Shown here piece after piece: positions 1 to 58,409 of a stretch of DNA of 58,409 bases. Where the stretch lies: IMG/VR virus record IMGVR_UViG_3300029319_000050, positions 1 through 58,409 of that record; one strand, 5' to 3'. The number at the start of each line of letters is the position of its first letter. Position 1 is the first letter of the stretch. A model generated the notes under the pieces. The model was not told the origin of the DNA. It worked only from the letters and a program-made list of their open reading frames with translations, and ran no database searches. This DNA comes from a virus (lineage: Duplodnaviria; Caudoviricetes). Made by a program: the position numbers and the translations under genes.

Positions 1-98
1 TATAAACTAGGATTAGTAGGTGTTGCACCTTTTTTCTTTTTCTTTTTAGCTTTACCACCTTTTTTCATTTTTAAAGCTGATAACATTCTAGCTTGTTT
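1..98. repeat. Terminal overlap of a circular assembly (identical to 58311-58408)
   Basis: 1-98 matches 58311-58408 exactly and only the last contig base differs. A gene reads in frame across the junction. Confidence 0.95.
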
Positions 99-185
99 TG
101 CATGGCTTTTACTTGCTTTATTTAAAGCTTTTGCAACTTTTTTAACAGTTCTTTTCTTAGTATTTACTTTTTTCTTAATAGGCAT
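1..185 (-). CDS. 5' part of a Lys-rich basic protein that continues at 58310-58202 across the junction (97 aa in total)
   Basis: ATG at 185 overlaps the upstream stop (TAATG). 185+109 nt = 98 codons: MPIKKKVNTKKRTVKKVAKALNKASKSHAKQARMLSALK... Confidence 0.85.
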   Translation of the reverse strand, partial: MPIKKKVNTKKRTVKKVAKALNKASKSHAKQARMLSALKMKKGGKAKKKKKKGATPTNPSL

Positions 186-832
186 TATGAAGGTTCTCTC
201 CTTAGTTGATCATATCTATATTCTTGTCTTGTAGCTCTACCCTCAGTCATATTCTTTAATCTATCTAATGACTGAATAAATCTTTGTTCATATACAGGTA
301 TTATTTCATAATTTTTCATAAATACGCAAGCCTCTACTAAAGTGCCATACAGTATAGTTTCAGGTGCATTTTTAGATAACCAAGTTGTTCCGCTATCACC
401 TGCAGCTGTTAATGAAGCTGGTTTATATAAATAATGTAACTCGACATCAAAATCACTGGAAGGAGAGGGGGCTACTATAAAAGTATCGTCATCAAATAAA
501 GCATAATAAAGTGGTGTGCCTGTTGTACTAGCAGACGAAGTATAGTCTCTGATGAAAGTTACGTGCTTATATTTTAAATACGTATAATCACCACTAGAAT
601 TTTTAACAGCCATTGAATATGGTGCTAAAAAATCATCAGGTGTAGTTAAATAAGGTGAAGACGTGCTAAGTTGACCTTCTACGTTTTTTCTAAAATTTGC
701 TGTTTCAACTAATTTTAAAATTCTATCTTCTGCATTTTCAATAAAATTATTTAAGTTATTTACAAAAGCTGTTTCATCATTTTGCATATAATCTTGTACA
801 GCTGTTTTAAGTTCTGAATACGTATAACTCAT
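185..832 (-). CDS. Head-tail adaptor-like virion protein
   Basis: Conserved type (YSELKTAVQDY...FIENAEDRI...GTPLYYA...VELHYLYKP...TTWLSKNAPETILYGTL) lying downstream of the capsid genes. Confidence 0.65.
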   Translation of the reverse strand: MSYTYSELKTAVQDYMQNDETAFVNNLNNFIENAEDRILKLVETANFRKNVEGQLSTSSPYLTTPDDFLAPYSMAVKNSSGDYTYLKYKHVTFIRDYTSSASTTGTPLYYALFDDDTFIVAPSPSSDFDVELHYLYKPASLTAAGDSGTTWLSKNAPETILYGTLVEACVFMKNYEIIPVYEQRFIQSLDRLKNMTEGRATRQEYRYDQLRREPS

Positions 833-1539
833 GTGTTAATTTGACCCCCCATACCTGAATGGTTAGTACAATAATAATACAATGTTGGAGCACCAGAAGC
901 AACCTCAATCTGTGTATATGCACCTGATGATCCTGGAGTACCATTTGTTGTTACTCCAGTAGTATATTCTGTTCCACCACCATGTGTTCCATTAGATGTA
1001 GTAGAAAACCTAAGAGGGTGATTACTGTTAGAGCTATCGGATTGATCAAATCGATATGTTTCCCCTTCAGTTAAATTTAGCGTGGCTGCTCTAGTACCAT
1101 CTATATAAAAATAATTAGCTCCATAATATTCAGCTACAGTAACTGTATAAGTAGTTATAGACGGTGCTGGTGTTGGTGCTGGAGTGGGAGACGGAGTAGG
1201 GGATGCAACATCTGATATAGTTACTTCGCCAACACTACCTGTCGCTGATTTTAAATTAAAACTTCCCCCTATAAAATCGTCAGTTGTGTTATATTGAGGA
1301 TTAGCACTTTCAGTTCTAACAATACCTAAATTAACTTCTTGATCGATATCAGGTCTTGACTCATATAATGCTTCTGGATCTACAACATAACGTTTTGGTT
1401 GTATTTGTGGATGTTTAGGTTCGTATTGATCAGGTCCAACTTTTAGACCATCCCAAGTCTTTTTTAAATCTTTATACTTATATCTTAAACCTGATCTATC
1501 ACATATTCCATAAGAATACTTACCTTTTGCATAACTCAT
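829..1539 (-). CDS. Virion protein: conserved N-terminal domain, Pro/Thr linker and C-terminal cupredoxin-like domain
   Basis: N-term GKYSYGICDRSGLRY; linker PTPSPTPAPTPAP; C-term NHPLRF...YYYCTNHSGMGG. Confidence 0.65.
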   Translation of the reverse strand: MSYAKGKYSYGICDRSGLRYKYKDLKKTWDGLKVGPDQYEPKHPQIQPKRYVVDPEALYESRPDIDQEVNLGIVRTESANPQYNTTDDFIGGSFNLKSATGSVGEVTISDVASPTPSPTPAPTPAPSITTYTVTVAEYYGANYFYIDGTRAATLNLTEGETYRFDQSDSSNSNHPLRFSTTSNGTHGGGTEYTTGVTTNGTPGSSGAYTQIEVASGAPTLYYYCTNHSGMGGQINT

Positions 1540-2207
1540 GTTGATTGCCTAAAAGGAACTAAACGTAAACTAGATCTATCCCTATCAGACTCATATGCTC
1601 TCTTAAAATCTTCTTCGTACATTTGTTTTAACATTAATGCTTTTTGAGGGTTTTTCTTTACTGATATATAGTAAGCTAAACCACTAACCATACAGGGTAT
1701 AAACCTTGCAGGTAAATCTTGATCTTCTGTTGATTTGTTGACGTCTTGTATTCTTTTCCACCTATAAGTAATTAATTTATCAGTAGAATTTTCTGGTGTA
1801 GGGTATAAATATATTTTAGGTGTAGTTGTTCTTTCTACATAAAATTGTGATGGTCTTCCTGTAGATGTTTTAACAGGTATATTAAAATATTCAGAACGGT
1901 CTATCCTTTCCATCTGTAAATCGTTTGTAGTACCACCTGAAGTTCTTCTTAGGACTGCATCTAATACATCAATATCGTATTCATTTAGGTCGTAAGAAGC
2001 AGTATCTTTAGTTAAATCTAAAGAAACTTGTTCTACTTCCCAAAGTTGTACCCCTCTATTAGACCAGTCTGCAAACAATATATTAAGACACCGTCTAGCA
2101 GCATTAGCATCATAACCAGTACGAAGTTCTAACCCTGCTAGTTCGTAAGCCTCTTCAATTACATCTGATGTAGATAACGAAAAGGTTCTAGTGCCTGATG
2201 TCGCCAT
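1536..2207 (-). CDS. Adaptor / tail tubular A-like virion protein
   Basis: MATSGT...IEEAYE...WSNRGVQLW...GRPSQFYVER...YLYPTP; same fold type as 185-832; structural operon. Confidence 0.65.
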   Translation of the reverse strand: MATSGTRTFSLSTSDVIEEAYELAGLELRTGYDANAARRCLNILFADWSNRGVQLWEVEQVSLDLTKDTASYDLNEYDIDVLDAVLRRTSGGTTNDLQMERIDRSEYFNIPVKTSTGRPSQFYVERTTTPKIYLYPTPENSTDKLITYRWKRIQDVNKSTEDQDLPARFIPCMVSGLAYYISVKKNPQKALMLKQMYEEDFKRAYESDRDRSSLRLVPFRQST

Positions 2208-2614
2208 TATTCAAAATCTTTGTACAATGTCAACACTATAACGTATGAATCACCGCTTGTGTGACCAGTAGTCGTTAGTTTTATATCACCAGTCTTTCCA
2301 CTACCTGAGGTATTTCTAATCCCACCGAACTCTGTGAAATCTTCATCAGTTGTATAATCTGAATTTAAATCCCAACAGATAGTGTCAGTAGAAGCGTCCC
2401 ATAAAAGCTTTACGCTCATACCAAAAGTCGAATAAACAATTTTAGCTAATCTTACACCAGTACAAGTTGCACCATCCGTGCTTCGAGTAGCTAAAGCACT
2501 AACATCTACTTTAGTAACCGCTGATTCACCTGTTCCATCGGATGTGTTGGTCAGCTGAATTACAGCTGACCTATCACTATCTGACAGAGTTGTTGAAGTT
2601 ACTGCGTCTGCCAT
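2207..2614 (-). CDS. Conserved virion structural protein
   Basis: MADAVTS...DGTGESAVTKVDVSAL...FGG...GKTGDI type; beta-rich; RBS GGAG. Confidence 0.6.
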   Translation of the reverse strand: MADAVTSTTLSDSDRSAVIQLTNTSDGTGESAVTKVDVSALATRSTDGATCTGVRLAKIVYSTFGMSVKLLWDASTDTICWDLNSDYTTDEDFTEFGGIRNTSGSGKTGDIKLTTTGHTSGDSYVIVLTLYKDFE

Positions 2615-2629
2615 ATTAAGCTCCTATGA

Positions 2630-3136
2630 TTAAGCGTCAGCAAAAGGTGTAACTACTGTGCCTGAAGCAAGTACTATTCCTTCTACAGCATATTTTGCTG
2701 ATGCAATAGCAGTACATCTAATAATAGTACCAGCAATACCACCTTTAGTAGAACCGTTTAAAGTAATAACGTCATTAGATGCACCTGAAATAAATGTTTT
2801 TCCTGCTGCATCGCTTTTACCTAAATATAAACCACCAACGAACTTATCAGTACCGTCTGTTTTTATATCTACATCTGTAGCTGCAGTTTCAATAACGAAA
2901 GTGTATGTAGCACCTAAGTTATTTAATGAGTTAGGGTCTGTAGGGTCACTAGGTGCAGTAGTAACAATAGAGGGTAAAGTAAATTTACCGTCTGCATCAT
3001 TACAAGTAAGTATGCGTCCTGCGTGACTGTCTACGGTTAAGGTTGTGTCTGCTGTTAAACTTACTACTGAAGTATTACCTGCGGTAATAAATCCTGAAAT
3101 AGATCTAACAGGACCTGAAAAGGTTGATTTAGCCAT
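2630..3136 (-). CDS. Virion structural (head fibre / decoration-like) protein
   Basis: Start moved to MAKSTFSGPVRS (ATG 3136, AGGAG RBS); Thr/Ala/Gly-rich. Confidence 0.6.
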   Translation of the reverse strand: MAKSTFSGPVRSISGFITAGNTSVVSLTADTTLTVDSHAGRILTCNDADGKFTLPSIVTTAPSDPTDPNSLNNLGATYTFVIETAATDVDIKTDGTDKFVGGLYLGKSDAAGKTFISGASNDVITLNGSTKGGIAGTIIRCTAIASAKYAVEGIVLASGTVVTPFADA

Positions 3137-3242
3137 TATAACTCCTATAACTAAATACGTTGTTTCATCTATGGAGATAGTCTGCCGAGCCAGTTGAAAC
3201 AACAATTAATCTCGGTTTAATTAATTGTAAGTTATATGGTAG

Positions 3243-3270
3243 AAAAAAGAAAGGGGACCGAAGCCCCCTT
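3243..3270 (-). terminator. Intrinsic terminator after the major capsid gene
   Basis: Minus strand AAGGGGGC-TTCG-GTCCCCTT followed by a U-rich run. Confidence 0.75.
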
Positions 3271-3310
3271 ATTAGTAAGGTGTTTTACAACACCTGCCCC
3301 AGTATCGAGA

Positions 3311-4219
3311 TTAGGCTCCTGGAGATCCGTACATTCCACGCCAGTCACTAAAGCCGAAAGAATATCTTTCTCTAGCTTTGTATCTTACGTTTCCTGTTTC
3401 GAAGTCACCTTCCATGCCTGTCTTGATTCCGCTTCTGACGAAGTGCTTTAACCCATTAGGAGAGTCAGTTTTGATAAAGAAAGCATCTGTGTCAGTTAAG
3501 AAATGGTTAACAGTGTAACCTTCAGGAAGCATTCCCATATTTCTTAACGCATTGATGTCGTTATCAGAAGTTGCCACTCTATTAGGAGTATTAAGCAGTC
3601 TATCAGCTACAAATTGAAGCTGTGGTGGAACGATAAGCTTTCTAGCTTGTACGTTCACTTTTAGACCTCTTTCATCTTTGAAAGCTGCAATGTCAATCAT
3701 TGCATTTTCAAGTGAAGTTTCATTCAAGTCAGCAGCTGTGCTAGGCTCGTTAGATTGATCTCCTGCTGTCAAGGTAGGGTGATCGGTAGCGAATAATTCT
3801 TTACCGTCGCCTCCTGGAAAGCTTGAGTTAAATCCATTGTTTAACACATTGGCAGCCTTGATTTGCTTTGTCTGAGACATAGATCTAGCTAATGCTCGAG
3901 TATATCTTGAAGACAAAGTATCATAAAGATTATCTTCGATAGCTTCTTCAGTTAGTGAGAAAGCCAATGCTACAGTTTCATGTGAATACCTAGCAGTGAA
4001 GGTTTCTTGTGCATAGTCATAGCTGACTGAGGCACCTTCGCCTTTCACTGGAGCTTCACCGAAGCCTGATAACATTACTTCTTCCTCAAATGCTCTTTCA
4101 GAAGTTTCTGTGTCGAAGATTTCTTCGTGTTCGTTCTCGTAACGTGCATACTCTAAACCAAAAAGTGCGTTCAATCCTGGTTCGAGTTCTTTTACTAATT
4201 GAGCTCTATTAATTGCCAT
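3311..4219 (-). CDS. Major capsid protein (Mu gpT-like / HK97 fold)
   Basis: MAINRAQLVKELEPGLNALFGLEY...YKARERYSFGFSDWRGMYGSPGA; biased codon usage; followed by a terminator. Confidence 0.92.
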   Translation of the reverse strand: MAINRAQLVKELEPGLNALFGLEYARYENEHEEIFDTETSERAFEEEVMLSGFGEAPVKGEGASVSYDYAQETFTARYSHETVALAFSLTEEAIEDNLYDTLSSRYTRALARSMSQTKQIKAANVLNNGFNSSFPGGDGKELFATDHPTLTAGDQSNEPSTAADLNETSLENAMIDIAAFKDERGLKVNVQARKLIVPPQLQFVADRLLNTPNRVATSDNDINALRNMGMLPEGYTVNHFLTDTDAFFIKTDSPNGLKHFVRSGIKTGMEGDFETGNVRYKARERYSFGFSDWRGMYGSPGA

Positions 4220-4231
4220 TTATATCACCTT

Positions 4232-4771
4232 TTAGTCGTTACCGAATGTTGAAGCAGGGAATATGAAATAACCTCTAGCGTATTGTCCAATGCTATTTCC
4301 TGGCTTATCAACAAAGCCAACTTGCTTAGCAATACCACTAGCTGTTGTAGTCGTTACTCCTTCCTTCGAACGTCCGTTGTTAGTATCACCTGCGGTAGTA
4401 GAGATAGTATGTACTTTACCGACATCTGCTTGAGTTGGAGTACCTGTGTACTGTGCCTCATAGACGATATCTGGATCAGTATATACATATGCTTTAATAT
4501 CCGCAGAACCTAAGGTTGTAGTGCCATCTACAAATCTCTTTACAAACTGCACTGCACCTGTACTGTCTTGGTATTCAGCACCTGCAAACACACCTAAAGG
4601 GGCGTCAGTAGCACCTGCTTGAAGTACATATCCACTTGTTAGCTTAACAACGTCTCCAGAGAAAATATCTCCAGATGCTCCACTTTGGATTGCAAATTCA
4701 GAAGGTCTAATTGTACCACCTGTTAGGTGATAGGCAGGAGTGAATCCATCTGGATCATTTACATTTGCCAT
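4232..4771 (-). CDS. Capsid-associated (decoration/cement-like) protein
   Basis: Immediately upstream of MCP; IFSGDVVKL...LGVFAG...YVYTDPDIVYEAQ type. Confidence 0.65.
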   Translation of the reverse strand: MANVNDPDGFTPAYHLTGGTIRPSEFAIQSGASGDIFSGDVVKLTSGYVLQAGATDAPLGVFAGAEYQDSTGAVQFVKRFVDGTTTLGSADIKAYVYTDPDIVYEAQYTGTPTQADVGKVHTISTTAGDTNNGRSKEGVTTTTASGIAKQVGFVDKPGNSIGQYARGYFIFPASTFGND

Positions 4772-4802
4772 TTATTTCACCATTAAGTTAATAATTTATA
4801 AT

Positions 4803-5264
4803 TTACCCTTTCTTCAAACCACCTGATCCAAAAGTAACTTTACTTGACCTATTAGGTTTCTCTATAGGCATAAGATCATTACTTTCTCTCATTAAGTTTG
4901 TATCAAGAGCTTCCATTTGATTCTCAGCAATGCCTCTATAATAAGCATTACGTTCCTCAGCAGTTTCTTCTGGTATTTTTGCTAAAACCAATCCACCTAC
5001 ACCAATAACACCGTCATTCCTTCCACCTTCAATAGTAGGTGCATGGAAGTCAGGATGATCTTCGGATCTCACTGGTTCCCAACCCTCACGAATACGTTTA
5101 CTCATATTAGTCTTATCTTCTGTTCCCAAAAGAGACTCTCTAAGCCAACGATGTTTAAATCCTGGAGGTGCTGGAGGTGCATCCAAAGTTGATGGTGGTG
5201 TCCATGGTTTTCTGCGAGAAGTGTTTTCTCGTGTTTTTGCAGTTCGTGGAGTTCGATCTGACAT
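4803..5264 (-). CDS. Conserved head-module protein
   Basis: PWTPPSTLDAPPAPPGFKHRWLRES...REGWEPV...GVGGLVLAKIPEE motif; lies between scaffold and capsid. Confidence 0.7.
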   Translation of the reverse strand: MSDRTPRTAKTRENTSRRKPWTPPSTLDAPPAPPGFKHRWLRESLLGTEDKTNMSKRIREGWEPVRSEDHPDFHAPTIEGGRNDGVIGVGGLVLAKIPEETAEERNAYYRGIAENQMEALDTNLMRESNDLMPIEKPNRSSKVTFGSGGLKKG

Positions 5265-5266
5265 AT

Positions 5267-6196
5267 TTATACTCCTTTTACGTGTTTAGCATATTCTTCT
5301 AGTGGTACACCTAATCTTTTAGCTATCGCTACTTGAGAAGGTGACAACCGTACTCTGCGTGCAGACTTATTACTTGCTGTCCTTGTAGGGGCAGCAACTT
5401 TAGGCTGTACGTTACTTTTTGCATCAGTAGTTTCCTCTGATGTAAACTTGTGTGGGAATTCGGCTTGCATACGCTTGTCGATTTCCTTGTAGTATTCGTC
5501 TGATTGTAGGTCGTAACCTAAATCATGCAACTCTTTGTGTATCCCAAATGCAGCAAACGTCATGACTTGATCTTGTCCAAACCATTGATTTTTAGCAGCC
5601 CATTCTTGTGCTTTTGGGTCTGGAGGTGGTGCCTCTTGTGTTTGTTGCGGTAATTCAGGTACATCTACTTCTTGTTCCGTTTCTTCTGTATCTAAACGTT
5701 TTTTAACTCTCGTTAGATTTTCAGCTTCAGCTCCAAGACGTGCAATATTTTCGTTAGCCGATGCCATTGCATCTGCATCACCATTTTCGTAAGCTAATTT
5801 ATATTGCTTTTTCGCTTGGTCTAATTGTGATTGTACACGACTTTCAGCTTCATTGACTAGTGTTGCGTCAGAATTTTTTAAAGATGTTTTTAATTTCTGA
5901 TTTTCACTAATTACGTTTTCAGCGTACTTAACAGCTTCTTCTCGCTGTCTTTCAGCTTCTCGCATTTTATAAGTTAGTTGACTTATGCGTTTTTTGACAC
6001 CTTCGGAATAGTCCTCAAGCTCATCTTCTTTAGCTTCTGACTTAGGTTCCTCAGATGGTTCCTCTACTTCTTTTACAGAATCTTTATTAACTTCAAACTC
6101 AACTTCATTAGTTTCTGCTTCTTCGTTAATAACATCTGCTTCTCTTATGTCTACGTCTTTTTCTTCGACTTCGACTGTTAATTTAGGTTCAGCCAT
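5267..6196 (-). CDS. Scaffolding protein
   Basis: Acidic coiled coil; YSEGVKKRI; C-term VRLSPSQVAIAKRLGVPLEEYAK; position upstream of MCP. Confidence 0.75.
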   Translation of the reverse strand: MAEPKLTVEVEEKDVDIREADVINEEAETNEVEFEVNKDSVKEVEEPSEEPKSEAKEDELEDYSEGVKKRISQLTYKMREAERQREEAVKYAENVISENQKLKTSLKNSDATLVNEAESRVQSQLDQAKKQYKLAYENGDADAMASANENIARLGAEAENLTRVKKRLDTEETEQEVDVPELPQQTQEAPPPDPKAQEWAAKNQWFGQDQVMTFAAFGIHKELHDLGYDLQSDEYYKEIDKRMQAEFPHKFTSEETTDAKSNVQPKVAAPTRTASNKSARRVRLSPSQVAIAKRLGVPLEEYAKHVKGV

Positions 6197-6204
6197 ATTT
6201 TTTC

Positions 6205-6657
6205 CTATGCGTGGTGGACAACGTTTTCAGGATCTTTGATAACAGCTAAAACTTCATCATCATTTAACAATCGCATTTCGCCACCGTCAATTTTGATTCT
6301 AGCTCCAGCATATCTGCCAAAGATAATCCAGTCGCCTTTTTTGCACCAAGCCCCACAAGGATACTTGTCAGGATCAGTGTAAGCGTCAGGTCCGAGATCG
6401 ACTACATACCCCACGTTAGTAGATAGCCTTTCTCTTTCAACCGTTTCTTTTGCTAATACTATACCACCTTTTGTCTTTTTAGCAATGGTATAGGGCAAGA
6501 TTAAAATTCTATAGCCTGTGGGAACAGGAAGTTTATCAATTTCCCTCTCACAGTCTTCTGGGGTTGTTATACCTTTAGTTTCTTCAACTACAGGTTCTTT
6601 TTTCGTTCTATTTGAAAAATCTAGTACTTTATCTGGTACTTTCTCACTCATCTTCAT
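6205..6657 (-). CDS. groES: Co-chaperonin GroES (Cpn10) homolog
   Basis: PTGYRILI, mobile loop KTKGGIVL, VVDLGPDAY, KKGDWIIFGRYAG, LLNDDEVLA. Confidence 0.9.
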   Translation of the reverse strand: MKMSEKVPDKVLDFSNRTKKEPVVEETKGITTPEDCEREIDKLPVPTGYRILILPYTIAKKTKGGIVLAKETVERERLSTNVGYVVDLGPDAYTDPDKYPCGAWCKKGDWIIFGRYAGARIKIDGGEMRLLNDDEVLAVIKDPENVVHHA

Positions 6658-6853
6658 CCTCCCAAAGACTTATTTCATTTTCAAGCAGGTCTTTAATAGT
6701 AAATTCAGCGAAGCTTAGACCTGAAAGCTCGCCTATAATGCGTTGATACTGTTCATGGTCTTGTATAGACCCAGATTTCAACGTTTCCGTAAGTTGTGCG
6801 TCTCTTTCTCTGACTAATTTGAGAAATTTACGTACTAAATCAATATAATCCAC
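6644..6853 (-). CDS. Small conserved head-module protein
   Basis: SGSIQDHEQYQRIIGELSGL motif; coupled to its neighbours. Confidence 0.7.
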   Translation of the reverse strand: MDYIDLVRKFLKLVRERDAQLTETLKSGSIQDHEQYQRIIGELSGLSFAEFTIKDLLENEISLWEDEDE

Positions 6854-7062
6854 TAATCAGGCTGTTTATGGAACATTAACCCTTGTGTTGCTGCTCCTGT
6901 ACCTCTAGTTTTTACTAAAGTTGCCTTTCTTTCGTTAACTTTTACGTTAACTGGTCCGCCTTGTCGCATTTCTGGCGCATATCCGAATTTAGCAACCAAT
7001 TTTTTAGGTAATTTACGTAAACCTGCTCCTTTTTTTCCTTTTGGTATCGGTTTTTTCTCCAT
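6853..7062 (-). CDS. Small basic protein
   Basis: RBS AGGAG; GLRKLPK and RGTGAATQG motifs. Confidence 0.7.
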   Translation of the reverse strand: MEKKPIPKGKKGAGLRKLPKKLVAKFGYAPEMRQGGPVNVKVNERKATLVKTRGTGAATQGLMFHKQPD

Positions 7063-7075
7063 TTTAACTCCTATT

Positions 7076-9514
7076 TTAATTATTATCAGGTAAATTTCTA
7101 GCTTCTTGTGCTTGTTTTGCTAATTCTACTAGATCTTTTACCCTTTGTTCTTCTTTTTCTATTAAATCAGACTGTAAATTAACTGCTAAACGTGCATCTT
7201 GTTTATTTTCTTCTGATTCAATACGTTCTCTATCCACATCAGCTCTAATATTTTCTCTTTCAATCTCAGTTTGAGCCCTTAGTTGAGCTTCTGCTTGACG
7301 TAATTGCAGTTTAGCTTGTTCTAATTGCATCTGAGCATTAAACATTTGCATTTGTGGATCGATTTGTGCGTTAAGTTGTGCTTGTTGTATGGCTTGATCT
7401 CTACCTGTTATTTGTTGTGTAGCAGCAGCAGCCTGTGCAGCAATCGCATTTTGTACTTCCATCGGTAATGGTTGACCTTCAGGTGGCATTTCCATACCTT
7501 GTTGTGCTAATATTTGAGTAACTTCAAGTCTATATTTCAAGGCGAAGTGTTCTTGTATATGAGCTTGTAGTGCAGCAACAGCTTGAGCGTTAGATTGCAC
7601 GTTAGGGTTTTGTAAAAATGCAGTATGTGCAGCTATATGGGCATCGTGATCTTGTTCTAAAAATGCTTTTAACGGTGTGCCTACCATTACATCTTGGTTT
7701 TCTTGTACAGGATCTTTAGGAAACTCACTAGCCTCAGGTCTTAATATTTCATCTACGTCTTTTACATCAAGTGCTATATACATATTTTTATAAGCTTCAC
7801 GTAAATTATGTATTCCTGGAGCACTTTGAGCTAACTGTAGTTGAGTTTGAGCCATCGTAATTCTTTGTGAAGTACTAAAAATATTAGGATCACTTACAGG
7901 AATCACATCTACCTTCCTATCGAAGTCTTGTACAAAAACACTTCTTGAAGCACCTGCAACATCAAAAGGATATTCATCAGGAATAGATTCACTAAACACT
8001 CTTGCTAAAATTTTAAATTCTAATTTTTGTGCATAATGTAAACGTTTATGTATTGCAGACATAACTTTAGAACCACGTTCTAATAATGCAATAGTTGTAC
8101 CTACAGGAGCTTCTTGATTACCGTCGCCTACTTGCATATCGGCAATCGATGCAAACCTACGACCACTATCTACTAATACACCTAATAATTGTGCTAACGT
8201 ACCACTAGGTTCTTTATACGGTAGTGGCATAATCGCATCACGTAATGTACCTCCTGGAATATCTACGTCTCTAAATTCTCCAGGCTGTAACGGTTCATCA
8301 AGTTTACTTACATTCATACCTCTAGCTTTAAAACCAGCAGGTAAATTAGATAATGTTCCAGCATCAATTAGCTGTCTTAAAATAGAAGTTGCAGATTGAC
8401 TTAGACCACCAATCATATGAATTAAACCAAATCCATAAAACCCTAATCCAGGAAGGAATTTATAATGTACAAAATGTTGTACTTTACGTTTTAATGGATC
8501 GTCTTCTCTATAATTTTTACGAATAGATAAAATAGTATTCGTTTCTTTTACGAAAGTTACAATATATGGTAAAGCAATCCCTGTAGGATTACCGTCTTTG
8601 TCTACATCTGCAAAACCATCTAAATCAAGGTTAACGTGCATTTCTAAAAGAGTATATTCTTCATCTTCCCCTATAGCTGATAACCCTTGTAGTTCTTCCA
8701 TTTTTTCAGTAACTTGATCATCATCATAAGTAGGCTCGCTCAAAGGAACGTCTTTATAAAAACCATTAACTTGTAATTTTCGTAAATCGTTATATGGCAT
8801 TTTAATTACATGAGTAACTCTAGGGCTAGTCATTAAATCGGTAGCGTAATAAGGTACGACTAAATCTTCAGCCATAATAAATTTAGAACAAGCCCTACCC
8901 ATAGCAGGATCAAAATAAACTTTTTTAAATGCAGAACCTGATAACGGTAAATAAAATAAAAGCTGATCCATATCAGGATCGTATTCTTCCATTACGTGGC
9001 ATATTTGATAGTTCATAAATTCACGAACTCGTTCTGCCTGTTTACTTCTTTCGTCATCCATATCACCGATAACTTGAGTATTTACTGGTCCACCAGCAGG
9101 TAAAAGTTCTTTATACGCTTGAGCTTGAAACTGTGTTACCGCTTCAGCTAATAATGGGTGATGTACTCCACTAGCCCCTTGAAAAGGTTGAGTACGTTCT
9201 TGATCGTATTTAATACCTAATAATTCTAAACCTTGAGTAAAAGCATTATACCAATCTTCTCTTGATTCATAATCTTCTTCGTAATTATCACTTAACGTTG
9301 AACATAAGGTACCAAGTTCATCTTCGTCAATACTTTCAGCTAAATTATCACCAAAGGCAAGAGACTCCATTCCGATTTCTTCTAGGTCTAAATCCCCTAT
9401 TTCTTGGATTAAAACTTCTAAATCTTGTGGAGGTGGTTCTGCAGCAGCATCGATTTCTATTTCAATGGCTTCTTCGTCGGTGATAGGTTTTTGATTATTG
9501 TTTTCTATTGCCAT
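7076..9514 (-). CDS. Portal protein
   Basis: PFQGASGVHHPLLAEAVTQFQAQAYKELLPAGGPV, LPLSGSAFKKVY, GFYGFGLIH; Gln-rich C-terminal barrel as in P22-type portals. Confidence 0.9.
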   Translation of the reverse strand: MAIENNNQKPITDEEAIEIEIDAAAEPPPQDLEVLIQEIGDLDLEEIGMESLAFGDNLAESIDEDELGTLCSTLSDNYEEDYESREDWYNAFTQGLELLGIKYDQERTQPFQGASGVHHPLLAEAVTQFQAQAYKELLPAGGPVNTQVIGDMDDERSKQAERVREFMNYQICHVMEEYDPDMDQLLFYLPLSGSAFKKVYFDPAMGRACSKFIMAEDLVVPYYATDLMTSPRVTHVIKMPYNDLRKLQVNGFYKDVPLSEPTYDDDQVTEKMEELQGLSAIGEDEEYTLLEMHVNLDLDGFADVDKDGNPTGIALPYIVTFVKETNTILSIRKNYREDDPLKRKVQHFVHYKFLPGLGFYGFGLIHMIGGLSQSATSILRQLIDAGTLSNLPAGFKARGMNVSKLDEPLQPGEFRDVDIPGGTLRDAIMPLPYKEPSGTLAQLLGVLVDSGRRFASIADMQVGDGNQEAPVGTTIALLERGSKVMSAIHKRLHYAQKLEFKILARVFSESIPDEYPFDVAGASRSVFVQDFDRKVDVIPVSDPNIFSTSQRITMAQTQLQLAQSAPGIHNLREAYKNMYIALDVKDVDEILRPEASEFPKDPVQENQDVMVGTPLKAFLEQDHDAHIAAHTAFLQNPNVQSNAQAVAALQAHIQEHFALKYRLEVTQILAQQGMEMPPEGQPLPMEVQNAIAAQAAAATQQITGRDQAIQQAQLNAQIDPQMQMFNAQMQLEQAKLQLRQAEAQLRAQTEIERENIRADVDRERIESEENKQDARLAVNLQSDLIEKEEQRVKDLVELAKQAQEARNLPDNN

Positions 9515-10188
9515 TAGTCTTTATTATATAAATTATCAAATGTTATGTTAGGATCCATATAACTATCATGTCCTTCAGCAGAATGGATATGTTGAGAAGG
9601 TGTAAAATCTGGAGCACCTTCTCCAGTAACCCAAAGTGCTGGGCTTGTTGCTCTAACTCGGTTATTCGGTAAAGCTACAAAATTACCAGTCCACTTACCT
9701 GCATCAGTCAAGTATAACACATGACTTTGTTTATGTTGTGCAGGATCATCAGCTATACTGTTTCCTGTATAATCTACAGTGAATAAATACCTACCAGTAA
9801 AAAATTCACCACCTATTTTACATTGCCAAGGGCTAGAACTTACTCGATCCATTACTACAACACTATGGTTACGTGATTCACAATCCCAAGGTTGAGCTAA
9901 ATGATCTTCCATAGGTTCGCCCCAATCTTCCAATGGTATATCAGCAATTAATGCTTGTATAGGCATACGTGCCCACATTGCTCCTCCATGCACACTTGAT
10001 TCTTGATCATCTAATTCTATTTCACAGCCTGTAAAAACAACTTGAAAAGATAATGATCTATCTGGAATAGTATTTACAGCTATAGCAAGGGCATGAAGGT
10101 ATTCTCCATGATAGTCTTGATGATTAGCTGTAAATTCCTTTCGCACCCAGCATTTAAAATGCGGGATGTTAGAAATTAAATAAGACAC
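9514..10188 (-). CDS. Conserved hypothetical phage protein
   Basis: 224-aa ORF (GTG start) with HGGAMWARMPIQAL and YLFTVDY...QHKQSH motifs; function unknown. Confidence 0.75.
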   Translation of the reverse strand: MSYLISNIPHFKCWVRKEFTANHQDYHGEYLHALAIAVNTIPDRSLSFQVVFTGCEIELDDQESSVHGGAMWARMPIQALIADIPLEDWGEPMEDHLAQPWDCESRNHSVVVMDRVSSSPWQCKIGGEFFTGRYLFTVDYTGNSIADDPAQHKQSHVLYLTDAGKWTGNFVALPNNRVRATSPALWVTGEGAPDFTPSQHIHSAEGHDSYMDPNITFDNLYNKD

Positions 10189-10191
10189 TTT

Positions 10192-10302
10192 CTATCTTTT
10201 TTTCTTGCGTCCCATTTTCTTTTTGACACCACCTCGTGATCTCATTTTAGATTTTTTCTTTACTCCGCCACCAGCACGGTACTTAGGCATTTTCTTTGCC
10301 AT
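10192..10302 (-). CDS. 36-aa Lys/Arg-rich peptide (not in the ORF track)
   Basis: AGGAG RBS; MAKKMPKYRAGGGVKKKSKMRSRGGVKKKMGRKKKR; fills the gap between genes. Confidence 0.75.
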   Translation of the reverse strand: MAKKMPKYRAGGGVKKKSKMRSRGGVKKKMGRKKKR

Positions 10303-10310
10303 AATTACTC

Positions 10311-11831
10311 CTAATAATATACTTTATTAAAATACGATGGTTCGTCATCGAACTCATCGCTCCAATCGTTACTTAATCTAAGGAATCCTCCTTGCCTAAA
10401 TCTCATTAAGGCTTGAGTCATACTATCAACTAAGTCGTCATGCTCTCCGTTAGGAAAGTCGTTCACTTCTTCTACAAGTTCTTCAGCCCAATTCGTTTGG
10501 GGCACCCAAACTTTACCGTCAGCTAAAATTGAACTTATTGAGTTCACACGAGCTACTTTATCCTGTCCTCTGCTTGGAGTAAAGTTAAATATAGGTATCC
10601 CTACCGCTCTTAATTCTTGTGTTAATGGTAAGCCACTAGCTTTCGCTTCAATAATAACAGAATCAGGTTGCCATTGTTTATAATATTTTATTGCAGCTTC
10701 TTTTAATTCAGGGAAATCAAACCGATCATGAAGGACATCTAATAAAATAATATGAGCTTGTTTTCCATCGTAATATTCTTCACCTATTTTACCACTAGGG
10801 TAAAAAATCCCCCATGTAGTAACCGCTGTATAGTCAGCCGATTCTTTCTTTAAAAATGCAGTATCAAAAGATTGAATAATATATTCACAATAAGGCGGAT
10901 TATCATCTTCCCAAGTATTAAACCATTCTTTAGGGATAATTGCCATTTCCCCACCAGTAGGTTGTTGCATATAATTAGCAAACCATTTAGAAGGTGAAAT
11001 ACTAGCTTTTACTTTTTCTAATTCATCTAACGACCAAAAATTACTCCAAAGCGGATTACCGCTAGGTAAAATAGCAGGGAACTCAATTATTTCCCACTGG
11101 TCAGCGTTTTCATCGGTAGCCATCTTTTTAATTAATTTACCTGTTAAATCACGTTTCGACCACCTAGTCATAACGATAATAATCGCACCTCCTGGCTGTA
11201 ACCTTTGTCGTGGACCTGTCATAAACCATTCGTAAGTATCGTCTAAAGCTTTTTCCGACATTGCATCTTGTTCAGAATGTGGGTCATCAATAATAAATAA
11301 ATCCGCACCACGACCTGCAAGTGCACCTCCAACACCAGCAGCAAAGTATTCCCCACCTTTCGATGTATTCCATTTACCTGCTGATTTAGAATCTGCTTTT
11401 AGAGATGTTTCTGGAAAGAGTTCTTGATATTCTTCACTATCAATTAAATCCCTTATTTTTCTACCAAAATTAACTGCAAGGTCAGCGGTATGGGTTGCTT
11501 GAATAATTTTTAAATCAGGTTTTTTACCTAATAAATATGCAGGAAAATAATGAGAAGCGAACTCTGATTTAGTATGACGTGGTGCCATATTAACGATAAC
11601 ACGTTTAGTTTTACCTTCCGCTATATCATCAAAAACTTTTGCCATCTTTTTATGGTGTTCCCCTTCGATAAAGGTATCCCATAAAGTTTTTACAAAGGTT
11701 AAAAAATTAGAAGTTGCAGCATCACGTTGATTACGTTTTTGTAATTCTTCTAATAAAAGTAAATATTCTTTAGCCTCGTTTTCGCTTAGATACGAAAGGT
11801 CTATATTTTGAAGTTGCTCTAATTGAGCCAT
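10311..11831 (-). CDS. terL: Terminase large subunit
   Basis: Walker A-like MAPRHTKS, Walker B IIDDP, coupling motif MTRW, nuclease SFDTA...IEAKASG...HDDLVDS. Confidence 0.95.
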   Translation of the reverse strand: MAQLEQLQNIDLSYLSENEAKEYLLLLEELQKRNQRDAATSNFLTFVKTLWDTFIEGEHHKKMAKVFDDIAEGKTKRVIVNMAPRHTKSEFASHYFPAYLLGKKPDLKIIQATHTADLAVNFGRKIRDLIDSEEYQELFPETSLKADSKSAGKWNTSKGGEYFAAGVGGALAGRGADLFIIDDPHSEQDAMSEKALDDTYEWFMTGPRQRLQPGGAIIIVMTRWSKRDLTGKLIKKMATDENADQWEIIEFPAILPSGNPLWSNFWSLDELEKVKASISPSKWFANYMQQPTGGEMAIIPKEWFNTWEDDNPPYCEYIIQSFDTAFLKKESADYTAVTTWGIFYPSGKIGEEYYDGKQAHIILLDVLHDRFDFPELKEAAIKYYKQWQPDSVIIEAKASGLPLTQELRAVGIPIFNFTPSRGQDKVARVNSISSILADGKVWVPQTNWAEELVEEVNDFPNGEHDDLVDSMTQALMRFRQGGFLRLSNDWSDEFDDEPSYFNKVYY

Positions 11832-11836
11832 TGCGT

Positions 11837-12607
11837 TTATTTATTACGAATATTTTTTAAAGCGTCGATTAAACCGCCAGTAGATAATTCACTTTTAGCC
11901 ATAAATCTTTTACCTACTTCTTCTGCAGCATCTACTTTTCGAATATCCCCCATATTTCCTAAAGCTTTTTCAGCTGATTTTATTTGTCTTTCGATATTCA
12001 TTAATTCATCGTTTCTTCTGGAAGCTTTATATGCAGTATCCATAACTCTTTGTCTTTGTACTAAATCAAAGTCGTCGGCATTAATTCTTGTAAATAAATT
12101 ATCAGAATCAACTTTACCTTTAGAAGGACCCATGATAGATTTTAAGGCTCGCATACTATCGTCTACCATTTGCATATATAAACTACGTCTATCGTATAAA
12201 TCTTGTAAAAATTTAGGTGCGTTAGCAATTTGTTTAGCTCCTTGAACACCCCTACCTACTGGTGTAAATGTAGCCATAGACATTAATAATTCTTCTATCC
12301 CACCAGAAGACGGAGAACGTTCTTCTAATGCATCTAAAAATCTCATTTTTTCAGCTTCCGACATCGCTTCCTCTTTAGTCATTGGCTTTGGACGTAAAAC
12401 GTTATCAGTAATTTGTTCTAAACGGTTAGCGGTCTTCGGTGCTTTTTGAATAACTTTTCTTAATTGATCGTCAGAAAGCTCACGTGGTTCGTAGCCACGT
12501 GATTTAAGTTCTTCAGTAATAAGTTCAGTCATTTTTTTAGTATTAGCAAATAACTGTTGACTATCTAACATGTTGGGGAGATCTGAATTTCTTGTGCTTT
12601 CTGACAT
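11837..12607 (-). CDS. Hypothetical protein (possible internal virion protein)
   Basis: 256-aa helical ORF upstream of terL; C-terminal ELSTGGLI motif. Confidence 0.65.
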   Translation of the reverse strand: MSESTRNSDLPNMLDSQQLFANTKKMTELITEELKSRGYEPRELSDDQLRKVIQKAPKTANRLEQITDNVLRPKPMTKEEAMSEAEKMRFLDALEERSPSSGGIEELLMSMATFTPVGRGVQGAKQIANAPKFLQDLYDRRSLYMQMVDDSMRALKSIMGPSKGKVDSDNLFTRINADDFDLVQRQRVMDTAYKASRRNDELMNIERQIKSAEKALGNMGDIRKVDAAEEVGKRFMAKSELSTGGLIDALKNIRNK

Positions 12608-12621
12608 AAAATGATTATATA

Positions 12622-12885
12622 TTAATTTGCTTCAATAAGTAAATATATAACACCAGCAATAAATAAACCAACGAAGATCCAGTCAGCCACGGATAGTGGT
12701 TGTGGAGTAGGGTCTATTTTTGGTTTTTTACGAGTAGCAGGTTTTTTCGCAGCTTTTTTGATGGTAACTTTAGTTGTTTCATAAGCTTCATTTATATCAG
12801 GGGTTGCAGGGTTATCAGCCTTGTACCTTCCTTTAGCAGTCCTTGCTCTTTTTCTGGTTGTCGTTTTCTTCTTTACTTTTGCCAT
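12622..12885 (-). CDS. Basic protein with a C-terminal transmembrane helix
   Basis: RARTAKGRYKADNPATPDINEAY motif; TM WIFVGLFIAGVIYLLI; GAGGAG RBS. Confidence 0.75.
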   Translation of the reverse strand: MAKVKKKTTTRKRARTAKGRYKADNPATPDINEAYETTKVTIKKAAKKPATRKKPKIDPTPQPLSVADWIFVGLFIAGVIYLLIEAN

Positions 12886-12990
12886 AATTACTCCTCAAGT
12901 TTTTTATGATGATGATTTGATTATATTCCAAAAGTGTATATAGGCAAAATTTTTATTTGTAAAGTTACTAGCGTTGAGTCCGCCCATTAA

Positions 12991-13060
12991 GGGAGGGTGG
13001 GTGGGACGCCGTTAGCGTAAATTTAAGGGGGGTAGGGGGGTATATAAGCTTATATATAAG
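12991..13060. other. G-tract cluster plus 16-bp palindrome; candidate genome-end/packaging element
   Basis: GGGAGGGTGGGTGGG, GGGGGGTAGGGGGG and the perfect palindrome TATATAAGCTTATATA (13041-13056) between terS and terL. Confidence 0.5.
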
Positions 13061-13096
13061 TAGGTAGTTTAGTTAAGATACTGTTTGTTCAGGCAT

Positions 13097-13120
13097 AAAA
13101 AAAGGGGCGTTATGCCCCTT
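13097..13120 (-). terminator. Intrinsic terminator
   Basis: Minus strand AAGGGGCATAACGCCCCTTTTTTT, just after the 13140-13493 gene. Confidence 0.85.
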
Positions 13121-13139
13121 ATTAGTTAAGCGTTTACGC

Positions 13140-13493
13140 TTAGACTACTTTAACAACTCCTAAATCAACTAAAGCAGGTCTATAGTAATTAAGAACTTTA
13201 GCCTCAGTTTGCGTTGTTTGAAAGTCCTCTGACGCTTTCATAGCTTCAAGCAATGTTTCAGCTTCAATTACGTTAGTAGTAGAGTTAGCGTTTGCAATCT
13301 CTACCATACAATTAATAATAGCTATTACTTGACTACTTTTGCCTGTATACGCTTGAGAATCTAAAAGCTCTAAAGCTTTAGTAGCTCCCCCACCTTTAAA
13401 ACGTGTTTGCGATAGTTTAGCAAATTTAGCTTTTTTATTATCAACTGCCTCAACAGCTTGTTTAACAGTTTGCGTTTTATTTTCTTTTTTCAT
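13140..13493 (-). CDS. Winged-helix-like DNA-binding protein, paralog 1
   Basis: Shares Q..I..A...F.TTQ...KV..YY.P.L.D.G.V with 13831-14112 and 23069-23413; has its own promoter, RBS and terminator. Confidence 0.65.
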   Translation of the reverse strand: MKKENKTQTVKQAVEAVDNKKAKFAKLSQTRFKGGGATKALELLDSQAYTGKSSQVIAIINCMVEIANANSTTNVIEAETLLEAMKASEDFQTTQTEAKVLNYYRPALVDLGVVKVV

Positions 13494-13531
13494 AATTTTT
13501 CTCCTATATGTTTATGTTTAAAAGATAACTT

Positions 13532-13563
13532 ATTATAAGCGTAAACGCTTAATAAATACAAGC
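13532..13563 (-). promoter_or_regulatory. Sigma70-like promoter
   Basis: Minus strand GC-TTGTAT-N18-TATAAT, overlapped by AAGCGTAAACGCTT. Confidence 0.55.
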
Positions 13564-13616
13564 GTTTAAGCGTAAATAATATAATTAATTTAAGCGACGA
13601 TTTTTTAAAAATTTAC

Positions 13617-13679
13617 GACGAGCGACGAGCGACGAACCACGAGTGACGACTGACGACTGACGACTGACGAGCCACGATT
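13617..13679. repeat. Heptamer tandem array A, 9 x (G/C)ACGA(GC/CT/AC/GT/TT)
   Basis: GACGAGC GACGAGC GACGAAC CACGAGT GACGACT GACGACT GACGACT GACGAGC CACGATT. Confidence 0.95.
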
Positions 13680-13686
13680 ATATAAG

Positions 13687-13796
13687 ATTGGATATTGGAT
13701 ATTGGATATTGGATATTGGATATTGGTTAATTGGATTGGACGACCGACGATTGGATGATTGGATGATTGGATGATTGGATTGGAGATTGGATTGGG
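13687..13796. repeat. ATTGG array (15 copies; includes 5 x ATTGGAT and 3 x ATTGGATG)
   Basis: Read directly from the sequence. Confidence 0.95.
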
Positions 13797-13797
13797 C

Positions 13798-13823
13798 AAA
13801 AAAATGCCCACCGAAGTGGGCAC
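13798..13823 (-). terminator. Intrinsic terminator
   Basis: Minus strand TGCCCAC-TTCG-GTGGGCA-TTTTTTT. Confidence 0.9.
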
Positions 13824-13830
13824 TTAGCAA

Positions 13831-14112
13831 CTAAGCTACAAGCTCGATTAAGCCACGCTCCGCCATGTCTGGTGTGTAATATCTAATTACCTTAATGACA
13901 GGCTGGATGGTTTTAAAATCATCGACTCCTTTTAAGAACTCGGCAACTTTTTCAACTGATGCTAATCCAGTCTTATCAGCGCACTGGCTGATCGCCCAAA
14001 GGACAAACATCGCTTGCGGTGCCATCTTTGGGATGTCATCGCAAAGCAGTTTAAAGGCAGTCACCCCTCGAGTAGATCTCACGGTGACGTTTGGTTTTTC
14101 GAATTTTTTCAT
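13831..14112 (-). CDS. Winged-helix-like DNA-binding protein, paralog 2
   Basis: APQAMFVLWAI...FKTIQPVIKVIRYYTPDMAERGLIELV; AGAAAGGAGA RBS. Confidence 0.65.
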   Translation of the reverse strand: MKKFEKPNVTVRSTRGVTAFKLLCDDIPKMAPQAMFVLWAISQCADKTGLASVEKVAEFLKGVDDFKTIQPVIKVIRYYTPDMAERGLIELVA

Positions 14113-14172
14113 ATTTTTCTCCTTTCTAAAATTCGTTAATTGTTAAATTACCTATTAACTTAACTATATACA

Positions 14173-14201
14173 ATATTGCCAGATAACTATTAAAAAGTAA
14201 A
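14173..14201 (-). promoter_or_regulatory. Early sigma70-like promoter
   Basis: TTTACT-N17-CAATAT on the minus strand. Confidence 0.6.
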
Positions 14202-14254
14202 GAACTTTTTTATCTAATTTATCCGTGCTCTTTTATCGTAAATGGCTGTGCTGC

Positions 14255-14303
14255 GACGACTGACGACTGACGAACCACGAGCGACGAGCGACGACTGACG
14301 AAC
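14255..14303. repeat. Heptamer tandem array B, 7 x (G/C)ACGA(CT/AC/GC)
   Basis: GACGACT GACGACT GACGAAC CACGAGC GACGAGC GACGACT GACGAAC; same unit set as array A. Confidence 0.95.
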
Positions 14304-14315
14304 CAGGGACTGTGG

Positions 14316-14861
14316 TTATTGGTCTTTGGATTGGTCGATTGGTTGGATAACTTGGGCTTCTATGATTTTTGGAAAGTTGGCTTGGATTAATTGCTCAAGA
14401 CGTTGGATTATTTCTTCTTTGGGCATAGATTGGATCTGTTGTTGGATTACCTCACGACGATCCACGTACAGACCACCTGCCTTACCACGATGGACCTCTG
14501 CAGTAATGGCAGCAGACAGTTGACCAGTGTCTTTGGCTTCTTCCCTTAGGTCGTAAAGAGCTGAAAGATGCGAATCCATGTTTACCTGAGACCTCTCTTG
14601 CAACTTAATCGATTGGTCTATAAGGTGGTTTCGGACTACTGGGTTGTGATTTAGTAACACGCTCCCTTGTCGTTTAGCTGCATTACGGTTTTTGGTATAG
14701 CCTGCTTTAATCGCTGCTTGGGTAGCACTTTCGCCTTTTAAATACTCCCTAATAAATCGTTTTTGTTTAGAGTTTAACGGTTGCCAAATCTTACCATCGG
14801 AATCTACCATACCTTTTCCATCATCAGTTGGTTCTAAATGTGTATACTCTAAATCTTTCAT
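14316..14861 (-). CDS. terS: Terminase small subunit
   Basis: HTH LNSKQKRFIREYLKGESATQAAIKAGY...AAKRQGSVLL and LREEAKDTGQLSAAITAEVHRGKAGGLY; start is either ATG 14861 or TTG 14885. Confidence 0.85.
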   Translation of the reverse strand: MKDLEYTHLEPTDDGKGMVDSDGKIWQPLNSKQKRFIREYLKGESATQAAIKAGYTKNRNAAKRQGSVLLNHNPVVRNHLIDQSIKLQERSQVNMDSHLSALYDLREEAKDTGQLSAAITAEVHRGKAGGLYVDRREVIQQQIQSMPKEEIIQRLEQLIQANFPKIIEAQVIQPIDQSKDQ

Positions 14862-14978
14862 AGGCTGTAACCCCAGTTGCTCCAATATATATCTCTAATT
14901 CTAAAATAAAATAATAAAAAGAAAAAACTTTTCCTTTCTGTTTAGTATAGTATGCCACATCGGTTGGCTCACAACTCT

Positions 14979-15078
14979 AAAAAAGTAATAGGTTCGTTAA
15001 AAACTAATAGATTTAAGAAAAAGTAATAGACTAAAAAACCTTATAACCAAGAGACTTTGAAGAAGAATCTATTACTTT
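14979..15078. repeat. Iteron-like repeats in an AT-rich intergenic region (candidate origin/operator)
   Basis: AAA(G/C)TAATAG three times with TAATAG at 14986, 15005 and 15024 (19-bp period), plus inverted copy CTATTACTTT at 15069. Confidence 0.55.
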
Positions 15079-15183
15079 ATTGAAGATATTAGCTGTTTTA
15101 AGAATTTTTTTACAAAAATAAAATATTTTAGAAATAACTATATAACACTAATAAATTAATAGATAAACGATTGGTACAGGCAT

Positions 15184-15209
15184 AAAAAAGCCCCGACAAT
15201 CGAGGCTTT
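15184..15209 (-). terminator. Intrinsic terminator
   Basis: AAAGCCTCG-loop-CGGGGCTTTTTT on the minus strand. Confidence 0.85.
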
Positions 15210-15214
15210 ACAAA

Positions 15215-15904
15215 TTACCAAGGACGGAATATTAATTTACCCAGACTAACACGAGACATCAAATCTTCAAATGCTCTATTTAAATCTTCGTCAAAACTAA
15301 TTCTTCCTAATGAAGCAGTGGTACATTGGTCATGTCCCTCGAATATTAAACTAACAACTTGGTCATCATGCTCCATACGCTTTTTATACTCCTCTTTGGT
15401 AGACTCAGTAAAGTCGAAAAATTGTTTAACTACCCATTTCAACTTACTATTAATCTTTAAATGTTTAGTTGTACAAAATAAAGCATAACTACCCATCGTC
15501 TCTCCTTCTTGGAAATCGACTAAATATATACCGTCGCCACTCATAGCTTCTACACGGTCTTCTAAACCGTGATCGTATATATTTAAACCAAAATCGTGAT
15601 CCATAGGTCTTTTACTGTTTAATGCATATAATCTATAAGCGTTACGTTGGAAACGGTCGAAACAAAATCGAAAATTGGGTTTAATCGATAATTTACCAGT
15701 CTCGTAGTCAACCCCCTCGTGCTGTCTATAATCTACATCGATATCTAAGTTTCGGTCAATCAAGTCAGTTAACTCATACATCTTTATTTTTATAAACTCG
15801 TCACTGCCATAATCATGCATCTTATAACTATGTTCTAATAACCCTTGGGTTATCGTTACTTTTTGGTTAATTAAGTCAACCAATCTTTTTTTAGTATTTT
15901 CCAT
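15215..15904 (-). CDS. Early hypothetical protein
   Basis: 229-aa ORF with AGGAGG RBS, its own promoter and terminator. Confidence 0.8.
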   Translation of the reverse strand: MENTKKRLVDLINQKVTITQGLLEHSYKMHDYGSDEFIKIKMYELTDLIDRNLDIDVDYRQHEGVDYETGKLSIKPNFRFCFDRFQRNAYRLYALNSKRPMDHDFGLNIYDHGLEDRVEAMSGDGIYLVDFQEGETMGSYALFCTTKHLKINSKLKWVVKQFFDFTESTKEEYKKRMEHDDQVVSLIFEGHDQCTTASLGRISFDEDLNRAFEDLMSRVSLGKLIFRPW

Positions 15905-15951
15905 AATCTTTTTCCTCCTAAATGTTAAAAATTATATTTACTAATAATATT

Positions 15952-15991
15952 ATTATACTAGCGAGGCTGAGCGAAAAAAGCCATTTACCAG
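15952..15991 (-). promoter_or_regulatory. Early promoter family member
   Basis: CTGGTAAATGGC-TTTTTT-N16-TATAAT. Confidence 0.55.
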
Positions 15992-16003
15992 TGCCCCATT
16001 TAT

Positions 16004-16029
16004 AAAAAAAGCCCCATAATAGAGGCTTT
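16004..16029 (-). terminator. Intrinsic terminator
   Basis: AAAGCCTC-loop-GGGGCTTTTTTT; same stem as at 15184 and 22004. Confidence 0.85.
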
Positions 16030-16120
16030 CCATAAAAGAATTTTTACATTGGTGGATCATCATCATAGAAAATAGACCACAGTAAAAAACTAGCGATTAT
16101 TAATAAAACGATATCAAACA

Positions 16121-16462
16121 TTAGAAATCAGCTGCTTCGAAATAATCATCTATCTTTGGATATTGGTTATTAAAATCGGCTACCGTAGTTCTATCTTCGA
16201 TAGCTTCCGCTCCTTTAACAATATCTTGGATATTAACTGATTCATTCCACTCAGGCTCTAAATTTTCGATCCTGCGTTGGTCAAGTAGTATTGCTAATGG
16301 TGTAATATTACCGTTGTTTTCTTTCAAACATAAAACCGTGCAATATTCACCTGCTGTATTTTCACGTGTCCTTTCTTTTGCGACCATCAAAGTTAATCCG
16401 TCAGGAAACTTTTTAATCAGTTGGATCTTTTCATAGACCTTTTGTAAAGTTGGCTTTGCCAT
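16121..16462 (-). CDS. Early hypothetical protein
   Basis: ORF with GAAAGGAGA RBS. Confidence 0.8.
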   Translation of the reverse strand: MAKPTLQKVYEKIQLIKKFPDGLTLMVAKERTRENTAGEYCTVLCLKENNGNITPLAILLDQRRIENLEPEWNESVNIQDIVKGAEAIEDRTTVADFNNQYPKIDDYFEAADF

Positions 16463-16476
16463 AATTTTCTCCTTTC

Positions 16477-16770
16477 TTAAAACATTTCTAAAATGCCATC
16501 ACCTAAATAATGGTAATTAGCTTTCGTGGTTACGTTAGTAGCTGTTATATCGCAACCTTCCCAATTAAGTAATATCGGATCATCCGTTAAGCTATCAACT
16601 GGATAACCATTATTAAAATCAAGTAATCCTAGTTGCTTATCAATCACGTTATACCATAACTCACCGTAAAGTTGTTCTACTTTTTGGAAATCTTTTAAAG
16701 TACCTTTAAACATCAATATGTAGATTTCTTTTGGTTTAGACTCTACATAAAAATCGTATATTGTATCCAT
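16477..16770 (-). CDS. Early hypothetical protein
   Basis: ORF packed in an operon. Confidence 0.7.
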   Translation of the reverse strand: MDTIYDFYVESKPKEIYILMFKGTLKDFQKVEQLYGELWYNVIDKQLGLLDFNNGYPVDSLTDDPILLNWEGCDITATNVTTKANYHYLGDGILEMF

Positions 16771-16773
16771 AAG

Positions 16774-17079
16774 TCAGTTGTTGCTTACTAATACTGGCAT
16801 TCGTAGACTAAATCCCGTGCCGCCTTCATACTCAAAATGTATAAAGTTGTAGTCTTCATTCGTTTCTACATGAACAATAACATTACTCGGCTCGGTAACT
16901 CGACCTAACTGCATATCGTCTGCATGAACAACCTCTTGTTTGAAACTACCTAAATCTTTCGAATATATAATTTCGCTAAAGTGGTCTGTTGGATCATAGA
17001 GATCTTCCACTCGTTGCGGACTATCGCCAGTAGAGATTTCTATATTTTGGCAACCTGTTTTTATAAATAGTTCTTTCAT
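16774..17079 (-). CDS. Early hypothetical protein
   Basis: ORF with AAGGAGA RBS. Confidence 0.75.
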   Translation of the reverse strand: MKELFIKTGCQNIEISTGDSPQRVEDLYDPTDHFSEIIYSKDLGSFKQEVVHADDMQLGRVTEPSNVIVHVETNEDYNFIHFEYEGGTGFSLRMPVLVSNN

Positions 17080-17103
17080 ATTAATTCTCCTTAATTAGGA
17101 GCC

Positions 17104-17337
17104 TCAAAGGACTCCAAACCTCCCTGTCTGTTTAGCCTCGTCTACGATACTTTGGACTTGCTCGTCTGTTGGTGGCGTCCAATGTATTGTATCAGGTATT
17201 TGTTTAAGTGCATGACCTAGCCTTGCTAGTGACTCAGTAGCCTCTTTAGTGCGGTCTACTCTGCTACATAATGCCCATATACCGATGAAATGTTCTATTA
17301 CTTCGGCTAATGGTTTATTAGATATTTCGTTCTTCAT
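17104..17337 (-). CDS. Early hypothetical protein
   Basis: ORF with AAGGAGG RBS behind a promoter. Confidence 0.75.
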   Translation of the reverse strand: MKNEISNKPLAEVIEHFIGIWALCSRVDRTKEATESLARLGHALKQIPDTIHWTPPTDEQVQSIVDEAKQTGRFGVL

Positions 17338-17378
17338 AATTTCCTCCTTTGAAATATAAACGATTTTTAACTATAAAT

Positions 17379-17419
17379 AGTATAGTAAACAGGTATTAGA
17401 ATATAAAGCCATTTACCAG
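17379..17419 (-). promoter_or_regulatory. Early promoter family member
   Basis: CTGGTAAATGGC-TTTATA-N17-TATACT. Confidence 0.65.
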
Positions 17420-17421
17420 TA

Positions 17422-17694
17422 CTACAATATAGAAAATTTATTTAATATTTTTCTATCAACGTCCGATAGTGGAAAAACATTTTCAACCCAAACTAACCTC
17501 GTATCATCCCAATACGTTCCATCAGTTGGGTCTTCCCAATTATTATCATCTAAATCATCACCTAACCAATCTGCTAATAAATCTTCATTGGTTGTTTCAT
17601 TATTTATATAATCAATATAATTAAATGTACCACTAAAATCATGAACATAATATTCACGTTCTCCTTCTTGGACTCCATAAGTAATTAAAATCAT
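17422..17694 (-). CDS. Acidic early hypothetical protein
   Basis: Asp/Glu-rich 90-aa ORF coupled to the upstream gene. Confidence 0.7.
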   Translation of the reverse strand: MILITYGVQEGEREYYVHDFSGTFNYIDYINNETTNEDLLADWLGDDLDDNNWEDPTDGTYWDDTRLVWVENVFPLSDVDRKILNKFSIL

Positions 17695-17975
17695 TCATCA
17701 CCCCATGGAATACTATTTAGATTGTTATAATCGGTATAAGGCATATCAATATAAAACATTGGTAAATTACCTGCTGAAAAACCAACTCGAGCTTCAACGT
17801 CGTTATGGTCCATGGTGAATACAACTGGGAACTTTACGTCGTTTACCTCGTACCCTAAACTTTCTAACTCTCGTCGTAATTTAGCAATATCGATATTACG
17901 GTTTCGACCGTCGGCAATCGAACGTTCGTTTATATCGACTAATTCTTTCCATATTGCGTATTTAATTGTTGCCAT
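17691..17975 (-). CDS. Early hypothetical protein
   Basis: ORF with GAGGAG RBS. Confidence 0.75.
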   Translation of the reverse strand: MATIKYAIWKELVDINERSIADGRNRNIDIAKLRRELESLGYEVNDVKFPVVFTMDHNDVEARVGFSAGNLPMFYIDMPYTDYNNLNSIPWGDE

Positions 17976-17979
17976 TATG

Positions 17980-18408
17980 CTAACTCCTCATTGATTGATT
18001 TGATATTTCGTTCACGAATCCATAATTAAATATCGGATCGTTAACTTTTCTAATTTGTTTTACTAACTTATCAAAGTCGTAATTTGATTGTTCCTTACCT
18101 TCGAAATATTCTCTTTCCACTATTTCCCATTTATCAATTATGTAAGTACCATTATCGTAATTATCGACATCTAAACGTCCATAAGATCCAACACCTAACG
18201 AAAGTGTTCCCCCTATCGTATTACCAATTAATTGTGCAAGTCTTGCAATACCGTAAGATGAATCAGAACATCTTATTCCATACAATTTAGCTACATGTAA
18301 AAAAGCTTCAACTTGATCACGTCCACCGTTCCAATGTAGGTAAAGTGAATTCCATTTTGGTTTTGGTGCGTAATCATCTCTAATAGTTATCACCGCTCTA
18401 TTTCCCAT
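17980..18408 (-). CDS. Conserved phage hypothetical protein
   Basis: MGNRAVIT...YLHWNGGRD.V...YGIARLAQ...DNGTY motif; AGGAGG RBS. Confidence 0.8.
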   Translation of the reverse strand: MGNRAVITIRDDYAPKPKWNSLYLHWNGGRDQVEAFLHVAKLYGIRCSDSSYGIARLAQLIGNTIGGTLSLGVGSYGRLDVDNYDNGTYIIDKWEIVEREYFEGKEQSNYDFDKLVKQIRKVNDPIFNYGFVNEISNQSMRS

Positions 18409-18562
18409 TTTTATCCTCCTTGTTTAAATGCATTGCAACATCTTCCATAATCATAGTCAAAGTTTCATCTTTAAGCACAGAAGCGTTCAAGGTTTTTATA
18501 TGTGTATCCTCTACATCTGTGTGATGAACATCGATTTTTATGTCGACTGCAAAATCTTCCAT
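18398..18562 (-). CDS. 54-aa hypothetical protein (not in the ORF track)
   Basis: AGAAAGGAGA RBS right after a promoter; MEDFAVDIKIDVHHTDVEDTHIK... Confidence 0.7.
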   Translation of the reverse strand: MEDFAVDIKIDVHHTDVEDTHIKTLNASVLKDETLTMIMEDVAMHLNKEDKNGK

Positions 18563-18595
18563 ATCTTTCTCCTTTCTTTTTAAAGTTATATATAA

Positions 18596-18632
18596 ATAAT
18601 AAAAACCATTTAACCGATAGTAAAGCCATTTA
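18596..18632 (-). promoter_or_regulatory. Early promoter family member
   Basis: TAAATGGC-TTTACT-N17-TATTAT. Confidence 0.7.
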
Positions 18633-18637
18633 AGAGG

Positions 18638-18898
18638 CTAATCTTCATATGCTAAATCAGCCATTTGTTTAGTCGTATTTTTCTTCATAAGTTTGGCTAT
18701 ATCTTTACGGTCTAATATCCTACGTAAAGCTTCTGAAATGTGGTAACTCGCTAATTTAGGGTTCTTTTCGTCGGATAATCTGAACTTAATTTTAATTTCT
18801 ATTTCTTGTTCTTGTCCGTTACCTCGTTTAGTAATACTATCTAAAACATACCCAGTCGAACCAATAAACCTTGTTTTAGTCATCTCCTTATCCCCCAC
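18638..18898 (-). CDS. Early hypothetical protein
   Basis: ORF in an operon; real start probably MTKTRF (AAGGAG RBS). Confidence 0.65.
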   Translation of the reverse strand: MGDKEMTKTRFIGSTGYVLDSITKRGNGQEQEIEIKIKFRLSDEKNPKLASYHISEALRRILDRKDIAKLMKKNTTKQMADLAYED

Positions 18899-19148
18899 CT
18901 TGTATTACTACTGACTCAAATATCTTTGTTTCGCCTGTATCTGAAAAACCCTCGTATGAGTCTATATCTGCAAATTCTTTTTTCCAGACCCAAAAATTTT
19001 CATATTTTAAATGGTCTTTTAAATCTTCATCAGCAAAACTATTTATTTCATAATCAGTTAATTTAATTCGTACATCAACTTGACTAGCATCAAGTTCGCA
19101 CTCGTTTTTCAATTCATTTAATCTATCAATTAGATTTTGTAGGTTCAT
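18888..19148 (-). CDS. Early hypothetical protein
   Basis: Start taken at MNLQNL (AGGAGGAG RBS). Confidence 0.65.
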   Translation of the reverse strand: MNLQNLIDRLNELKNECELDASQVDVRIKLTDYEINSFADEDLKDHLKYENFWVWKKEFADIDSYEGFSDTGETKIFESVVIQGGG

Positions 19149-19446
19149 CTTCTCCTCCTTGCTCGAAATAATCTGCGTTATCACTTGTTATACCTTGATA
19201 TTTATCAGGTAGTTCTTCTACTAAACTTAATGCTATTAGTTCCTCTTCATGTGGATCTAAATATATGGTTACTAAACCAGACCATCTTACATAAACAAAA
19301 CAACTTGGTGCTACTTGGTAAACGTCATTTACAAAAGTTTCTAGTTTAAGAGGTTTCTCAAAAGCATTTAATACAAAGTATGTTGCTTGACCGTAATCTG
19401 GGAATGTTAAATTTTTAACCATCTTTCTTAAATAAACCGTCTTCAA
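19126..19446 (-). CDS. Early hypothetical protein
   Basis: ORF overlapping its neighbours in an operon; start uncertain (probably MVKNL). Confidence 0.6.
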   Translation of the reverse strand: MKTVYLRKMVKNLTFPDYGQATYFVLNAFEKPLKLETFVNDVYQVAPSCFVYVRWSGLVTIYLDPHEEELIALSLVEELPDKYQGITSDNADYFEQGGEDEPTKSN

Positions 19447-19840
19447 GTTTACCTGTACGTTTACTAATCACTTTATAAACTTCGTTCATCGTATATCCAG
19501 GATTAAAACCTAACTGTTTACAAAGTACAATCAAACATACAAAACAATCACCTAGTCCGTCAATAATATTAGGTTTATCTTTATAGGCGATAGCTTTAGC
19601 AGTTTCACCAACTTCTTCTACAAGTTTTAACATCTGCATAGTTGGTTGTACATCTTCGTTTAATAGACCACGATCCTCTGCCCACTCGATAATATTAGCG
19701 ACTGCTATATCTTCACGCTCTGGGCATATATCTTTTAATGGGATAGGGATCGTTACTAAAGGCTCACCTTCAATTAGCCTATCTTCTTCTACTTGATAAT
19801 TAGGTTCATCTCTTTCCATATTAACTTCCCATAAATGCAA
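19415..19840 (-). CDS. MazG-like nucleotide pyrophosphohydrolase
   Basis: WAEDRGL...QMLKLVEEVGETAKAI...IIDGLGDCFVCL...VYKVISKRTGKLEDGLFKKD. Confidence 0.85.
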   Translation of the reverse strand: MHLWEVNMERDEPNYQVEEDRLIEGEPLVTIPIPLKDICPEREDIAVANIIEWAEDRGLLNEDVQPTMQMLKLVEEVGETAKAIAYKDKPNIIDGLGDCFVCLIVLCKQLGFNPGYTMNEVYKVISKRTGKLEDGLFKKDG

Positions 19841-20225
19841 ACTGCATCATAGGCTCTTCATCATAGCCTTTTTCCATAAACTCTATTTCAGCAGTCATTT
19901 GTTCTAAATCTAAAGGGTTATCGGCTAATGCACCTGTTTCATAATCGAAACCTGTAATAATACCGATCCCTGCATAAGCGTTATTGACCGTATGCGACAT
20001 ATCTTTAAATCGCCAATACCTTTGGTTACTATGTAATAAACCATTATCGTCTAACATAACTTGTAAATATTTTGACGGAACTTTATCACATGGGTAATCA
20101 GTCATAGTAACTGTATCACATTTAATAACATGGTATGCCCAATCGAGAGAGTTATCGTTTGGCATTTTTTGTTTTAACACTGTTTGGTCAACAGGGTTAA
20201 CTACATAAACATCTATTTCTTTCAT
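19821..20225 (-). CDS. Hypothetical protein (DUF3846-like)
   Basis: VVNPVDQTV...LDDNGLL...YAGIGIITGFD...G pattern. Confidence 0.6.
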   Translation of the reverse strand: MKEIDVYVVNPVDQTVLKQKMPNDNSLDWAYHVIKCDTVTMTDYPCDKVPSKYLQVMLDDNGLLHSNQRYWRFKDMSHTVNNAYAGIGIITGFDYETGALADNPLDLEQMTAEIEFMEKGYDEEPMMQFAFMGS

Positions 20226-20264
20226 AATTTTCTCCTTTCTAAAAGTTGTTTACTTACATTATTT

Positions 20265-20301
20265 ATAATAAAAAACAATAAACCGAATGTAAAGCCATTA
20301 A
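20265..20301 (-). promoter_or_regulatory. Early promoter family member
   Basis: TTAATGGC-TTTACA-N17-TATTAT. Confidence 0.7.
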
Positions 20302-20310
20302 ACAGTAATT

Positions 20311-20463
20311 AAAAGTGGTGGTGTGATCTTTAAGGGTATTATGAAAAACAGATATTTGGAAAACAAACTACAAACCAAATATCATGGGGCATTGCACTCA
20401 AAGATCACTTTTATACAATAAGCTTCCACCATCACTTAACGGAGGTATGCAAACCACCCCAAA
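20311..20463 (-). ncRNA. Candidate structured RNA (~150 nt, three nested stems)
   Basis: Stems 20313-20323/20427-20437, 20323-20331/20400-20408 and 20351-20359/20375-20383; ends in a U-run. Confidence 0.5.
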
Positions 20464-20700
20464 CTACCAAAACTTTTTCTCCTCCTTTCTTTTAATTAAT
20501 CCCATTTGGACATGGATATCTTCTAATATTTCTTTTGCGTACTTACGTTTAGTCAACGGTTCCATGTCTTCTAGTATTTCAATATGATGTAATAAAGGTT
20601 TCCAATTACGTTCGTAAATCCTATCTAATGGCTTAACTTTATATTGCCATTTAATAATACTACCATCGTCACTTTTTAAATTACCTTGCATTAACACCAA
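20464..20700 (-). CDS. Early hypothetical protein
   Basis: ORF in an operon; start probably MQGNL. Confidence 0.65.
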   Translation of the reverse strand: MVLMQGNLKSDDGSIIKWQYKVKPLDRIYERNWKPLLHHIEILEDMEPLTKRKYAKEILEDIHVQMGLIKRKEEKKFW

Positions 20701-20885
20701 GCCTCTTTTATCACTTCATCGTTTTTACGTTTATCGTGATATTGTTTTACTATCTTACCGTCACTATAATAAAGCGTTACATAATCATCCCCTGCACGGT
20801 ATTCACGTGAAGGAAGATTATGTTTCTCATAATTAAGTTGTTCTCGTCTAGCTTCTAATCTAGCAACTTGATCTGGATATGCCAT
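20691..20885 (-). CDS. Early hypothetical protein
   Basis: AGGAGA RBS directly after the large structured element. Confidence 0.75.
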   Translation of the reverse strand: MAYPDQVARLEARREQLNYEKHNLPSREYRAGDDYVTLYYSDGKIVKQYHDKRKNDEVIKEAWC

Positions 20886-20899
20886 AATAATTTTCTCCT

Positions 20900-21364
20900 A
20901 AAAAAGTGTGGCTTATCAATCTCGGTATGCAATTGTTTTAATTGACTAACTTAGCTCTCCCTTATGACCTTTGAGAGTACCACTTGCTAGTTTTGTTTAA
21001 CGTAAAGGACTAGCAACCCATACAACCTCCTATTTTTACTTACAGAGAGTCATGCAAGTTGTGAGGTGCCTGATGAAAAAGTAGGGAGACACCTCACGGT
21101 TGGATATGATCTAGTGATGGTTTCTAGCACTTATTCTAGTTTCATCTCAGACCGACATCTACATTATTCTTGAAGGGAATGCAGTCAGGATTTACAGAGC
21201 TCATTCTCATATCCTATTTGTGTGGGCTGTTGGAGTATCACGATGACCTTTAAATGGTAAGACTCCCCTTTAACAGAATACAAATGGGAACCTTTCATAG
21301 TCAGGCTTTATATCGTGGAAGGCTCAGTAACAGCTAATTTCACCTTCACCCCTCGCACACAAAA
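20900..21364 (-). ncRNA. Candidate large structured non-coding RNA (~465 nt)
   Basis: ORF-free gap with higher GC than other intergenic regions; many nested helices and multiway junctions; ends pair (GUGUG/CACAC) before a U6 run. Confidence 0.65.
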
Positions 21365-21365
21365 C

Positions 21366-21563
21366 TTATCTACCAATAGTCTCTAAATCGTTTTCAGTAA
21401 TATATTGGTAAGCTCCTTTATTATACACTGGAGCAATCTGTTTACGTCGTTGGGTAGCAACTTCTTGAGCTAGTATTTCACCGCACTCTAAACAAGTATT
21501 TCTACCTAATGCCCATCGACCTCTATCGACAGGCTCGTCACATAATTTACAAAGTCTTTTCAT
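21366..21563 (-). CDS. C4 zinc-finger protein (TraR/DksA-finger-like)
   Basis: CKLC-DEPVDRGRWALG-RNTCLEC; C-term APVYNKGAYQYI. Confidence 0.65.
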   Translation of the reverse strand: MKRLCKLCDEPVDRGRWALGRNTCLECGEILAQEVATQRRKQIAPVYNKGAYQYITENDLETIGR

Positions 21564-21593
21564 AATTTTTTCTCCTAAATAATTACTATATAA

Positions 21594-21630
21594 ATAGTAA
21601 ATACCATTTAACCGAAAGTAAAGCGATTTA
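21594..21630 (-). promoter_or_regulatory. Early promoter family member
   Basis: TAAATCGC-TTTACT-N17-TACTAT. Confidence 0.75.
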
Positions 21631-21987
21631 CCTAAAGCGATTTATCGTATTTTTCATAGGTTTTTTAAACTGTGCTATCGCCCTACCTTCGTGTAGTTTT
21701 TGTACAGCTCTACTTGCTGCTGCATATAAACGTATTTGTTGTATATATTTAGCTTCGTTTTCTTCAGCCATCCTCAATATTTCTGGATCTACACTATGTT
21801 CGTCGTAAGAACATGCGTACTCGTTTATTCTATCTTCATATTCTGGAACAACTTTTTCAGATTTAGGTCGTTTAACAGCTTCATTTTTGCATTTATCACT
21901 ACAATAAACAATTCGACGTTTATGTCCTAAACCTGTGGGTATTTCTTTGTAACAAACATTACAATATCTAATACCGTCAATTATCAT
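21628..21987 (-). CDS. Zinc-ribbon protein
   Basis: CNVC...YCSDKC; start moved to ATG 21987 because the longer start overlaps a terminator. Confidence 0.6.
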   Translation of the reverse strand: MIIDGIRYCNVCYKEIPTGLGHKRRIVYCSDKCKNEAVKRPKSEKVVPEYEDRINEYACSYDEHSVDPEILRMAEENEAKYIQQIRLYAAASRAVQKLHEGRAIAQFKKPMKNTINRFR

Positions 21988-22003
21988 TTTAATAACCCAA
22001 TAC

Positions 22004-22032
22004 AAAAAAGCCCCATACTTAGATGAGGCTTT
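22004..22032 (-). terminator. Intrinsic terminator
   Basis: AAAGCCTCAT-loop-ATGGGGCTTTTTT. Confidence 0.85.
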
Positions 22033-22098
22033 CGACTTCTATTTGAGGAGGATAATAGATTATTGTCTTTTATAATCATACCTAAAACAACAATATTG

Positions 22099-22479
22099 TC
22101 AACCCTCATCTTGTAGCACAATAGCTTCGATAGCGTCTTGTATAGGGGTGTTTTTAGTTACCTCTACCTTATCGTTAAGGAAGACCTTATCGACGCTTAT
22201 ATAAACCTCTGGGTCTATTACAGGATCGTTTTCGATCTTTTTATACATTTTACCGTCGATATAAACTGTCTTTACCTTAGTAAGTGCTTGTACTAACTTG
22301 GTAACAAGTTCAATATTTTCTGCACTCGAAGGCATAATATATTCACCTCTAAGTTTAACAGCAATCGTCGGTCCACGTTTTTCTATCTTATAATCAGATA
22401 GCTTTGGGTGACGAGTATCCTCGTCTTGACCGTGTGCATCAAATGCACTAGGGTCGTAATCATCTGGGAATGTAACCAT
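22099..22479 (-). CDS. Early hypothetical protein
   Basis: AGAAAGGAGA RBS, own promoter and terminator. Confidence 0.8.
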   Translation of the reverse strand: MVTFPDDYDPSAFDAHGQDEDTRHPKLSDYKIEKRGPTIAVKLRGEYIMPSSAENIELVTKLVQALTKVKTVYIDGKMYKKIENDPVIDPEVYISVDKVFLNDKVEVTKNTPIQDAIEAIVLQDEG

Positions 22480-22515
22480 TTAATTCTCCTTTCTAAAAAA
22501 TTAATAACTATATAA

Positions 22516-22552
22516 AGCATATAAAACAAAGTAAGCAAAGTAAAGCGATTTA
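22516..22552 (-). promoter_or_regulatory. Early promoter family member
   Basis: TAAATCGC-TTTACT-N17-TATGCT. Confidence 0.7.
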
Positions 22553-23032
22553 CTACTTAACGATTCTTAAATGCTTTCTTCTTGCTTCCGACTCAAGTTT
22601 GCGATTGTAATCGTAATATTCTTTATATGAATAATTGTCTACTTGGTTTATAACCATTTCGTATAATACGTCAGTAAACCATCCTCGAGTTGAAAGAAAA
22701 TCTGCACTGGTTTTTAAACCTGCATGTCTAAATAATTGTTCTGCTGTAATTGGATTTGGATAACAACCTAATTTGTTTAAAACATGTTGTCGTAATAACC
22801 ATTCCTGGATACCAAGTTCATCTAATACTGGTAAATGAAACCAACCACTATGAATAATTATTTGTTGCGTTATAGGATCTAGATCTGATATTTCATAACC
22901 TTCTTCATTAAACTCTGGAGTACCTTCGTAAGTGAATAAGTTCTCCCAATCATCAACTTCAGATAGGTCGTAATCTAGTATAACTTTGTCGTCCTTCATC
23001 ATGCCTCTTGGTGAACGAAATATCACATCCAT
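22553..23032 (-). CDS. Early hypothetical protein
   Basis: 159-aa ORF. Confidence 0.7.
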   Translation of the reverse strand: MDVIFRSPRGMMKDDKVILDYDLSEVDDWENLFTYEGTPEFNEEGYEISDLDPITQQIIIHSGWFHLPVLDELGIQEWLLRQHVLNKLGCYPNPITAEQLFRHAGLKTSADFLSTRGWFTDVLYEMVINQVDNYSYKEYYDYNRKLESEARRKHLRIVK

Positions 23033-23068
23033 GATACTTCACCACCAAGAGGTTTGTAAAATGAAGTC

Positions 23069-23413
23069 TTAGCTAACAACTTCTAAGATACCTTCATCTA
23101 AGAATCTTTTCTTATAAAACCTAAAGATTCTCAATGGGCTTTGGGTAGTAGTTAGAATGCCTTCTTTAAAAGCATACTCCATCAACTCACCAACGTTAGC
23201 TTGTTTACCCTTGAAGGTTTCTAATGCTTCTAGGATAGACCACATTTGGTTAGGTAGATTAGCAGTAGCGTCTGGCTCTTGCTTAATCCTAACCGTTAAA
23301 GACTCGATTGTAGATCTAGTCTTCTTTACAGGTGCAGGTATTGCTACCTTGCCTTTTGCCTTTGGGGCTTTTGCGACAACTTTAGTGTCGACTTTTTTCT
23401 TAGCTTTTGCCAT
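23069..23413 (-). CDS. Winged-helix-like DNA-binding protein, paralog 3 (Lys/Ala-rich N-terminus)
   Basis: PNQMWSILEAL...LTTTQSPLRIFRFYKKRFLDEGILEVV; histone-H1-like tail. Confidence 0.65.
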   Translation of the reverse strand: MAKAKKKVDTKVVAKAPKAKGKVAIPAPVKKTRSTIESLTVRIKQEPDATANLPNQMWSILEALETFKGKQANVGELMEYAFKEGILTTTQSPLRIFRFYKKRFLDEGILEVVS

Positions 23414-23453
23414 AATATTCTCCTTTCTAAATTAAGTTAACAAAAACAATTTT

Positions 23454-23490
23454 ATAGTGCCTTACAATAATATGAAAGTAAAGCCATTAA
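23454..23490 (-). promoter_or_regulatory. Early promoter family member
   Basis: TTAATGGC-TTTACT-N17-CACTAT. Confidence 0.7.
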
Positions 23491-23501
23491 ACAGTGGAGA
23501 G

Positions 23502-23822
23502 TTATTCTACCCTCCACACCCTTACACCGTGAATAGTTTTTTTATGGACACCTTCGCCAATTTCTTCTAAGACTTGGTGAACTGCAAACTTAGTGTCTTT
23601 AAATTCACCATTATTTGTCTTTTTAAAACTATTAACAGCATTCCTTAACCGATGCCTTAAACGTGTCAGGTCTTTTTCTCTATCAGTAGATAACTCATCT
23701 ACTTGTATTAAAAAAGATTGTCCCTTACTCATTTTGGCAAACGGATAGTTATATTTAGATACTCGAGCCCTACTGGGTATTGGAATATCATCATCTATAA
23801 CTATGTTTAGTTCGTCCGACAT
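23502..23822 (-). CDS. Small conserved phage protein (probable DNA-binding)
   Basis: IDDDIPIP...KYNYPFAKMSKGQSF...GVRVWRV motif; start moved to MSDEL (AGGAGG RBS). Confidence 0.7.
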   Translation of the reverse strand: MSDELNIVIDDDIPIPSRARVSKYNYPFAKMSKGQSFLIQVDELSTDREKDLTRLRHRLRNAVNSFKKTNNGEFKDTKFAVHQVLEEIGEGVHKKTIHGVRVWRVE

Positions 23823-23830
23823 ATATCCTC

Positions 23831-24073
23831 CTAATGTGTTTGGACCTTTTTGATTACACCTTCTTTTATTAAATGATGTGCCCAAAAAGCTAACATATGC
23901 TCAGGTTTAAAACCCTCCACCGATGGATCAAGTTCTACACCTTCTTCTACCATGAGGTCGGAAAGAAGTTGAGCTAACTCCTCCTCACCGACATCATACA
24001 AATAAACCCATAGAACACTAGCTAACCTAGTGCTCATGGGAAAAGACTCTACTAAGTCACGCGACATTAGCAT
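23831..24073 (-). CDS. Hypothetical protein
   Basis: ORF coupled to the DUF932 gene. Confidence 0.65.
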   Translation of the reverse strand: MLMSRDLVESFPMSTRLASVLWVYLYDVGEEELAQLLSDLMVEEGVELDPSVEGFKPEHMLAFWAHHLIKEGVIKKVQTH

Positions 24074-25088
24074 ACTCTAAGGCAAGGTTCAGGGCTTTTG
24101 CTTTTCTATTAGCACCTGCTCCAAACCAAGCACTGTGTAAACTATTACCAGTTTCATGCTCAGCCTTTTTATGATCTTCAACAAAGGTGACTGCATTTAA
24201 TGCACCCCACCATGTACCTGCTGCAGACTTCATGTTTGCTCCAGGCTGTCGATCAACTGCTTCGATAACACTATTCGCAGACCTACCTAATTGGTCTACA
24301 ATTAACGGTTCTTCACCAATAGCTTTACCTTCAGCTTTGGCTTTACGGAACGCTAATAGTTCATCATAGACAGTAGGTTGATAAACTCTAGTTACAAACT
24401 CTTGTAATAAAGATTTATCTGCCTTCTTCTTAGCTAAGAACTCAGCTTGTTCTTTAAAGTTTTCTAAGGTAGCCACAGTAAGTCCTAATGCTTCTTCAGC
24501 CTCTTGCATAACGTCAAGATTAAAATCTTTAACGTGAGGCATTCTAAATGCATTACCACCCTGTGACAGGGCAAGTGTAAGAGTATTATTACAAACTACA
24601 CGTATTGGTGTGCATCTTATAGATAAAGATTTACCAACTTTATGTGGTTGATTTATTAATAAATACCCTTTAATTTCGTCACCTCCAGGAAGTTCAAAGT
24701 CGTACTTAACTTTCGCTAAGCCCCATATCTCCGAACCATTCCTAAGTGACCCTGCAGTTTCCATAGTCATATTACCTGCTTTAGTAAACCTTTCGAAAAA
24801 CTCGAAGATTTTCTCGTTCTGTACAGGTACATAACTATTACCGCAATGGGATAATACTTCGTTATCAGAATCTCTAACAACAAAGTACGTGCTAGGGGTT
24901 TGGATAACTTCAACATCATCTGACCAGTCAGGTTCTGATAAAGTGTATCCTGGACGTTTAGAGACTGTCCAGTCTAAGCCTGCAGCTTTCATCATCTCAT
25001 GAGGCGACAGGTTGTCGTCGACTTTAACACCGAGTCCGTGCCAAGGCACTTCCCCTGCGTAAGCCATCGTTTCTACTAAATGTGCCAT
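24057..25088 (-). CDS. DUF932 / phage-plasmid TIGR03299-like protein
   Basis: MAH.VETMAYAGEVPWHGLG...AGLDWTV...ETAGSL...TPIRVVCNNTL...GTWWGALNAVT. Confidence 0.88.
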   Translation of the reverse strand: MAHLVETMAYAGEVPWHGLGVKVDDNLSPHEMMKAAGLDWTVSKRPGYTLSEPDWSDDVEVIQTPSTYFVVRDSDNEVLSHCGNSYVPVQNEKIFEFFERFTKAGNMTMETAGSLRNGSEIWGLAKVKYDFELPGGDEIKGYLLINQPHKVGKSLSIRCTPIRVVCNNTLTLALSQGGNAFRMPHVKDFNLDVMQEAEEALGLTVATLENFKEQAEFLAKKKADKSLLQEFVTRVYQPTVYDELLAFRKAKAEGKAIGEEPLIVDQLGRSANSVIEAVDRQPGANMKSAAGTWWGALNAVTFVEDHKKAEHETGNSLHSAWFGAGANRKAKALNLALEYANVA

Positions 25089-25142
25089 AATATTCTCCTT
25101 TCTATTTTATGACATGTCAGCCATTATTAGCTAACTTTTAAT

Positions 25143-25179
25143 ACTTTATATAACAGTAAAAGGATAGTAAAGCGATTTA
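25143..25179 (-). promoter_or_regulatory. Early promoter family member
   Basis: TAAATCGC-TTTACT-N17-TAAAGT. Confidence 0.7.
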
Positions 25180-25187
25180 TGAGTTAT

Positions 25188-25580
25188 TTATATAAGAATA
25201 TTTTTAAGTAACATATTCCAATCTTCTTCAGTGTATTGTGGCTGCATTTCATACAAACAAGGGGTAGAAGATAAACCCCCTTCTAATAAAGATCTAAATT
25301 GATTGCCATCGTATAAACGTATCCATTTATTTTTATCATGTTGGATTAATGAAAAAACTTTACCACCTGAAGCCATACGTTTAAAAGACCAATTACATTG
25401 GAAGTTAGAAAACTTTATTTTATTACCTCTAGCTATTTTTAGTTCTAGCCAAAACTCTTTTGATTGGATACATCCATTCACATCTGGTGTACCTTGAGTC
25501 ATCGGTGACTCGACTCTTTGCCAATGTACTTGCGGTATATGTTTTCTAAGTGATTGGTATAAGGTTGTTTCTTTAGGCAT
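25188..25580 (-). CDS. PD-(D/E)XK nuclease (VRR-NUC / Holliday-junction resolvase-like)
   Basis: RVES...GTPDV...FWLELK...Q..W. Confidence 0.8.
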   Translation of the reverse strand: MPKETTLYQSLRKHIPQVHWQRVESPMTQGTPDVNGCIQSKEFWLELKIARGNKIKFSNFQCNWSFKRMASGGKVFSLIQHDKNKWIRLYDGNQFRSLLEGGLSSTPCLYEMQPQYTEEDWNMLLKNILI

Positions 25581-25884
25581 AAGTTGTAAAGTCTTTATTA
25601 TTTAATGCTATCTTTACACCTTTTTCTTGTAACCATTGTTTAAATAAAACTTTAGCGTCTTGTTTAGCTTGGATTTCTGTTTTATATTCACGTGCTAATT
25701 TTCTGCCTGCATAGTAATCACCACCACTAATCCTACAACAACTAATTATTTGATGTACTCTTTGTTTAGTTATATTGTATTGATTACCTATTTCTTCATA
25801 AGTTTTTCCTTGTTTATGAAGTTCATACATTTCTTTATATTGGTTGGCTTTAGTTATTCTTAGGTTTTCTTCTATTCCTTGCAT
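25573..25884 (-). CDS. HTH protein (sigma-70 region 4-like)
   Basis: GKTYEEIGNQYNITKQRVHQII. Confidence 0.75.
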   Translation of the reverse strand: MQGIEENLRITKANQYKEMYELHKQGKTYEEIGNQYNITKQRVHQIISCCRISGGDYYAGRKLAREYKTEIQAKQDAKVLFKQWLQEKGVKIALNNKDFTTYA

Positions 25885-25969
25885 TAGGTTTCTCCTTATT
25901 AAATATTTGATCCCAGTTAGACTCTATCTTTTTACGGTCTTCTGGTCTACGTTTTGATCCTTTGCTCAT
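25850..25969 (-). CDS. 39-aa basic peptide (not in the ORF track)
   Basis: GGAGA RBS; MSKGSKRRPEDRKKIESNWDQIF. Confidence 0.55.
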   Translation of the reverse strand: MSKGSKRRPEDRKKIESNWDQIFNKEKPNARNRRKPKNN

Positions 25970-26159
25970 TTTTCTCTCCGTAAGTTGTGCGTCTTTCAAC
26001 GTTCTTTGGTTTTGGTGTATAAACTAAAACAAACGCACCACAGTTTGGGCAACTTAAATTTGTTTCCATCACGTAATCTTCATCTTCCTCTATATCGTGA
26101 TCTCCACCCCATATAAGTTGTGTATTACAGTTCCAACAATTCACTTTATCTCTCCCCAA
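25947..26159 (-). CDS. Small zinc-ribbon protein
   Basis: CWNCNTQLIWGGDHD...TNLSCPNCGAFVLVY. Confidence 0.7.
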   Translation of the reverse strand: MGRDKVNCWNCNTQLIWGGDHDIEEDEDYVMETNLSCPNCGAFVLVYTPKPKNVERRTTYGEKNEQRIKT

Positions 26160-28000
26160 CTTGCTCCTACTTCCATATCTATTTCCATAGGCACCGTTAA
26201 ATTAACACAATTAATCATAGCTTCTTTAACTTTATCTTTTTGTTCTTCGGTTGCTAGAGAAAAATCTAGTTCATCGTGCACTTGTAATAATGGTATTATT
26301 CCTTGTTTACGTACCTCTAACATTGCTAACTTGGTCATATCTGCTGCTGAACCTTGAATTAATCTATTTAATGCTTTATATGTATATGCACGTTTTAATT
26401 CATTACCATATTTTTCTTCAGCCTTTTCCTTAGGTAATGGTGATACTTCATTAAAACTACCATTCGGTTCCCATAAATCAAACCTAGCTTTCCTACCACC
26501 TAATGTTTTTACATACCCTCTATCAGAACCTAACTTAGTACAATAATCCATAAGCCCTTTTATAAAAGGAACTTTAGTATGGTATTGAGATAGTAGCTCG
26601 TTACCTTCTTCCTCAGATACCCCTAGCTCGTTTATAAGCTTTTTAACACCCATCCCATACGTTAGCCCTAGATTAATATCTTTAGCTTGTTTGCGAGGTA
26701 TGCTTGCCATATCTGCTACGATTTGGTGGAAGTCAGCATTACCACTTAAATAACTTTCTACTGCTTGATCAGCCCCTGTCATTTTTAAACGACTAGCATA
26801 ATGGACAGTAATTCTTGGTTCTTGTTGGCTATAATCAAAACAACACCACTCTTCTCCATCTTCTGGAATAAATATCGAACGGATCATTGGACCTATTTCA
26901 GGATCTCTTGCAGGCACTTGTTGTAAGTTTGGATTAGAATAACTAAACCTACCTGTAACTGTACCACCTATCTCTGACCTAGAACTATGTGCTTCTGCAT
27001 GTATTCTACCGTTTACTTCATGGTCAAAGATCATTTTCTTTATAAAAGTGCCACCAGCTTTGTTATATTTACGAGCCTTAGCAATAGCTTTAGGTAGCTC
27101 GTGTTCGTGGTTTTCTAACCAATTAGCTTGGAAACTTGGTGAGCCTTTTTCAGTATATGGGTAATATAAATTAATTTTATCGAATGCTTTTTGTATAGAT
27201 GCGTTAGCCCATATATCCACTTCTACACCGTATTGTCTTTTGATATCTAATAAGATTGCTTGTTCTTTTACCGTAAGTTGTTGCATAATCTTTTCAGCTT
27301 TTTCTAGGTCAACCCTAACCCCAAGCATCCGCATTTCTATAACAAGCTTTACTATTTGCATTTCAGTATTAAAAGCTTTATCTAAGTTCTCATCAGATAT
27401 TTTAGTCTTTAATACTTTCCATAAATCTAACGTAAGTGCTGCATCTTGTGCAGCATAAGGTCCAACATATTTGGACGGTAACTTCCACATCTCACCTTTA
27501 TCTTTTAATCCATAAGCATTTAGTGCCTCGTCTAATAAGTTTTCATCTTTTTTATCACCACAATATTTTTCACCTAAATTATCTAGTGAATATGAAAAAG
27601 CATTTTCATCTAATAATGGTGCAGCAATAAGAGTATCTTTTATATCTCCTTTTACTTCAAAACCTTCAGATGTGAGCCACCCTAAATCGTATGCAGCGTT
27701 ATGAAATACTTTTGTATTATCTGCATCTAGTTGTTTTTTAAGCCACCTATAAACAATACCTTTATCTAAATTACCTCCACCAAGATGAGAGAAAGGAAGA
27801 TAAATACTTCCCTCCTCCCAAGCCACTGCAACACCTATTATCTCTCCATCTTTTCTAGCCCAACCTGATCCCTTAGTCCTCAAATTAGGGTCTCGAGTTT
27901 CTAAGTCTATACTGAACTCTCGACATCCAGTTAGGTTAGGTAGAGTTTCTGGGATAACCCAGTCTGTTGCAGGGCTAAACAGTGTCTTCTGTAGGCTCAC
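26141..28000 (-). CDS. polA: DNA polymerase family A (3'-5' exonuclease plus polymerase)
   Basis: Exo I DLET, Exo II HNAAYD, Exo III YAAQD; TGRFS..NPNLQQVP; motif A DYSQQEPR, B RKQAKDINLGLTYG, C QVHDEL. Confidence 0.95.
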   Translation of the reverse strand: MSLQKTLFSPATDWVIPETLPNLTGCREFSIDLETRDPNLRTKGSGWARKDGEIIGVAVAWEEGSIYLPFSHLGGGNLDKGIVYRWLKKQLDADNTKVFHNAAYDLGWLTSEGFEVKGDIKDTLIAAPLLDENAFSYSLDNLGEKYCGDKKDENLLDEALNAYGLKDKGEMWKLPSKYVGPYAAQDAALTLDLWKVLKTKISDENLDKAFNTEMQIVKLVIEMRMLGVRVDLEKAEKIMQQLTVKEQAILLDIKRQYGVEVDIWANASIQKAFDKINLYYPYTEKGSPSFQANWLENHEHELPKAIAKARKYNKAGGTFIKKMIFDHEVNGRIHAEAHSSRSEIGGTVTGRFSYSNPNLQQVPARDPEIGPMIRSIFIPEDGEEWCCFDYSQQEPRITVHYASRLKMTGADQAVESYLSGNADFHQIVADMASIPRKQAKDINLGLTYGMGVKKLINELGVSEEEGNELLSQYHTKVPFIKGLMDYCTKLGSDRGYVKTLGGRKARFDLWEPNGSFNEVSPLPKEKAEEKYGNELKRAYTYKALNRLIQGSAADMTKLAMLEVRKQGIIPLLQVHDELDFSLATEEQKDKVKEAMINCVNLTVPMEIDMEVGASWGEIK

Positions 28001-28304
28001 TTAGTTTATCCTTAGCAAGTTGGTCGAATATATGCGACTCTACTAATAAGAGGTATCGTCTAAGATCACCAATATCGTCTAATATACCGTCTGCACTAGG
28101 GTCTTGTAGGGCAGTCTCAAAGACATCGTAACCAAGCTTTTTAACTTGGTTCTCTATCCTATCCCACTTGCGAGCTAACATCATGAAAGCACCTACACCA
28201 CCACGTTGTTTCCAACTTGTACCGTAAGACTGCTCAGCAACTTTTAGGGCTTCTACATCACCCCATGCAAGGTCTTCCATTAGCTTATAATTATTACCAC
28301 TCAT
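27975..28304 (-). CDS. All-alpha NTP pyrophosphatase-like protein (Nmad1/DUF1599-like)
   Basis: SYGTSWKQRG...RKWDRIEN...ILDDIGDLRRYLLL; adjacent to the hydroxymethylase. Confidence 0.65.
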   Translation of the reverse strand: MSGNNYKLMEDLAWGDVEALKVAEQSYGTSWKQRGGVGAFMMLARKWDRIENQVKKLGYDVFETALQDPSADGILDDIGDLRRYLLLVESHIFDQLAKDKLSEPTEDTV

Positions 28305-29335
28305 TTATCTCTCCTCTTAATATAAAGTACACAAGCCTCTCTCCAATCTTTTTGTATGATTGTTTCAGCCATTTCTAAAGCGTTTTGTTTTTCCCCACTC
28401 TTATATAAGTTCCAACTTTTAATAATAGGTATAGCAACACGTTCTAAGAATGGGTTATTAAATTTATAATCGTTACGGTAATCACCGTCCATTACAAACT
28501 TTAATTCTCTATCAAAAGTTGTTTTATCTTTTACTAAAGGTATAGTCTGCTCATGTAGAAGCTGTGCAACCTTAGTATCATTAAATCTAGTTAAACTAGT
28601 TATTGGGTTAATAGTAGAAACTTTATCTTTCCATATTGGGTAATCTATATAGATGTGTAAATTATCTGTAAAGTGATAATAAGCACCTACTTTTACACCA
28701 ATCATTGCTGCCATATATTCATGTAATACACTAAAGTGAACCATGTTAGCACCAAAACAACCCCATATTAAATCGTTAGACCTGTTAGTTACAGTCATAC
28801 GTAAAGCACCGTCTCTAATTTTAAAATAGATTTGGGTGTTACAAGGAACATCTTTACCTTTACCGTCAAGATGATTTAAATCTTGTTCTGTACCCCACAT
28901 CTGTAATACACAACGTCTATCATCTGGATTTCTTTTTAACATATTTATAATTACTTGTAGTTGGTCTTTACCAAACATCCACCTCCACCTATAACCATAA
29001 GCACCCCATAAACTAATCCCATCATCACTGAACTCACGCATACGAGGTACAAAATGTTCCATAGAAGATAAATCTCCACGACCTGCTAACATCCATAAAC
29101 TTTCAGCTAAATGGAAAAAAGGATTACAATCCCTTACAGAATCTGCTAATACTCTTACCGTTGGGTATTGGTATTTAATTAAGATAGGATCTTTTAGTTC
29201 CCAAACTTTACCGTTGCGACTATCGTATTCAATGTAATTAATATCAGAACCAAATAAATCTAATCCTTTATAAAACGCATCGTTTACATTAAACGCTGTT
29301 ATCGTATGCATATTTACTCCTTGTTCTTCCTTCAC
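28301..29335 (-). CDS. Thymidylate-synthase-fold dUMP hydroxymethylase
   Basis: NPFFHLAESLWMLAGR, GAYGYRWR, DRRCVLQMW, catalytic PCN, RSND, Asn specificity residue (GAN, dUMP), NLHIY; adjacent to a 5-hmdU kinase. Confidence 0.85.
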   Translation of the reverse strand: MKEEQGVNMHTITAFNVNDAFYKGLDLFGSDINYIEYDSRNGKVWELKDPILIKYQYPTVRVLADSVRDCNPFFHLAESLWMLAGRGDLSSMEHFVPRMREFSDDGISLWGAYGYRWRWMFGKDQLQVIINMLKRNPDDRRCVLQMWGTEQDLNHLDGKGKDVPCNTQIYFKIRDGALRMTVTNRSNDLIWGCFGANMVHFSVLHEYMAAMIGVKVGAYYHFTDNLHIYIDYPIWKDKVSTINPITSLTRFNDTKVAQLLHEQTIPLVKDKTTFDRELKFVMDGDYRNDYKFNNPFLERVAIPIIKSWNLYKSGEKQNALEMAETIIQKDWREACVLYIKRRDK

Positions 29336-30158
29336 CTTTTAATATCCTTGAGTATTTATCAAACTCACATAAACCACCTTCTACTTCTCTAAGTTCAAAG
29401 TTATGTCTATTAGAATTCATAATATGTATAGGTAATCTTTCTTTACATATTTCAAATAACTCTCTCATCTCACCCACCCAATCATTAGACTTTCTTGTAT
29501 AATCAAGTGGTCTACCTGTTAACCTGTTAAGTCCACGCATAGCTCCTGGACCAGCATTAGCCCAAGTCAATCTATCTTTAGCATCTTTACCAAACATAGT
29601 AAAACTCAAATCAGTAACTACCTCATATGCCATAAATGGACCTTGATAAGGAAAGGTTCGTAAGTAACTCCACATACCTTCTAAAGAGTTTTTATGTTTA
29701 TGAGCTTCTTCAAGTATTTCATCTTTTCTACCCCACATATAATTTATACATCGGATAATACCTTGTAGCTTATCTAAACCGTCAGGGCTTTTAATTACAT
29801 ATGCACCAGTAATCCATTGATCTTGTTTTCTAATTTGTACATCGGCAATCAAGGGATCCCAGTCTGTTAATAAATCGTATTTAACTAAAGTCTTACCTGT
29901 TTTAATTAAATTAAACCACCTAAAGATAACAGTTGCCATAAAAATATCCTCTGTGTTACCTAAAGGCTCACGGACATTTTCTATATACCACCTGCTAGTT
30001 CTATCGTCGTTACGAAATACTTGACAGAATTTATATTCTTTTAGTATTTCGTCTTCAGTCCAAGGGGGATCAGAACCTTCTTCTTCTTTTTTGACTCTGA
30101 TCCTTTCCCTTTCGTTTATCCAATAGATATACCTATCTAATTCCTCCTCGATAAACAT
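29289..30158 (-). CDS. 5-hydroxymethyl-dU DNA kinase (aGPT-Pplase1 family)
   Basis: WINERERIR...PPWTEDEILKEYKFCQVFRNDDRTSRW...FRWFN...GPFMAYEVVTDL...GPGAMRGL...EGGLCEFDKY. Confidence 0.85.
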   Translation of the reverse strand: MFIEEELDRYIYWINERERIRVKKEEEGSDPPWTEDEILKEYKFCQVFRNDDRTSRWYIENVREPLGNTEDIFMATVIFRWFNLIKTGKTLVKYDLLTDWDPLIADVQIRKQDQWITGAYVIKSPDGLDKLQGIIRCINYMWGRKDEILEEAHKHKNSLEGMWSYLRTFPYQGPFMAYEVVTDLSFTMFGKDAKDRLTWANAGPGAMRGLNRLTGRPLDYTRKSNDWVGEMRELFEICKERLPIHIMNSNRHNFELREVEGGLCEFDKYSRILKGEGRTRSKYAYDNSV

Positions 30159-30997
30159 TACTTAGTTAATCTCCAAAAACAGTTATTAGATGTTTCAGGA
30201 TAAAATGTTGCGGCTGCAACTCTTAAAAACTGTCTACCGAACCTTTCTTCTAACATACTAAGTTGTTCAGGTGTCCAAATTTGTTTTGCACGTTGTGCTT
30301 GGTTGAACCTACGCATCTGTGTAAAGACACCTACTACAGACTCTAATTGAAAATACCTTTCTAATAAGTCCTTTAGTTCTTGAAAGCCCCACTCGTAAAT
30401 ATGGTCTTCTGGTAATTTATCATTAGAACCATCGTGGTTAGGTGTAGATATAAATACTGTTCCACCCTTTTTAACAACTCTGCTAAGTTCTGCAATCCAA
30501 GGCTCTACAGCTTCTCTAGGCATATGTTCTATAACTTCTGTAGACCAAGCTACGTCTATAGATTCGTTATTATGGGGTAGGATAGGATCAACACTAACGT
30601 CTTTAATTTCCAAAGTAGCGTTAAAGTTTTTCAACCATGTAGTTTCGTCAAGATGACAACCGTTACCTGACCAATATTGTATTTCCTGAAATGATGCAGG
30701 ATCGATATCGTATCCATAATATGAAGATATAACATCAGACTTTTTAACTACATATGATTTATATAAAGTCCTCAGTACCCAAACTTCACCACACCCAATC
30801 TCTAACGTATCTAACGGTCTACCTTGACGTTTAGATTCGTCTATTAAGAATGATGCAATCTTTTCAAACCTAGACATATGAGCAATCTCATCAGGTCTAA
30901 AGTTCGCAAAAACTCCTGCATGAGCAATATTCATACGAGTATTTTTACAATCGTTTGGATTTTCCTCCGCAGTTAACTTTTTTCTAATACTTGGCAT
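30158..30997 (-). CDS. Class I SAM-dependent methyltransferase (small-molecule / O-methyltransferase type)
   Basis: Motif I LEIGCGE, motif II YGYDID, STEVIEHM, KKGGTVFISTPN; no DPPY/NPPY or PC motif. Confidence 0.85.
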   Translation of the reverse strand: MPSIRKKLTAEENPNDCKNTRMNIAHAGVFANFRPDEIAHMSRFEKIASFLIDESKRQGRPLDTLEIGCGEVWVLRTLYKSYVVKKSDVISSYYGYDIDPASFQEIQYWSGNGCHLDETTWLKNFNATLEIKDVSVDPILPHNNESIDVAWSTEVIEHMPREAVEPWIAELSRVVKKGGTVFISTPNHDGSNDKLPEDHIYEWGFQELKDLLERYFQLESVVGVFTQMRRFNQAQRAKQIWTPEQLSMLEERFGRQFLRVAAATFYPETSNNCFWRLTK

Positions 30998-31054
30998 AAG
31001 CTTCTCCTTTCTTGTTTACTTTTAAGTATAGATTATATATTACAAAAAACCTCT

Positions 31055-32572
31055 TTACAAGTCAAAATACTTCCTAGTTGTAGGTTCAACTAAATAAAGA
31101 CGTTTCTTTGCCCTTGTCATACCGACATAAAAAACCCTAGTTTCATCGTCAGGATCTCGTTGGTAACTATTAAAAACTTTATGTGTCATATCTGTTAGTA
31201 GTATTACGTTATCAGCCTCTGCTCCTTTTGCTGCATGTATAGTCGATATACGTATACGTGGTTGTTTTAATACCTTCTCTCCTCGTCTTAGCATAGCTTG
31301 TAGATAACTTCTCTCTGTTATAGAGATCATATCTAAAGAATCGAACCACTTAGCTGTAGGTAACTTACCCACTATACCTTCTATATAAGTTCTATCTACT
31401 AATTGTTCCCCTTCAAATAACTTTAATTGTCTTTTAGGCACTTGTTTTATATATCGCAAAAAAGTACCACATTCTTGCATAGTAAGTTTTTCACCTTTAT
31501 GAAACCTTTGCCAATTACGTACACCCTCTAATTTAATCCCTGTAATACTTGGGCTACCTTTTACTTCAAAAAACCAACCCTCGTGTCTACAATGGTCTAT
31601 AACGTTTTGTAATAAATAATTTGTTCTACCTAAAACAAGCCATGTACCGTCACTCATATCTATATGTTCAAACCCTCGTTCCCAACTAACTTCACCTTGA
31701 TCTTCTTTTGGGTTCCAAGATTTAGCTACTCTTTTAGATAATCTACCGATAGTTTTTCGAGCTAATTCGTGTACTGATTTAGGTATCCTATAACTTTGTT
31801 CTAGTACCTTTGCGTTCTTACAATTACTAATAAGATAATCTACATCAGCTCCTGCCCATTTATAAATAGCTTGATCGTCATCACCTGCTATATATACTTT
31901 ATGACTGCCTTCTATAATTTTACGTACCACTGCCCATTGCAAAGGACTTAAATCTTGTGCTTCATCTATAAATAAAGCATCAAGTTTAGGTGCATAACCT
32001 CTTTGTAAAAAGAAATCTAACATATCAGTATAATCGTATAATCTCCTAGACTTCTTATAGGCTTCGTACCCTCTACTAAATCTATCTAAAGCATACCAAT
32101 TAACTGCATCTTCTACTTCATGCCATAAATCTTCTAATGGTATTTTACGCATTCTTGCTAGGTTATCTATAAACATCAACCTATCGTCTTTAGTCATACT
32201 ATAAATACTTCCGTCTTCTGTACTTTGAGAACCTGTTAATTTTATATTTAATTTTTCGTTTAGTTCTATAAGGTGAGTACGTTCAAATACATCTTCTTTA
32301 TTTAAACCTAGTTGATGAAAACTTAATGAATGCAATGTTTTAAAATAAGGTAAATCTTTTTTAGATAATTCAAACTTATGCATTGCTCTCTCCATACCCT
32401 CGTTTACAGCTCGTTTAGTAAACGTAAAGAAACCAATCTTATCTGGAGATACTCCACTATCTAGTTCATTTTCTATGAGCTGTAATAACGTTGATGTCTT
32501 CCCAGTTCCTGGAGGTCCAAGAATCACCTGTGTTTTATCAGGTAGCATTTGTTTTCTTAGCTGGGGATACAA
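31055..32572 (-). CDS. UvrD/Rep superfamily 1 helicase
   Basis: GPPGTGKT, FTFTKRA, TLHS, IDEAQD, GDDDQAIY, QSYRIP, STIHAAKGAEAD, YVGMTRAK; start probably MLPDK. Confidence 0.92.
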   Translation of the reverse strand: MYPQLRKQMLPDKTQVILGPPGTGKTSTLLQLIENELDSGVSPDKIGFFTFTKRAVNEGMERAMHKFELSKKDLPYFKTLHSLSFHQLGLNKEDVFERTHLIELNEKLNIKLTGSQSTEDGSIYSMTKDDRLMFIDNLARMRKIPLEDLWHEVEDAVNWYALDRFSRGYEAYKKSRRLYDYTDMLDFFLQRGYAPKLDALFIDEAQDLSPLQWAVVRKIIEGSHKVYIAGDDDQAIYKWAGADVDYLISNCKNAKVLEQSYRIPKSVHELARKTIGRLSKRVAKSWNPKEDQGEVSWERGFEHIDMSDGTWLVLGRTNYLLQNVIDHCRHEGWFFEVKGSPSITGIKLEGVRNWQRFHKGEKLTMQECGTFLRYIKQVPKRQLKLFEGEQLVDRTYIEGIVGKLPTAKWFDSLDMISITERSYLQAMLRRGEKVLKQPRIRISTIHAAKGAEADNVILLTDMTHKVFNSYQRDPDDETRVFYVGMTRAKKRLYLVEPTTRKYFDL

Positions 32573-32729
32573 CCTCTATGTGCCATATCTCACCTCGTTC
32601 TAATGCTTTCTTAGCCTCTACTTTAAGTTCATCTAAAGTTTTTTCCATAACGTTTTCACAATATATAACTACCTTCATATAATCAAGGTTTTGTTTTTGT
32701 GATAAATTTATTTCTACTTTCTCTTTCAT
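32538..32729 (-). CDS. Hypothetical protein
   Basis: Short ORF coupled to its neighbours. Confidence 0.6.
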   Translation of the reverse strand: MKEKVEINLSQKQNLDYMKVVIYCENVMEKTLDELKVEAKKALERGEIWHIEVVSPAKKTNAT

Positions 32730-33310
32730 ATTCCTGTTCTAAATGTTAAATTAATCCTATCACCTATGGGTGGCACAGTATCTAAAATAGCATGGGTACT
32801 GTTCATTTGACTCTTACCGTCAAAAATAAGTACGTCACCGTCTTCTAATATGTATTGTTTTGTACGTATAATATTTAACATAGCAGTATTAATTACACTA
32901 GTGTTACTAGTTCTTTTAATATATTTTTCGTAAGTTCGCCACTCGAATACTCTAGGCGAACCGAAAGATACAGAAGCAACTAAATCTTTTTGTGTAGGCA
33001 CTGTATCAGAATGGTGGGGTATACCTTTACCATTATTGTCGTAATAGCCACATAAACAAAAATTAAATTTAACTTCTTTACCTAACTCTCTTTTAATTAA
33101 AGTTTGTAAATTATCTCTAATATAAATCATAGGTTGAGTCCATGGATCAGGATCATAATCCCTTCCTGCATAACTAAACTGTTTATCACCAAAAGCTCTA
33201 GTAGGTCTACCCATAACTTTTTTCCCGTCATACTCTCTAAGTTTAGGTCTATCCCATTTCTGTATTAAAGGGCTATATCCCCCCATACCTTCTTTAATAA
33301 ATTTAATCAT
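32726..33310 (-). CDS. AlkB-family 2OG-Fe(II) dioxygenase
   Basis: FNFCLCGYY..GKGIPHHSD...VASVSFGSPRVF...LEDGDVLIF...THAI...RINLTFR (HxD...H...RxxxxxR). Confidence 0.88.
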   Translation of the reverse strand: MIKFIKEGMGGYSPLIQKWDRPKLREYDGKKVMGRPTRAFGDKQFSYAGRDYDPDPWTQPMIYIRDNLQTLIKRELGKEVKFNFCLCGYYDNNGKGIPHHSDTVPTQKDLVASVSFGSPRVFEWRTYEKYIKRTSNTSVINTAMLNIIRTKQYILEDGDVLIFDGKSQMNSTHAILDTVPPIGDRINLTFRTGI

Positions 33311-33413
33311 CTTTATTTATATCCTTATTAAATATTTTATTAGCTTGTTTTTGAAAAGATATTTCTATCCATCTATCTATAACTCTACGTACCCACTTTC
33401 TAATTTTACCCAC
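33303..33413 (-). CDS. 36-aa basic peptide (not in the ORF track)
   Basis: GTG start overlapping the upstream stop, GAGGA RBS; fills the gap. Confidence 0.45.
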   Translation of the reverse strand: MGKIRKWVRRVIDRWIEISFQKQANKIFNKDINKDD

Positions 33414-34942
33414 TAAATTTCTTCCTCGATATCTGTTATATCTTTAGGTATAGCAAAAACTTCATTCTGTGTTTGAAACTCAGGTACATACCATACGTTT
33501 GTACCTTTACCTTTGATATTAAAAAAGTGCGATCCACCTCCCATTTGTCTTAGCTTAGATGTAATTTTATTACGTGCATATTCTTTAAAACCATTCCGTG
33601 TTAAATAATCTACTAAATCACTAACCCTAAAATATGTCTTACTTGCATCAGTCCAAGGTTTATGTAAAAGTATTTCATCACGTTCCCTTGCAGGTCTTTC
33701 TGTACAAAACGTTTCTAGTAGTTCTTTAAAGTGACCTTCATTAGATGCATCGTCTGGCATTTCTATTACAGTTAATGTATCTAAGAGTTGTTGTATAAGT
33801 TGCCTCCATACATTATCTTTTACTTTAGGTGGTATAACGTTTAGTGCATCCATACACTTTCTTTGAAATCTATTTTGATTTAATAAGTCGTCAGTTTCTA
33901 ACTCTAATCTACCACCCTCAACATCTAAAAACCATATAGGTGGATCACTGTTTTGTTTAGTTAAATTACTAAACTGTGGTGTACCACCTGATGAACCAAT
34001 ACCAAACTTCCTAGTTCTACAAACTGTTGAATTACAATGTCCAGCAATAGGCTGATCATTACATCTATAAAAGTAATCTTTTTTAGCAACTTGTTTAATT
34101 ACAGTTAAAACTTCTTGTGCCACTAACGGTGGCGACATATTAGTCATATTAACTTGTTCTAATCTTTTTTCCCAATCGTCTTCGTATTTCTTTCTTAGGA
34201 ACACCCCTACATTAAATAATCCAGAGTTCCTAGTTCCTTTAGGAAAGCCCTGTGTAATAAGATGCTGTAAACAAGGTGGGGCTTGGTCTAACCATTCTTC
34301 ACTTTGCGATGCCTCTACTACATATTCTTCTAGTTCTTTAGCTGTTATAGTTTTTTCACTTGCATAATTTATAAATTCTTCAGGTGTTAGTGCAACTCCA
34401 GATTTACCATAAGCATATCTTGTAGAGTCCTCTCCACCAAAATATGGCATATTTAATGCACTGCCTTTATCGCCCCTTTCTAATAATAGTTTTGTTTGTT
34501 TTGGAAATATTTCTGCTTGCCCATAACCAAGACAAGCAGCAATATCTTTTAACTTCTTTTGCATTAATGCTGCTGGAACAGGATCGAATACAAATAAGAA
34601 TATATGTGCTCCACCACTTTTACTACGACATAAAACCAAAGGTAGTTTCATTTGGTGAAGTCTTTTTGCGAGTTTCTTTAGATCGATAGTAAAGTCATCT
34701 ACATCAACAGCACCCCAATTACAGCAATTATCTTCATTAATCGGTACAATACCAATCGAAGTTTTACCGTCAAGGTGCTGTTGCCACAAGTCTTTTAATC
34801 TGTTTTCAGTTAGTTGTTCTGAAACAGTTACAACCTTGCCACCTACTTTACCGTCATCTCTAAGTTCAGACGTTTGTGTAAATTTACCATATGCCTGCTT
34901 TAGCCCTGCAAAAAGTTTTGCATAATCTCGAGCTAAAGACAT
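33413..34942 (-). CDS. AEP-type primase / replication initiator
   Basis: WGAVDVDD (motif I), RSKSGGAHIFLF (motif II), EIFPKQ, PPCL...GTRNSGLF (PriCT-like), C-terminal winged helix. Confidence 0.75.
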   Translation of the reverse strand: MSLARDYAKLFAGLKQAYGKFTQTSELRDDGKVGGKVVTVSEQLTENRLKDLWQQHLDGKTSIGIVPINEDNCCNWGAVDVDDFTIDLKKLAKRLHQMKLPLVLCRSKSGGAHIFLFVFDPVPAALMQKKLKDIAACLGYGQAEIFPKQTKLLLERGDKGSALNMPYFGGEDSTRYAYGKSGVALTPEEFINYASEKTITAKELEEYVVEASQSEEWLDQAPPCLQHLITQGFPKGTRNSGLFNVGVFLRKKYEDDWEKRLEQVNMTNMSPPLVAQEVLTVIKQVAKKDYFYRCNDQPIAGHCNSTVCRTRKFGIGSSGGTPQFSNLTKQNSDPPIWFLDVEGGRLELETDDLLNQNRFQRKCMDALNVIPPKVKDNVWRQLIQQLLDTLTVIEMPDDASNEGHFKELLETFCTERPARERDEILLHKPWTDASKTYFRVSDLVDYLTRNGFKEYARNKITSKLRQMGGGSHFFNIKGKGTNVWYVPEFQTQNEVFAIPKDITDIEEEI

Positions 34943-34945
34943 AGC

Positions 34946-35692
34946 TTATAATACGTCTTCGTCTTTTACTTTAACATCGCCTGATCTTGCTGCTTGCATA
35001 AAGTCTTTAGCTTGATATGCAATAGCTTTTTCTGATCCTTGTATCTGATCGGCTTGTGTAACATTGAAGCCGAACCAAGAACCTTTATCATTAGATAGCT
35101 CAGTAGTAGTAAGTAAGTATTTATAAGCAAACATAGGTGCAGGAACTAAGTTTCCTTCTGAATTAGCTATCTTAGCCATACGTAAAATAGTCATCCATTT
35201 CCTAGCAACACCTAATTGGCTTCTACTAAAGCTTAAAACACACTGCTGGGGTCCATCATTTTTATCTAGTACCAAGATAAAGAATTGAGCAGTTTCGTCT
35301 ATAGTATTACCGTTTTCTAAAACGAGAATACCCTGATCATTCTTAGTACATTGGCGGACGATATCTGGAGAATGGTCTGCGGTTACTAAACCACCACCTT
35401 TTTCTCTAGGTATCCACTCTAGATACTTTTTAGTATAAGAACATGGGATTATCTCCACACCTTTCTCACCGTCATAAACCGCATTGGTAACGGTGTTATA
35501 CAACATACCTACCTCTGCTCCATCAACGTACTCTGGGGCACGTTTATTTACTTGTGGTGACATAGCTTGTAGTACCCTTATAAAAGGTATAGCTAAATCA
35601 TCACTGGTAACTTCTTCGAGTCCAGTACCTGCAGACAGCAGATCATCATCGAATAAAGCTACGTCTGTGCTCTTTTTACTTTCTTCTGACAT
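34946..35692 (-). CDS. SSB-like replication protein
   Basis: DLAIPFIRVLQAMSPQV...YLEWIPREKGGG...SNDKGSWFG; sits next to the primase. Confidence 0.6.
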   Translation of the reverse strand: MSEESKKSTDVALFDDDLLSAGTGLEEVTSDDLAIPFIRVLQAMSPQVNKRAPEYVDGAEVGMLYNTVTNAVYDGEKGVEIIPCSYTKKYLEWIPREKGGGLVTADHSPDIVRQCTKNDQGILVLENGNTIDETAQFFILVLDKNDGPQQCVLSFSRSQLGVARKWMTILRMAKIANSEGNLVPAPMFAYKYLLTTTELSNDKGSWFGFNVTQADQIQGSEKAIAYQAKDFMQAARSGDVKVKDEDVL

Positions 35693-35707
35693 AAGTCCTC
35701 CTTCTTT

Positions 35708-36298
35708 CTAAGAAATTTTTGCACGACTACCAATAAAAAGACCAAATGTTTCTACAGGAATGTCACCATTACCGTTTTGTATTTGCTCTTTCACGAATGC
35801 TTTTAACGTGGAAGGGTGTACACCTTTATTACTAAAGGGTGATAAACCCATTGCACGGAGTTGATCGTAAGCTGCTTTTGCATCAAGAGATTGATCTTTA
35901 GCAAACTTTACTCCCACCTCATGTTTTATAATATCACCAAAGCCATTAGACTCAAGCCACTCGAAAGCTTCCTCTTGTCTACTTTTAGCTATGTGTGCAT
36001 TATAAAAATCCTCAACGACGATTTTAGTACCGTCACTAAGTTTTATTTCGCTGAAGCCTACTTCAGCCATTTTTTCAGGTAGTTGAACTTCCTGAATATT
36101 CCTAAGCTCCTCTTTAGCGATCTTTAATTGCTCTGTTAGGTCGTCTACACGTTTAGATGCATCGAGCTGTTTTTGAGCAAGTTCTGAAACGCTTTTCATC
36201 TCATCATCTGATGTGACGTTTTTCCATTCAGTTTCGCTATCGAAAAACTCAGCTGTTAGATTATCATTCGATTGACTCATGTAAGTCCTCCTTTGCAT
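35708..36298 (-). CDS. Conserved replication-module protein
   Basis: IKLSDG...AFEWLESNGFGDIIKHEV...VHPSTLKAFVKEQ motif. Confidence 0.7.
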   Translation of the reverse strand: MQRRTYMSQSNDNLTAEFFDSETEWKNVTSDDEMKSVSELAQKQLDASKRVDDLTEQLKIAKEELRNIQEVQLPEKMAEVGFSEIKLSDGTKIVVEDFYNAHIAKSRQEEAFEWLESNGFGDIIKHEVGVKFAKDQSLDAKAAYDQLRAMGLSPFSNKGVHPSTLKAFVKEQIQNGNGDIPVETFGLFIGSRAKIS

Positions 36299-36608
36299 TT
36301 AAATCTAATGAAACTGGATAGTAAACTTGAGTTTCCCTATCCCATTTAAGTACCGTAAACTTATCAAACTTTTGTGCAATAATAGCACAACATACCCCAA
36401 TAGCTGAAGGATCACCTATAAGTAGTAAATAATCGTTATCTGGATTAAAATTAGATAGCTTACGTTTGAGTTTTCTAATAACTGGAATACTGCTAAACAT
36501 TATATTTGTATTAGCAGGAAGTAATACTTCAATATTACCAAATGAGGTTGCTTTTAGAATGTTCTTTCCAGGAGTTTCCTGAACAGCATACACTATGTTA
36601 TCACTCAT
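36264..36608 (-). CDS. Conserved hypothetical protein
   Basis: VYAVQE...NILKATSFG...DYLLLIGDP...LKWDRET motif. Confidence 0.7.
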   Translation of the reverse strand: MSDNIVYAVQETPGKNILKATSFGNIEVLLPANTNIMFSSIPVIRKLKRKLSNFNPDNDYLLLIGDPSAIGVCCAIIAQKFDKFTVLKWDRETQVYYPVSLDLNAKEDLHESIE

Positions 36609-36646
36609 ACTTTCTTCCTTTCTATAGTTATTAGTTAAGCTTTATA

Positions 36647-36679
36647 AAGATATAAAAAAATATTAGCAAAGTAAAGCGT
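36647..36679 (-). promoter_or_regulatory. Promoter of the replication operon (divergent from SNF2)
   Basis: AACGC-TTTACT-N17-TATCTT. Confidence 0.6.
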
Positions 36680-36722
36680 TTTTTTATTTTTTATAGTAAT
36701 ATAAATTTTTAGAAAGCAGAAG

Positions 36723-38159
36723 ATGAAATATAAATTTAAAACTGTGCCTTATGAGCACCAATTAAAAGCACTCAAAGAAAGCTGGAATAAGCCTTCTTAC
36801 GCTTATTTTATGGAAATGGGTACAGGTAAATCTAAAGTGCTCATCGATAATATAGCCCTTTTGTATGATAGAGGAGCCATAAATACAGCTGTTATTATTG
36901 CACCTAAGGGTGTATATCTAAACTGGTTAGATAAAGAAATACCTAATCATATGCCAGACCATGTAGAAACATATATAGCTTTATGGAAAGCCTCACCAAC
37001 TAAAAGAAAACAAGAGGCTTTAATGAAACTTTTTACAGAAAAAGATAAATTAAGGATTTTAATAATTAATGTAGAAGCTTTTTCATCACAAAAAGGTAAA
37101 GCGTTCACAGAAAAGTTTGTTAGGTCTACGCAATGTTTATTAGCTGTAGATGAAAGTACAACTATTAAAAATCCGAAAGCAGCAAGAACTAAAAATTTAT
37201 TAAAAATTGCTGACTATGCAAAATTTAAAAGGATATTAACAGGCTTTCCGATTACTAAATCACCTATGGATTTTTACACACAGTTTAAATTTTTAGATAC
37301 ACACATATTAGGCTATCAATCTTTTTATGCATTCCAAAACCACTTTGCAGAGGTCATTCAAAGGTCAATAGGGTCTCATAGCTTTCGTGAAATAAAAAGT
37401 TTTCGTAACTTAGACGAACTAAAACGTCTTACACAAGCCTATAGTTACAGGGTTTTAAAGAAAGAATGTTTAGATTTACCTGATAAAATTTATAACAAAC
37501 ATTATGTAGAACTAACCCCTGAACAAAATAAATTATATAAACAAATGAAAAAAGATGCGATGGCTATCTTAGATCAAGAAACAATTACAGCTACATCTGT
37601 CATGACACAATTATTAAGATTACATACGATGATATGTGGTTTCGTTAAAACAGACCAAGATGAAGTTATAGATATAGATAATAATAGATTAGATGCATTA
37701 TTAGAATTAGTTTCGTTTATGGACGGTAAAGTAATTATATGGGCTAATTATATCCATAATATCGAAAGAATTACCGAAGCACTTAAAAAAGTTTATGGAG
37801 GTGATAGTGTTGTTAGTTATTATGGTTCTACTAATTTAGATGATAGAAAAGAAGCAATAAAATTATTTCAATCTGAACAAGAACACCCTAGATTTTTTGT
37901 AGGTAATCAAATGACTGCAGGTTATGGTATTACGTTAACGGAAGCTAACAACGTAATTTATTATTCTAATAGTTTCGATTTAGAAAAAAGATTACAGTCA
38001 GAAGATCGAGCTCACCGTATAGGACAAGTTAATAAAGTTACTTATTATGATTTAACAGCTAAAGATACAATAGATGAAAAGATTGTTAAAACGTTATGTT
38101 CTAAACACGATTTAGCTAAACAAGTTTTAGGTGACGGTTATCAGTCTTGGCTTTCTTAA
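36723..38159 (+). CDS. SNF2-family (SF2) helicase
   Basis: PYEHQ, MEMGTGKS, VDEST.IKN, LTGFPI, GITLTEA, QSEDRAHRIGQ. Confidence 0.92.
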   Translation: MKYKFKTVPYEHQLKALKESWNKPSYAYFMEMGTGKSKVLIDNIALLYDRGAINTAVIIAPKGVYLNWLDKEIPNHMPDHVETYIALWKASPTKRKQEALMKLFTEKDKLRILIINVEAFSSQKGKAFTEKFVRSTQCLLAVDESTTIKNPKAARTKNLLKIADYAKFKRILTGFPITKSPMDFYTQFKFLDTHILGYQSFYAFQNHFAEVIQRSIGSHSFREIKSFRNLDELKRLTQAYSYRVLKKECLDLPDKIYNKHYVELTPEQNKLYKQMKKDAMAILDQETITATSVMTQLLRLHTMICGFVKTDQDEVIDIDNNRLDALLELVSFMDGKVIIWANYIHNIERITEALKKVYGGDSVVSYYGSTNLDDRKEAIKLFQSEQEHPRFFVGNQMTAGYGITLTEANNVIYYSNSFDLEKRLQSEDRAHRIGQVNKVTYYDLTAKDTIDEKIVKTLCSKHDLAKQVLGDGYQSWLS

Positions 38160-39112
38160 AGTGCACCTTTTGAAGGTCCACTGACATCAATCGGATCTTC
38201 CATTTCGTCTTGTAATATATCTATAATATCTTGAGCGAAGTCCATTTGGTCTTCAAATAAATAACCGAAAACACCACCAATACCTCTGCCTAAATCACCA
38301 ACAAAATCACCAACACCTTGTAAAAACCCTGAACCTTCGTTAGTGCCATAAGTTGTAACATTACGTGGTAGGTAATCTGATATTTGTGTTCCAGGAAGTT
38401 GACCAGTGATACCACCTAAATCAGACATGACCGAATCATATGTTTGACCACCTGAGCCACCTAACCCACCGATGCCACGACTCATAGGTCCAGTGGTGTC
38501 ATCTCCCATCACACCATCACCTTGTACATTATCAGGTCTATTAGGTGTTGTAGTAGTACTGCTAGTGCCCTCAGGGAAAGTTTCTATTTTTTGTCCTAAA
38601 CCTCTAGCTATATCTATTGCATAAGGATCGGCACCAAAGCCTAGTTGCGGAAAAAATCCTGCACGTTGTCTTTGTATTAAACGTAACATAGGATCATTCA
38701 TTGCTTGAATTAATTCGCTTTCTTGTTGCCTAGCTGTAGGGTCATCAGGTATAGATATTCTAGGATCACCAACCATTTGATTAGATAAACCACCCATTTG
38801 CATACCCATTGCATTATCGAAGTCTGCAGTAGCTTCCATTAATTCGTTTATACGAGATTTAACTTTACCTGTTTCATCAGTTGTATATTTATCTACTTCT
38901 ACATCGTATACTGAGGGGTTATCTTTTTTAGACCTACCTTCTAATTTAGTAACTTCGAAGTCCATCCCTTTAATCATATTACGTATATCAGAACCTTCTC
39001 GCATAATATTATTAGGGTTATCACCTTGCATAGCTCTATCACCTAATTTTTGTGTCATCTGTGATAGAGACGAAATCCCTTGCATTAAATTTTTTATATC
39101 TTCGTTTATCAT
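38156..39112 (-). CDS. Probable internal virion protein
   Basis: Low-complexity, Gly/Asp-rich; last gene of the ejection-protein cluster. Confidence 0.55.
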   Translation of the reverse strand: MINEDIKNLMQGISSLSQMTQKLGDRAMQGDNPNNIMREGSDIRNMIKGMDFEVTKLEGRSKKDNPSVYDVEVDKYTTDETGKVKSRINELMEATADFDNAMGMQMGGLSNQMVGDPRISIPDDPTARQQESELIQAMNDPMLRLIQRQRAGFFPQLGFGADPYAIDIARGLGQKIETFPEGTSSTTTTPNRPDNVQGDGVMGDDTTGPMSRGIGGLGGSGGQTYDSVMSDLGGITGQLPGTQISDYLPRNVTTYGTNEGSGFLQGVGDFVGDLGRGIGGVFGYLFEDQMDFAQDIIDILQDEMEDPIDVSGPSKGAL

Positions 39113-42100
39113 TCTTCTAATAATTTTACTTCTTCAGGTATTTCATCATCACTAAGTATACCATCATAGTTACGTGCTATTAAACCACCAATAGGTGATG
39201 TTGTTTTAATTTGGTTCATGGATTTATACCTGTTTTGTATAAAACTTTCTAATGCTTGTTCATCTGTTATTAACCTTGTTAAAAGGTCGTAACTTTTTTC
39301 TGCTTGTGTTTTATCAAATAGTCTAAATCTTACACTCATTGCGTTTAAGGGTCCTAGTAAGAATTGAAAAAGTCTTTGCCCTAAAGAATCAGGTTGTGTG
39401 ATTTGTCGCACTATGTCTTTTGCATTTTGTGCACTTTCTTTTGAAATTTCTGACATAATCCTTTTATTACTAAATTGTGTTGTTTCAGCTAATTTTTTCA
39501 AACCATCAATATACTTTGGGCTAAAGAAAATTTTATATGATTGTTCAAAATTAGGATCATTGATAGTTTTAATTAAACTATCAAGATCTATAATTTTACC
39601 CATAAAAGGATCTTTCGTGGTTATATCATCTAAAAGTATTTTTTGTAGATGAAACTGAAATTGATTTTGTAATTCAGGTGATGTTTTTAATATTCGTGCT
39701 AATTTTCTTCTTCTACTATTTAGTTGCAATTTACTTTCGTTAGGTGTGCCTCTGAACACGTCGTACACATTACTTATGACATCGTCTGTATCTCCTGTAA
39801 ATTTCTCGAATTCCTTATTTATTTGTGACACTGCATCGTCATAGGATGCTCTAGCTTTTGCTATATAATCTAAATCTCTAGCTGCTTGTCTAAATATTTT
39901 TTGGTCTTTTTTTGTTGGGTATAATCTTCTAAAAATACCACTATGTTCAGCTAAAAATTCATTGACAGCATTTTGTCTTGTTGAAGGTTTTTGACTTCTT
40001 ATTTTATCTTTTAATCTTTCACCAAATGCAAACCTTAAATCTGTTATTAATGAATCATCACCTAATTCTAAAACATCAAAAATATCATCAAAGTACTCAT
40101 TGACATTAGCATTTTTGACACTTTTATTCATGGTTTCATCGAAAAGTTGAGAAGGTAAAACTCTTCCTTTTCTTAAATCACTTATAAATTGTTTTCTTGC
40201 TAATTCATTCGCTTTTGTATATTGATTTTTAGCAAAATTCCAAGCCTCCGAAGGACTAAGCTCCATATCACCCACAGTTATTTTATTACCTGTTAAATCT
40301 GCTTGATTTAATGTGGCACTAATATCTTCGTCAACAGCCTTCATTAATTTAGTTATTTCTTTAGGGTCTAGATCAACCTCTTTTTTTCCTCCTCTAATTA
40401 AATTTAACAATTTGCGTGTTTCGTAAAGCTCACCTAAATTAAGAGGACTTATAAATTTACCTTGTGCATCTCTGTTTGATAGTTTAAGTAATAATTCCTG
40501 CGAAGCATTAGCATTATCACCAAATATTCTTTGTGCAAAAGATGGATCATCTAATACTGTAAATATAGAGTTAGTTTTCTTTTGGTTTAGTAAATTAGTT
40601 AATGTGTTTCTTGTGCTTGTTGTAGTTGCTCTATAAGGTGCGGTGCCTACTTTTACAGTTTCAAATAATGCATCTTGTGCTTCCAAGTTTTCTTTTACTA
40701 AATTAGATAAATATGTTCCACCTTCATCAGGTAGTTGTCGATATAAACCAATACCTAAACCAGAGGCTGCTCCTTCGTATCCAGGAATTTCTTTAATTTT
40801 AGCAGCCAAACGTTTTTCATTTAATTTTAAATTACTTCTAACTTCTTCTAATATTTTATTTTTATTCTCTCCAGCAGCGGCTTTGAAATTTCTACCAAAA
40901 ACCTCTATCGCTTGTTCACCAAAATCTTCACCAAACTCTGTAGATAGTTGAGTAGCGAATTTTATTAAAGATTCTTCATTATCTTGTATATTTTGCAGAT
41001 AAGCTCGTCTGACTGCAGGATCAGTTCCTGGAGCATTAATAAAAGCATCTTCTAAAGCAAGAAGTTCCTGTGATTTATATTTTTGTCCAAGAGTAGGATT
41101 GAATCCAGGGACTTCATTAGGTTTTAATGTTGTTTCTGCTTCTTTTCTTGCATTTTGTAACATGTCGTTCATTTTATTTACTGCATCATTAGGCATTTTT
41201 TCACCTTTTAATGCTCTGTAAAATCCTCTACCTATGAAAGCTAATGAATTAAATACACCTGTGCCTGCACCTGCAAAAGCTGCTGGCTCTATTGATTGTT
41301 TCATTAAATCTACAAAATCAGCATCTTGATTCAAACCAAAAAATTGTTGACCTGCTAAAAGTTTTGCAAGCTCACCTGCAAAAGTAGCACTAGCTGAACC
41401 ACCTGCAGTAATAGCACCGCTAGTTAAATTTTTGACTACACCAACAGGTAAGTTTTTAAAAAGACCAGTTAATGCAACTTGTGCTCCAATATCTAAAGTT
41501 AGTGGAATAGCTTCTTCTGCTAAAAATTCAGCTATATCCCCCATGTCGGCTCCTGGACGATTAAATGCGACTAAACGATCTCCTTCGTTTGCTTGAAAAA
41601 CCGTGCCTATACCTGCTATATCTTCCACATAGTAAGGTTTTTTTCCAAGTTGTTTTGTTAATAATTTTACACTATCTTCAAAAGATAATTGTCTATTACC
41701 AAACCCTGCTTTTAACCTAGTTAGAAAATCTGCTCCAGATGTATTTACGTCTATTCCTATATTAGCAGCAGCTTGTAATTTTTCTTCATCGTCTAACCAT
41801 TCGCCAACAGGTCTACCAACATTTTTATATGCATCTAATATAAAATCTGTAGATAAAAACGGTGTTAGGTTTATGTTTGGTAATTTATCTTTTGAAGTTT
41901 CTGCAACATCAGCTATACCTTTTAATCCTTTACCTGCTTTTTGTAATGAGCTTTGAAAAGTTGTGGGATCGTAATCTACAGGTGTACGAGGTGCTTCTAA
42001 TTTTTTTACTAAATTACTATAATAATCTTCAACCGCTGGGTTTTCATCAAAATATTTATTTCTTTCATCATCAGATAAACTTGCAATATTTTGCAGCAAA

Positions 42101-42141
42101 GTAGATTCTTTTTGATTTAATAAGGTAAGTGGCTCAGCCAT
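39109..42141 (-). CDS. Large internal virion / DNA-ejection protein
   Basis: 1010 aa, helical, with Gly/Ala hydrophobic segments; position typical of podoviral ejectosome genes. Confidence 0.65.
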   Translation of the reverse strand: MAEPLTLLNQKESTLLQNIASLSDDERNKYFDENPAVEDYYSNLVKKLEAPRTPVDYDPTTFQSSLQKAGKGLKGIADVAETSKDKLPNINLTPFLSTDFILDAYKNVGRPVGEWLDDEEKLQAAANIGIDVNTSGADFLTRLKAGFGNRQLSFEDSVKLLTKQLGKKPYYVEDIAGIGTVFQANEGDRLVAFNRPGADMGDIAEFLAEEAIPLTLDIGAQVALTGLFKNLPVGVVKNLTSGAITAGGSASATFAGELAKLLAGQQFFGLNQDADFVDLMKQSIEPAAFAGAGTGVFNSLAFIGRGFYRALKGEKMPNDAVNKMNDMLQNARKEAETTLKPNEVPGFNPTLGQKYKSQELLALEDAFINAPGTDPAVRRAYLQNIQDNEESLIKFATQLSTEFGEDFGEQAIEVFGRNFKAAAGENKNKILEEVRSNLKLNEKRLAAKIKEIPGYEGAASGLGIGLYRQLPDEGGTYLSNLVKENLEAQDALFETVKVGTAPYRATTTSTRNTLTNLLNQKKTNSIFTVLDDPSFAQRIFGDNANASQELLLKLSNRDAQGKFISPLNLGELYETRKLLNLIRGGKKEVDLDPKEITKLMKAVDEDISATLNQADLTGNKITVGDMELSPSEAWNFAKNQYTKANELARKQFISDLRKGRVLPSQLFDETMNKSVKNANVNEYFDDIFDVLELGDDSLITDLRFAFGERLKDKIRSQKPSTRQNAVNEFLAEHSGIFRRLYPTKKDQKIFRQAARDLDYIAKARASYDDAVSQINKEFEKFTGDTDDVISNVYDVFRGTPNESKLQLNSRRRKLARILKTSPELQNQFQFHLQKILLDDITTKDPFMGKIIDLDSLIKTINDPNFEQSYKIFFSPKYIDGLKKLAETTQFSNKRIMSEISKESAQNAKDIVRQITQPDSLGQRLFQFLLGPLNAMSVRFRLFDKTQAEKSYDLLTRLITDEQALESFIQNRYKSMNQIKTTSPIGGLIARNYDGILSDDEIPEEVKLLEE

Positions 42142-42142
42142 A

Positions 42143-43918
42143 TTAGTCTATACCTAATTTAATACCAAGAGATTTAGCAGCATCATTAACTAAATCTTGA
42201 CCCGATTTTTGGCTTGTAGTTAAATTATCTCCTGTTTGAACAGTTGCTGCTGGTGTGCTATCTGTTAAATACTTTTCTAAATATAGCTCATACGGTCCTC
42301 TAGCACCGCCTATACCTGATCCATATGTTTTAGCATAATTTAGAAATCTTTGGAACTCATCGTAATCTATGTTATTCGGATCAAGGAATGTGCTTATAGC
42401 ACCTTTAAAATCTTGATTTAAAATATCATCTGTAAGTCCCTCTTGGTCTCTCATCGATTTATATGCTTGTCCACCAAATATAGAACGTTGTCCTCTAGTT
42501 TCTCTTTCGTTTGCATCAAAAGATTTTGCAGCAAAATTAACAATTGTTCGCATAGCAGCCTGTGGTGTAGATGCATCACCTCCAATAGTACGTAATGCGT
42601 TAATAATATCTTTATCTGATACTGCTCTACTTTCCTGACCTTTTAATAATAATGAGTAATAAGCTAATTCTAAAAATAATGCTTTATATACTGCACTATC
42701 AGCTACTGCAGAACCTAATTCTGACCATTTAAAACCTATAGGATTACCGTCGTCATCTACAGCATTTTCTAAATTATTAGCAGAACTTGTTTGATTATCT
42801 GTTCCTAAATTATTGAATAATTTATTTGTATTAGCTAAAACTTTCTTTTGATCGTCAGATAATGTGCCTAAAAGTTTAGAAGTCGCTGTATCAATATTAG
42901 TTTTAAATCTACCTATTACATTAAATAAAGCACCAGTAACATTAGCTACATCCGCTGGAGTATTAGCCCCTTGTAAAATATCTAACATCTGATTTACAGG
43001 TGTTAATATATTACCAGCAGCGACAACTTTTTCTACACTAGCTTTTTGTCCGTCTTTATAATCATCAGAGTTTATCTTGCCTTTTAGACCGTCTTTTAAT
43101 GTTTTTAATTGTCCTGAATTATTTATTATAATTGTTCCTTGAGAAGCGAAACCATAAATAGGTGCTCCAGTTTCTTCATCATACCCTTTTATTACTTCTA
43201 ATATTTCTTCTCCCTCAGGAGTTGTCCTAATTCTACCAGCATCTAAAGGATCTTTACCTAATTCCATTAAATCAGATCTCCAAACATTTACTTGTTTAGT
43301 TCCAGCAGGGCTATCTTTTTCTGCTCTTAATGCTACGTCTAATAATTTACCATAAATTTTATCTTTAGATGCACTTTTTGCAGCTATGAAAGCTTTATCG
43401 ATCTCACGTTGTTCAGCCTTTGCTAATTTAAATCCTTCTTGAAACTTTGGTGACTGTCCTGCTGCGAATAAATTTGTAATAATTCTAGTAACTTCACTTT
43501 TTTCTTGTTCATTAGCGTCAGGGTATTGTAAATTTACTAATTCATTAGCAATTCTATCAACATTACCTAAATTAATATCATCGGTACCTGTTCCAGATAA
43601 TAATAACCTAGAAATATCATCTCTATCTAAACCACTAATTAAATCATCTAATCTATTAGCACCTGTTGCACCAGTTGTATCGGTCATACTTGTTGTGCCT
43701 GTAGATAATCTAGCAGTCGGTAAATTAGCAGCACCTGACATTTGTGATGTATCTAATACTGTTCCTGGACTTACATTAGGTGCACCTTGTAAATTAACAT
43801 TAGGTATATTTACACTACCGATTCCCTGACGAGGGGTATTAGCTCTATACATATCAAGAGGATATAAACCGTCTTGTTGTTCTATCATTTTTTGTAAATC
43901 AGTTAACGTAAGTGCCAT
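42143..43918 (-). CDS. Internal virion / DNA-ejection protein
   Basis: 591 aa, coupled within the ejection cluster. Confidence 0.6.
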   Translation of the reverse strand: MALTLTDLQKMIEQQDGLYPLDMYRANTPRQGIGSVNIPNVNLQGAPNVSPGTVLDTSQMSGAANLPTARLSTGTTSMTDTTGATGANRLDDLISGLDRDDISRLLLSGTGTDDINLGNVDRIANELVNLQYPDANEQEKSEVTRIITNLFAAGQSPKFQEGFKLAKAEQREIDKAFIAAKSASKDKIYGKLLDVALRAEKDSPAGTKQVNVWRSDLMELGKDPLDAGRIRTTPEGEEILEVIKGYDEETGAPIYGFASQGTIIINNSGQLKTLKDGLKGKINSDDYKDGQKASVEKVVAAGNILTPVNQMLDILQGANTPADVANVTGALFNVIGRFKTNIDTATSKLLGTLSDDQKKVLANTNKLFNNLGTDNQTSSANNLENAVDDDGNPIGFKWSELGSAVADSAVYKALFLELAYYSLLLKGQESRAVSDKDIINALRTIGGDASTPQAAMRTIVNFAAKSFDANERETRGQRSIFGGQAYKSMRDQEGLTDDILNQDFKGAISTFLDPNNIDYDEFQRFLNYAKTYGSGIGGARGPYELYLEKYLTDSTPAATVQTGDNLTTSQKSGQDLVNDAAKSLGIKLGID

Positions 43919-45375
43919 TATCCTATGCTCCCTAACCCATAACCCATAGACATATCATAAGTATTACCAATAGGTACAACAGAAGTTGTAGATCCTGCTA
44001 ACGGTGCTAATCCACCAAAAATACCTGCTACATTAGCAATCGTTTGCATCGGTAAATTATATTGACCTACAAAGTTTTGATAATCTAAATCAAGACCTGC
44101 TTGTTGCATACCACGTTGAGTACTACCAATATTACCTAATAATTGTACATCTGCTCTTTGTAATCCTGGAAGTGCACTAGCAATACCTAATTGTTGTCTA
44201 CCTAAATTACCAAGTCCTGTACCAAGTTGTGAACCTAACTGACCTGTATAACGACCAGCACCTAATCCTAAAGTACCTAATGAAGTACCAAGTTGACCAA
44301 CACCTAATCCTGCTTGTCTACCTGCAGTTCCAGCAGCTTGACCTAATCTACCTAATTGTTGTGCTAATTGTGCTTGTTGAGCACCACCTAACTGTGTAGC
44401 CCCTAACAATCCTTGTAAGCCTGCTTGTTGACCTGCTAATGTTTGTTGCCCTAATGCACCAGTTTGTCCTGCTAACTGTGATAATAATCTAGCTTGATTT
44501 GCCTGCCTTGCTTGTTGTGCTTCGAAAGCTTGTTGTGCGGCTTGCTGTGCTCTACCGAAGCCTTGTGCTCTTAAACCACCTACTGCTTCTGCTGCTCCAC
44601 GACCTGCACGTCTTGCTAATTCTTCTGAAGCTAATCGACCTCTAGCCCCACCGAAAGCACCACTTCTAACTTGTGCTGCTCTATTAGCAATATCAGAAGT
44701 AGCTAACCCTTCACTAACATCTTGTAACGTTTGTTGTACTACTGCATCTTCAAAAGGATTAAAGAAAGCCCCTGTAGATCTAGGATCAAAAGCCCCTGTA
44801 GATAGAAGCCCTGCAATCCCTGCTTGTCCTAATCCACCTAGTGCCGAGGAGATAAACGGTGCTTGAGTTCCTGCAAGACCTCTAAAACCTGTTTGAGCTT
44901 CAGCAACACCTCTGCCTACATCTTGAGCCCCCATTCTTGCTGCATCTTCAGCTCTTTGATAAGCAGCTAATTCAGGTATTAAAGAACCCTCAATAGTGCT
45001 AACTCCACGACCTGCTAAATCTCTAGCTTGAGCTAAACCACTAGCTATTTGTTGTTGCCCCATCGCACCACTACGCATTAATTCTGCTGCAGCTTGTTCG
45101 GTAAGTTCTGTACCTCTATCTAAAAAAGGTCTATATGAACCTATAGCTTGTTCTCCTAACTGAAAAGCACGTCTTTCTTGAGGAGTAAAGTCAGCTATAC
45201 GTTGCCCTGTATAAGTAAAAGGGCTACTATCAGGTAAACCTAAAGTAGCAAGTTGATTTACTAATTGTTGATTTAATAACGGAAATAATCCAGGAATACC
45301 TGCACCGCCACCTGCTATAAAATCTTGAACAATCTGGTTAGGAGCAATTATTTGTTGTTGTTGTTCTACTGCCAT
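43918..45375 (-). CDS. DNA transfer (pilot-type) protein
   Basis: YTGQRIADFTPQ, FNPFEDAVVQQTL, GAFGGARG; Gln/Gly/Ala-rich. Confidence 0.7.
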   Translation of the reverse strand: MAVEQQQQIIAPNQIVQDFIAGGGAGIPGLFPLLNQQLVNQLATLGLPDSSPFTYTGQRIADFTPQERRAFQLGEQAIGSYRPFLDRGTELTEQAAAELMRSGAMGQQQIASGLAQARDLAGRGVSTIEGSLIPELAAYQRAEDAARMGAQDVGRGVAEAQTGFRGLAGTQAPFISSALGGLGQAGIAGLLSTGAFDPRSTGAFFNPFEDAVVQQTLQDVSEGLATSDIANRAAQVRSGAFGGARGRLASEELARRAGRGAAEAVGGLRAQGFGRAQQAAQQAFEAQQARQANQARLLSQLAGQTGALGQQTLAGQQAGLQGLLGATQLGGAQQAQLAQQLGRLGQAAGTAGRQAGLGVGQLGTSLGTLGLGAGRYTGQLGSQLGTGLGNLGRQQLGIASALPGLQRADVQLLGNIGSTQRGMQQAGLDLDYQNFVGQYNLPMQTIANVAGIFGGLAPLAGSTTSVVPIGNTYDMSMGYGLGSIG

Positions 45376-46424
45376 TATACTAATTTTGTCCTTATTTCTT
45401 CTAATTGAGCTATACCTTTATCGTAATCTCCTCCACCTAAATAATCTACCATAACTTTAGGTATAACATATTCTTGATCACTTAAATAAACTGGGATATC
45501 ATCGCTTGTAGGAGTTCCTGGACCTCTAATTTCACCGTCAGGTCTTACTCTTATTTCATCTGGTTTAGGTCCACCATTAGCTAAACCAATTTTACCCCCA
45601 AACATTGCACGTTTAGCACCTACGAATCTTTCTAAATTAGGAAATTGTGGTGTACTCACTACCGAGCCCTGTATATAAGGATTATTTTGTAAAGGGTTAA
45701 CTGCAGGTCGTAAATTTTGATCTGCGAACTGATATCGTGCTTGCGTACCGTATGGGTCCTCACCGTAAATAGCTTCTACTATTTTAGGCATTAATAAACT
45801 TTCTGCTAATCTTGCAATATTTTCATTTTTGTCATAAAACTGTTCTACTTTATCTACTCCAGAACCTACAAATTCTTTTGCCCTATCTATAAAACCTTTA
45901 TCAGCACTTGATGTTCCAAATTGTTGTATAGCCTGTTGACCATATTGTTGATTAGCACCTAAATTTGTTAAAAATTGATTACCTTTAGTATAACCACCTT
46001 GAGTTTTAGTAAAACCTTCTTGTCGCATGAGTTTGTCTAATGCAGAAGATTCAGTACCTATACCAAATAATCTACCCAAAGCAGAGTCACCTACACCTGC
46101 AAAAGTATCTTGAAAAGCTTGTACTGGTGTTCCTAACGAACCTATACCTTGACCTTGTGCACCAAACCCTTTTGCTAAACCAAAAGCGGCTAACATATTT
46201 TGTGCATAATTATCACTAGCAGAAGTTTTTGTACCTATACCAGCACCGATAGAAGCACCGACTGGTCCACCTATAACAGCACCGATAGTCGCACCGATTG
46301 CTGGACCTAATTTTTTAAATGCTTTCCTTAATTCACCGCCAATACCAAATTTTTCAGCGTTTTCGAAGTCATCAAGATATTTATTATTTAAAGTCGTAAT
46401 ACCGCCTTTTTCTAACATTTCCAT
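45375..46424 (-). CDS. Internal virion protein
   Basis: Gly-zipper GATIGAVIGGPVGASIGAGIG; C-term GEIRGPGTPTSDDIPVYLSDQEYVI domain. Confidence 0.65.
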   Translation of the reverse strand: MEMLEKGGITTLNNKYLDDFENAEKFGIGGELRKAFKKLGPAIGATIGAVIGGPVGASIGAGIGTKTSASDNYAQNMLAAFGLAKGFGAQGQGIGSLGTPVQAFQDTFAGVGDSALGRLFGIGTESSALDKLMRQEGFTKTQGGYTKGNQFLTNLGANQQYGQQAIQQFGTSSADKGFIDRAKEFVGSGVDKVEQFYDKNENIARLAESLLMPKIVEAIYGEDPYGTQARYQFADQNLRPAVNPLQNNPYIQGSVVSTPQFPNLERFVGAKRAMFGGKIGLANGGPKPDEIRVRPDGEIRGPGTPTSDDIPVYLSDQEYVIPKVMVDYLGGGDYDKGIAQLEEIRTKLV

Positions 46425-46717
46425 CTTCTACGTGCCTGTCTTAGTCTTGAATTAGGGTTTTTTGCTGCTTTTGGAAATTTTTTCATTTGTCCTGCACTTC
46501 TTGCACAAAATGATTTTCTTCTTTTTGCTGCTTTACTGCCTTTTTTAACTTTACCTGTAACTGCAGTTTTGAGCTTAGATCCTGGATTTGCCCTTCTATA
46601 AGCCCTAACTCCAGCAGCAGTCATCCCTGCTCCTTTTTTAGTAGGTCTATAGTTAGCTTTTTTACCTTTTGTAGTTCGAGGGATAGACTTAGTCTTCCTT
46701 CGTTTTTTAACTGCCAT
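46412..46717 (-). CDS. Highly basic conserved protein
   Basis: GAGMTAAGVRAYRRANPGSKLKTAV...RRKSFCARSAG...RLRQARRRWKC. Confidence 0.75.
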   Translation of the reverse strand: MAVKKRRKTKSIPRTTKGKKANYRPTKKGAGMTAAGVRAYRRANPGSKLKTAVTGKVKKGSKAAKRRKSFCARSAGQMKKFPKAAKNPNSRLRQARRRWKC

Positions 46718-46826
46718 AAGCTCCTTGCATATTTATAATGTTAAATCTAATAAATTAGATGCAGGCAGTAATGACAACCCCTGTAATTCTATATCATAGC
46801 TATTATTACTAATAATATAAAGTTTT

Positions 46827-47138
46827 TTAAGGGGTAGAAACAGTAACTGAACCAACTGCTGAAGTAGCGGTTCCTACTACACATTTAGCTGTAAACGGTG
46901 TTGAAAGGTCTACAAACTCGAATCCATCCCATAGTTGCAATGCATTTGTAGAGGTATTAAATATTACTGTACCTATATTAAAACTTTGTTTATCTCTATC
47001 AGTCGTATTAACTTGATAAGTATTTAATAAATCTGCTTGCCCTAAATTAAGTTCAAGTATTCTAATTAATCTATTAAAAAGTTCTGGTGTAACCTCATTA
47101 TCTGCCAGAGGTAAGTTAGTTGGCAATAATTTAGCCAT
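46827..47138 (-). CDS. Tail-associated protein
   Basis: FNRLIRILELNL...GTVIFNTSTNALQLWDG; downstream of the tail hub gene. Confidence 0.6.
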   Translation of the reverse strand: MAKLLPTNLPLADNEVTPELFNRLIRILELNLGQADLLNTYQVNTTDRDKQSFNIGTVIFNTSTNALQLWDGFEFVDLSTPFTAKCVVGTATSAVGSVTVSTP

Positions 47139-47460
47139 CTTTAATTATTTTATTTCTTATTAATCGCTGTTGTAGTCCTGCTTCTTCAACATCTTCATAC
47201 CCAACTATTTTGCCCTTTTTTATTAAATTAGAAAAATACTTTGGTGGGTTTTCTATTTTTCCTATATCTTTATTATAAGTCGGTAATATATAAGTTTTTC
47301 CATCTACACCAAAAGTACCTAACTGCATAGAGGTAGTGGTTTTAAGTTCACCGTCTACAAGAACAGGTTCTGGGTATACTGTAAAGTTTTTAAGATGATA
47401 ATCGTTTAAAAAATTATAATTTTTTACAAAACGAGAGTCATTACGTGTTTCAACAGCCAT
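47131..47460 (-). CDS. Hypothetical protein
   Basis: ORF coupled within the tail operon. Confidence 0.6.
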   Translation of the reverse strand: MAVETRNDSRFVKNYNFLNDYHLKNFTVYPEPVLVDGELKTTTSMQLGTFGVDGKTYILPTYNKDIGKIENPPKYFSNLIKKGKIVGYEDVEEAGLQQRLIRNKIIKDG

Positions 47461-49313
47461 TATCTTCTACCGTCTTGTCGTACGTCTACTCTGGTTGCTC
47501 CTAATCTCCAACCTGTACCTGTATTAGCAGGTGCATTATCATCATCGGATTCTACTCTAAATACAAACTGTCTACCTCTAGCTCTTATATGTTTTTGAGT
47601 TGTAGTTGAAGTAATTTCACTAGTATTAGCAGTAGATAAGTCTTCATTAGGAAAATTTCTAACTTTTGTAACCATGTTTAGTTGACCACCACCAGAATTA
47701 GATAAAAATTTAACATCAGGTATTAATCTATTTATAAACGAAAACGTATCTCCCTCACCTATATCTATATCAGAACTTTCTATAAATACATTAGTCATCG
47801 GTGATCCGTCATCATCGAAACCTGTTTCATGTTGAAATATATAATTACTAGATGCTGCTTGTGGGAAGGGTTGTACTCCCTCATCTAACCAAGCAGTCCT
47901 CGATAATTGACCATATACCCAAGTATTTTCTTCATAATTATAAATAACATAACGGTCTATTTCTGTTGAAGAACCTGACGGATAAAACCAACCTACTTCA
48001 TTTTTATTATTAATAGTAAAACTAATAATTTTATACGCTTGTGCTCTATTTAAATCGCTAAATACATAATTTTGTACCGTACATCTAACTTTTTGTACTG
48101 AGCCTGTATAAGCATAAAAATTTTCATAACCCATCCAAAATACAGCTTTAGGTGTAGTAATAGCACCTTTAGGTGAAATTAAACCAGAATTTTCATTAAT
48201 TAAATTTACACCAAACGTAAATGGTGGTCCAATAAATTGCATAGAATATAATGAAGTATCAGTCCAAATTAATATTTCTTGCCTAGCTTTTACTGCACCT
48301 ATAATTAAAGAACCTGAAGATAAACGTAAACTTCCAGCAGTATTAGTATTCAAAGGTTGAAACACAGCAGGATTTTCTTGATCACTAAACGTTATTAACA
48401 TAGGGTCAATTGAACCTGTTCTAGCACTTTCATCTGCATTTAATGGATCAGATCCTAATACAATTAAATGTCTATCAGTTTCTGAAGTTAAAACTTGTAA
48501 TCCTACTGTAGGTGCTAAATTAGCTCCTGATAATGATGATAAAGCTACAGCTCTAGTAGTTAATCCATTTGTTTGATCCCAATAAAATATACCACCACCT
48601 CTAGGATTTATTACTAAATCTTCACCAAAATTATCATGTGTCCATAATCTTAGTTGATTTGAAGCGGATATAGGAGAAGTGGACCCCCAACCACCTGCAC
48701 CCCAAGTATCAACACCCCAACCTGAGGAAGCAACAAAATTATCTAATCCTGTATTTATTTGATAAGCTCCTACAACTGAACTACCACCATTACCGCTATC
48801 TGATGCATTAGCTGTAGCTGTAGCAGTAAACGTATATGAATTAGCATTAACAATAGAAGCTATTTGATATTCTTGATTTAAAACACTTGCAGTTATATTC
48901 CCCCCTAAAGAAGTAGCACCACTAAAAGTTACGAAATCATTTACAACTGCACCGTGTGCTGTATCAGTCGCTGTTATAGTAGCTGAACCATTCGTAGCAG
49001 AAAAAGTTACATCTCCTGCAGCAGTAGTGCTTCTAATCGGAGTAATATCATTATAGGATGAGCCCTCTAAAATATAATATTTTAAGTTAGTACCAACACC
49101 TAATAGTTTCGTACTAGCTAAAGTTACCCAACTATGTAATGCTCTGCACGTTCCTAAAAAGGTAGTGCTAATTAATTTAGCCCAACCACCAAATTTTTCA
49201 GGTCTACCTTTTCTAAAACGTACTAAATTAACATCAAACCAACCACCTTCATTATCATAGTCAGTTCCTTCTCTGTTAACTCCTGGACGGAAAACAAGTT
49301 TTTGTAATGCCAT
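47460..49313 (-). CDS. Tail hub / DNA-stabilisation protein (P22 gp10-like)
   Basis: FRPGVNRE...VRFRKGRPEKFGGW; beta-propeller repeats; C-term RARGRQ...WRLGATRVDVRQDGRR. Confidence 0.75.
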   Translation of the reverse strand: MALQKLVFRPGVNREGTDYDNEGGWFDVNLVRFRKGRPEKFGGWAKLISTTFLGTCRALHSWVTLASTKLLGVGTNLKYYILEGSSYNDITPIRSTTAAGDVTFSATNGSATITATDTAHGAVVNDFVTFSGATSLGGNITASVLNQEYQIASIVNANSYTFTATATANASDSGNGGSSVVGAYQINTGLDNFVASSGWGVDTWGAGGWGSTSPISASNQLRLWTHDNFGEDLVINPRGGGIFYWDQTNGLTTRAVALSSLSGANLAPTVGLQVLTSETDRHLIVLGSDPLNADESARTGSIDPMLITFSDQENPAVFQPLNTNTAGSLRLSSGSLIIGAVKARQEILIWTDTSLYSMQFIGPPFTFGVNLINENSGLISPKGAITTPKAVFWMGYENFYAYTGSVQKVRCTVQNYVFSDLNRAQAYKIISFTINNKNEVGWFYPSGSSTEIDRYVIYNYEENTWVYGQLSRTAWLDEGVQPFPQAASSNYIFQHETGFDDDGSPMTNVFIESSDIDIGEGDTFSFINRLIPDVKFLSNSGGGQLNMVTKVRNFPNEDLSTANTSEITSTTTQKHIRARGRQFVFRVESDDDNAPANTGTGWRLGATRVDVRQDGRR

Positions 49314-49757
49314 TTATATATGTTCCCATGTTTTACCCTCAAATAGTAGTGCTTCAGCCTCTCTACGTCTTACTAAACCTTCTAAAACATCACCATTTGC
49401 TTTATTCCATCTTTTTATTTGTGCTGGTACATCTTCGTATTCTCCAGCATTCAAAACTTTTAATAACGTACTATTCGCTAAGTTTGTTGGTCCTAAATTA
49501 AAAGTCCAAGATGTTAGTGCATCAAATTGATTTTGTGATAATGGCATAGTAACTAATTCTTCTACGTGTTCACCGTATTCTTGTAATTCATCTTCTAACA
49601 TCATATCCGCTTTTTCTTGTGACCAAGTATCACCTTTTGCTACACCTCTAGTTGAACCATAACCAATAGTCCAAACCCCTGCTGCACATTGATAGGCTTC
49701 TAACTTACACCCTTCAAACTTTTTAACTAAAGCTACACCCTCGTCTGATATATGCAT
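49314..49757 (-). CDS. Endolysin, GH24 lysozyme
   Basis: KKFEGCKLEAYQCAAGVWTIGYGST, QNQFDAL, FNLG, GLVRRREAEALLF; start moved to MHISDEG. Confidence 0.92.
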   Translation of the reverse strand: MHISDEGVALVKKFEGCKLEAYQCAAGVWTIGYGSTRGVAKGDTWSQEKADMMLEDELQEYGEHVEELVTMPLSQNQFDALTSWTFNLGPTNLANSTLLKVLNAGEYEDVPAQIKRWNKANGDVLEGLVRRREAEALLFEGKTWEHI

Positions 49758-49758
49758 A

Positions 49759-50133
49759 TTAATAATCCCCCCAGATTTTTGTTTTCTTTCCACCGTGATA
49801 TTCGACTGCGTGACCTTCTTGAATAAGTATTTTACAAATGTCTTGACCATCTTCTGTATATGGTATAGCTAATATTCTGCCATACTTGCCTTTTCCTAAA
49901 GACTTTATTTTAAAATTATTTACGCAAAGTTCTTCTAATCTTTTCTTTGCAGCCAAACCTAACTTCTTTTCAGCTAAATCACGAGTCCTTGACTCAGGTG
50001 TATCTATTCCTGCCAACCTGCAGCGTTGTTTATGCAGTTTTACATCAAAACCCAAGTCAAGGGTTACATCAACTGTATCACCATCAACTACACGATCTAG
50101 TATAGCATTATACACAAATGGCTCTACAGACAT
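49759..50133 (-). CDS. Thermonuclease (SNase-like)
   Basis: RVVDGDTVD...RLAGIDTPESR...KYGRILA...LIQEGHA. Confidence 0.9.
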   Translation of the reverse strand: MSVEPFVYNAILDRVVDGDTVDVTLDLGFDVKLHKQRCRLAGIDTPESRTRDLAEKKLGLAAKKRLEELCVNNFKIKSLGKGKYGRILAIPYTEDGQDICKILIQEGHAVEYHGGKKTKIWGDY

Positions 50134-50135
50134 AT

Positions 50136-50615
50136 TTATTCTTCTTTTTGTGAATTAGAAGCACCAAAATAAAATGATATAACAGCACTAGCTAACCCAC
50201 CTAAATAACCAAGCACTAAATTTATCAATGCTTCACTATTTTGTTCTGGTGGTTGTAAAGTGACTAAAAATATGTACCCTAAAAAACCACCTAAAACAGC
50301 TAAACCCATAATCCTAGCTGTCCAATCTTTACTAAATCTACCTCTAGCGTCTTGTTTATCTTCAGTTTCTAATTTGAAAACATCAACATCAAGCTCTTTC
50401 ATCCTTAACTCAAAATCTTTTTCAGCCTTTTTTAATTGTAGAAGTTGCTCAGGAGTTGCTTGTTGTATCGCAGCATCTATAGATTTAGGATCAGATTTAC
50501 ACCCTAAAGTTTCACATAAAACTTTAGTAGCCATACCACCTAAAGGTCCACCTAATGCAGAACCTAAACTAGGTGCTATGCTACCAACGACGTTCTTTAA
50601 AACACCTTTTAACAT
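50136..50615 (-). CDS. Holin-like membrane protein
   Basis: Gly-rich N-term, EDKQDAR, two C-terminal TM helices, SFYFGAS; near the lysozyme. Confidence 0.65.
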   Translation of the reverse strand: MLKGVLKNVVGSIAPSLGSALGGPLGGMATKVLCETLGCKSDPKSIDAAIQQATPEQLLQLKKAEKDFELRMKELDVDVFKLETEDKQDARGRFSKDWTARIMGLAVLGGFLGYIFLVTLQPPEQNSEALINLVLGYLGGLASAVISFYFGASNSQKEE

Positions 50616-50648
50616 AAATAATATTGTATACCATTTATTTAGTTTATT

Positions 50649-50999
50649 TTAATCTTTCCTTTGATCATCACGATCAGCTTTTGCTATTTTATTACTGTCT
50701 ATTAAATTAGGAACACCTAATATTGTTTTTATTAAAGTATCTTGTCTTATAATTTCATTATCTAAACTTCGCACCCTATCTATTAATGCCACTAAAATTC
50801 CGTGTTGTGAATCAAGTTTTGTACCTAATCGTTCTTCCATATTAGCTATAAGCTCAGCTTGTTTATCGTCTAAAGTATCAAGTTTAGTTTCCATACCGTC
50901 GATAATTCTGTTTATGAGTTTCCAGATAAAAAGACCCAAGCCGCCTGCTGCAGCTATGGGAAATCCAACCTCATTGATGAGTTGGACGAAAGTGTCCAT
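50649..50999 (-). CDS. Membrane-anchored coiled-coil protein (possible lysis accessory)
   Basis: N-term TM VGFPIAAAGGLGLFIW followed by a coiled coil. Confidence 0.65.
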   Translation of the reverse strand: MDTFVQLINEVGFPIAAAGGLGLFIWKLINRIIDGMETKLDTLDDKQAELIANMEERLGTKLDSQHGILVALIDRVRSLDNEIIRQDTLIKTILGVPNLIDSNKIAKADRDDQRKD

Positions 51000-51185
51000 T
51001 TATAAAATGAACTTATCAATACCTAAAGAAGCTGCAAAAGCAATATATAAACCTAAAATCATCTTTTCAAGTTTTTCAAACTTTTTGCTGCCTTCATCTA
51101 ATCTTTTTTCGATATTACTATATCTCAATGCACATTCTTTTTCGTGCGATTCGATTTTAAGCATAGCCTCTTTTACGTTTGCCAT
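51000..51185 (-). CDS. Small membrane protein
   Basis: HEKECALRY...C-terminal TM helix. Confidence 0.7.
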   Translation of the reverse strand: MANVKEAMLKIESHEKECALRYSNIEKRLDEGSKKFEKLEKMILGLYIAFAASLGIDKFIL

Positions 51186-51292
51186 TATTCTTTAAATAAA
51201 GATTTTAATTTATTCCACCATTGTGGTTTTCTTTTATAAATAACAGCTAAAACAATAACTGATATTACTACTAATGAGATAAATGTTTCCAT
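51185..51292 (-). CDS. 35-aa membrane peptide (not in the ORF track)
   Basis: AAGGAG RBS; METFISLVVISVIVLAVIYKRKPQWWNKLKSLFKE; TAATG coupling. Confidence 0.7.
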   Translation of the reverse strand: METFISLVVISVIVLAVIYKRKPQWWNKLKSLFKE

Positions 51293-51301
51293 ATTTACTC
51301 C

Positions 51302-51841
51302 TTATGAACTTGGTGGGGTTGGAAAATCACCTAATGGTCTTACTGGTGGAGTAGCATCGTTATAAACATAAAGTGCTGCTAGTGCGTCTACATCACTTAC
51401 AGCATCTATTTTATCTTTCATGCTAGAAGCTGTACTTCTTACATCTACTCTAAAATCTAACCAATCAGACGGTATGGCTTTTGAGCTTTCTGCATTCCTA
51501 ACCACCATCCAATCACTAGGTTGTAATAAAGAATATGCTTGATCGTCAATAATTTTTTTGTGATTAGTTTTTAAGGTATCTAAATCTAAAGCAGTTGCAG
51601 TACCCCAAGAAGCAGTAACCGTATTATTGGCAAAAGTTAAAGTTTCGTCAGTATTTATATAATATTCTTTATCTTTAAAATTTGTACGGTCATATACAAC
51701 TTCGTAAAGACCTACAGCTTCTAATTCAGAACTTGACCATACTTCAAATATATTTTTAGGGTACTTAATATCCCCTATTTGTATAGCTTTCGGTTGATTG
51801 TAAGTAGCAGTTATACTGCCTGATTCTACTAATGCCCACAT
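51302..51841 (-). CDS. Tail fibre assembly chaperone-like protein
   Basis: YPKNIF..WS..EL...LLQPSDWMVVR...R..VR; follows the fibre genes. Confidence 0.7.
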   Translation of the reverse strand: MWALVESGSITATYNQPKAIQIGDIKYPKNIFEVWSSSELEAVGLYEVVYDRTNFKDKEYYINTDETLTFANNTVTASWGTATALDLDTLKTNHKKIIDDQAYSLLQPSDWMVVRNAESSKAIPSDWLDFRVDVRSTASSMKDKIDAVSDVDALAALYVYNDATPPVRPLGDFPTPPSS

Positions 51842-51870
51842 AATTTTTATTCTACCTCAATAATTTTATT

Positions 51871-52926
51871 TTACCTAGCGGTTACTGGATTGCCTTTAGA
51901 TGTTACGAATGGATTTTCTGCAAATGCCATATAAATATATTTTTCACCACTACTATTTATAATTACATTAAGATGTCTTACTTTAAATCCATTACTTACT
52001 AAATCTACTAAATTTGGTAATGCATTATTGGCACTTGTACTATCAGGAAAAAGTCTTTTACTAGCAACATTATGAGGGTCTCTTTTATTATCTATTATTA
52101 CCCAATTCCTATCGTTCGGAACTCTTTTAAATAAAAGAAAAGCAGGTTTAAAACCTGTATAAATAAATGGTCCATCATTTGCTCCATTACCTGTATAGCT
52201 TCCAATCTTACTGTAGCCTTGTTTAGACGCAAAACAGTAGGCTACAACTTCATTTCCACTATCACCAGTTCTTGAAATACCGCCTACACTAAATACAGAA
52301 GAAGTTGGAGCGGTGCTATTCATGCCATCCGCAGAAGTAGCTTCTGCATCACTTGAATTAAGTTCTAAATATTTAGTTGTATAGTTGCTTAAATATTTAC
52401 TAGCAACATACCAATCAATCGTATCTACTGTATTTTTAAATATAATTATTTCAGGCTGAACCCCCAATCCATGTCCGATAGTGTTATTGTTTGTGCTTGG
52501 ATTTGAATAAGTAACAATACTAAATCCTGCTGTAGTATTTGCTTGTACTGTAGAAGTTAATGAGCCATCGGTATTAGAACTTGTTGTACCACCATTTGCT
52601 TTCCATTGCCAAGCCACAAATGTATCACCACTATTATTTGTAGAGCCAGCATCACCAAGAGTAAAACCATCTGTATCAAAAGATTTTAGTCTTGCTGTAG
52701 TTGTGCTTTCTGCATTGGTTAAATTAGAATGCAACCATTTTGTAACACCTCTAGTTGAATCAGCTAATTGATGGTCTTCAGATGAGCTTGTTCTCTTAAT
52801 CCAAATCCAATCAGGTTGTAAATCTGAATTACCATCATTGGTAATAGCAGTATTATCAGTACCATTTCCAGTATAAGTTGCTATCTGAAAATATACTGAG
52901 GGATCGTCTATACTTGTATAAGCCAT
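51871..52926 (-). CDS. Tail fibre / receptor-binding protein, distal domain
   Basis: Repeated YTGNG...PDWIWIKR, AGFSIVTY, GYSKIGSYTGNG, YIYMAFAE. Confidence 0.75.
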   Translation of the reverse strand: MAYTSIDDPSVYFQIATYTGNGTDNTAITNDGNSDLQPDWIWIKRTSSSEDHQLADSTRGVTKWLHSNLTNAESTTTARLKSFDTDGFTLGDAGSTNNSGDTFVAWQWKANGGTTSSNTDGSLTSTVQANTTAGFSIVTYSNPSTNNNTIGHGLGVQPEIIIFKNTVDTIDWYVASKYLSNYTTKYLELNSSDAEATSADGMNSTAPTSSVFSVGGISRTGDSGNEVVAYCFASKQGYSKIGSYTGNGANDGPFIYTGFKPAFLLFKRVPNDRNWVIIDNKRDPHNVASKRLFPDSTSANNALPNLVDLVSNGFKVRHLNVIINSSGEKYIYMAFAENPFVTSKGNPVTAR

Positions 52927-54362
52927 TATCCGTACTCCGCTATATTTTTAGTACACAGGGCATAGTATCCTGATGGAGGTGCATATTCAAAGTTACCATA
53001 ACCATTCTCATCAGTTGCTGCACTTGATATAGTAGAAGTTGTATAACCACCTAAATTATATTGGTCATCACTATCTTCATATTGCACAACCATAGGAAAA
53101 ATAAATTCATCTTGCATATTTGTTGGTAAGTCTACTGGTTGGCTTAAAGTTCCGCTTAATGCACTACCATTTTTATAAATTGTAAATGTTTTTGTTGAAG
53201 AATCTAAATCTAATGCTATACCAATTACATCATTTGTTGATAGACTTCCCCAACCTGTAGATTCATTAGATACTTGAGAACCATTTTGCCAATAATAATA
53301 ATCAATACTTGCTGCACTGCCTACTATAAAACTTGTGTTATACATTAATTGTGCATCTTGTGTTTCACTATTTTCTGCTGGGGTAGTTGATGCTCCATAA
53401 TAACCTGTATCTGTTGAATCAGCTATTTTAACCTCATAGTACCATTTACCGTTTTTTACTCCTTGAGTTCCAAAAGCTCTATTCCAAGTACCACCACCTC
53501 CAGTAACTTTAGTTGCTCCTTCAGTAATTGTAGGTGCGTTATTGTCACCCATTAATTCATTAAAAGTGCAAAAATTATTAGTAGGCACATCAGTCGCTTG
53601 GTCTGCGGATGTTATATTGTTTAAGGTAAAGTCGTTATTATTACTACTTGAATCATTACCCAAATCCGATGAATCACTAAAGTCTAAAAAGAAACCATTA
53701 CTATCAGGTATTGATAATGCACTTATATCTTTAGGTATCCAAATTCCATTTGTATCATATTCACCGAAGTCTGTTACATCAGGGGGTGTTCCGCCTGAAC
53801 CCCAAGCCTGTGCAATATATCCATTAAAGCCATTGTTAGCTATAACTCCGCCTTCTTGTTGTTGACCTATGGTTTGTGCGTTTGTTCTATTAAAGCCCAT
53901 AGCTGTACCTGAGCCTGGATTATTAACAGTATCATAATCAGTATGTGCAATCATTTGCCCATTCACCCAAACTCTTATTCTGTCATTAGATGTGCCTTGA
54001 GTAGTATCAAATTTAAAAAATAAATGATACCAAGCAGACGTATCTCTAAAACTTTGAGTACTTAATCTCCATACTATTGAGTTCCCATAAATACCTAATT
54101 TATCATTACTATCAAATAAAATTCTTAAATTAGTTGTATTTGCAGTCCCATTACCAAACTCTGCCAATCTTGTAGCACCTGATCCATTATTTAATTCAGT
54201 TCTTTTAATCCATATACTAAAAGCCATTCTTTCATAATCAGTTTGACTTGATGGGGTGAAGTGTAGATATTCAGTATTATCCTCTTCTAATTTCAAAGAG
54301 TTATCAATATCAAAACCAGTTGATACGCTTCCTCGATTAGCTGTCCTTTGGAGAGTTTCCAT
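52926..54362 (-). CDS. Tail fibre protein with LamG/ConA-like and SPRY domains
   Basis: FSIWIKRTEL, FRDTSAWYH, GKWYYEVK, DVIGIALDLD, FEYAPPSGYYALCTKN. Confidence 0.8.
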   Translation of the reverse strand: METLQRTANRGSVSTGFDIDNSLKLEEDNTEYLHFTPSSQTDYERMAFSIWIKRTELNNGSGATRLAEFGNGTANTTNLRILFDSNDKLGIYGNSIVWRLSTQSFRDTSAWYHLFFKFDTTQGTSNDRIRVWVNGQMIAHTDYDTVNNPGSGTAMGFNRTNAQTIGQQQEGGVIANNGFNGYIAQAWGSGGTPPDVTDFGEYDTNGIWIPKDISALSIPDSNGFFLDFSDSSDLGNDSSSNNNDFTLNNITSADQATDVPTNNFCTFNELMGDNNAPTITEGATKVTGGGGTWNRAFGTQGVKNGKWYYEVKIADSTDTGYYGASTTPAENSETQDAQLMYNTSFIVGSAASIDYYYWQNGSQVSNESTGWGSLSTNDVIGIALDLDSSTKTFTIYKNGSALSGTLSQPVDLPTNMQDEFIFPMVVQYEDSDDQYNLGGYTTSTISSAATDENGYGNFEYAPPSGYYALCTKNIAEYG

Positions 54363-54363
54363 A

Positions 54364-55344
54364 TTAGCTTTGTGTTAAGTTTTGACTAATACCTATATTT
54401 TGCCATTTTGAACCGTTATAACGGAATGCGTAAATGTCAGTTTTAGCATCGGTTGCTGTTTGCGTAGGAGTTACATCTCCAACAAACTCAAAAATTGCAT
54501 TCCAAGCTAAAGTATACGGTCCGCTAGAAGCATGTTGTGCTACTTCAATACTTATAATTGCTCCTTCAACTGCATTAGTTGGAGCTGATATTGTTGAGTT
54601 TTCTTCTAATAATAAAAATGCGTTTGCTGCTGCTTTGGCATCCCAAGCTACCGTACCGTCTGTTAAAGATACTTGGGTTATATTTGCTGAAGTAGATGCA
54701 GTAACAATTTGTGGCATTGTAACATTTTGGTTTTCATCTACTGAAATAGCAGGTGTTGTACCTACTGCTGATCCTAGACCGATAACTAAATCGTCTGCTG
54801 AATCATCTAAACCAATATAAAAATCTTGAGCGTTGCCATCAAATACTATTTTAGTATCTTCTGCTGTTGCATCACCAATCGTTAAAGTCGTACCGTTAAT
54901 TGATAAACTATCAGTAACAGCTAAATCAGTAAGTGCGTCTAAAACTGCTGCTCCAGATCCTGCTCCGTCTAATTGTACGACAGCTACTTTTCCTGGAGCT
55001 ATCGTTACGTTAGCACCAGAGCCTTGAGAAATAATAATATTTTGAGAACCACTAGTAGCGTTTTCTATAATTTGTACACGCTTCATAGTGTTCGGACCGA
55101 TCGTAATAGTACAAGCTGAATCTAATGTGCCTGTGTATTTAAGGTAAAAAGCTCGACCTGCATCTGAACTACCATCTGCTACAGTTGTAGTGTGTGTATC
55201 AGCATTAGTAGTAATAGCTTCGGTGCCTATACCAAGAGCTTCACCGATAAGTTCTAAATTTGTGTTGGTGCTTGTTCCCCAAGTACCTGACTCATCACCT
55301 GTTGCGATTTCTTTAAGTCTTAAATTATTTACATAAGTTGCCAT
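54364..55344 (-). CDS. Tail fibre (proximal) protein
   Basis: LKEIATGDESGTWGTSTNTNLELI N-terminal domain; C-terminal beta domain. Confidence 0.7.
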   Translation of the reverse strand: MATYVNNLRLKEIATGDESGTWGTSTNTNLELIGEALGIGTEAITTNADTHTTTVADGSSDAGRAFYLKYTGTLDSACTITIGPNTMKRVQIIENATSGSQNIIISQGSGANVTIAPGKVAVVQLDGAGSGAAVLDALTDLAVTDSLSINGTTLTIGDATAEDTKIVFDGNAQDFYIGLDDSADDLVIGLGSAVGTTPAISVDENQNVTMPQIVTASTSANITQVSLTDGTVAWDAKAAANAFLLLEENSTISAPTNAVEGAIISIEVAQHASSGPYTLAWNAIFEFVGDVTPTQTATDAKTDIYAFRYNGSKWQNIGISQNLTQS

Positions 55345-55387
55345 AATACTTTCCTATAATAAATGATTAATAAAAATTTTAATACTA

Positions 55388-56026
55388 TTAAGCAGCAATT
55401 TCTTTCCAATTAGGTGTTTGTGAATCATCTACTTCTTGCCACTTAAATGCATTACCTACTTCAGCTGTAGCCGATACACCAGTAAGTGTTACTGTAGCTT
55501 TAGCATTAAAAGTTAAAGTCCCAACTGTAGCAACTAAATTAGGTACATTCTCAGTATTAAACCTATTATCTGTTTGTGTTGTTGCTGTTCCTAAAGCTGA
55601 AGTACCTGCTTGCCCTGTAGGTGTTTGATTAGCTTTAGCTACGGTAGTAACTGAACCTAGTCCAACTGTCGCCTCAAGACCTGAAACAGATGTATTAGCT
55701 TCAGCATCTGTTGTGGCTGTGCCTAAAGCGGACGTGCCAGCTAAACCTGATACTTGTAAGACATTTTTAGATTGTGTGGTAGGTGTGCCTAAAGCAGAAA
55801 CACCTGCTAAACCGTTAACACCTATAACACCACCTGCGTCTACTGCTACGCCACCATCGGTAGCTGTTACGCTTAAACCAGTTAACGTTACATTAGCTTC
55901 AGCGTCAGTAGTTGCGGTTCCTAGTGCGGATGTTGCTGCTGAGGGTGCTGTTAGAGTGACGGATAAAGCTTCTCCCCAAGCACCTTCGCCCCATGTGCCT
56001 CGACCCCAACCGTTTATAATAGCCAT
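55388..56026 (-). CDS. Tail structural protein with Thr/Ala/Gly repeats
   Basis: GWGRGTWGEGAWG; repeated TG..(G)TSALGT units. Confidence 0.65.
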   Translation of the reverse strand: MAIINGWGRGTWGEGAWGEALSVTLTAPSAATSALGTATTDAEANVTLTGLSVTATDGGVAVDAGGVIGVNGLAGVSALGTPTTQSKNVLQVSGLAGTSALGTATTDAEANTSVSGLEATVGLGSVTTVAKANQTPTGQAGTSALGTATTQTDNRFNTENVPNLVATVGTLTFNAKATVTLTGVSATAEVGNAFKWQEVDDSQTPNWKEIAA

Positions 56027-56038
56027 AGTAGGCTAAAA

Positions 56039-56467
56039 TTAAGCGATTCTAATAATAGCTGTTGATGCAGCAGCAGCTGGAAAAACTATAGTAAAGTCAC
56101 CAGCAGTTGAAGTTTTATCTCCACCAAAGTCTATTGTTGCTACTGACTTATCGCTGTTAGTGTCATTATAGATCATACAGCCTCTTGCAGTCACTGTGGC
56201 AGTTCCAAAAGTTAAATCAGAAAAGTCAGTAAAACCTGTAGTACCAGAACTTGTTGGAGCTATATTAGTTAACGCTGCTCCACCTGAAGTGTAATTAGTA
56301 CCACTAGATTGTCCAGTAGTTGTAAATGCTGTAGTAGTTGCACCAAGTGTAGCACTTGAAGTGTACAACGCTAGTTTAAAAGAGTTACCACCTGATGCAG
56401 CAAAGTTATGTGTGCCTTCAAGTAATTCTTTTTTAAAACTAGTTGTTAATGTAGATGTAATTGCCAT
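56039..56467 (-). CDS. Conserved tail structural protein
   Basis: SFKKELLEGTHNF...FKLALYTS...YTSGG...DFGGDKTST.GDFTI.FP. Confidence 0.75.
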   Translation of the reverse strand: MAITSTLTTSFKKELLEGTHNFAASGGNSFKLALYTSSATLGATTTAFTTTGQSSGTNYTSGGAALTNIAPTSSGTTGFTDFSDLTFGTATVTARGCMIYNDTNSDKSVATIDFGGDKTSTAGDFTIVFPAAAASTAIIRIA

Positions 56468-56758
56468 TTAAAGCTCCTTTAAAATTTTAGCTAAATCTTC
56501 ATGTCCTTGCGATCTCAGTAAGTTTGCCATTGTGCATCGTTCACTGTTGATTGCCTGCTTTATATGGTAAAGTATTGTCTCATAAATCGCAAGTTTAAAT
56601 GCCTCTGCTTGTTGTCTAACATGAGGTGCTGCATTTTCACTAATTCCACAGATTCTTTCAGTTAATCTTTCTGCCCACCATTCAGGTGGATGCCCTCTAT
56701 TTTGCTCGGTTTCTACAGTAATAGCCCCCAAATTACTTTTTATAATATCGTCTAACAT
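56468..56758 (-). CDS. Conserved hypothetical protein
   Basis: NRGHPPE..AE...ISENA.P.VRQQAEAFK...AINSER.T. Confidence 0.7.
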   Translation of the reverse strand: MLDDIIKSNLGAITVETEQNRGHPPEWWAERLTERICGISENAAPHVRQQAEAFKLAIYETILYHIKQAINSERCTMANLLRSQGHEDLAKILKEL

Positions 56759-57492
56759 TAATACCTTTTTGCCTCTGGTGGTGTATCCATTACTGTCCTG
56801 ATTTCTGTAATATTCGCTAATTGTTCTTGATGTAACATTTCTTTATATTTTGAATATTTTATTTGGTGATAATTATTTTCATCATCTAAAACCATAATAT
56901 CTGGATCGTCGAGTCTATGATAACCATAAACTCTTTTTTCTATAGGGCAATCTGTATCTAATAGTCCTGATCTAGCACCAACTTTTACAGTTATACCCCT
57001 TTCTATACATTTAGATAACCAAAACTCACAACATGCACGACCTGCTTCTGCAAAATGTAAATTACCTCTATATGTAAAATCGATACCAAATAAATTTATT
57101 GTACCAACTTGATTATATAAAGCATATGCAAAAGCATAGGGCACAGTATTATTTAAGTAAGCACAGTCTGCGTCTTGTACGACTTCTTCTAATGGAAATA
57201 AAACTGCTGAAGGACATCTTTCATCTAATTCGCAAGTATATACAGGGCAATCAGCTACAGGTAGCCATCTACGTAAAATGTCAGTTTGTGTGCCAGCATC
57301 ATCTGTATCCATAAACCTACTTACAGGATCTAACATAAATACTCTGTCGCATTTAGTGATAGCACCCATACAGTTAATACCCCATACTTCATCATAAGTT
57401 TTTGAGTGTATTAAACTTAAATGAAAGTCTAGTTGACTCTCTCCCATAGCCACAATAGCTATATTTTTACCTTTTAGGTTTCCGTCTCGCAT
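56758..57492 (-). CDS. Conserved Rossmann-like, enzyme-like protein
   Basis: IAIVAMGES...DEVWGIN...YLNNTVPYAFAYA...INLFGIDFTY. Confidence 0.65.
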   Translation of the reverse strand: MRDGNLKGKNIAIVAMGESQLDFHLSLIHSKTYDEVWGINCMGAITKCDRVFMLDPVSRFMDTDDAGTQTDILRRWLPVADCPVYTCELDERCPSAVLFPLEEVVQDADCAYLNNTVPYAFAYALYNQVGTINLFGIDFTYRGNLHFAEAGRACCEFWLSKCIERGITVKVGARSGLLDTDCPIEKRVYGYHRLDDPDIMVLDDENNYHQIKYSKYKEMLHQEQLANITEIRTVMDTPPEAKRY

Positions 57493-57508
57493 ATAAATCT
57501 CCTCAAAT

Positions 57509-57865
57509 TTATGTATATTTAGTCTTCTTTCTTCTATTTTTCATCACTGCACCACAACCTCTATGATACCGTGAAATTACTCCACCTTTCTTTTTCTTGA
57601 CGAATGTTTTTACATTAGTAGGTTTGCCTCCAGGATTACCTGCTGCTCTTTTTCTTCTTACAGCACTTTTTCTTTCAGCTTCTGTCATACGCTTAGCTTT
57701 TGATCTAGGTACACATTTAGGGTATTTACGTTTACTACCGCCTTTTGCAGACTTTCTACCACACTTTTGAAATTTACCTTTTTTCTTCGGTGCTCCTATA
57801 TCAACCCAGTCGCCTTTAGGACCTTTACCAAACCAAGCTGTTAAACCACCTTTAGGCTTTGCCAC
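57509..57865 (-). CDS. Highly basic protein
   Basis: GGLTAWF...WVDIG...CGRK...YPKCVP. Confidence 0.7.
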   Translation of the reverse strand: MAKPKGGLTAWFGKGPKGDWVDIGAPKKKGKFQKCGRKSAKGGSKRKYPKCVPRSKAKRMTEAERKSAVRRKRAAGNPGGKPTNVKTFVKKKKGGVISRYHRGCGAVMKNRRKKTKYT

Positions 57866-58202
57866 TTTTCTTCTTCCTAGTTCTTCTTATCGCTTCTTTA
57901 CCTTTTTTAAAAATACTAGCTACTGCAGTTTTGCCCATCACTTTAGCTCGTTGTTCTCCTACAGTTAATATTTGTATTTTTCTTGCGAAAGATTTTTTAA
58001 CTTTTTTTACTTTTGCTACTGTAGCTCTAGCGTCAGCAGGTGTAGCAAATTTAATTCTTACGGTATCTTTTGGGTTTTCGTCTGTGTATAAACGTCTACC
58101 ACTACCTTTAGGCTTTTTACCAGTGCCTACTTTAGGGTCTCTACGTTTCTTTTTACCACCCTTAGTAACAGACTTTTTAATGTTACTTCTTCTTATAGGC
58201 AT
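57852..58202 (-). CDS. Highly basic protein
   Basis: DPKVGTGKKPKGSGRRLYTDENPKDTV. Confidence 0.7.
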   Translation of the reverse strand: MPIRRSNIKKSVTKGGKKKRRDPKVGTGKKPKGSGRRLYTDENPKDTVRIKFATPADARATVAKVKKVKKSFARKIQILTVGEQRAKVMGKTAVASIFKKGKEAIRRTRKKKSGKA

Positions 58203-58310
58203 TACCTATACCCACCACCACGTTTTTTATACTCTCTAACCAACCATCCATTTGCATATGCAGACGGATAGACCTTAAACTTACGTTTAGCCTCAGCTTT
58301 TACTCTAGCA
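58202..58310 (-). CDS. 3' part of the junction-spanning basic protein (joins 1-185)
   Basis: YARVKAEAKRKFKVYPSAYANGWLVREYKKRGGGYR. Confidence 0.85.
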
Positions 58311-58408
58311 TATAAACTAGGATTAGTAGGTGTTGCACCTTTTTTCTTTTTCTTTTTAGCTTTACCACCTTTTTTCATTTTTAAAGCTGATAACATTCTA
58401 GCTTGTTT
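58311..58408. repeat. Terminal overlap copy of 1-98
   Basis: Exact match to the start of the window. Confidence 0.95.
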
Positions 58409-58409
58409 C

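Follow-up and report, generated by a model that had tools for sequence, protein, structure and literature searches.

A non-coding gap behind a small zinc-finger gene of a marine phage appears to be expressed as an abundant transcript of modular build. The 3' motif of this transcript, here called module D, is absent from Rfam, supported by covariation and common to distantly related marine phages. We favor, at about an even chance of being right, the reading that the gap encodes an abundant non-coding RNA in gene sense; D would be its 3'-terminal domain and would bind a conserved partner in trans. The initial annotation of this DNA had proposed a whole class of 465-nt RNAs; the present finding is narrower and, in one respect, better.

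The window, i.e., the entire stretch of DNA analysed, is a virus record of 58,409 nt that is rated 99% complete. The minus strand carries nearly all of its genes, among them those for a large terminase, a portal protein, a family-A DNA polymerase, a primase and helicases. The nearest terminases are those of Phage DSL-LC04, phage 023Pt_psg01 and the Pelagibacter phages HTVC027P and HTVC023P, and an identity of 53-57% makes the window phage, as judged from sequence, an uncultured marine relative of that group. The gap and its surroundings comprise the following features.

20886-21365, minus strand: ORF-free intergenic gap of 480 nt that holds the whole feature (ORF listing, stop counts, G+C)
21366-21563, minus strand: gene of a 65-aa C4 zinc-finger protein upstream of the gap, the query for collecting relatives
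20900-20905, minus strand: U tract of six U, 2 nt after the helix P1 of module D, putative 3' end of the RNA
20895-20899, minus strand: ribosome-binding site after module D
20691-20885, minus strand: 64-aa ORF after module D, conserved in loci L053 and L056

The gap is non-coding. That it is free of ORFs had been claimed before and proved correct: over its 480 nt no ORF exceeds 37 aa, and the three minus-strand frames contain 15, 7 and 16 stops. Its G+C content is 0.385-0.415 versus about 0.30-0.35 in the flanks. When the gap was used as a tblastx query, only nucleotide-level relatives were recovered, with all frames alike. A hidden or recoded ORF was rejected in view of the 7-16 stops per minus-strand frame and the longest ORF of 37 aa. 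The possibility of a pseudogene, derived from one of the ORFs found behind the zinc-finger gene in relatives, was likewise dismissed, as tblastx reveals no translated similarity to the genes at this position. The upstream gene had been labelled TraR-like, which is half right at best: a single weak match to phrog_54 (DksA-like zinc finger, E 0.0016) speaks for the label, while Pfam yielded no match. The 64-aa ORF downstream matched no family.

The gap sequence is found in RNA libraries. Parts of a 1051-nt query (20600-21650) were detected in 20 sequencing runs from 10 studies, and 14 of these runs are on record as RNA; most of the matching runs contain about one third of the query words or fewer. 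Four RNA runs from four studies (X1, X5, X6 and X9) were compared, as assembled contigs, with positions 19000-23500. Run X1 yielded a contig of 418 nt that equals 20935-21352 with zero differences, X5 one of 432 nt spanning 20914-21345, and X6 one of 419 nt spanning 20936-21354. Over their entire length these three contigs, each from a different study, are confined to the gap, and none has a loose end. A transcript, on which the initial annotation had made its proposal depend, is thereby indicated, and its minimum extent can be given as follows.

20914-21354, minus strand on the evidence of module D: 441 nt covered by RNA-library contigs (union of X1, X5 and X6)

The contigs of X1 and X6 end within 1-2 nt of each other on both sides (20935/20936 and 21352/21354), at sites where the DNA contigs (window, L053, L002) continue. 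This is a weak hint at discrete RNA ends. In some cases the assembly probably broke off at a polymorphism, because 21345, where the X5 contig stops, lies 30 nt past the point of an arm swap described below, and 20935/6 coincides with an A-run indel of L053. Run X9 contains variant pieces, and one of its contigs passes through module D into other sequence on both sides. Outside 20906-21354, the four runs contributed to the 19000-23500 region only a piece of 48 nt with 7 mismatches (23103-23150); uncovered flanks, of course, prove nothing. Taken together, there is good but indirect evidence that the gap sequence is an abundant transcript of at least 441 nt, strand and ends not being read from the assembled contigs. 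Carried-over DNA is the formal alternative source of contigs in RNA libraries.

The relatives of the window disclose how the gap is built. A search of viral contigs with the zinc-finger protein yielded 42 loci. What follows the zinc-finger gene was examined in 39 of them: in 18 an ORF begins no more than 2 nt further on, and in 10 it begins after 83 nt; a gap of 172-197 nt is seen in 6 and one of 484 nt in 3 (L005, L006 and L007); the locus ends in 2. L002 and L004 break off inside a gap resembling that of the window. The closest relative is L053, a metagenome scaffold with 99.6% identity over the gap. L002 is 88% identical overall and has a different arm within module A. L003 lacks module A (21215-21360) as well as module C (about 20984-21099), both with clean boundaries. 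The L005 type has retained only the 5' 50 nt of module A (100% identical), its 3' 23 nt and a diverged 3' end; the middle 285 nt are unrelated to the window gap, and the zinc-finger protein is 78% identical. Four modules can thus be listed in the order of transcription.

21215-21360, minus strand: module A; invariant over its 5' 50 nt and 3' ~23 nt wherever it is carried; closed by 21217-21224/21356-21363; absent from L003
21239-21317, minus strand: variable arm of module A (arm type 1), replaced by a 65-nt cassette (arm type 2) in L002, L005 and an RNA contig of run X5
21100-21214, minus strand: module B, closed by 21102-21109/21207-21214; present in the window, L002, L003 and L053, absent from L005
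20984-21099, minus strand: module C with hairpins 21061-21071/21087-21097, 21038-21044/21053-21059 and 20984-20991/21009-21016; absent from L003 and L005
20908-20983, minus strand: module D, a conserved three-way-junction motif (alignments A2 and A3, model R1)

The boundary between B and C is good to about 5 nt. Within module C the only variation is a 7-nt loop deletion in L002. More generally, B and C vary in loops only or have one helix broken, and the core of A is invariant among its few homologues. Scans of viral and metagenome sequences for further copies of A and B returned only the same few contigs. Arm type 2, of which three copies are available, behaves differently: 96.1% of the cells pair, 4 of 17 pairs are changed on both sides, and the base stem is rebuilt with other letters. 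Of the covariation that had been proposed as a check for the whole feature, the ~76-nt module D and the swapped arm cassette show some; B and C, which vary too little among the few homologues, show none. The two arm types coexist as RNA contigs in run X5, where a contig joined at 21229/21316, with 65 letters in between, stands beside one of the window type. Apart from the 3' end, there is no core common to all versions, and the gap is for this reason not one conserved RNA class of ~465 nt; from the sequence comparison, its RNA reads as a mosaic of four modules. A repeated 9-nt motif of modules A and B was discarded as too weak (5 occurrences in the window versus 1.4 expected; 2 of 100 shuffles reach 5).

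Fold energies point in the same direction. The gap had been described as folded almost end to end, which does not hold beyond chance. On the minus strand the minimum free energy is -119.2 kcal/mol (z -0.97), and 20 of 100 shuffles fold equally well; on the plus strand it is -114.2 (z -0.35), with 34 of 100 shuffles as good. The gap as a whole thus stays at shuffle level on both strands, an outcome that the initial annotation had itself regarded as adverse to its proposal. With 300 shuffles for each module, only A approaches significance (z -1.82; 14/300), the values for B, C and D being -0.80, -0.62 and +0.24. Individual helices are real enough as pairings: 20984-20991/21009-21016 (8 bp, perfect) and 21061-21071/21087-21097 (11-nt arms, 91%) are present as had been described, and so are 21102-21109/21207-21214 and 21217-21224/21356-21363. 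The two short direct repeats were also found, and the run of six U is located at 20900-20905 of the minus strand. Other elements did not survive comparison with the relatives. In L002 and L003 the outer 4 bp of the hairpin 21116-21146 are disrupted, and no compensating change restores them; the 12-bp plus-strand arm 21212-21223/21278-21289 makes use of a segment for which L002 and L005 have a different cassette; and the terminal long-range helix has no 5' partner in L003, which is devoid of module A.

The idea that the whole ~465 nt fold as a unit, as one large multi-domain RNA serving as scaffold or sponge, has accordingly become improbable. Contigs do span modules A-D in one piece, many local helices exist, and the G+C content is raised across the entire gap, all of which would fit a unitary RNA. 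It is at odds, however, with a fold energy at shuffle level, with close relatives that do without A and C or have B and C replaced entirely, and with a long-range closing helix that is not conserved. Moreover, D alone among the modules recurs outside the zinc-finger context.

Module D is the only supported RNA motif in the gap. Its elements are these.

20979-20983 with 20908-20912, minus strand: P1
20973-20977 with 20955-20959, minus strand: P2
20940-20946 with 20915-20921, minus strand: P3
20967-20969 with 20924-20926, minus strand: loop-loop contact of 3 bp

Alignment A2 comprises 14 copies of D, and the model R1 was built on the alignment. Pairs were counted over 13 distinct sequences. These may amount to five or six independent lineages, and for the nested pairs the alignment had itself been fitted to the model. 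For these nested pairs alone, 95.7% of the cells pair and 8 of 18 pairs change on both sides; no shuffle out of 500 matches this, and slid controls pair at 31-50%. Inclusion of the loop-loop contact brings the paired share to 96.3% of 271 cells and the pairs with changes on both sides to 10 of 21; the observed covariation score is again reached by 0 of 500 shuffles, and the slid controls pair at 32-51%. The loop-loop contact deserves attention. Its columns are outside the R1 structure, hence the alignment was not fitted to them, and it pairs in 13 of 13 sequences as GGU/ACC, GGC/GCC or AGU/ACU. Compensatory change, as expected of a structured RNA, is accordingly seen in D as in the arm-2 cassette. 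P1 is invariant; the bases of the loops and the junction are nearly so. Five diverged copies, folded individually for minimum free energy, each give P1, P2 and P3, with z between -0.08 and -1.44. Three G-U pairs are invariant in D and would be A-C mismatches on the plus strand. The sense of the RNA is therefore that of the genes, i.e., the minus strand, which the initial annotation had already favored.

The distribution of D is wide compared with that of the other modules. A 20-mer derived from D was found in four further viral contigs with different gene neighbourhoods. A structure-aware pattern picked up 16 places in viral contigs, of which 15 are D according to R1. The sixteenth, L062, was rejected by the model: it directly follows an ORF, is rich in G+C and has the look of a chance match. 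A search with R1 of 436 kb (the window plus 57 loci) gave 18 matches, all of them known copies, some contigs being present as several loci. In total, 14 contigs with six gene contexts carry D. The window and each of 5 further records have a single copy. The core of D is identical in the window, L059 and L060, while the DNA polymerase of L060's record shares 31% identity with that of the window; for two other records the figure is 29-30%, and L064's record has a terminase with 34% identity to that of the window. D always resides at the 3' end of a non-coding stretch, which measures about 110-480 nt, and in 14 of 14 aligned copies it lies about 20-40 nt upstream of a start codon on the same strand. 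The genes downstream are mutually unrelated: they encode GP88, DUF3846, Kyano_Gp96, phrog_1987 and several proteins without family.

Outside this set D was not encountered. It is absent from the four cultured relatives HTVC027P, HTVC023P, DSL-LC04 and 023Pt_psg01 (best score E 0.46). Cellular genomes produced 30 pattern matches, none of which is D by the model (best 17.8 bits, E 0.42), and a 20-mer scan of cellular genome contigs gave 0 hits. The gap has no match in deposited phage genomes; an 8-kb query against them returned only an 86-nt match, which falls in another gene, to Methylophilales phage Melnitz. PeSLs are repeated promoter/stem-loop cassettes of the hyperplastic regions of T4-type phages. 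Their many copies per genome are not seen here, as each record (window and 5 of 5 others) has one D.

In view of these data, an ordinary intergenic mosaic has become an improbable explanation, too. It would consist of decayed or recombined spacer with a terminator-like structure at its 3' end and have no RNA function, and the RNA signal would stem from a nuclease-resistant fragment or from carried-over DNA. The weak z-scores of the folds, the narrow distribution of the full gap and an indel-rich mosaic typical of phage hyperplastic regions are all compatible with this, and contigs cannot prove transcription. Mere spacer would, however, hardly account for a D without a single difference between phages whose polymerases are at about 30% identity, nor for compensatory change in its stems and invariance in its loops. 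Also, 50 nt of module A are 100% conserved next to a gene that is conserved to 78% at the protein level, and the gap has no translated similarity to the ORFs at this position in relatives.

D is a single-copy element, extremely conserved across unrelated phages and followed by unrelated genes, which points to a role for the RNA as such and away from control of one gene. The favored ncRNA would run from just past the stop codon of the zinc-finger gene to the U tract at 20900-20905. It would be a string of four separately closed modules, not one rigid fold. Modules A-C would be lineage-specific accessories that are gained, lost or partly swapped, and D (20908-20983) the conserved functional unit. 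Together with the U tract, D may form and protect the 3' end, and the RNA could in consequence accumulate far above the neighbouring mRNAs. The near-invariant loops and junction, clamped by the loop-loop contact, would offer a surface for a conserved partner from host or phage, be it a protein or a small ligand, and D would act in trans during infection. The discrete contigs, the structure and strand of D and the modular gain, loss and swap are observed; RNA ends, stability, partner and action in trans are inferred.

The main rival to a trans-acting ncRNA is a cis-acting 5' leader, either riboswitch-like or an attenuator under the control of a protein. Here, the folded P1 and the U tract would halt transcription before the next gene, the abundant RNA would be the terminated leader, and A-C would be passengers. 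We consider this somewhat unlikely, yet it has a number of observations in its favor. All 14 aligned copies of D precede a ribosome-binding site and start codon on the same strand by about 20-40 nt, a U run follows D in 11 of them and is missing in 3, D is a single-copy element, and its three-way junction with loop-loop contact resembles the build of purine-type aptamers. RNA contigs, furthermore, reach D, and none was seen beyond it. The position of D is less telling than it looks, however, because in a compact phage genome nearly anything sits just upstream of an ORF. The genes after D belong to unrelated families with no common pathway, no conserved alternative (anti-terminator) pairing was found, and 300-400 nt of additional structured modules upstream of D are left unexplained. 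A termination mechanism also finds limited backing in the region itself. The U run does follow directly after a helix (20900-20905), but this helix closes a 76-nt three-way junction instead of being a simple G+C-rich hairpin with a short loop, and a consensus scan for intrinsic terminators at 20900-20985 called none.

Promoters are equally inconspicuous. A consensus scan called none upstream of the RNA in the window and none upstream of D in L066, L065 and L064. A promoter read by eye in L063, L065 and L066 was dropped, as it has only 8 of 12 matches. As no promoter was found, the RNA may arise by cleavage of a longer transcript; co-transcription with the zinc-finger gene, as the initial annotation had it, found no support. 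This leads to another proposal, namely that the modules are RNA-processing elements, either a new self-cleaving ribozyme or nuclease entry sites at which the polycistronic transcript is cut. Beyond the lack of a promoter, it can invoke the hammerhead ribozyme, whose natural build is likewise a three-way junction with loop-loop contact, and a weak match of module C to RAGATH-19 (22.1 bits, E 0.6). We hold it to be very improbable. Even with the cutoff at E 10, none of the known ribozyme families scored. The RAGATH-19 match lies far under that family's gathering score (85.6) and has no counterpart in L005, and the RNA contig of run X9 crosses D into other sequence on both sides.

Rfam 15 with its 4227 models, which include GOLLD, ROOL, HEARO, IMES, RAGATH, hammerhead, twister, riboswitches, 6S and RNase P, gave 0 matches at gathering score over the whole window, in line with the claim that no known class is involved. 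With E up to 10, 20700-21600 yielded 4 weak matches, the highest at 22.1 bits; L005 added 1, and a set of 8 D-bearing loci added 2 that are unrelated. D itself matched no Rfam family in any locus scanned. The RAGATH-19 (RF03096) hit on module C is a weak full-length alignment to the model at 20975-21102 of the minus strand. Neither L005 nor 8 other loci repeat this hit and, at 22.1 bits versus 85.6 and E 0.6, it is treated as chance. ARAGORN detected 0 tRNA or tmRNA genes in the window, as had been anticipated. The suggestion that the RNA might be an antisense guide fared less well: within the phage, the longest opposite-strand matches are 12 nt (E 1.3). Keyword searches, which prove little, retrieved no published description of this RNA, and the literature searched held no described ncRNA for pelagiphage-type phages.

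Among known systems, the purine-type aptamers come closest in build; they, too, are three-way junctions with a loop-loop contact. The "tuning-fork" aptamers (RF00167) share with D a junction closed by P1 and two hairpins with paired loops. D has P1, P2 and P3 and an L2-L3 contact, with 18 nested and 3 loop-loop pairs. Each precedes a gene as part of its leader and has a U tract close by. The differences are substantial. D shows no match to the covariance model, and small phage genes, not purine genes, lie downstream. The loops of D, with 12 and 18-19 nt, greatly exceed those of the purine aptamers, its first junction is much shorter than theirs at 1-2 nt, and its P1, unlike theirs, abuts the U tract directly.

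Other comparisons concern phage RNAs. In phage T4, the tRNA cluster encodes stable structured RNAs, which accumulate; in contrast to them, the RNA described here has no tRNA genes nearby. The put RNAs of HK022 act just downstream of promoters on the transcribing polymerase. They consist of two stem-loops, whereas D is a three-way junction, and no sequence relation is claimed. GOLLD and ROOL are known for high expression. In the accessible part of a recent preprint they are, like the present RNA, large phage ncRNAs without known function (bioRxiv 10.1101/2024.12.08.627333). The present RNA differs from both: it has no Rfam match, is shorter, lacks a conserved whole-length architecture and has dispensable modules, and only a domain of ~76 nt is conserved. 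A survey of IMG/VR reported 8,495 candidate structured motifs in viral contigs, many of them terminator-like or located 25 nt or less upstream of genes, as far as the accessible part of the article goes (PMC10690425). D is of the same general kind and comes from the same collection, and it may already be listed there, unnamed; the accessible part of that article contains no expression evidence for a D-like motif.

The potential importance of the RNA derives from its carriers and from its conservation. Pelagiphage-type phages are thought to be among the most abundant viruses of the ocean, and the closest cultured relatives of the window phage by terminase are pelagiphages. An RNA from a single phage gap that assembles in small ocean RNA libraries of several studies would rank among the more abundant viral transcripts there. 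D is conserved far beyond the proteins of its carriers, a pattern that usually marks direct interaction with a conserved partner. A bolder version of the favored reading would see in D a new class of aptamer, a loop-loop-clamped three-way junction that binds a conserved small molecule or host protein. It would be a single-copy mobile module of unrelated marine phages, very highly expressed as a decoy or sponge that takes up, e.g., an RNA-binding host factor or a nucleotide signal, or else as a switch of early genes. The swappable upstream modules would be further binding units of a combinatorial multi-aptamer. This we regard as speculative and rather unlikely. With about 76-95 nt, D is compact and suited to immediate biochemistry.

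The gain, loss and swap of stem-closed modules provide, finally, a natural example of structured RNAs built from parts. The parts seem to travel: the 65-nt arm cassette recurs in L060 within a different non-coding module, and a hairpin of the gap in L059 and L060, which exhibits compensatory change, adjoins D in an RNA contig of run X9.

The arm cassette of module A, a 65-nt element found in two relatives of the RNA gap (L002 and L005), recurs in an unrelated phage contig, L060, where it lies within a different non-coding module. Its positions are as follows.

L060, 5682-5750: 65-nt arm cassette
L002, 3245-3313: the same cassette, in module A
L005, 3246-3314: the same cassette, in module A

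Because a 6-nt direct repeat stands on either side of the L060 copy, the cassette there looks like a small mobile insert closed by its own stem.

Within the window, five further features deserve mention.

20924-20939: P3 loop of module D, the 3' three-way-junction motif; its invariant centre (columns 74-79 of A2, the alignment of 14 D copies) is partly palindromic
20226-20463, minus (gene) strand: second gap of 238 nt, with no ORF longer than 26 aa
22006-22033, minus strand: terminator-like hairpin of 11 pairs, then a U run, after the ORF 22099-22479
25573-25884, minus strand: 103-aa protein that matches sigma-70 region 4 (Pfam PF04545; score 25.3 bits, cut-off 24.1)
36723-38159, plus strand: gene of a 478-aa helicase

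The palindrome in the large P3 loop comprises 4 nt in the window, whereas three other variant types have one of 6 nt. Such a loop could support loop-loop dimers between two RNA molecules.

Other viral contigs that carry D have non-coding stretches of their own. In L063, L065 and L066 the motif is preceded by a long ORF-poor stretch of several hundred nucleotides (e.g., L066, 200-500), which contains short, C/G-rich, pentamer-like repeats and also a purine-rich G/A run of low complexity; this stretch could represent an end of the genome or an early control region. In L058, D is preceded by a 136-aa ORF, and upstream of that ORF lies a further non-coding stretch of about 310 nt (2648-2957 in oriented coordinates). 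Its last part is a long helix-closed element, after which come a U run and a ribosome-binding site. The layout is that of module D, but the two share no sequence likeness.

The second gap lies 660 nt downstream of the RNA gap and precedes the DUF3846-like and MazG genes. Of the region's promoter-like sites, the best lies in this gap, at 20293-20265 on the minus strand (10 of 12 matches). Between 19500 and 23500, the hairpin at 22006-22033 is the only gene-strand call of a canonical terminator. The 103-aa protein could be a small transcription factor of the phage. The helicase gene is the only long one on the plus strand; the rest of the genome runs one way.

What the first reader, a model, noticed from the sequence alone, without database searches (positions are those of the whole stretch)
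27975..30997. Thymidine hypermodification operon with a methyltransferase in place of the amino-acid:DNA transferase: probable new DNA base
Seen: overlapping genes SAM methyltransferase, 5-hmdU DNA kinase, dUMP hydroxymethylase, Nmad1-like pyrophosphatase and polA; the MTase stop overlaps the kinase start (TAATG). Known: in phages such as M6, ViI and phiW-14, 5-hmdU is phosphorylated on DNA and the phosphate is then displaced by an amino-acid/amine transferase (aGPT-Pplase2), with PLP or radical-SAM tailoring in some. Seen: I recognise none of those enzymes in this complete genome, and the MTase is of small-molecule/O-methyl type rather than a DNA m6A/m4C/m5C type. Inference: the end product may be a methyl-capped 5-phosphomethyl-dU or 5-methoxymethyl-dU, giving anti-restriction chemistry I do not know to be described.
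Basis: partly seen in the sequence, partly recalled or inferred. Interest (0 to 1): 0.9.

Follow-up and report, generated by a model that had tools for sequence, protein, structure and literature searches.

The report
Kinase-less hydroxymethyluracil methylation cassette, marine phage
An uncultured marine phage carries a tightly packed gene set that probably puts hydroxymethyluracil into its DNA in place of thymine and then methylates it with a Hen1-like enzyme, which would give a DNA base that has not been described.

Summary
The genes are there and overlap as described, including the TAATG junction. Two labels are wrong. The "5-hmdU DNA kinase" (29289-30158) matches only PF18723, the helical clade-1 aGPT-Pplase (M6 gp55 type). 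It has no P-loop. The 109-aa protein matches no pyrophosphatase family.

The 58-kb genome (CheckV 99%) has no P-loop 5-hmdU kinase, clade-2 amino-acid:DNA transferase, PLP, radical-SAM or glycosyltransferase gene. The methyltransferase sits where the kinase sits in PaMx11 and M6. It carries the Hen1 metal-binding residues (E154, E157, H158, H199).

Methyltransferase and helical genes overlap or abut in 54 of 55 related viral contigs. Among 80 contigs with the helical gene, it pairs with this methyltransferase (29), a kinase (30 in all) or a glycosyltransferase (12 in all). The methyltransferase never co-occurs with the other two. Distant relatives of it sit beside cytosine-type TS-fold enzymes in other phages.

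Best reading (confidence 0.4): metal-dependent O-methylation of 5-hmdU in DNA, giving 5-methoxymethyl-dU. A methyl-capped phosphomethyl base is unlikely. Nothing is shown biochemically.

Earlier agents of this scan reached a similar reading on sister genomes.

The parts
31032..31060 (-). Promoter-like site in the 57-base gap between the UvrD-like helicase gene and the methyltransferase gene
   Evidence: TTGTAA-17-TATAAT, 10 of 12 matches. Weak: the region holds fewer such sites (20) than its shuffles (mean 41.2), so this is position only, not proof.
30158..30997 (-). Hen1-like, probably metal-dependent, class I SAM methyltransferase (279 aa)
   Evidence: Pfam Methyltransf_23 4.3e-11. Model pLDDT 92.8. 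Family profile hits Hen1 chains 4xcx, 5wy0, 3jwg-j, 4xrp and 3htx at 3e-10 to 2e-7, sharing ExxEH, STPN and DHxxEW. E154/E157/H158/H199 are kept in 57 of 57 lineage copies and 4 of 4 distant phage homologues.
29289..30158 (-). Clade-1 aGPT-Pplase / HMUDK_hel helical protein (289 aa), with no kinase domain
   Evidence: PF18723 4.6e-43, the only family matched. About 40% identical to PaMx11 gp50. Model pLDDT 91.3, all-helical. Best but weak fold matches are HhH glycosylases MagIII and OGG1. E260, C264 and E265 are invariant in 18 of 18 and 10 of 10 aligned sequences.
28301..29335 (-). TS-fold enzyme, probable dUMP hydroxymethylase (344 aa from GTG; the homologues align from Met9, start near 29311)
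   Evidence: PF00303 1.4e-21, phrog_5131 2e-106. 42-45% identical to M6 gp58, PaMx11 gp51 and PhiJL001 gp24. Asn at the pyrimidine-specificity column. Below every ThyA equivalog cut-off in NCBIfam.
27975..28304 (-). Conserved 109-aa protein of unknown function that travels with the TS-fold gene
   Evidence: No credible family match. Homologues found in 52 of 59 methyltransferase-bearing loci, and beside the TS-fold gene in kinase-type and glycosyltransferase-type cassettes.
26141..28000 (-). Family A DNA polymerase with 3'-5' exonuclease, last gene of the run
   Evidence: DNA_pol_A 7.4e-61, DNA_pol_A_exo1 8.6e-11. Its start overlaps the 109-aa gene.
19415..19840 (-). MazG-type NTP pyrophosphohydrolase; a candidate for clearing dTTP/dUTP, membership in the pathway inferred only
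   Evidence: Pfam MazG 1.2e-07. NCBIfam MazG models match weakly, below cut-off.

Best explanation
This is a kinase-less variant of the phage thymidine-hypermodification pathway.

Step 1 (inferred from homology): the TS-fold enzyme turns dUMP into 5-hydroxymethyl-dUMP. This is phosphorylated, presumably by host enzymes, and the phage polymerase builds it into DNA as 5-hmdU.

Step 2 (inferred from motifs and gene context): the Hen1-like methyltransferase uses a divalent metal held by E154, E157, H158 and H199 to activate the 5-hydroxymethyl oxygen, and transfers the methyl group of SAM to it. The product is 5-methoxymethyl-dU in DNA.

Step 3 (role inferred, least certain): the clade-1 aGPT-Pplase encoded by the overlapping downstream gene is the constant partner of whichever enzyme decorates the hydroxymethyl group, be it kinase, glycosyltransferase or methyltransferase. 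It probably finds and flips 5-hmdU out of the helix, or engages its C6 through the conserved cysteine.

The likely benefit is protection of phage DNA from restriction enzymes and glycosylases. No step has been shown by experiment.
For: Absence of rival enzymes. The genome is 99% complete by CheckV. All 64 ORFs of 100 aa or more, and 6 of 7 of 90-99 aa, were scanned with Pfam without finding a kinase, clade-2 transferase, glycosyltransferase, PLP or radical-SAM enzyme. PF18748 and PF18724 give nothing at E<=10. phmmer --max with 16 known pathway proteins against the six-frame translation gave nothing below E=0.1, apart from the helical protein itself. The only true Walker A motif is in the UvrD helicase.

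Gene order. It is kinase-helical-TS in PaMx11 and M6, and methyltransferase-helical-TS here.

Conservation. Methyltransferase and helical genes overlap or abut in 54 of 55 loci where both are complete, at 48-94% methyltransferase identity.

Partner survey. Of 80 viral loci holding the helical gene, 29 have this methyltransferase, 13 kinase plus transferase, 15 kinase, 10 glycosyltransferase, 2 kinase plus glycosyltransferase, and 11 none of these. The methyltransferase never co-occurs with kinase, transferase or glycosyltransferase.

Hen1 link. The Hen1 metal tetrad is conserved. The plant and human residues are named in PMC10781085 (passages read).

Independent association. Distant homologues of the methyltransferase lie beside TS-fold genes in 4 of 4 GenBank phages and 14 of 17 viral loci of another subfamily.

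Substrate supply. The TS-fold enzyme has the uracil-type Asn and groups with the M6 and PaMx11 enzymes.
Against: There is no biochemical evidence for any step.

Fold search places the methyltransferase only among generic small-molecule class I enzymes, at TM about 0.5. The Hen1 link rests on profile alignment and motifs.

The helical protein keeps an invariant Glu-x3-Cys-Glu motif like the catalytic site of the clade-2 transferase (PMC11472151). It may therefore be an enzyme with its own product rather than a helper.

All 29 methyltransferase-type loci belong to one phage lineage, so the tight coupling is one evolutionary event seen many times.

In the distant phages the methyltransferase sits among nucleotide-level enzymes and without a helical protein. 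That fits action on nucleotides as well as on DNA.

Whether the TS-fold enzyme hydroxymethylates rather than methylates is inferred only.
Confidence: 0.4

Rival explanations
1. Same product, earlier stage. The methyltransferase O-methylates the free nucleotide (5-hydroxymethyl-dUMP to 5-methoxymethyl-dUMP), and the polymerase incorporates the finished base. The helical protein does something else on DNA.
For: In AXL3, PW916, two Manatee Spring phages and 14 of 17 loci of a distant subfamily, the homologous methyltransferase sits with NTP pyrophosphatase, nucleotide kinase, TS-fold enzyme and dCMP deaminase, and without a helical protein. Fold neighbours are small-molecule methyltransferases.
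Against: In this lineage the gene is translationally coupled to a protein of the DNA-acting aGPT-Pplase group in 54 of 55 loci. The genome has no recognisable dNMP kinase suited to a bulkier nucleotide.
Confidence: 0.15
2. The helical protein is the real transferase. Using its conserved cysteine, it replaces the hydroxyl (or a methoxy leaving group made by the methyltransferase) with an unknown nucleophile or a hydride. The methyltransferase either activates the substrate or tailors the product. The final base would then be neither 5-hmdU nor its methyl ether.
For: E260, C264 and E265 are invariant across clade 1, including M6 gp55, PaMx11 gp50 and PhiJL001 gp19. hhalign lines this motif up with E243, T244 and C247 of PaMx11 gp46, the metal ligands and the nucleophile (PMC11472151). 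How 5-hmdU becomes thymidine in phiW-14 and SP10 is stated to be unknown (PMC5889632, passage read).
Against: The profile match is short and weak: 18 columns, E=0.089, probability 0.6. M6 gp55 was not needed for the reconstituted reaction (PMC8989533). A methyl ether is a poor leaving group (general chemistry). No donor-making enzyme is encoded (Pfam scans).
Confidence: 0.15
3. The methyltransferase is a true Hen1-type RNA 3'-end 2'-O-methyltransferase, for example to protect or repair tRNA. It lies next to the DNA-modification genes only by descent.
For: After two plant phosphoethanolamine N-methyltransferases, the best-scoring solved relatives by profile are Hen1 enzymes, with the metal tetrad conserved.
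Against: No Pnkp, RNA ligase or RNA-binding domain is found in the genome (Pfam scans of 70 ORFs). Methyltransferase homologues keep company with TS-fold pyrimidine-modifying genes in several unrelated phage lineages. The methyltransferase occupies the kinase slot and is mutually exclusive with kinase and glycosyltransferase.
Confidence: 0.08
4. One reading: 5-hmdU is phosphorylated on DNA and the phosphate is then methyl-capped.
For: Pfam names PF18723 '5-hmdU DNA kinase, helical domain'.
Against: There is no P-loop kinase domain anywhere in the genome. The activity was shown for the P-loop protein M6 gp54, not for gp55 (PMC8989533).
Confidence: 0.03

Closest known systems
Thymidine hypermodification clusters of Pseudomonas phages M6 and PaMx11 (Lee et al. 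2018, 2021; PMC5889632, PMC8989533)
   Same: A TS-fold dUMP hydroxymethylase homologue (42-45% identity) and a clade-1 aGPT-Pplase (about 40% identity to PaMx11 gp50) in the same order, just upstream of polA.
   Different: No P-loop 5-hmdU DNA kinase, no clade-2 amino-acid:DNA transferase and no PLP, radical-SAM, FAD or acetyl tailoring enzymes. A Hen1-like methyltransferase fills the kinase slot.
Helical-protein-plus-glycosyltransferase cassettes such as marine phage PhiJL001 (AY576273), uncharacterised
   Same: Clade-1 aGPT-Pplase and a dUMP-type TS-fold enzyme, without a recognisable kinase or clade-2 transferase. One group-transfer enzyme lies beside the helical gene.
   Different: The group-transfer enzyme is a glucosyltransferase, not a methyltransferase. 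Nmad5 and HD-domain genes are present there and absent here.
Hen1 small-RNA 2'-O-methyltransferases (plant HEN1, human HENMT1, bacterial Hen1)
   Same: Class I fold with the ExxEH...H metal tetrad and the STPN and DHxxEW motifs (PMC10781085).
   Different: No dsRNA-binding or Pnkp/ligase partner. The gene context is DNA pyrimidine modification. The N- and C-terminal extensions are family-specific. The substrate is untested.
5-methoxyuridine formation in tRNA (TrmR; CmoA/CmoB).
   Same: O-alkylation of an oxygen carried at C5 of uracil by a SAM-dependent enzyme.
   Different: The substrate there is 5-hydroxyuridine in RNA, not 5-hydroxymethyl-dU in DNA. No sequence relationship was tested.

Membership tests
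Kinase/transferase-type thymidine hypermodification pathway (M6, ViI, PaMx11, phiW-14, SP10) | TS-fold dUMP hydroxymethylase | tested here: inconclusive
   Homologue present: 42-45% identity to the M6 and PaMx11 enzymes, uracil-type Asn, below the ThyA cut-offs. Hydroxymethylase activity is inferred, not shown.
Kinase/transferase-type thymidine hypermodification pathway (M6, ViI, PaMx11, phiW-14, SP10) | P-loop 5-hmdU DNA kinase (PF18748) | tested here: not met
   No match at E<=10. phmmer with M6 gp54 and PaMx11 gp49 gave a best E of 0.2. The only true Walker A motif is in the UvrD helicase.
Kinase/transferase-type thymidine hypermodification pathway (M6, ViI, PaMx11, phiW-14, SP10) | Clade-2 aGPT-Pplase, the amino-acid:DNA transferase (PF18724) | tested here: not met
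   No match at E<=10. phmmer with M6 gp51 and PaMx11 gp46 gave a best E of 0.6. Not found in the Pfam scans of 70 ORFs.
PF18723 HMUDK_hel (clade-1 aGPT-Pplase) | Score above the curated cut-off over the full profile, with the conserved C-terminal Glu-x3-Cys-Glu motif | tested here: met
   148 bits against a cut-off of 25, profile positions 4-276 of 281. E260, C264 and E265 are invariant.
Hen1 2'-O-methyltransferase family | Class I methyltransferase fold with the four metal ligands Glu, Glu, His, His | tested here: met
   Profile alignment to 4xcx and other Hen1 chains. E154, E157, H158 and H199 kept in 57 of 57 lineage copies plus 4 of 4 distant ones. Ligand identities come from PMC10781085.
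Hen1 2'-O-methyltransferase family | Methylates the 2'-OH of the 3'-terminal nucleotide of RNA | not testable with these tools
   Needs an enzyme assay.
Hen1 2'-O-methyltransferase family | Partner or domains for RNA (Pnkp/Rnl in bacteria, dsRNA-binding domains in plants) | tested here: not met
   None found among the 70 ORFs scanned with Pfam.
DNA base methyltransferases (N6-A, N4-C, C5-C) | Match to the DNA methylase families | tested here: not met
   Only Methyltransf_23, 11, 25, 12 and 31 matched.
Thymidylate synthase ThyA (equivalog) | Score above the NCBIfam equivalog cut-off | tested here: not met
   Best scores were 75 bits against a cut-off of 174.55, and 54.9 against 108.35.

The most novel reading that the evidence does not exclude
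A virus-specific family of Hen1-like, metal-dependent O-methyltransferases caps the hydroxymethyl group of 5-hydroxymethylpyrimidines. The target would be hmU here and hmC in AXL3-type phages. The products, methoxymethyl-uracil and methoxymethyl-cytosine, would be DNA bases unknown in nature yet common in marine viromes. The clade-1 aGPT-Pplase, whose function has been open since 2013, would be the shared 5-hmU-engaging module that kinases, glycosyltransferases and methyltransferases all plug into.
Probability: 0.3. Interest if true: 0.85.

Novelty: new variant of a known kind. Interest (0 to 1): 0.74.

Why it matters
If the prediction holds, it adds a new natural DNA base and a new reaction on DNA or its precursors, O-methylation of a hydroxymethylpyrimidine. 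It would be found in a phage group that recurs in marine, estuary, sponge and biofilter metagenomes.

It would show that the hydroxymethyl handle on phage DNA is decorated by interchangeable enzymes at one locus: kinase, sugar transferase or methyltransferase. It would also give a testable role to the clade-1 aGPT-Pplase, which was dispensable in the M6 reconstitution and has no assigned function (PMC8989533).

An enzyme that alkylates 5-hmU or 5-hmC from SAM could also be useful for labelling these bases. That last point is my inference.

Tried and rejected
Complex prediction of the helical protein with the methyltransferase returned 'no answer' (score 0.00). I take nothing from it either way.

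No RNA holder was listed among the sequencing runs, so expression is untested. I did not lay reads.

blastn of the 3-kb stretch against GenBank phages found nothing.

The contexts of most of the 870 distant methyltransferase relatives could therefore not be read.

The search for related loci failed with alignment A2, which had no conserved stretch. It found no loci for P0024 or P0011. P0017 only re-found the same lineage.

My guesses for a clade-3 Pplase accession were wrong: PF18725 is HEPN_SAV2148 and PF18722 is MazG_C. The full Pfam scans cover that question instead.

PF07659 (DUF1599) was suggested for the 109-aa protein by 11% of one Atlas cluster. It matched nothing in the genome.

The fold search of the helical model did not retrieve the solved clade-2 structures. 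It gave only weak HhH glycosylase hits, best E=0.4. phmmer against PDB gave nothing for either protein.

A search for fused forms of the helical protein found only two long forms, with inserts and no kinase or methyltransferase domain. The 'near' search was saturated by close marine relatives, so kinase-helical fusions were not examined. A fused methyltransferase form was not searched for.

The careful tree search did not finish in 288 s, so the quick tree is what I report.

The supplements of PMC8989533 (cluster figures and contig lists) and Dataset S10 of PMC13229309 may already show methyltransferase-bearing clusters that I could not see.

Rejected readings: a methyl-capped phosphomethyl base, because there is no kinase; and a DNA N6/N4/C5 methylase, because there is no such family match.

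Full report
WHAT IS THERE. The window is a whole IMG/VR virus record of 58,409 bases, 99% complete by CheckV. Nearly all genes are on the minus strand. At the finding's coordinates lie five co-directional genes:
- a class I SAM methyltransferase, 30158-30997, 279 aa
- a 289-aa protein, 29289-30158
- a TS-fold enzyme, 28301-29335
- a 109-aa protein, 27975-28304
- polA, 26141-28000

The methyltransferase stop and the next start share one base in TAATG, and the other three junctions overlap too. A promoter-like site lies in the 57-base gap upstream of the methyltransferase. That scan found fewer sites than its shuffles, so it is a weak pointer only.

THE 'KINASE' IS NOT A KINASE. The 289-aa protein matches one Pfam family, PF18723 'HMUDK_hel' (148 bits, cut-off 25). 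I scanned the M6 proteins for comparison. M6 gp54, the protein shown by experiment to phosphorylate 5-hmdU in DNA (PMC8989533, passages read), is a P-loop protein of PF18748. The neighbouring gp55 is the PF18723 protein. The SN1 genome note calls the gene at that position aGPT-Pplase1 (PMC9476957, passage read). In the M6 lysate reconstitution, gp54 and gp51 sufficed and gp55 could be left out (PMC8989533).

So the window protein is a clade-1 aGPT-Pplase. It is an all-helical protein (model pLDDT 91.3). Its only fold neighbours, all weak, are HhH DNA glycosylases.

It is not a passive-looking protein. E260, C264 and E265 are invariant in 18 of 18 and 10 of 10 aligned family members, including M6 gp55, PaMx11 gp50 and PhiJL001 gp19. 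hhalign lines this stretch up with E243, T244 and C247 of PaMx11 gp46. Those residues are the metal ligands and the nucleophile of the clade-2 transferase (PMC11472151, passages read). The match is short and weak: 18 columns, E=0.089, probability 0.6.

NOTHING IS HIDDEN. PF18748 and PF18724 find nothing in the genome at E<=10. I searched the six-frame translation with phmmer at maximum sensitivity, using 16 known pathway proteins. These included the M6 and PaMx11 kinase, clade-2 transferase, PLP, radical-SAM, FAD and acetyltransferase enzymes, and the PhiJL001 glucosyltransferase. Nothing scored below E=0.1 except the helical protein itself. The only true Walker A motif is in the UvrD-like helicase.

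All 64 ORFs of 100 aa or more, and 6 of 7 of 90-99 aa, were scanned against Pfam. Apart from a MazG pyrophosphatase (19415-19840) and an AlkB-like oxygenase (32726-33310), no further nucleotide- or DNA-modifying enzyme appeared.

The 109-aa protein has no credible Pfam match, only a chance-level sub-threshold hit, and no match in PHROGs or NCBIfam, nor to PF07659. 'Nmad1-like pyrophosphatase' is therefore unsupported.

THE METHYLTRANSFERASE. Its model is confident (pLDDT 92.8). Fold search places it only among generic small-molecule class I enzymes such as TleD, RebM and cyclopropane synthases, at TM about 0.5.

Notes of earlier agents of this scan, written on sister genomes, called it 'Hen1-like'. 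I tested that. A profile of 33 diverse family members (A1) hits human HENMT1 (4xcx, 3.2e-10), bacterial Hen1 (3jwg-j, 4xrp) and plant HEN1 (3htx, 2e-07). These rank directly after two plant phosphoethanolamine methyltransferases. The HENMT1 alignment runs through ExxEH, STPN and DHxxEW. In HEN1 these Glu, Glu, His and His residues hold the Mg2+ that binds the two ribose hydroxyls (PMC10781085, passages read).

The corresponding E154, E157, H158 and H199 are present in 57 of 57 lineage copies, and in 4 of 4 distant homologues from GenBank phages. This points to a metal-assisted O-methyltransferase. The substrate cannot be read from sequence.

CONTEXT IN THE LINEAGE. 59 viral loci encode a relative of the methyltransferase. 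58 of them are one phage lineage, 48-94% identical, keeping the order helicase, methyltransferase, helical protein, TS-fold, 109-aa, polA. In 54 of the 55 loci where both genes are complete, the methyltransferase and helical genes overlap or abut. One locus has a 909-base insert.

CONTEXT ACROSS LINEAGES. I fetched 80 viral loci that hold a clade-1 helical gene. They are the best 80 of 470 confirmed, so not a random sample, and the flanks are 5 kb. I labelled their genes by phmmer:

| Partner near the helical gene | Loci (of 80) |
|---|---|
| this methyltransferase | 29 |
| kinase plus clade-2 transferase | 13 |
| kinase only | 15 |
| PhiJL001-type glycosyltransferase | 10 |
| kinase plus glycosyltransferase | 2 |
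| none of these | 11 |

The methyltransferase was never found together with a kinase, transferase or glycosyltransferase.

In PaMx11 the kinase gene ends on the first base of the helical gene, which is followed by the TS-fold gene. M6 has the same order. Here the methyltransferase occupies that slot.

On a quick tree, the 29 methyltransferase-type helical proteins form one clade (SH-aLRT 98) together with 8 of the 'none' loci (the careful search did not finish). Those 8 are a sister lineage with the same primase and helicase. Read in full in five of them and scanned with Pfam in L128, it has an unknown ORF upstream of the helical gene, and an FkbM-type methyltransferase and a group-1 glycosyltransferase downstream. 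The locus thus behaves as a cassette: the helical protein and the TS-fold enzyme stay, and the group-transfer enzyme changes.

THE WIDER METHYLTRANSFERASE FAMILY. Homologues of 25-26% identity occur in phages AXL3 and PW916 and in two Manatee Spring phages. Each lies beside an NTP pyrophosphatase and a TS-fold enzyme. A dCMP deaminase is present in all four, and a nucleotide-kinase-like gene is recognised or annotated in two of them. No helical protein is annotated in any.

A further subfamily (P0061 type, 28% identity) gave 17 viral loci, 14 of which hold a TS-fold gene. All 18 of these TS-fold proteins carry Asp at the column where the window, M6, PaMx11 and PhiJL001 enzymes carry Asn. From memory, this column corresponds to Asn177 of E. 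coli ThyA and Asp179 of T4 dCMP hydroxymethylase, and it sets uracil versus cytosine specificity.

AXL3 DNA resisted 35 of 37 restriction enzymes and was cut only by two whose sites contain A and T alone (PMC7504290, passages read). That fits a modified cytosine.

So this methyltransferase family keeps company with TS-fold pyrimidine-modifying enzymes in several unrelated phage groups, for uracil and for cytosine. This is the strongest argument that it belongs to the pathway and is not a bystander.

MECHANISM. Most likely (0.4): the TS-fold enzyme makes 5-hmdUMP and the base enters DNA. The Hen1-like enzyme then methylates the hydroxymethyl oxygen, with the metal perhaps bridging O4 and the hydroxyl as it bridges the two ribose hydroxyls in Hen1 (my inference). 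The helical protein presents the base.

Rivals:
- The same chemistry on the free nucleotide (0.15), favoured by the AXL3-type contexts.
- The helical protein is the true transferase through its cysteine, with the methyltransferase activating or tailoring (0.15). Lee et al. note that the conversion of 5-hmdU to thymidine in phiW-14 and SP10 is unexplained (PMC5889632).
- A genuine RNA Hen1 (0.08).

The remainder is 'something else'.

WHAT IS KNOWN. In the held library, 'methoxymethyluracil', '5-methoxymethyluracil' and '5-methoxymethyldeoxyuridine' occur in no paper. None of the 25 listed of the 101 papers holding '5-methoxymethyl' or 'methoxymethyl-2' concerns DNA, judged from titles and abstract starts; the other 76 were not looked at. 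'hydroxymethyluracil' with 'O-methyltransferase' and 'bacteriophage' gave only the T-dioxygenase paper and its preprint.

Neither PMC8989533 nor PMC13458397 links a methyltransferase to these clusters in the passages found. From memory, 5-methoxymethyl-2'-deoxyuridine is known as a synthetic nucleoside, not as a natural base.

LIMITS. Everything rests on sequence, models and gene order. The 29 (or 58) coupled loci are one lineage. The 80-locus survey is biased towards PaMx11-like helical proteins and is limited by flank length and contig ends. The Hen1 relationship is at motif and profile level. Hydroxymethylase activity is inferred. Earlier agents of this scan reached much the same reading on sister genomes. 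That is repetition, not independent evidence.

Noticed in passing
window 32726-33310 (-): An AlkB-like 2OG-Fe(II) oxygenase (PF13532, 7.9e-18) lies two genes upstream of the methyltransferase. It is present in 17 of the 29 methyltransferase-type loci, so it is optional. It could repair stray alkylation or act on the modified base.
   Followed up: partly
L128:4172-9850, also L118, L122, L123: A sister phage lineage with the same primase and helicase has a different cassette. An unknown ORF overlaps the helical gene, which is followed by an FkbM-type methyltransferase, the 109-aa homologue, a group-1 glycosyltransferase, the TS-fold gene, a PD-(D/E)XK nuclease and an HD protein. This suggests a glycosylated, perhaps sugar-methylated, hmU.
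   Followed up: partly
L001 (AXL3), L002, L096, L097; L178-L194: Distant homologues of the methyltransferase lie beside TS-fold enzymes with the cytosine-type Asp. AXL3 DNA resists all tested enzymes whose sites contain G or C (PMC7504290). This is a cultured phage in which the wider prediction could be tested.
   Followed up: partly
L064 (PhiJL001, AY576273) 6493-10781: PhiJL001 has a clade-1 helical protein, a glucosyltransferase, Nmad5, a dUMP-type TS-fold enzyme and an HD protein, but no recognisable kinase or clade-2 transferase. Homologues of its gp18 precede the helical gene in 12 of the 80 loci. Its function is unknown.
   Followed up: partly
window 27975-28304 (-); L100, L102, L107, L109, L120, L136, L162: The 109-aa protein with no family match recurs next to the TS-fold gene in kinase-type and glycosyltransferase-type cassettes too. 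It looks like a core, unnamed component of hmU pathways.
   Followed up: partly
P0001, P0002: Two 528-532-aa forms of the clade-1 helical protein carry an N-terminal extension of about 120 aa and several inserts. They keep the C-terminal Cys-Glu motif.
   Followed up: no
window 6205-6657 (-) and 36723-38159 (+): A Cpn10/GroES-like gene sits in the structural module. A SNF2-type helicase is the only large gene on the plus strand.
   Followed up: no
L004 (NC_007809) 16686-17249: RefSeq annotates the M6 5-hmdU DNA kinase gp54 as 'terminase small subunit'. The clade-1 helical gene of phage PAKlein3 carries the same label. These are probably annotation errors that hide such cassettes.
   Followed up: no
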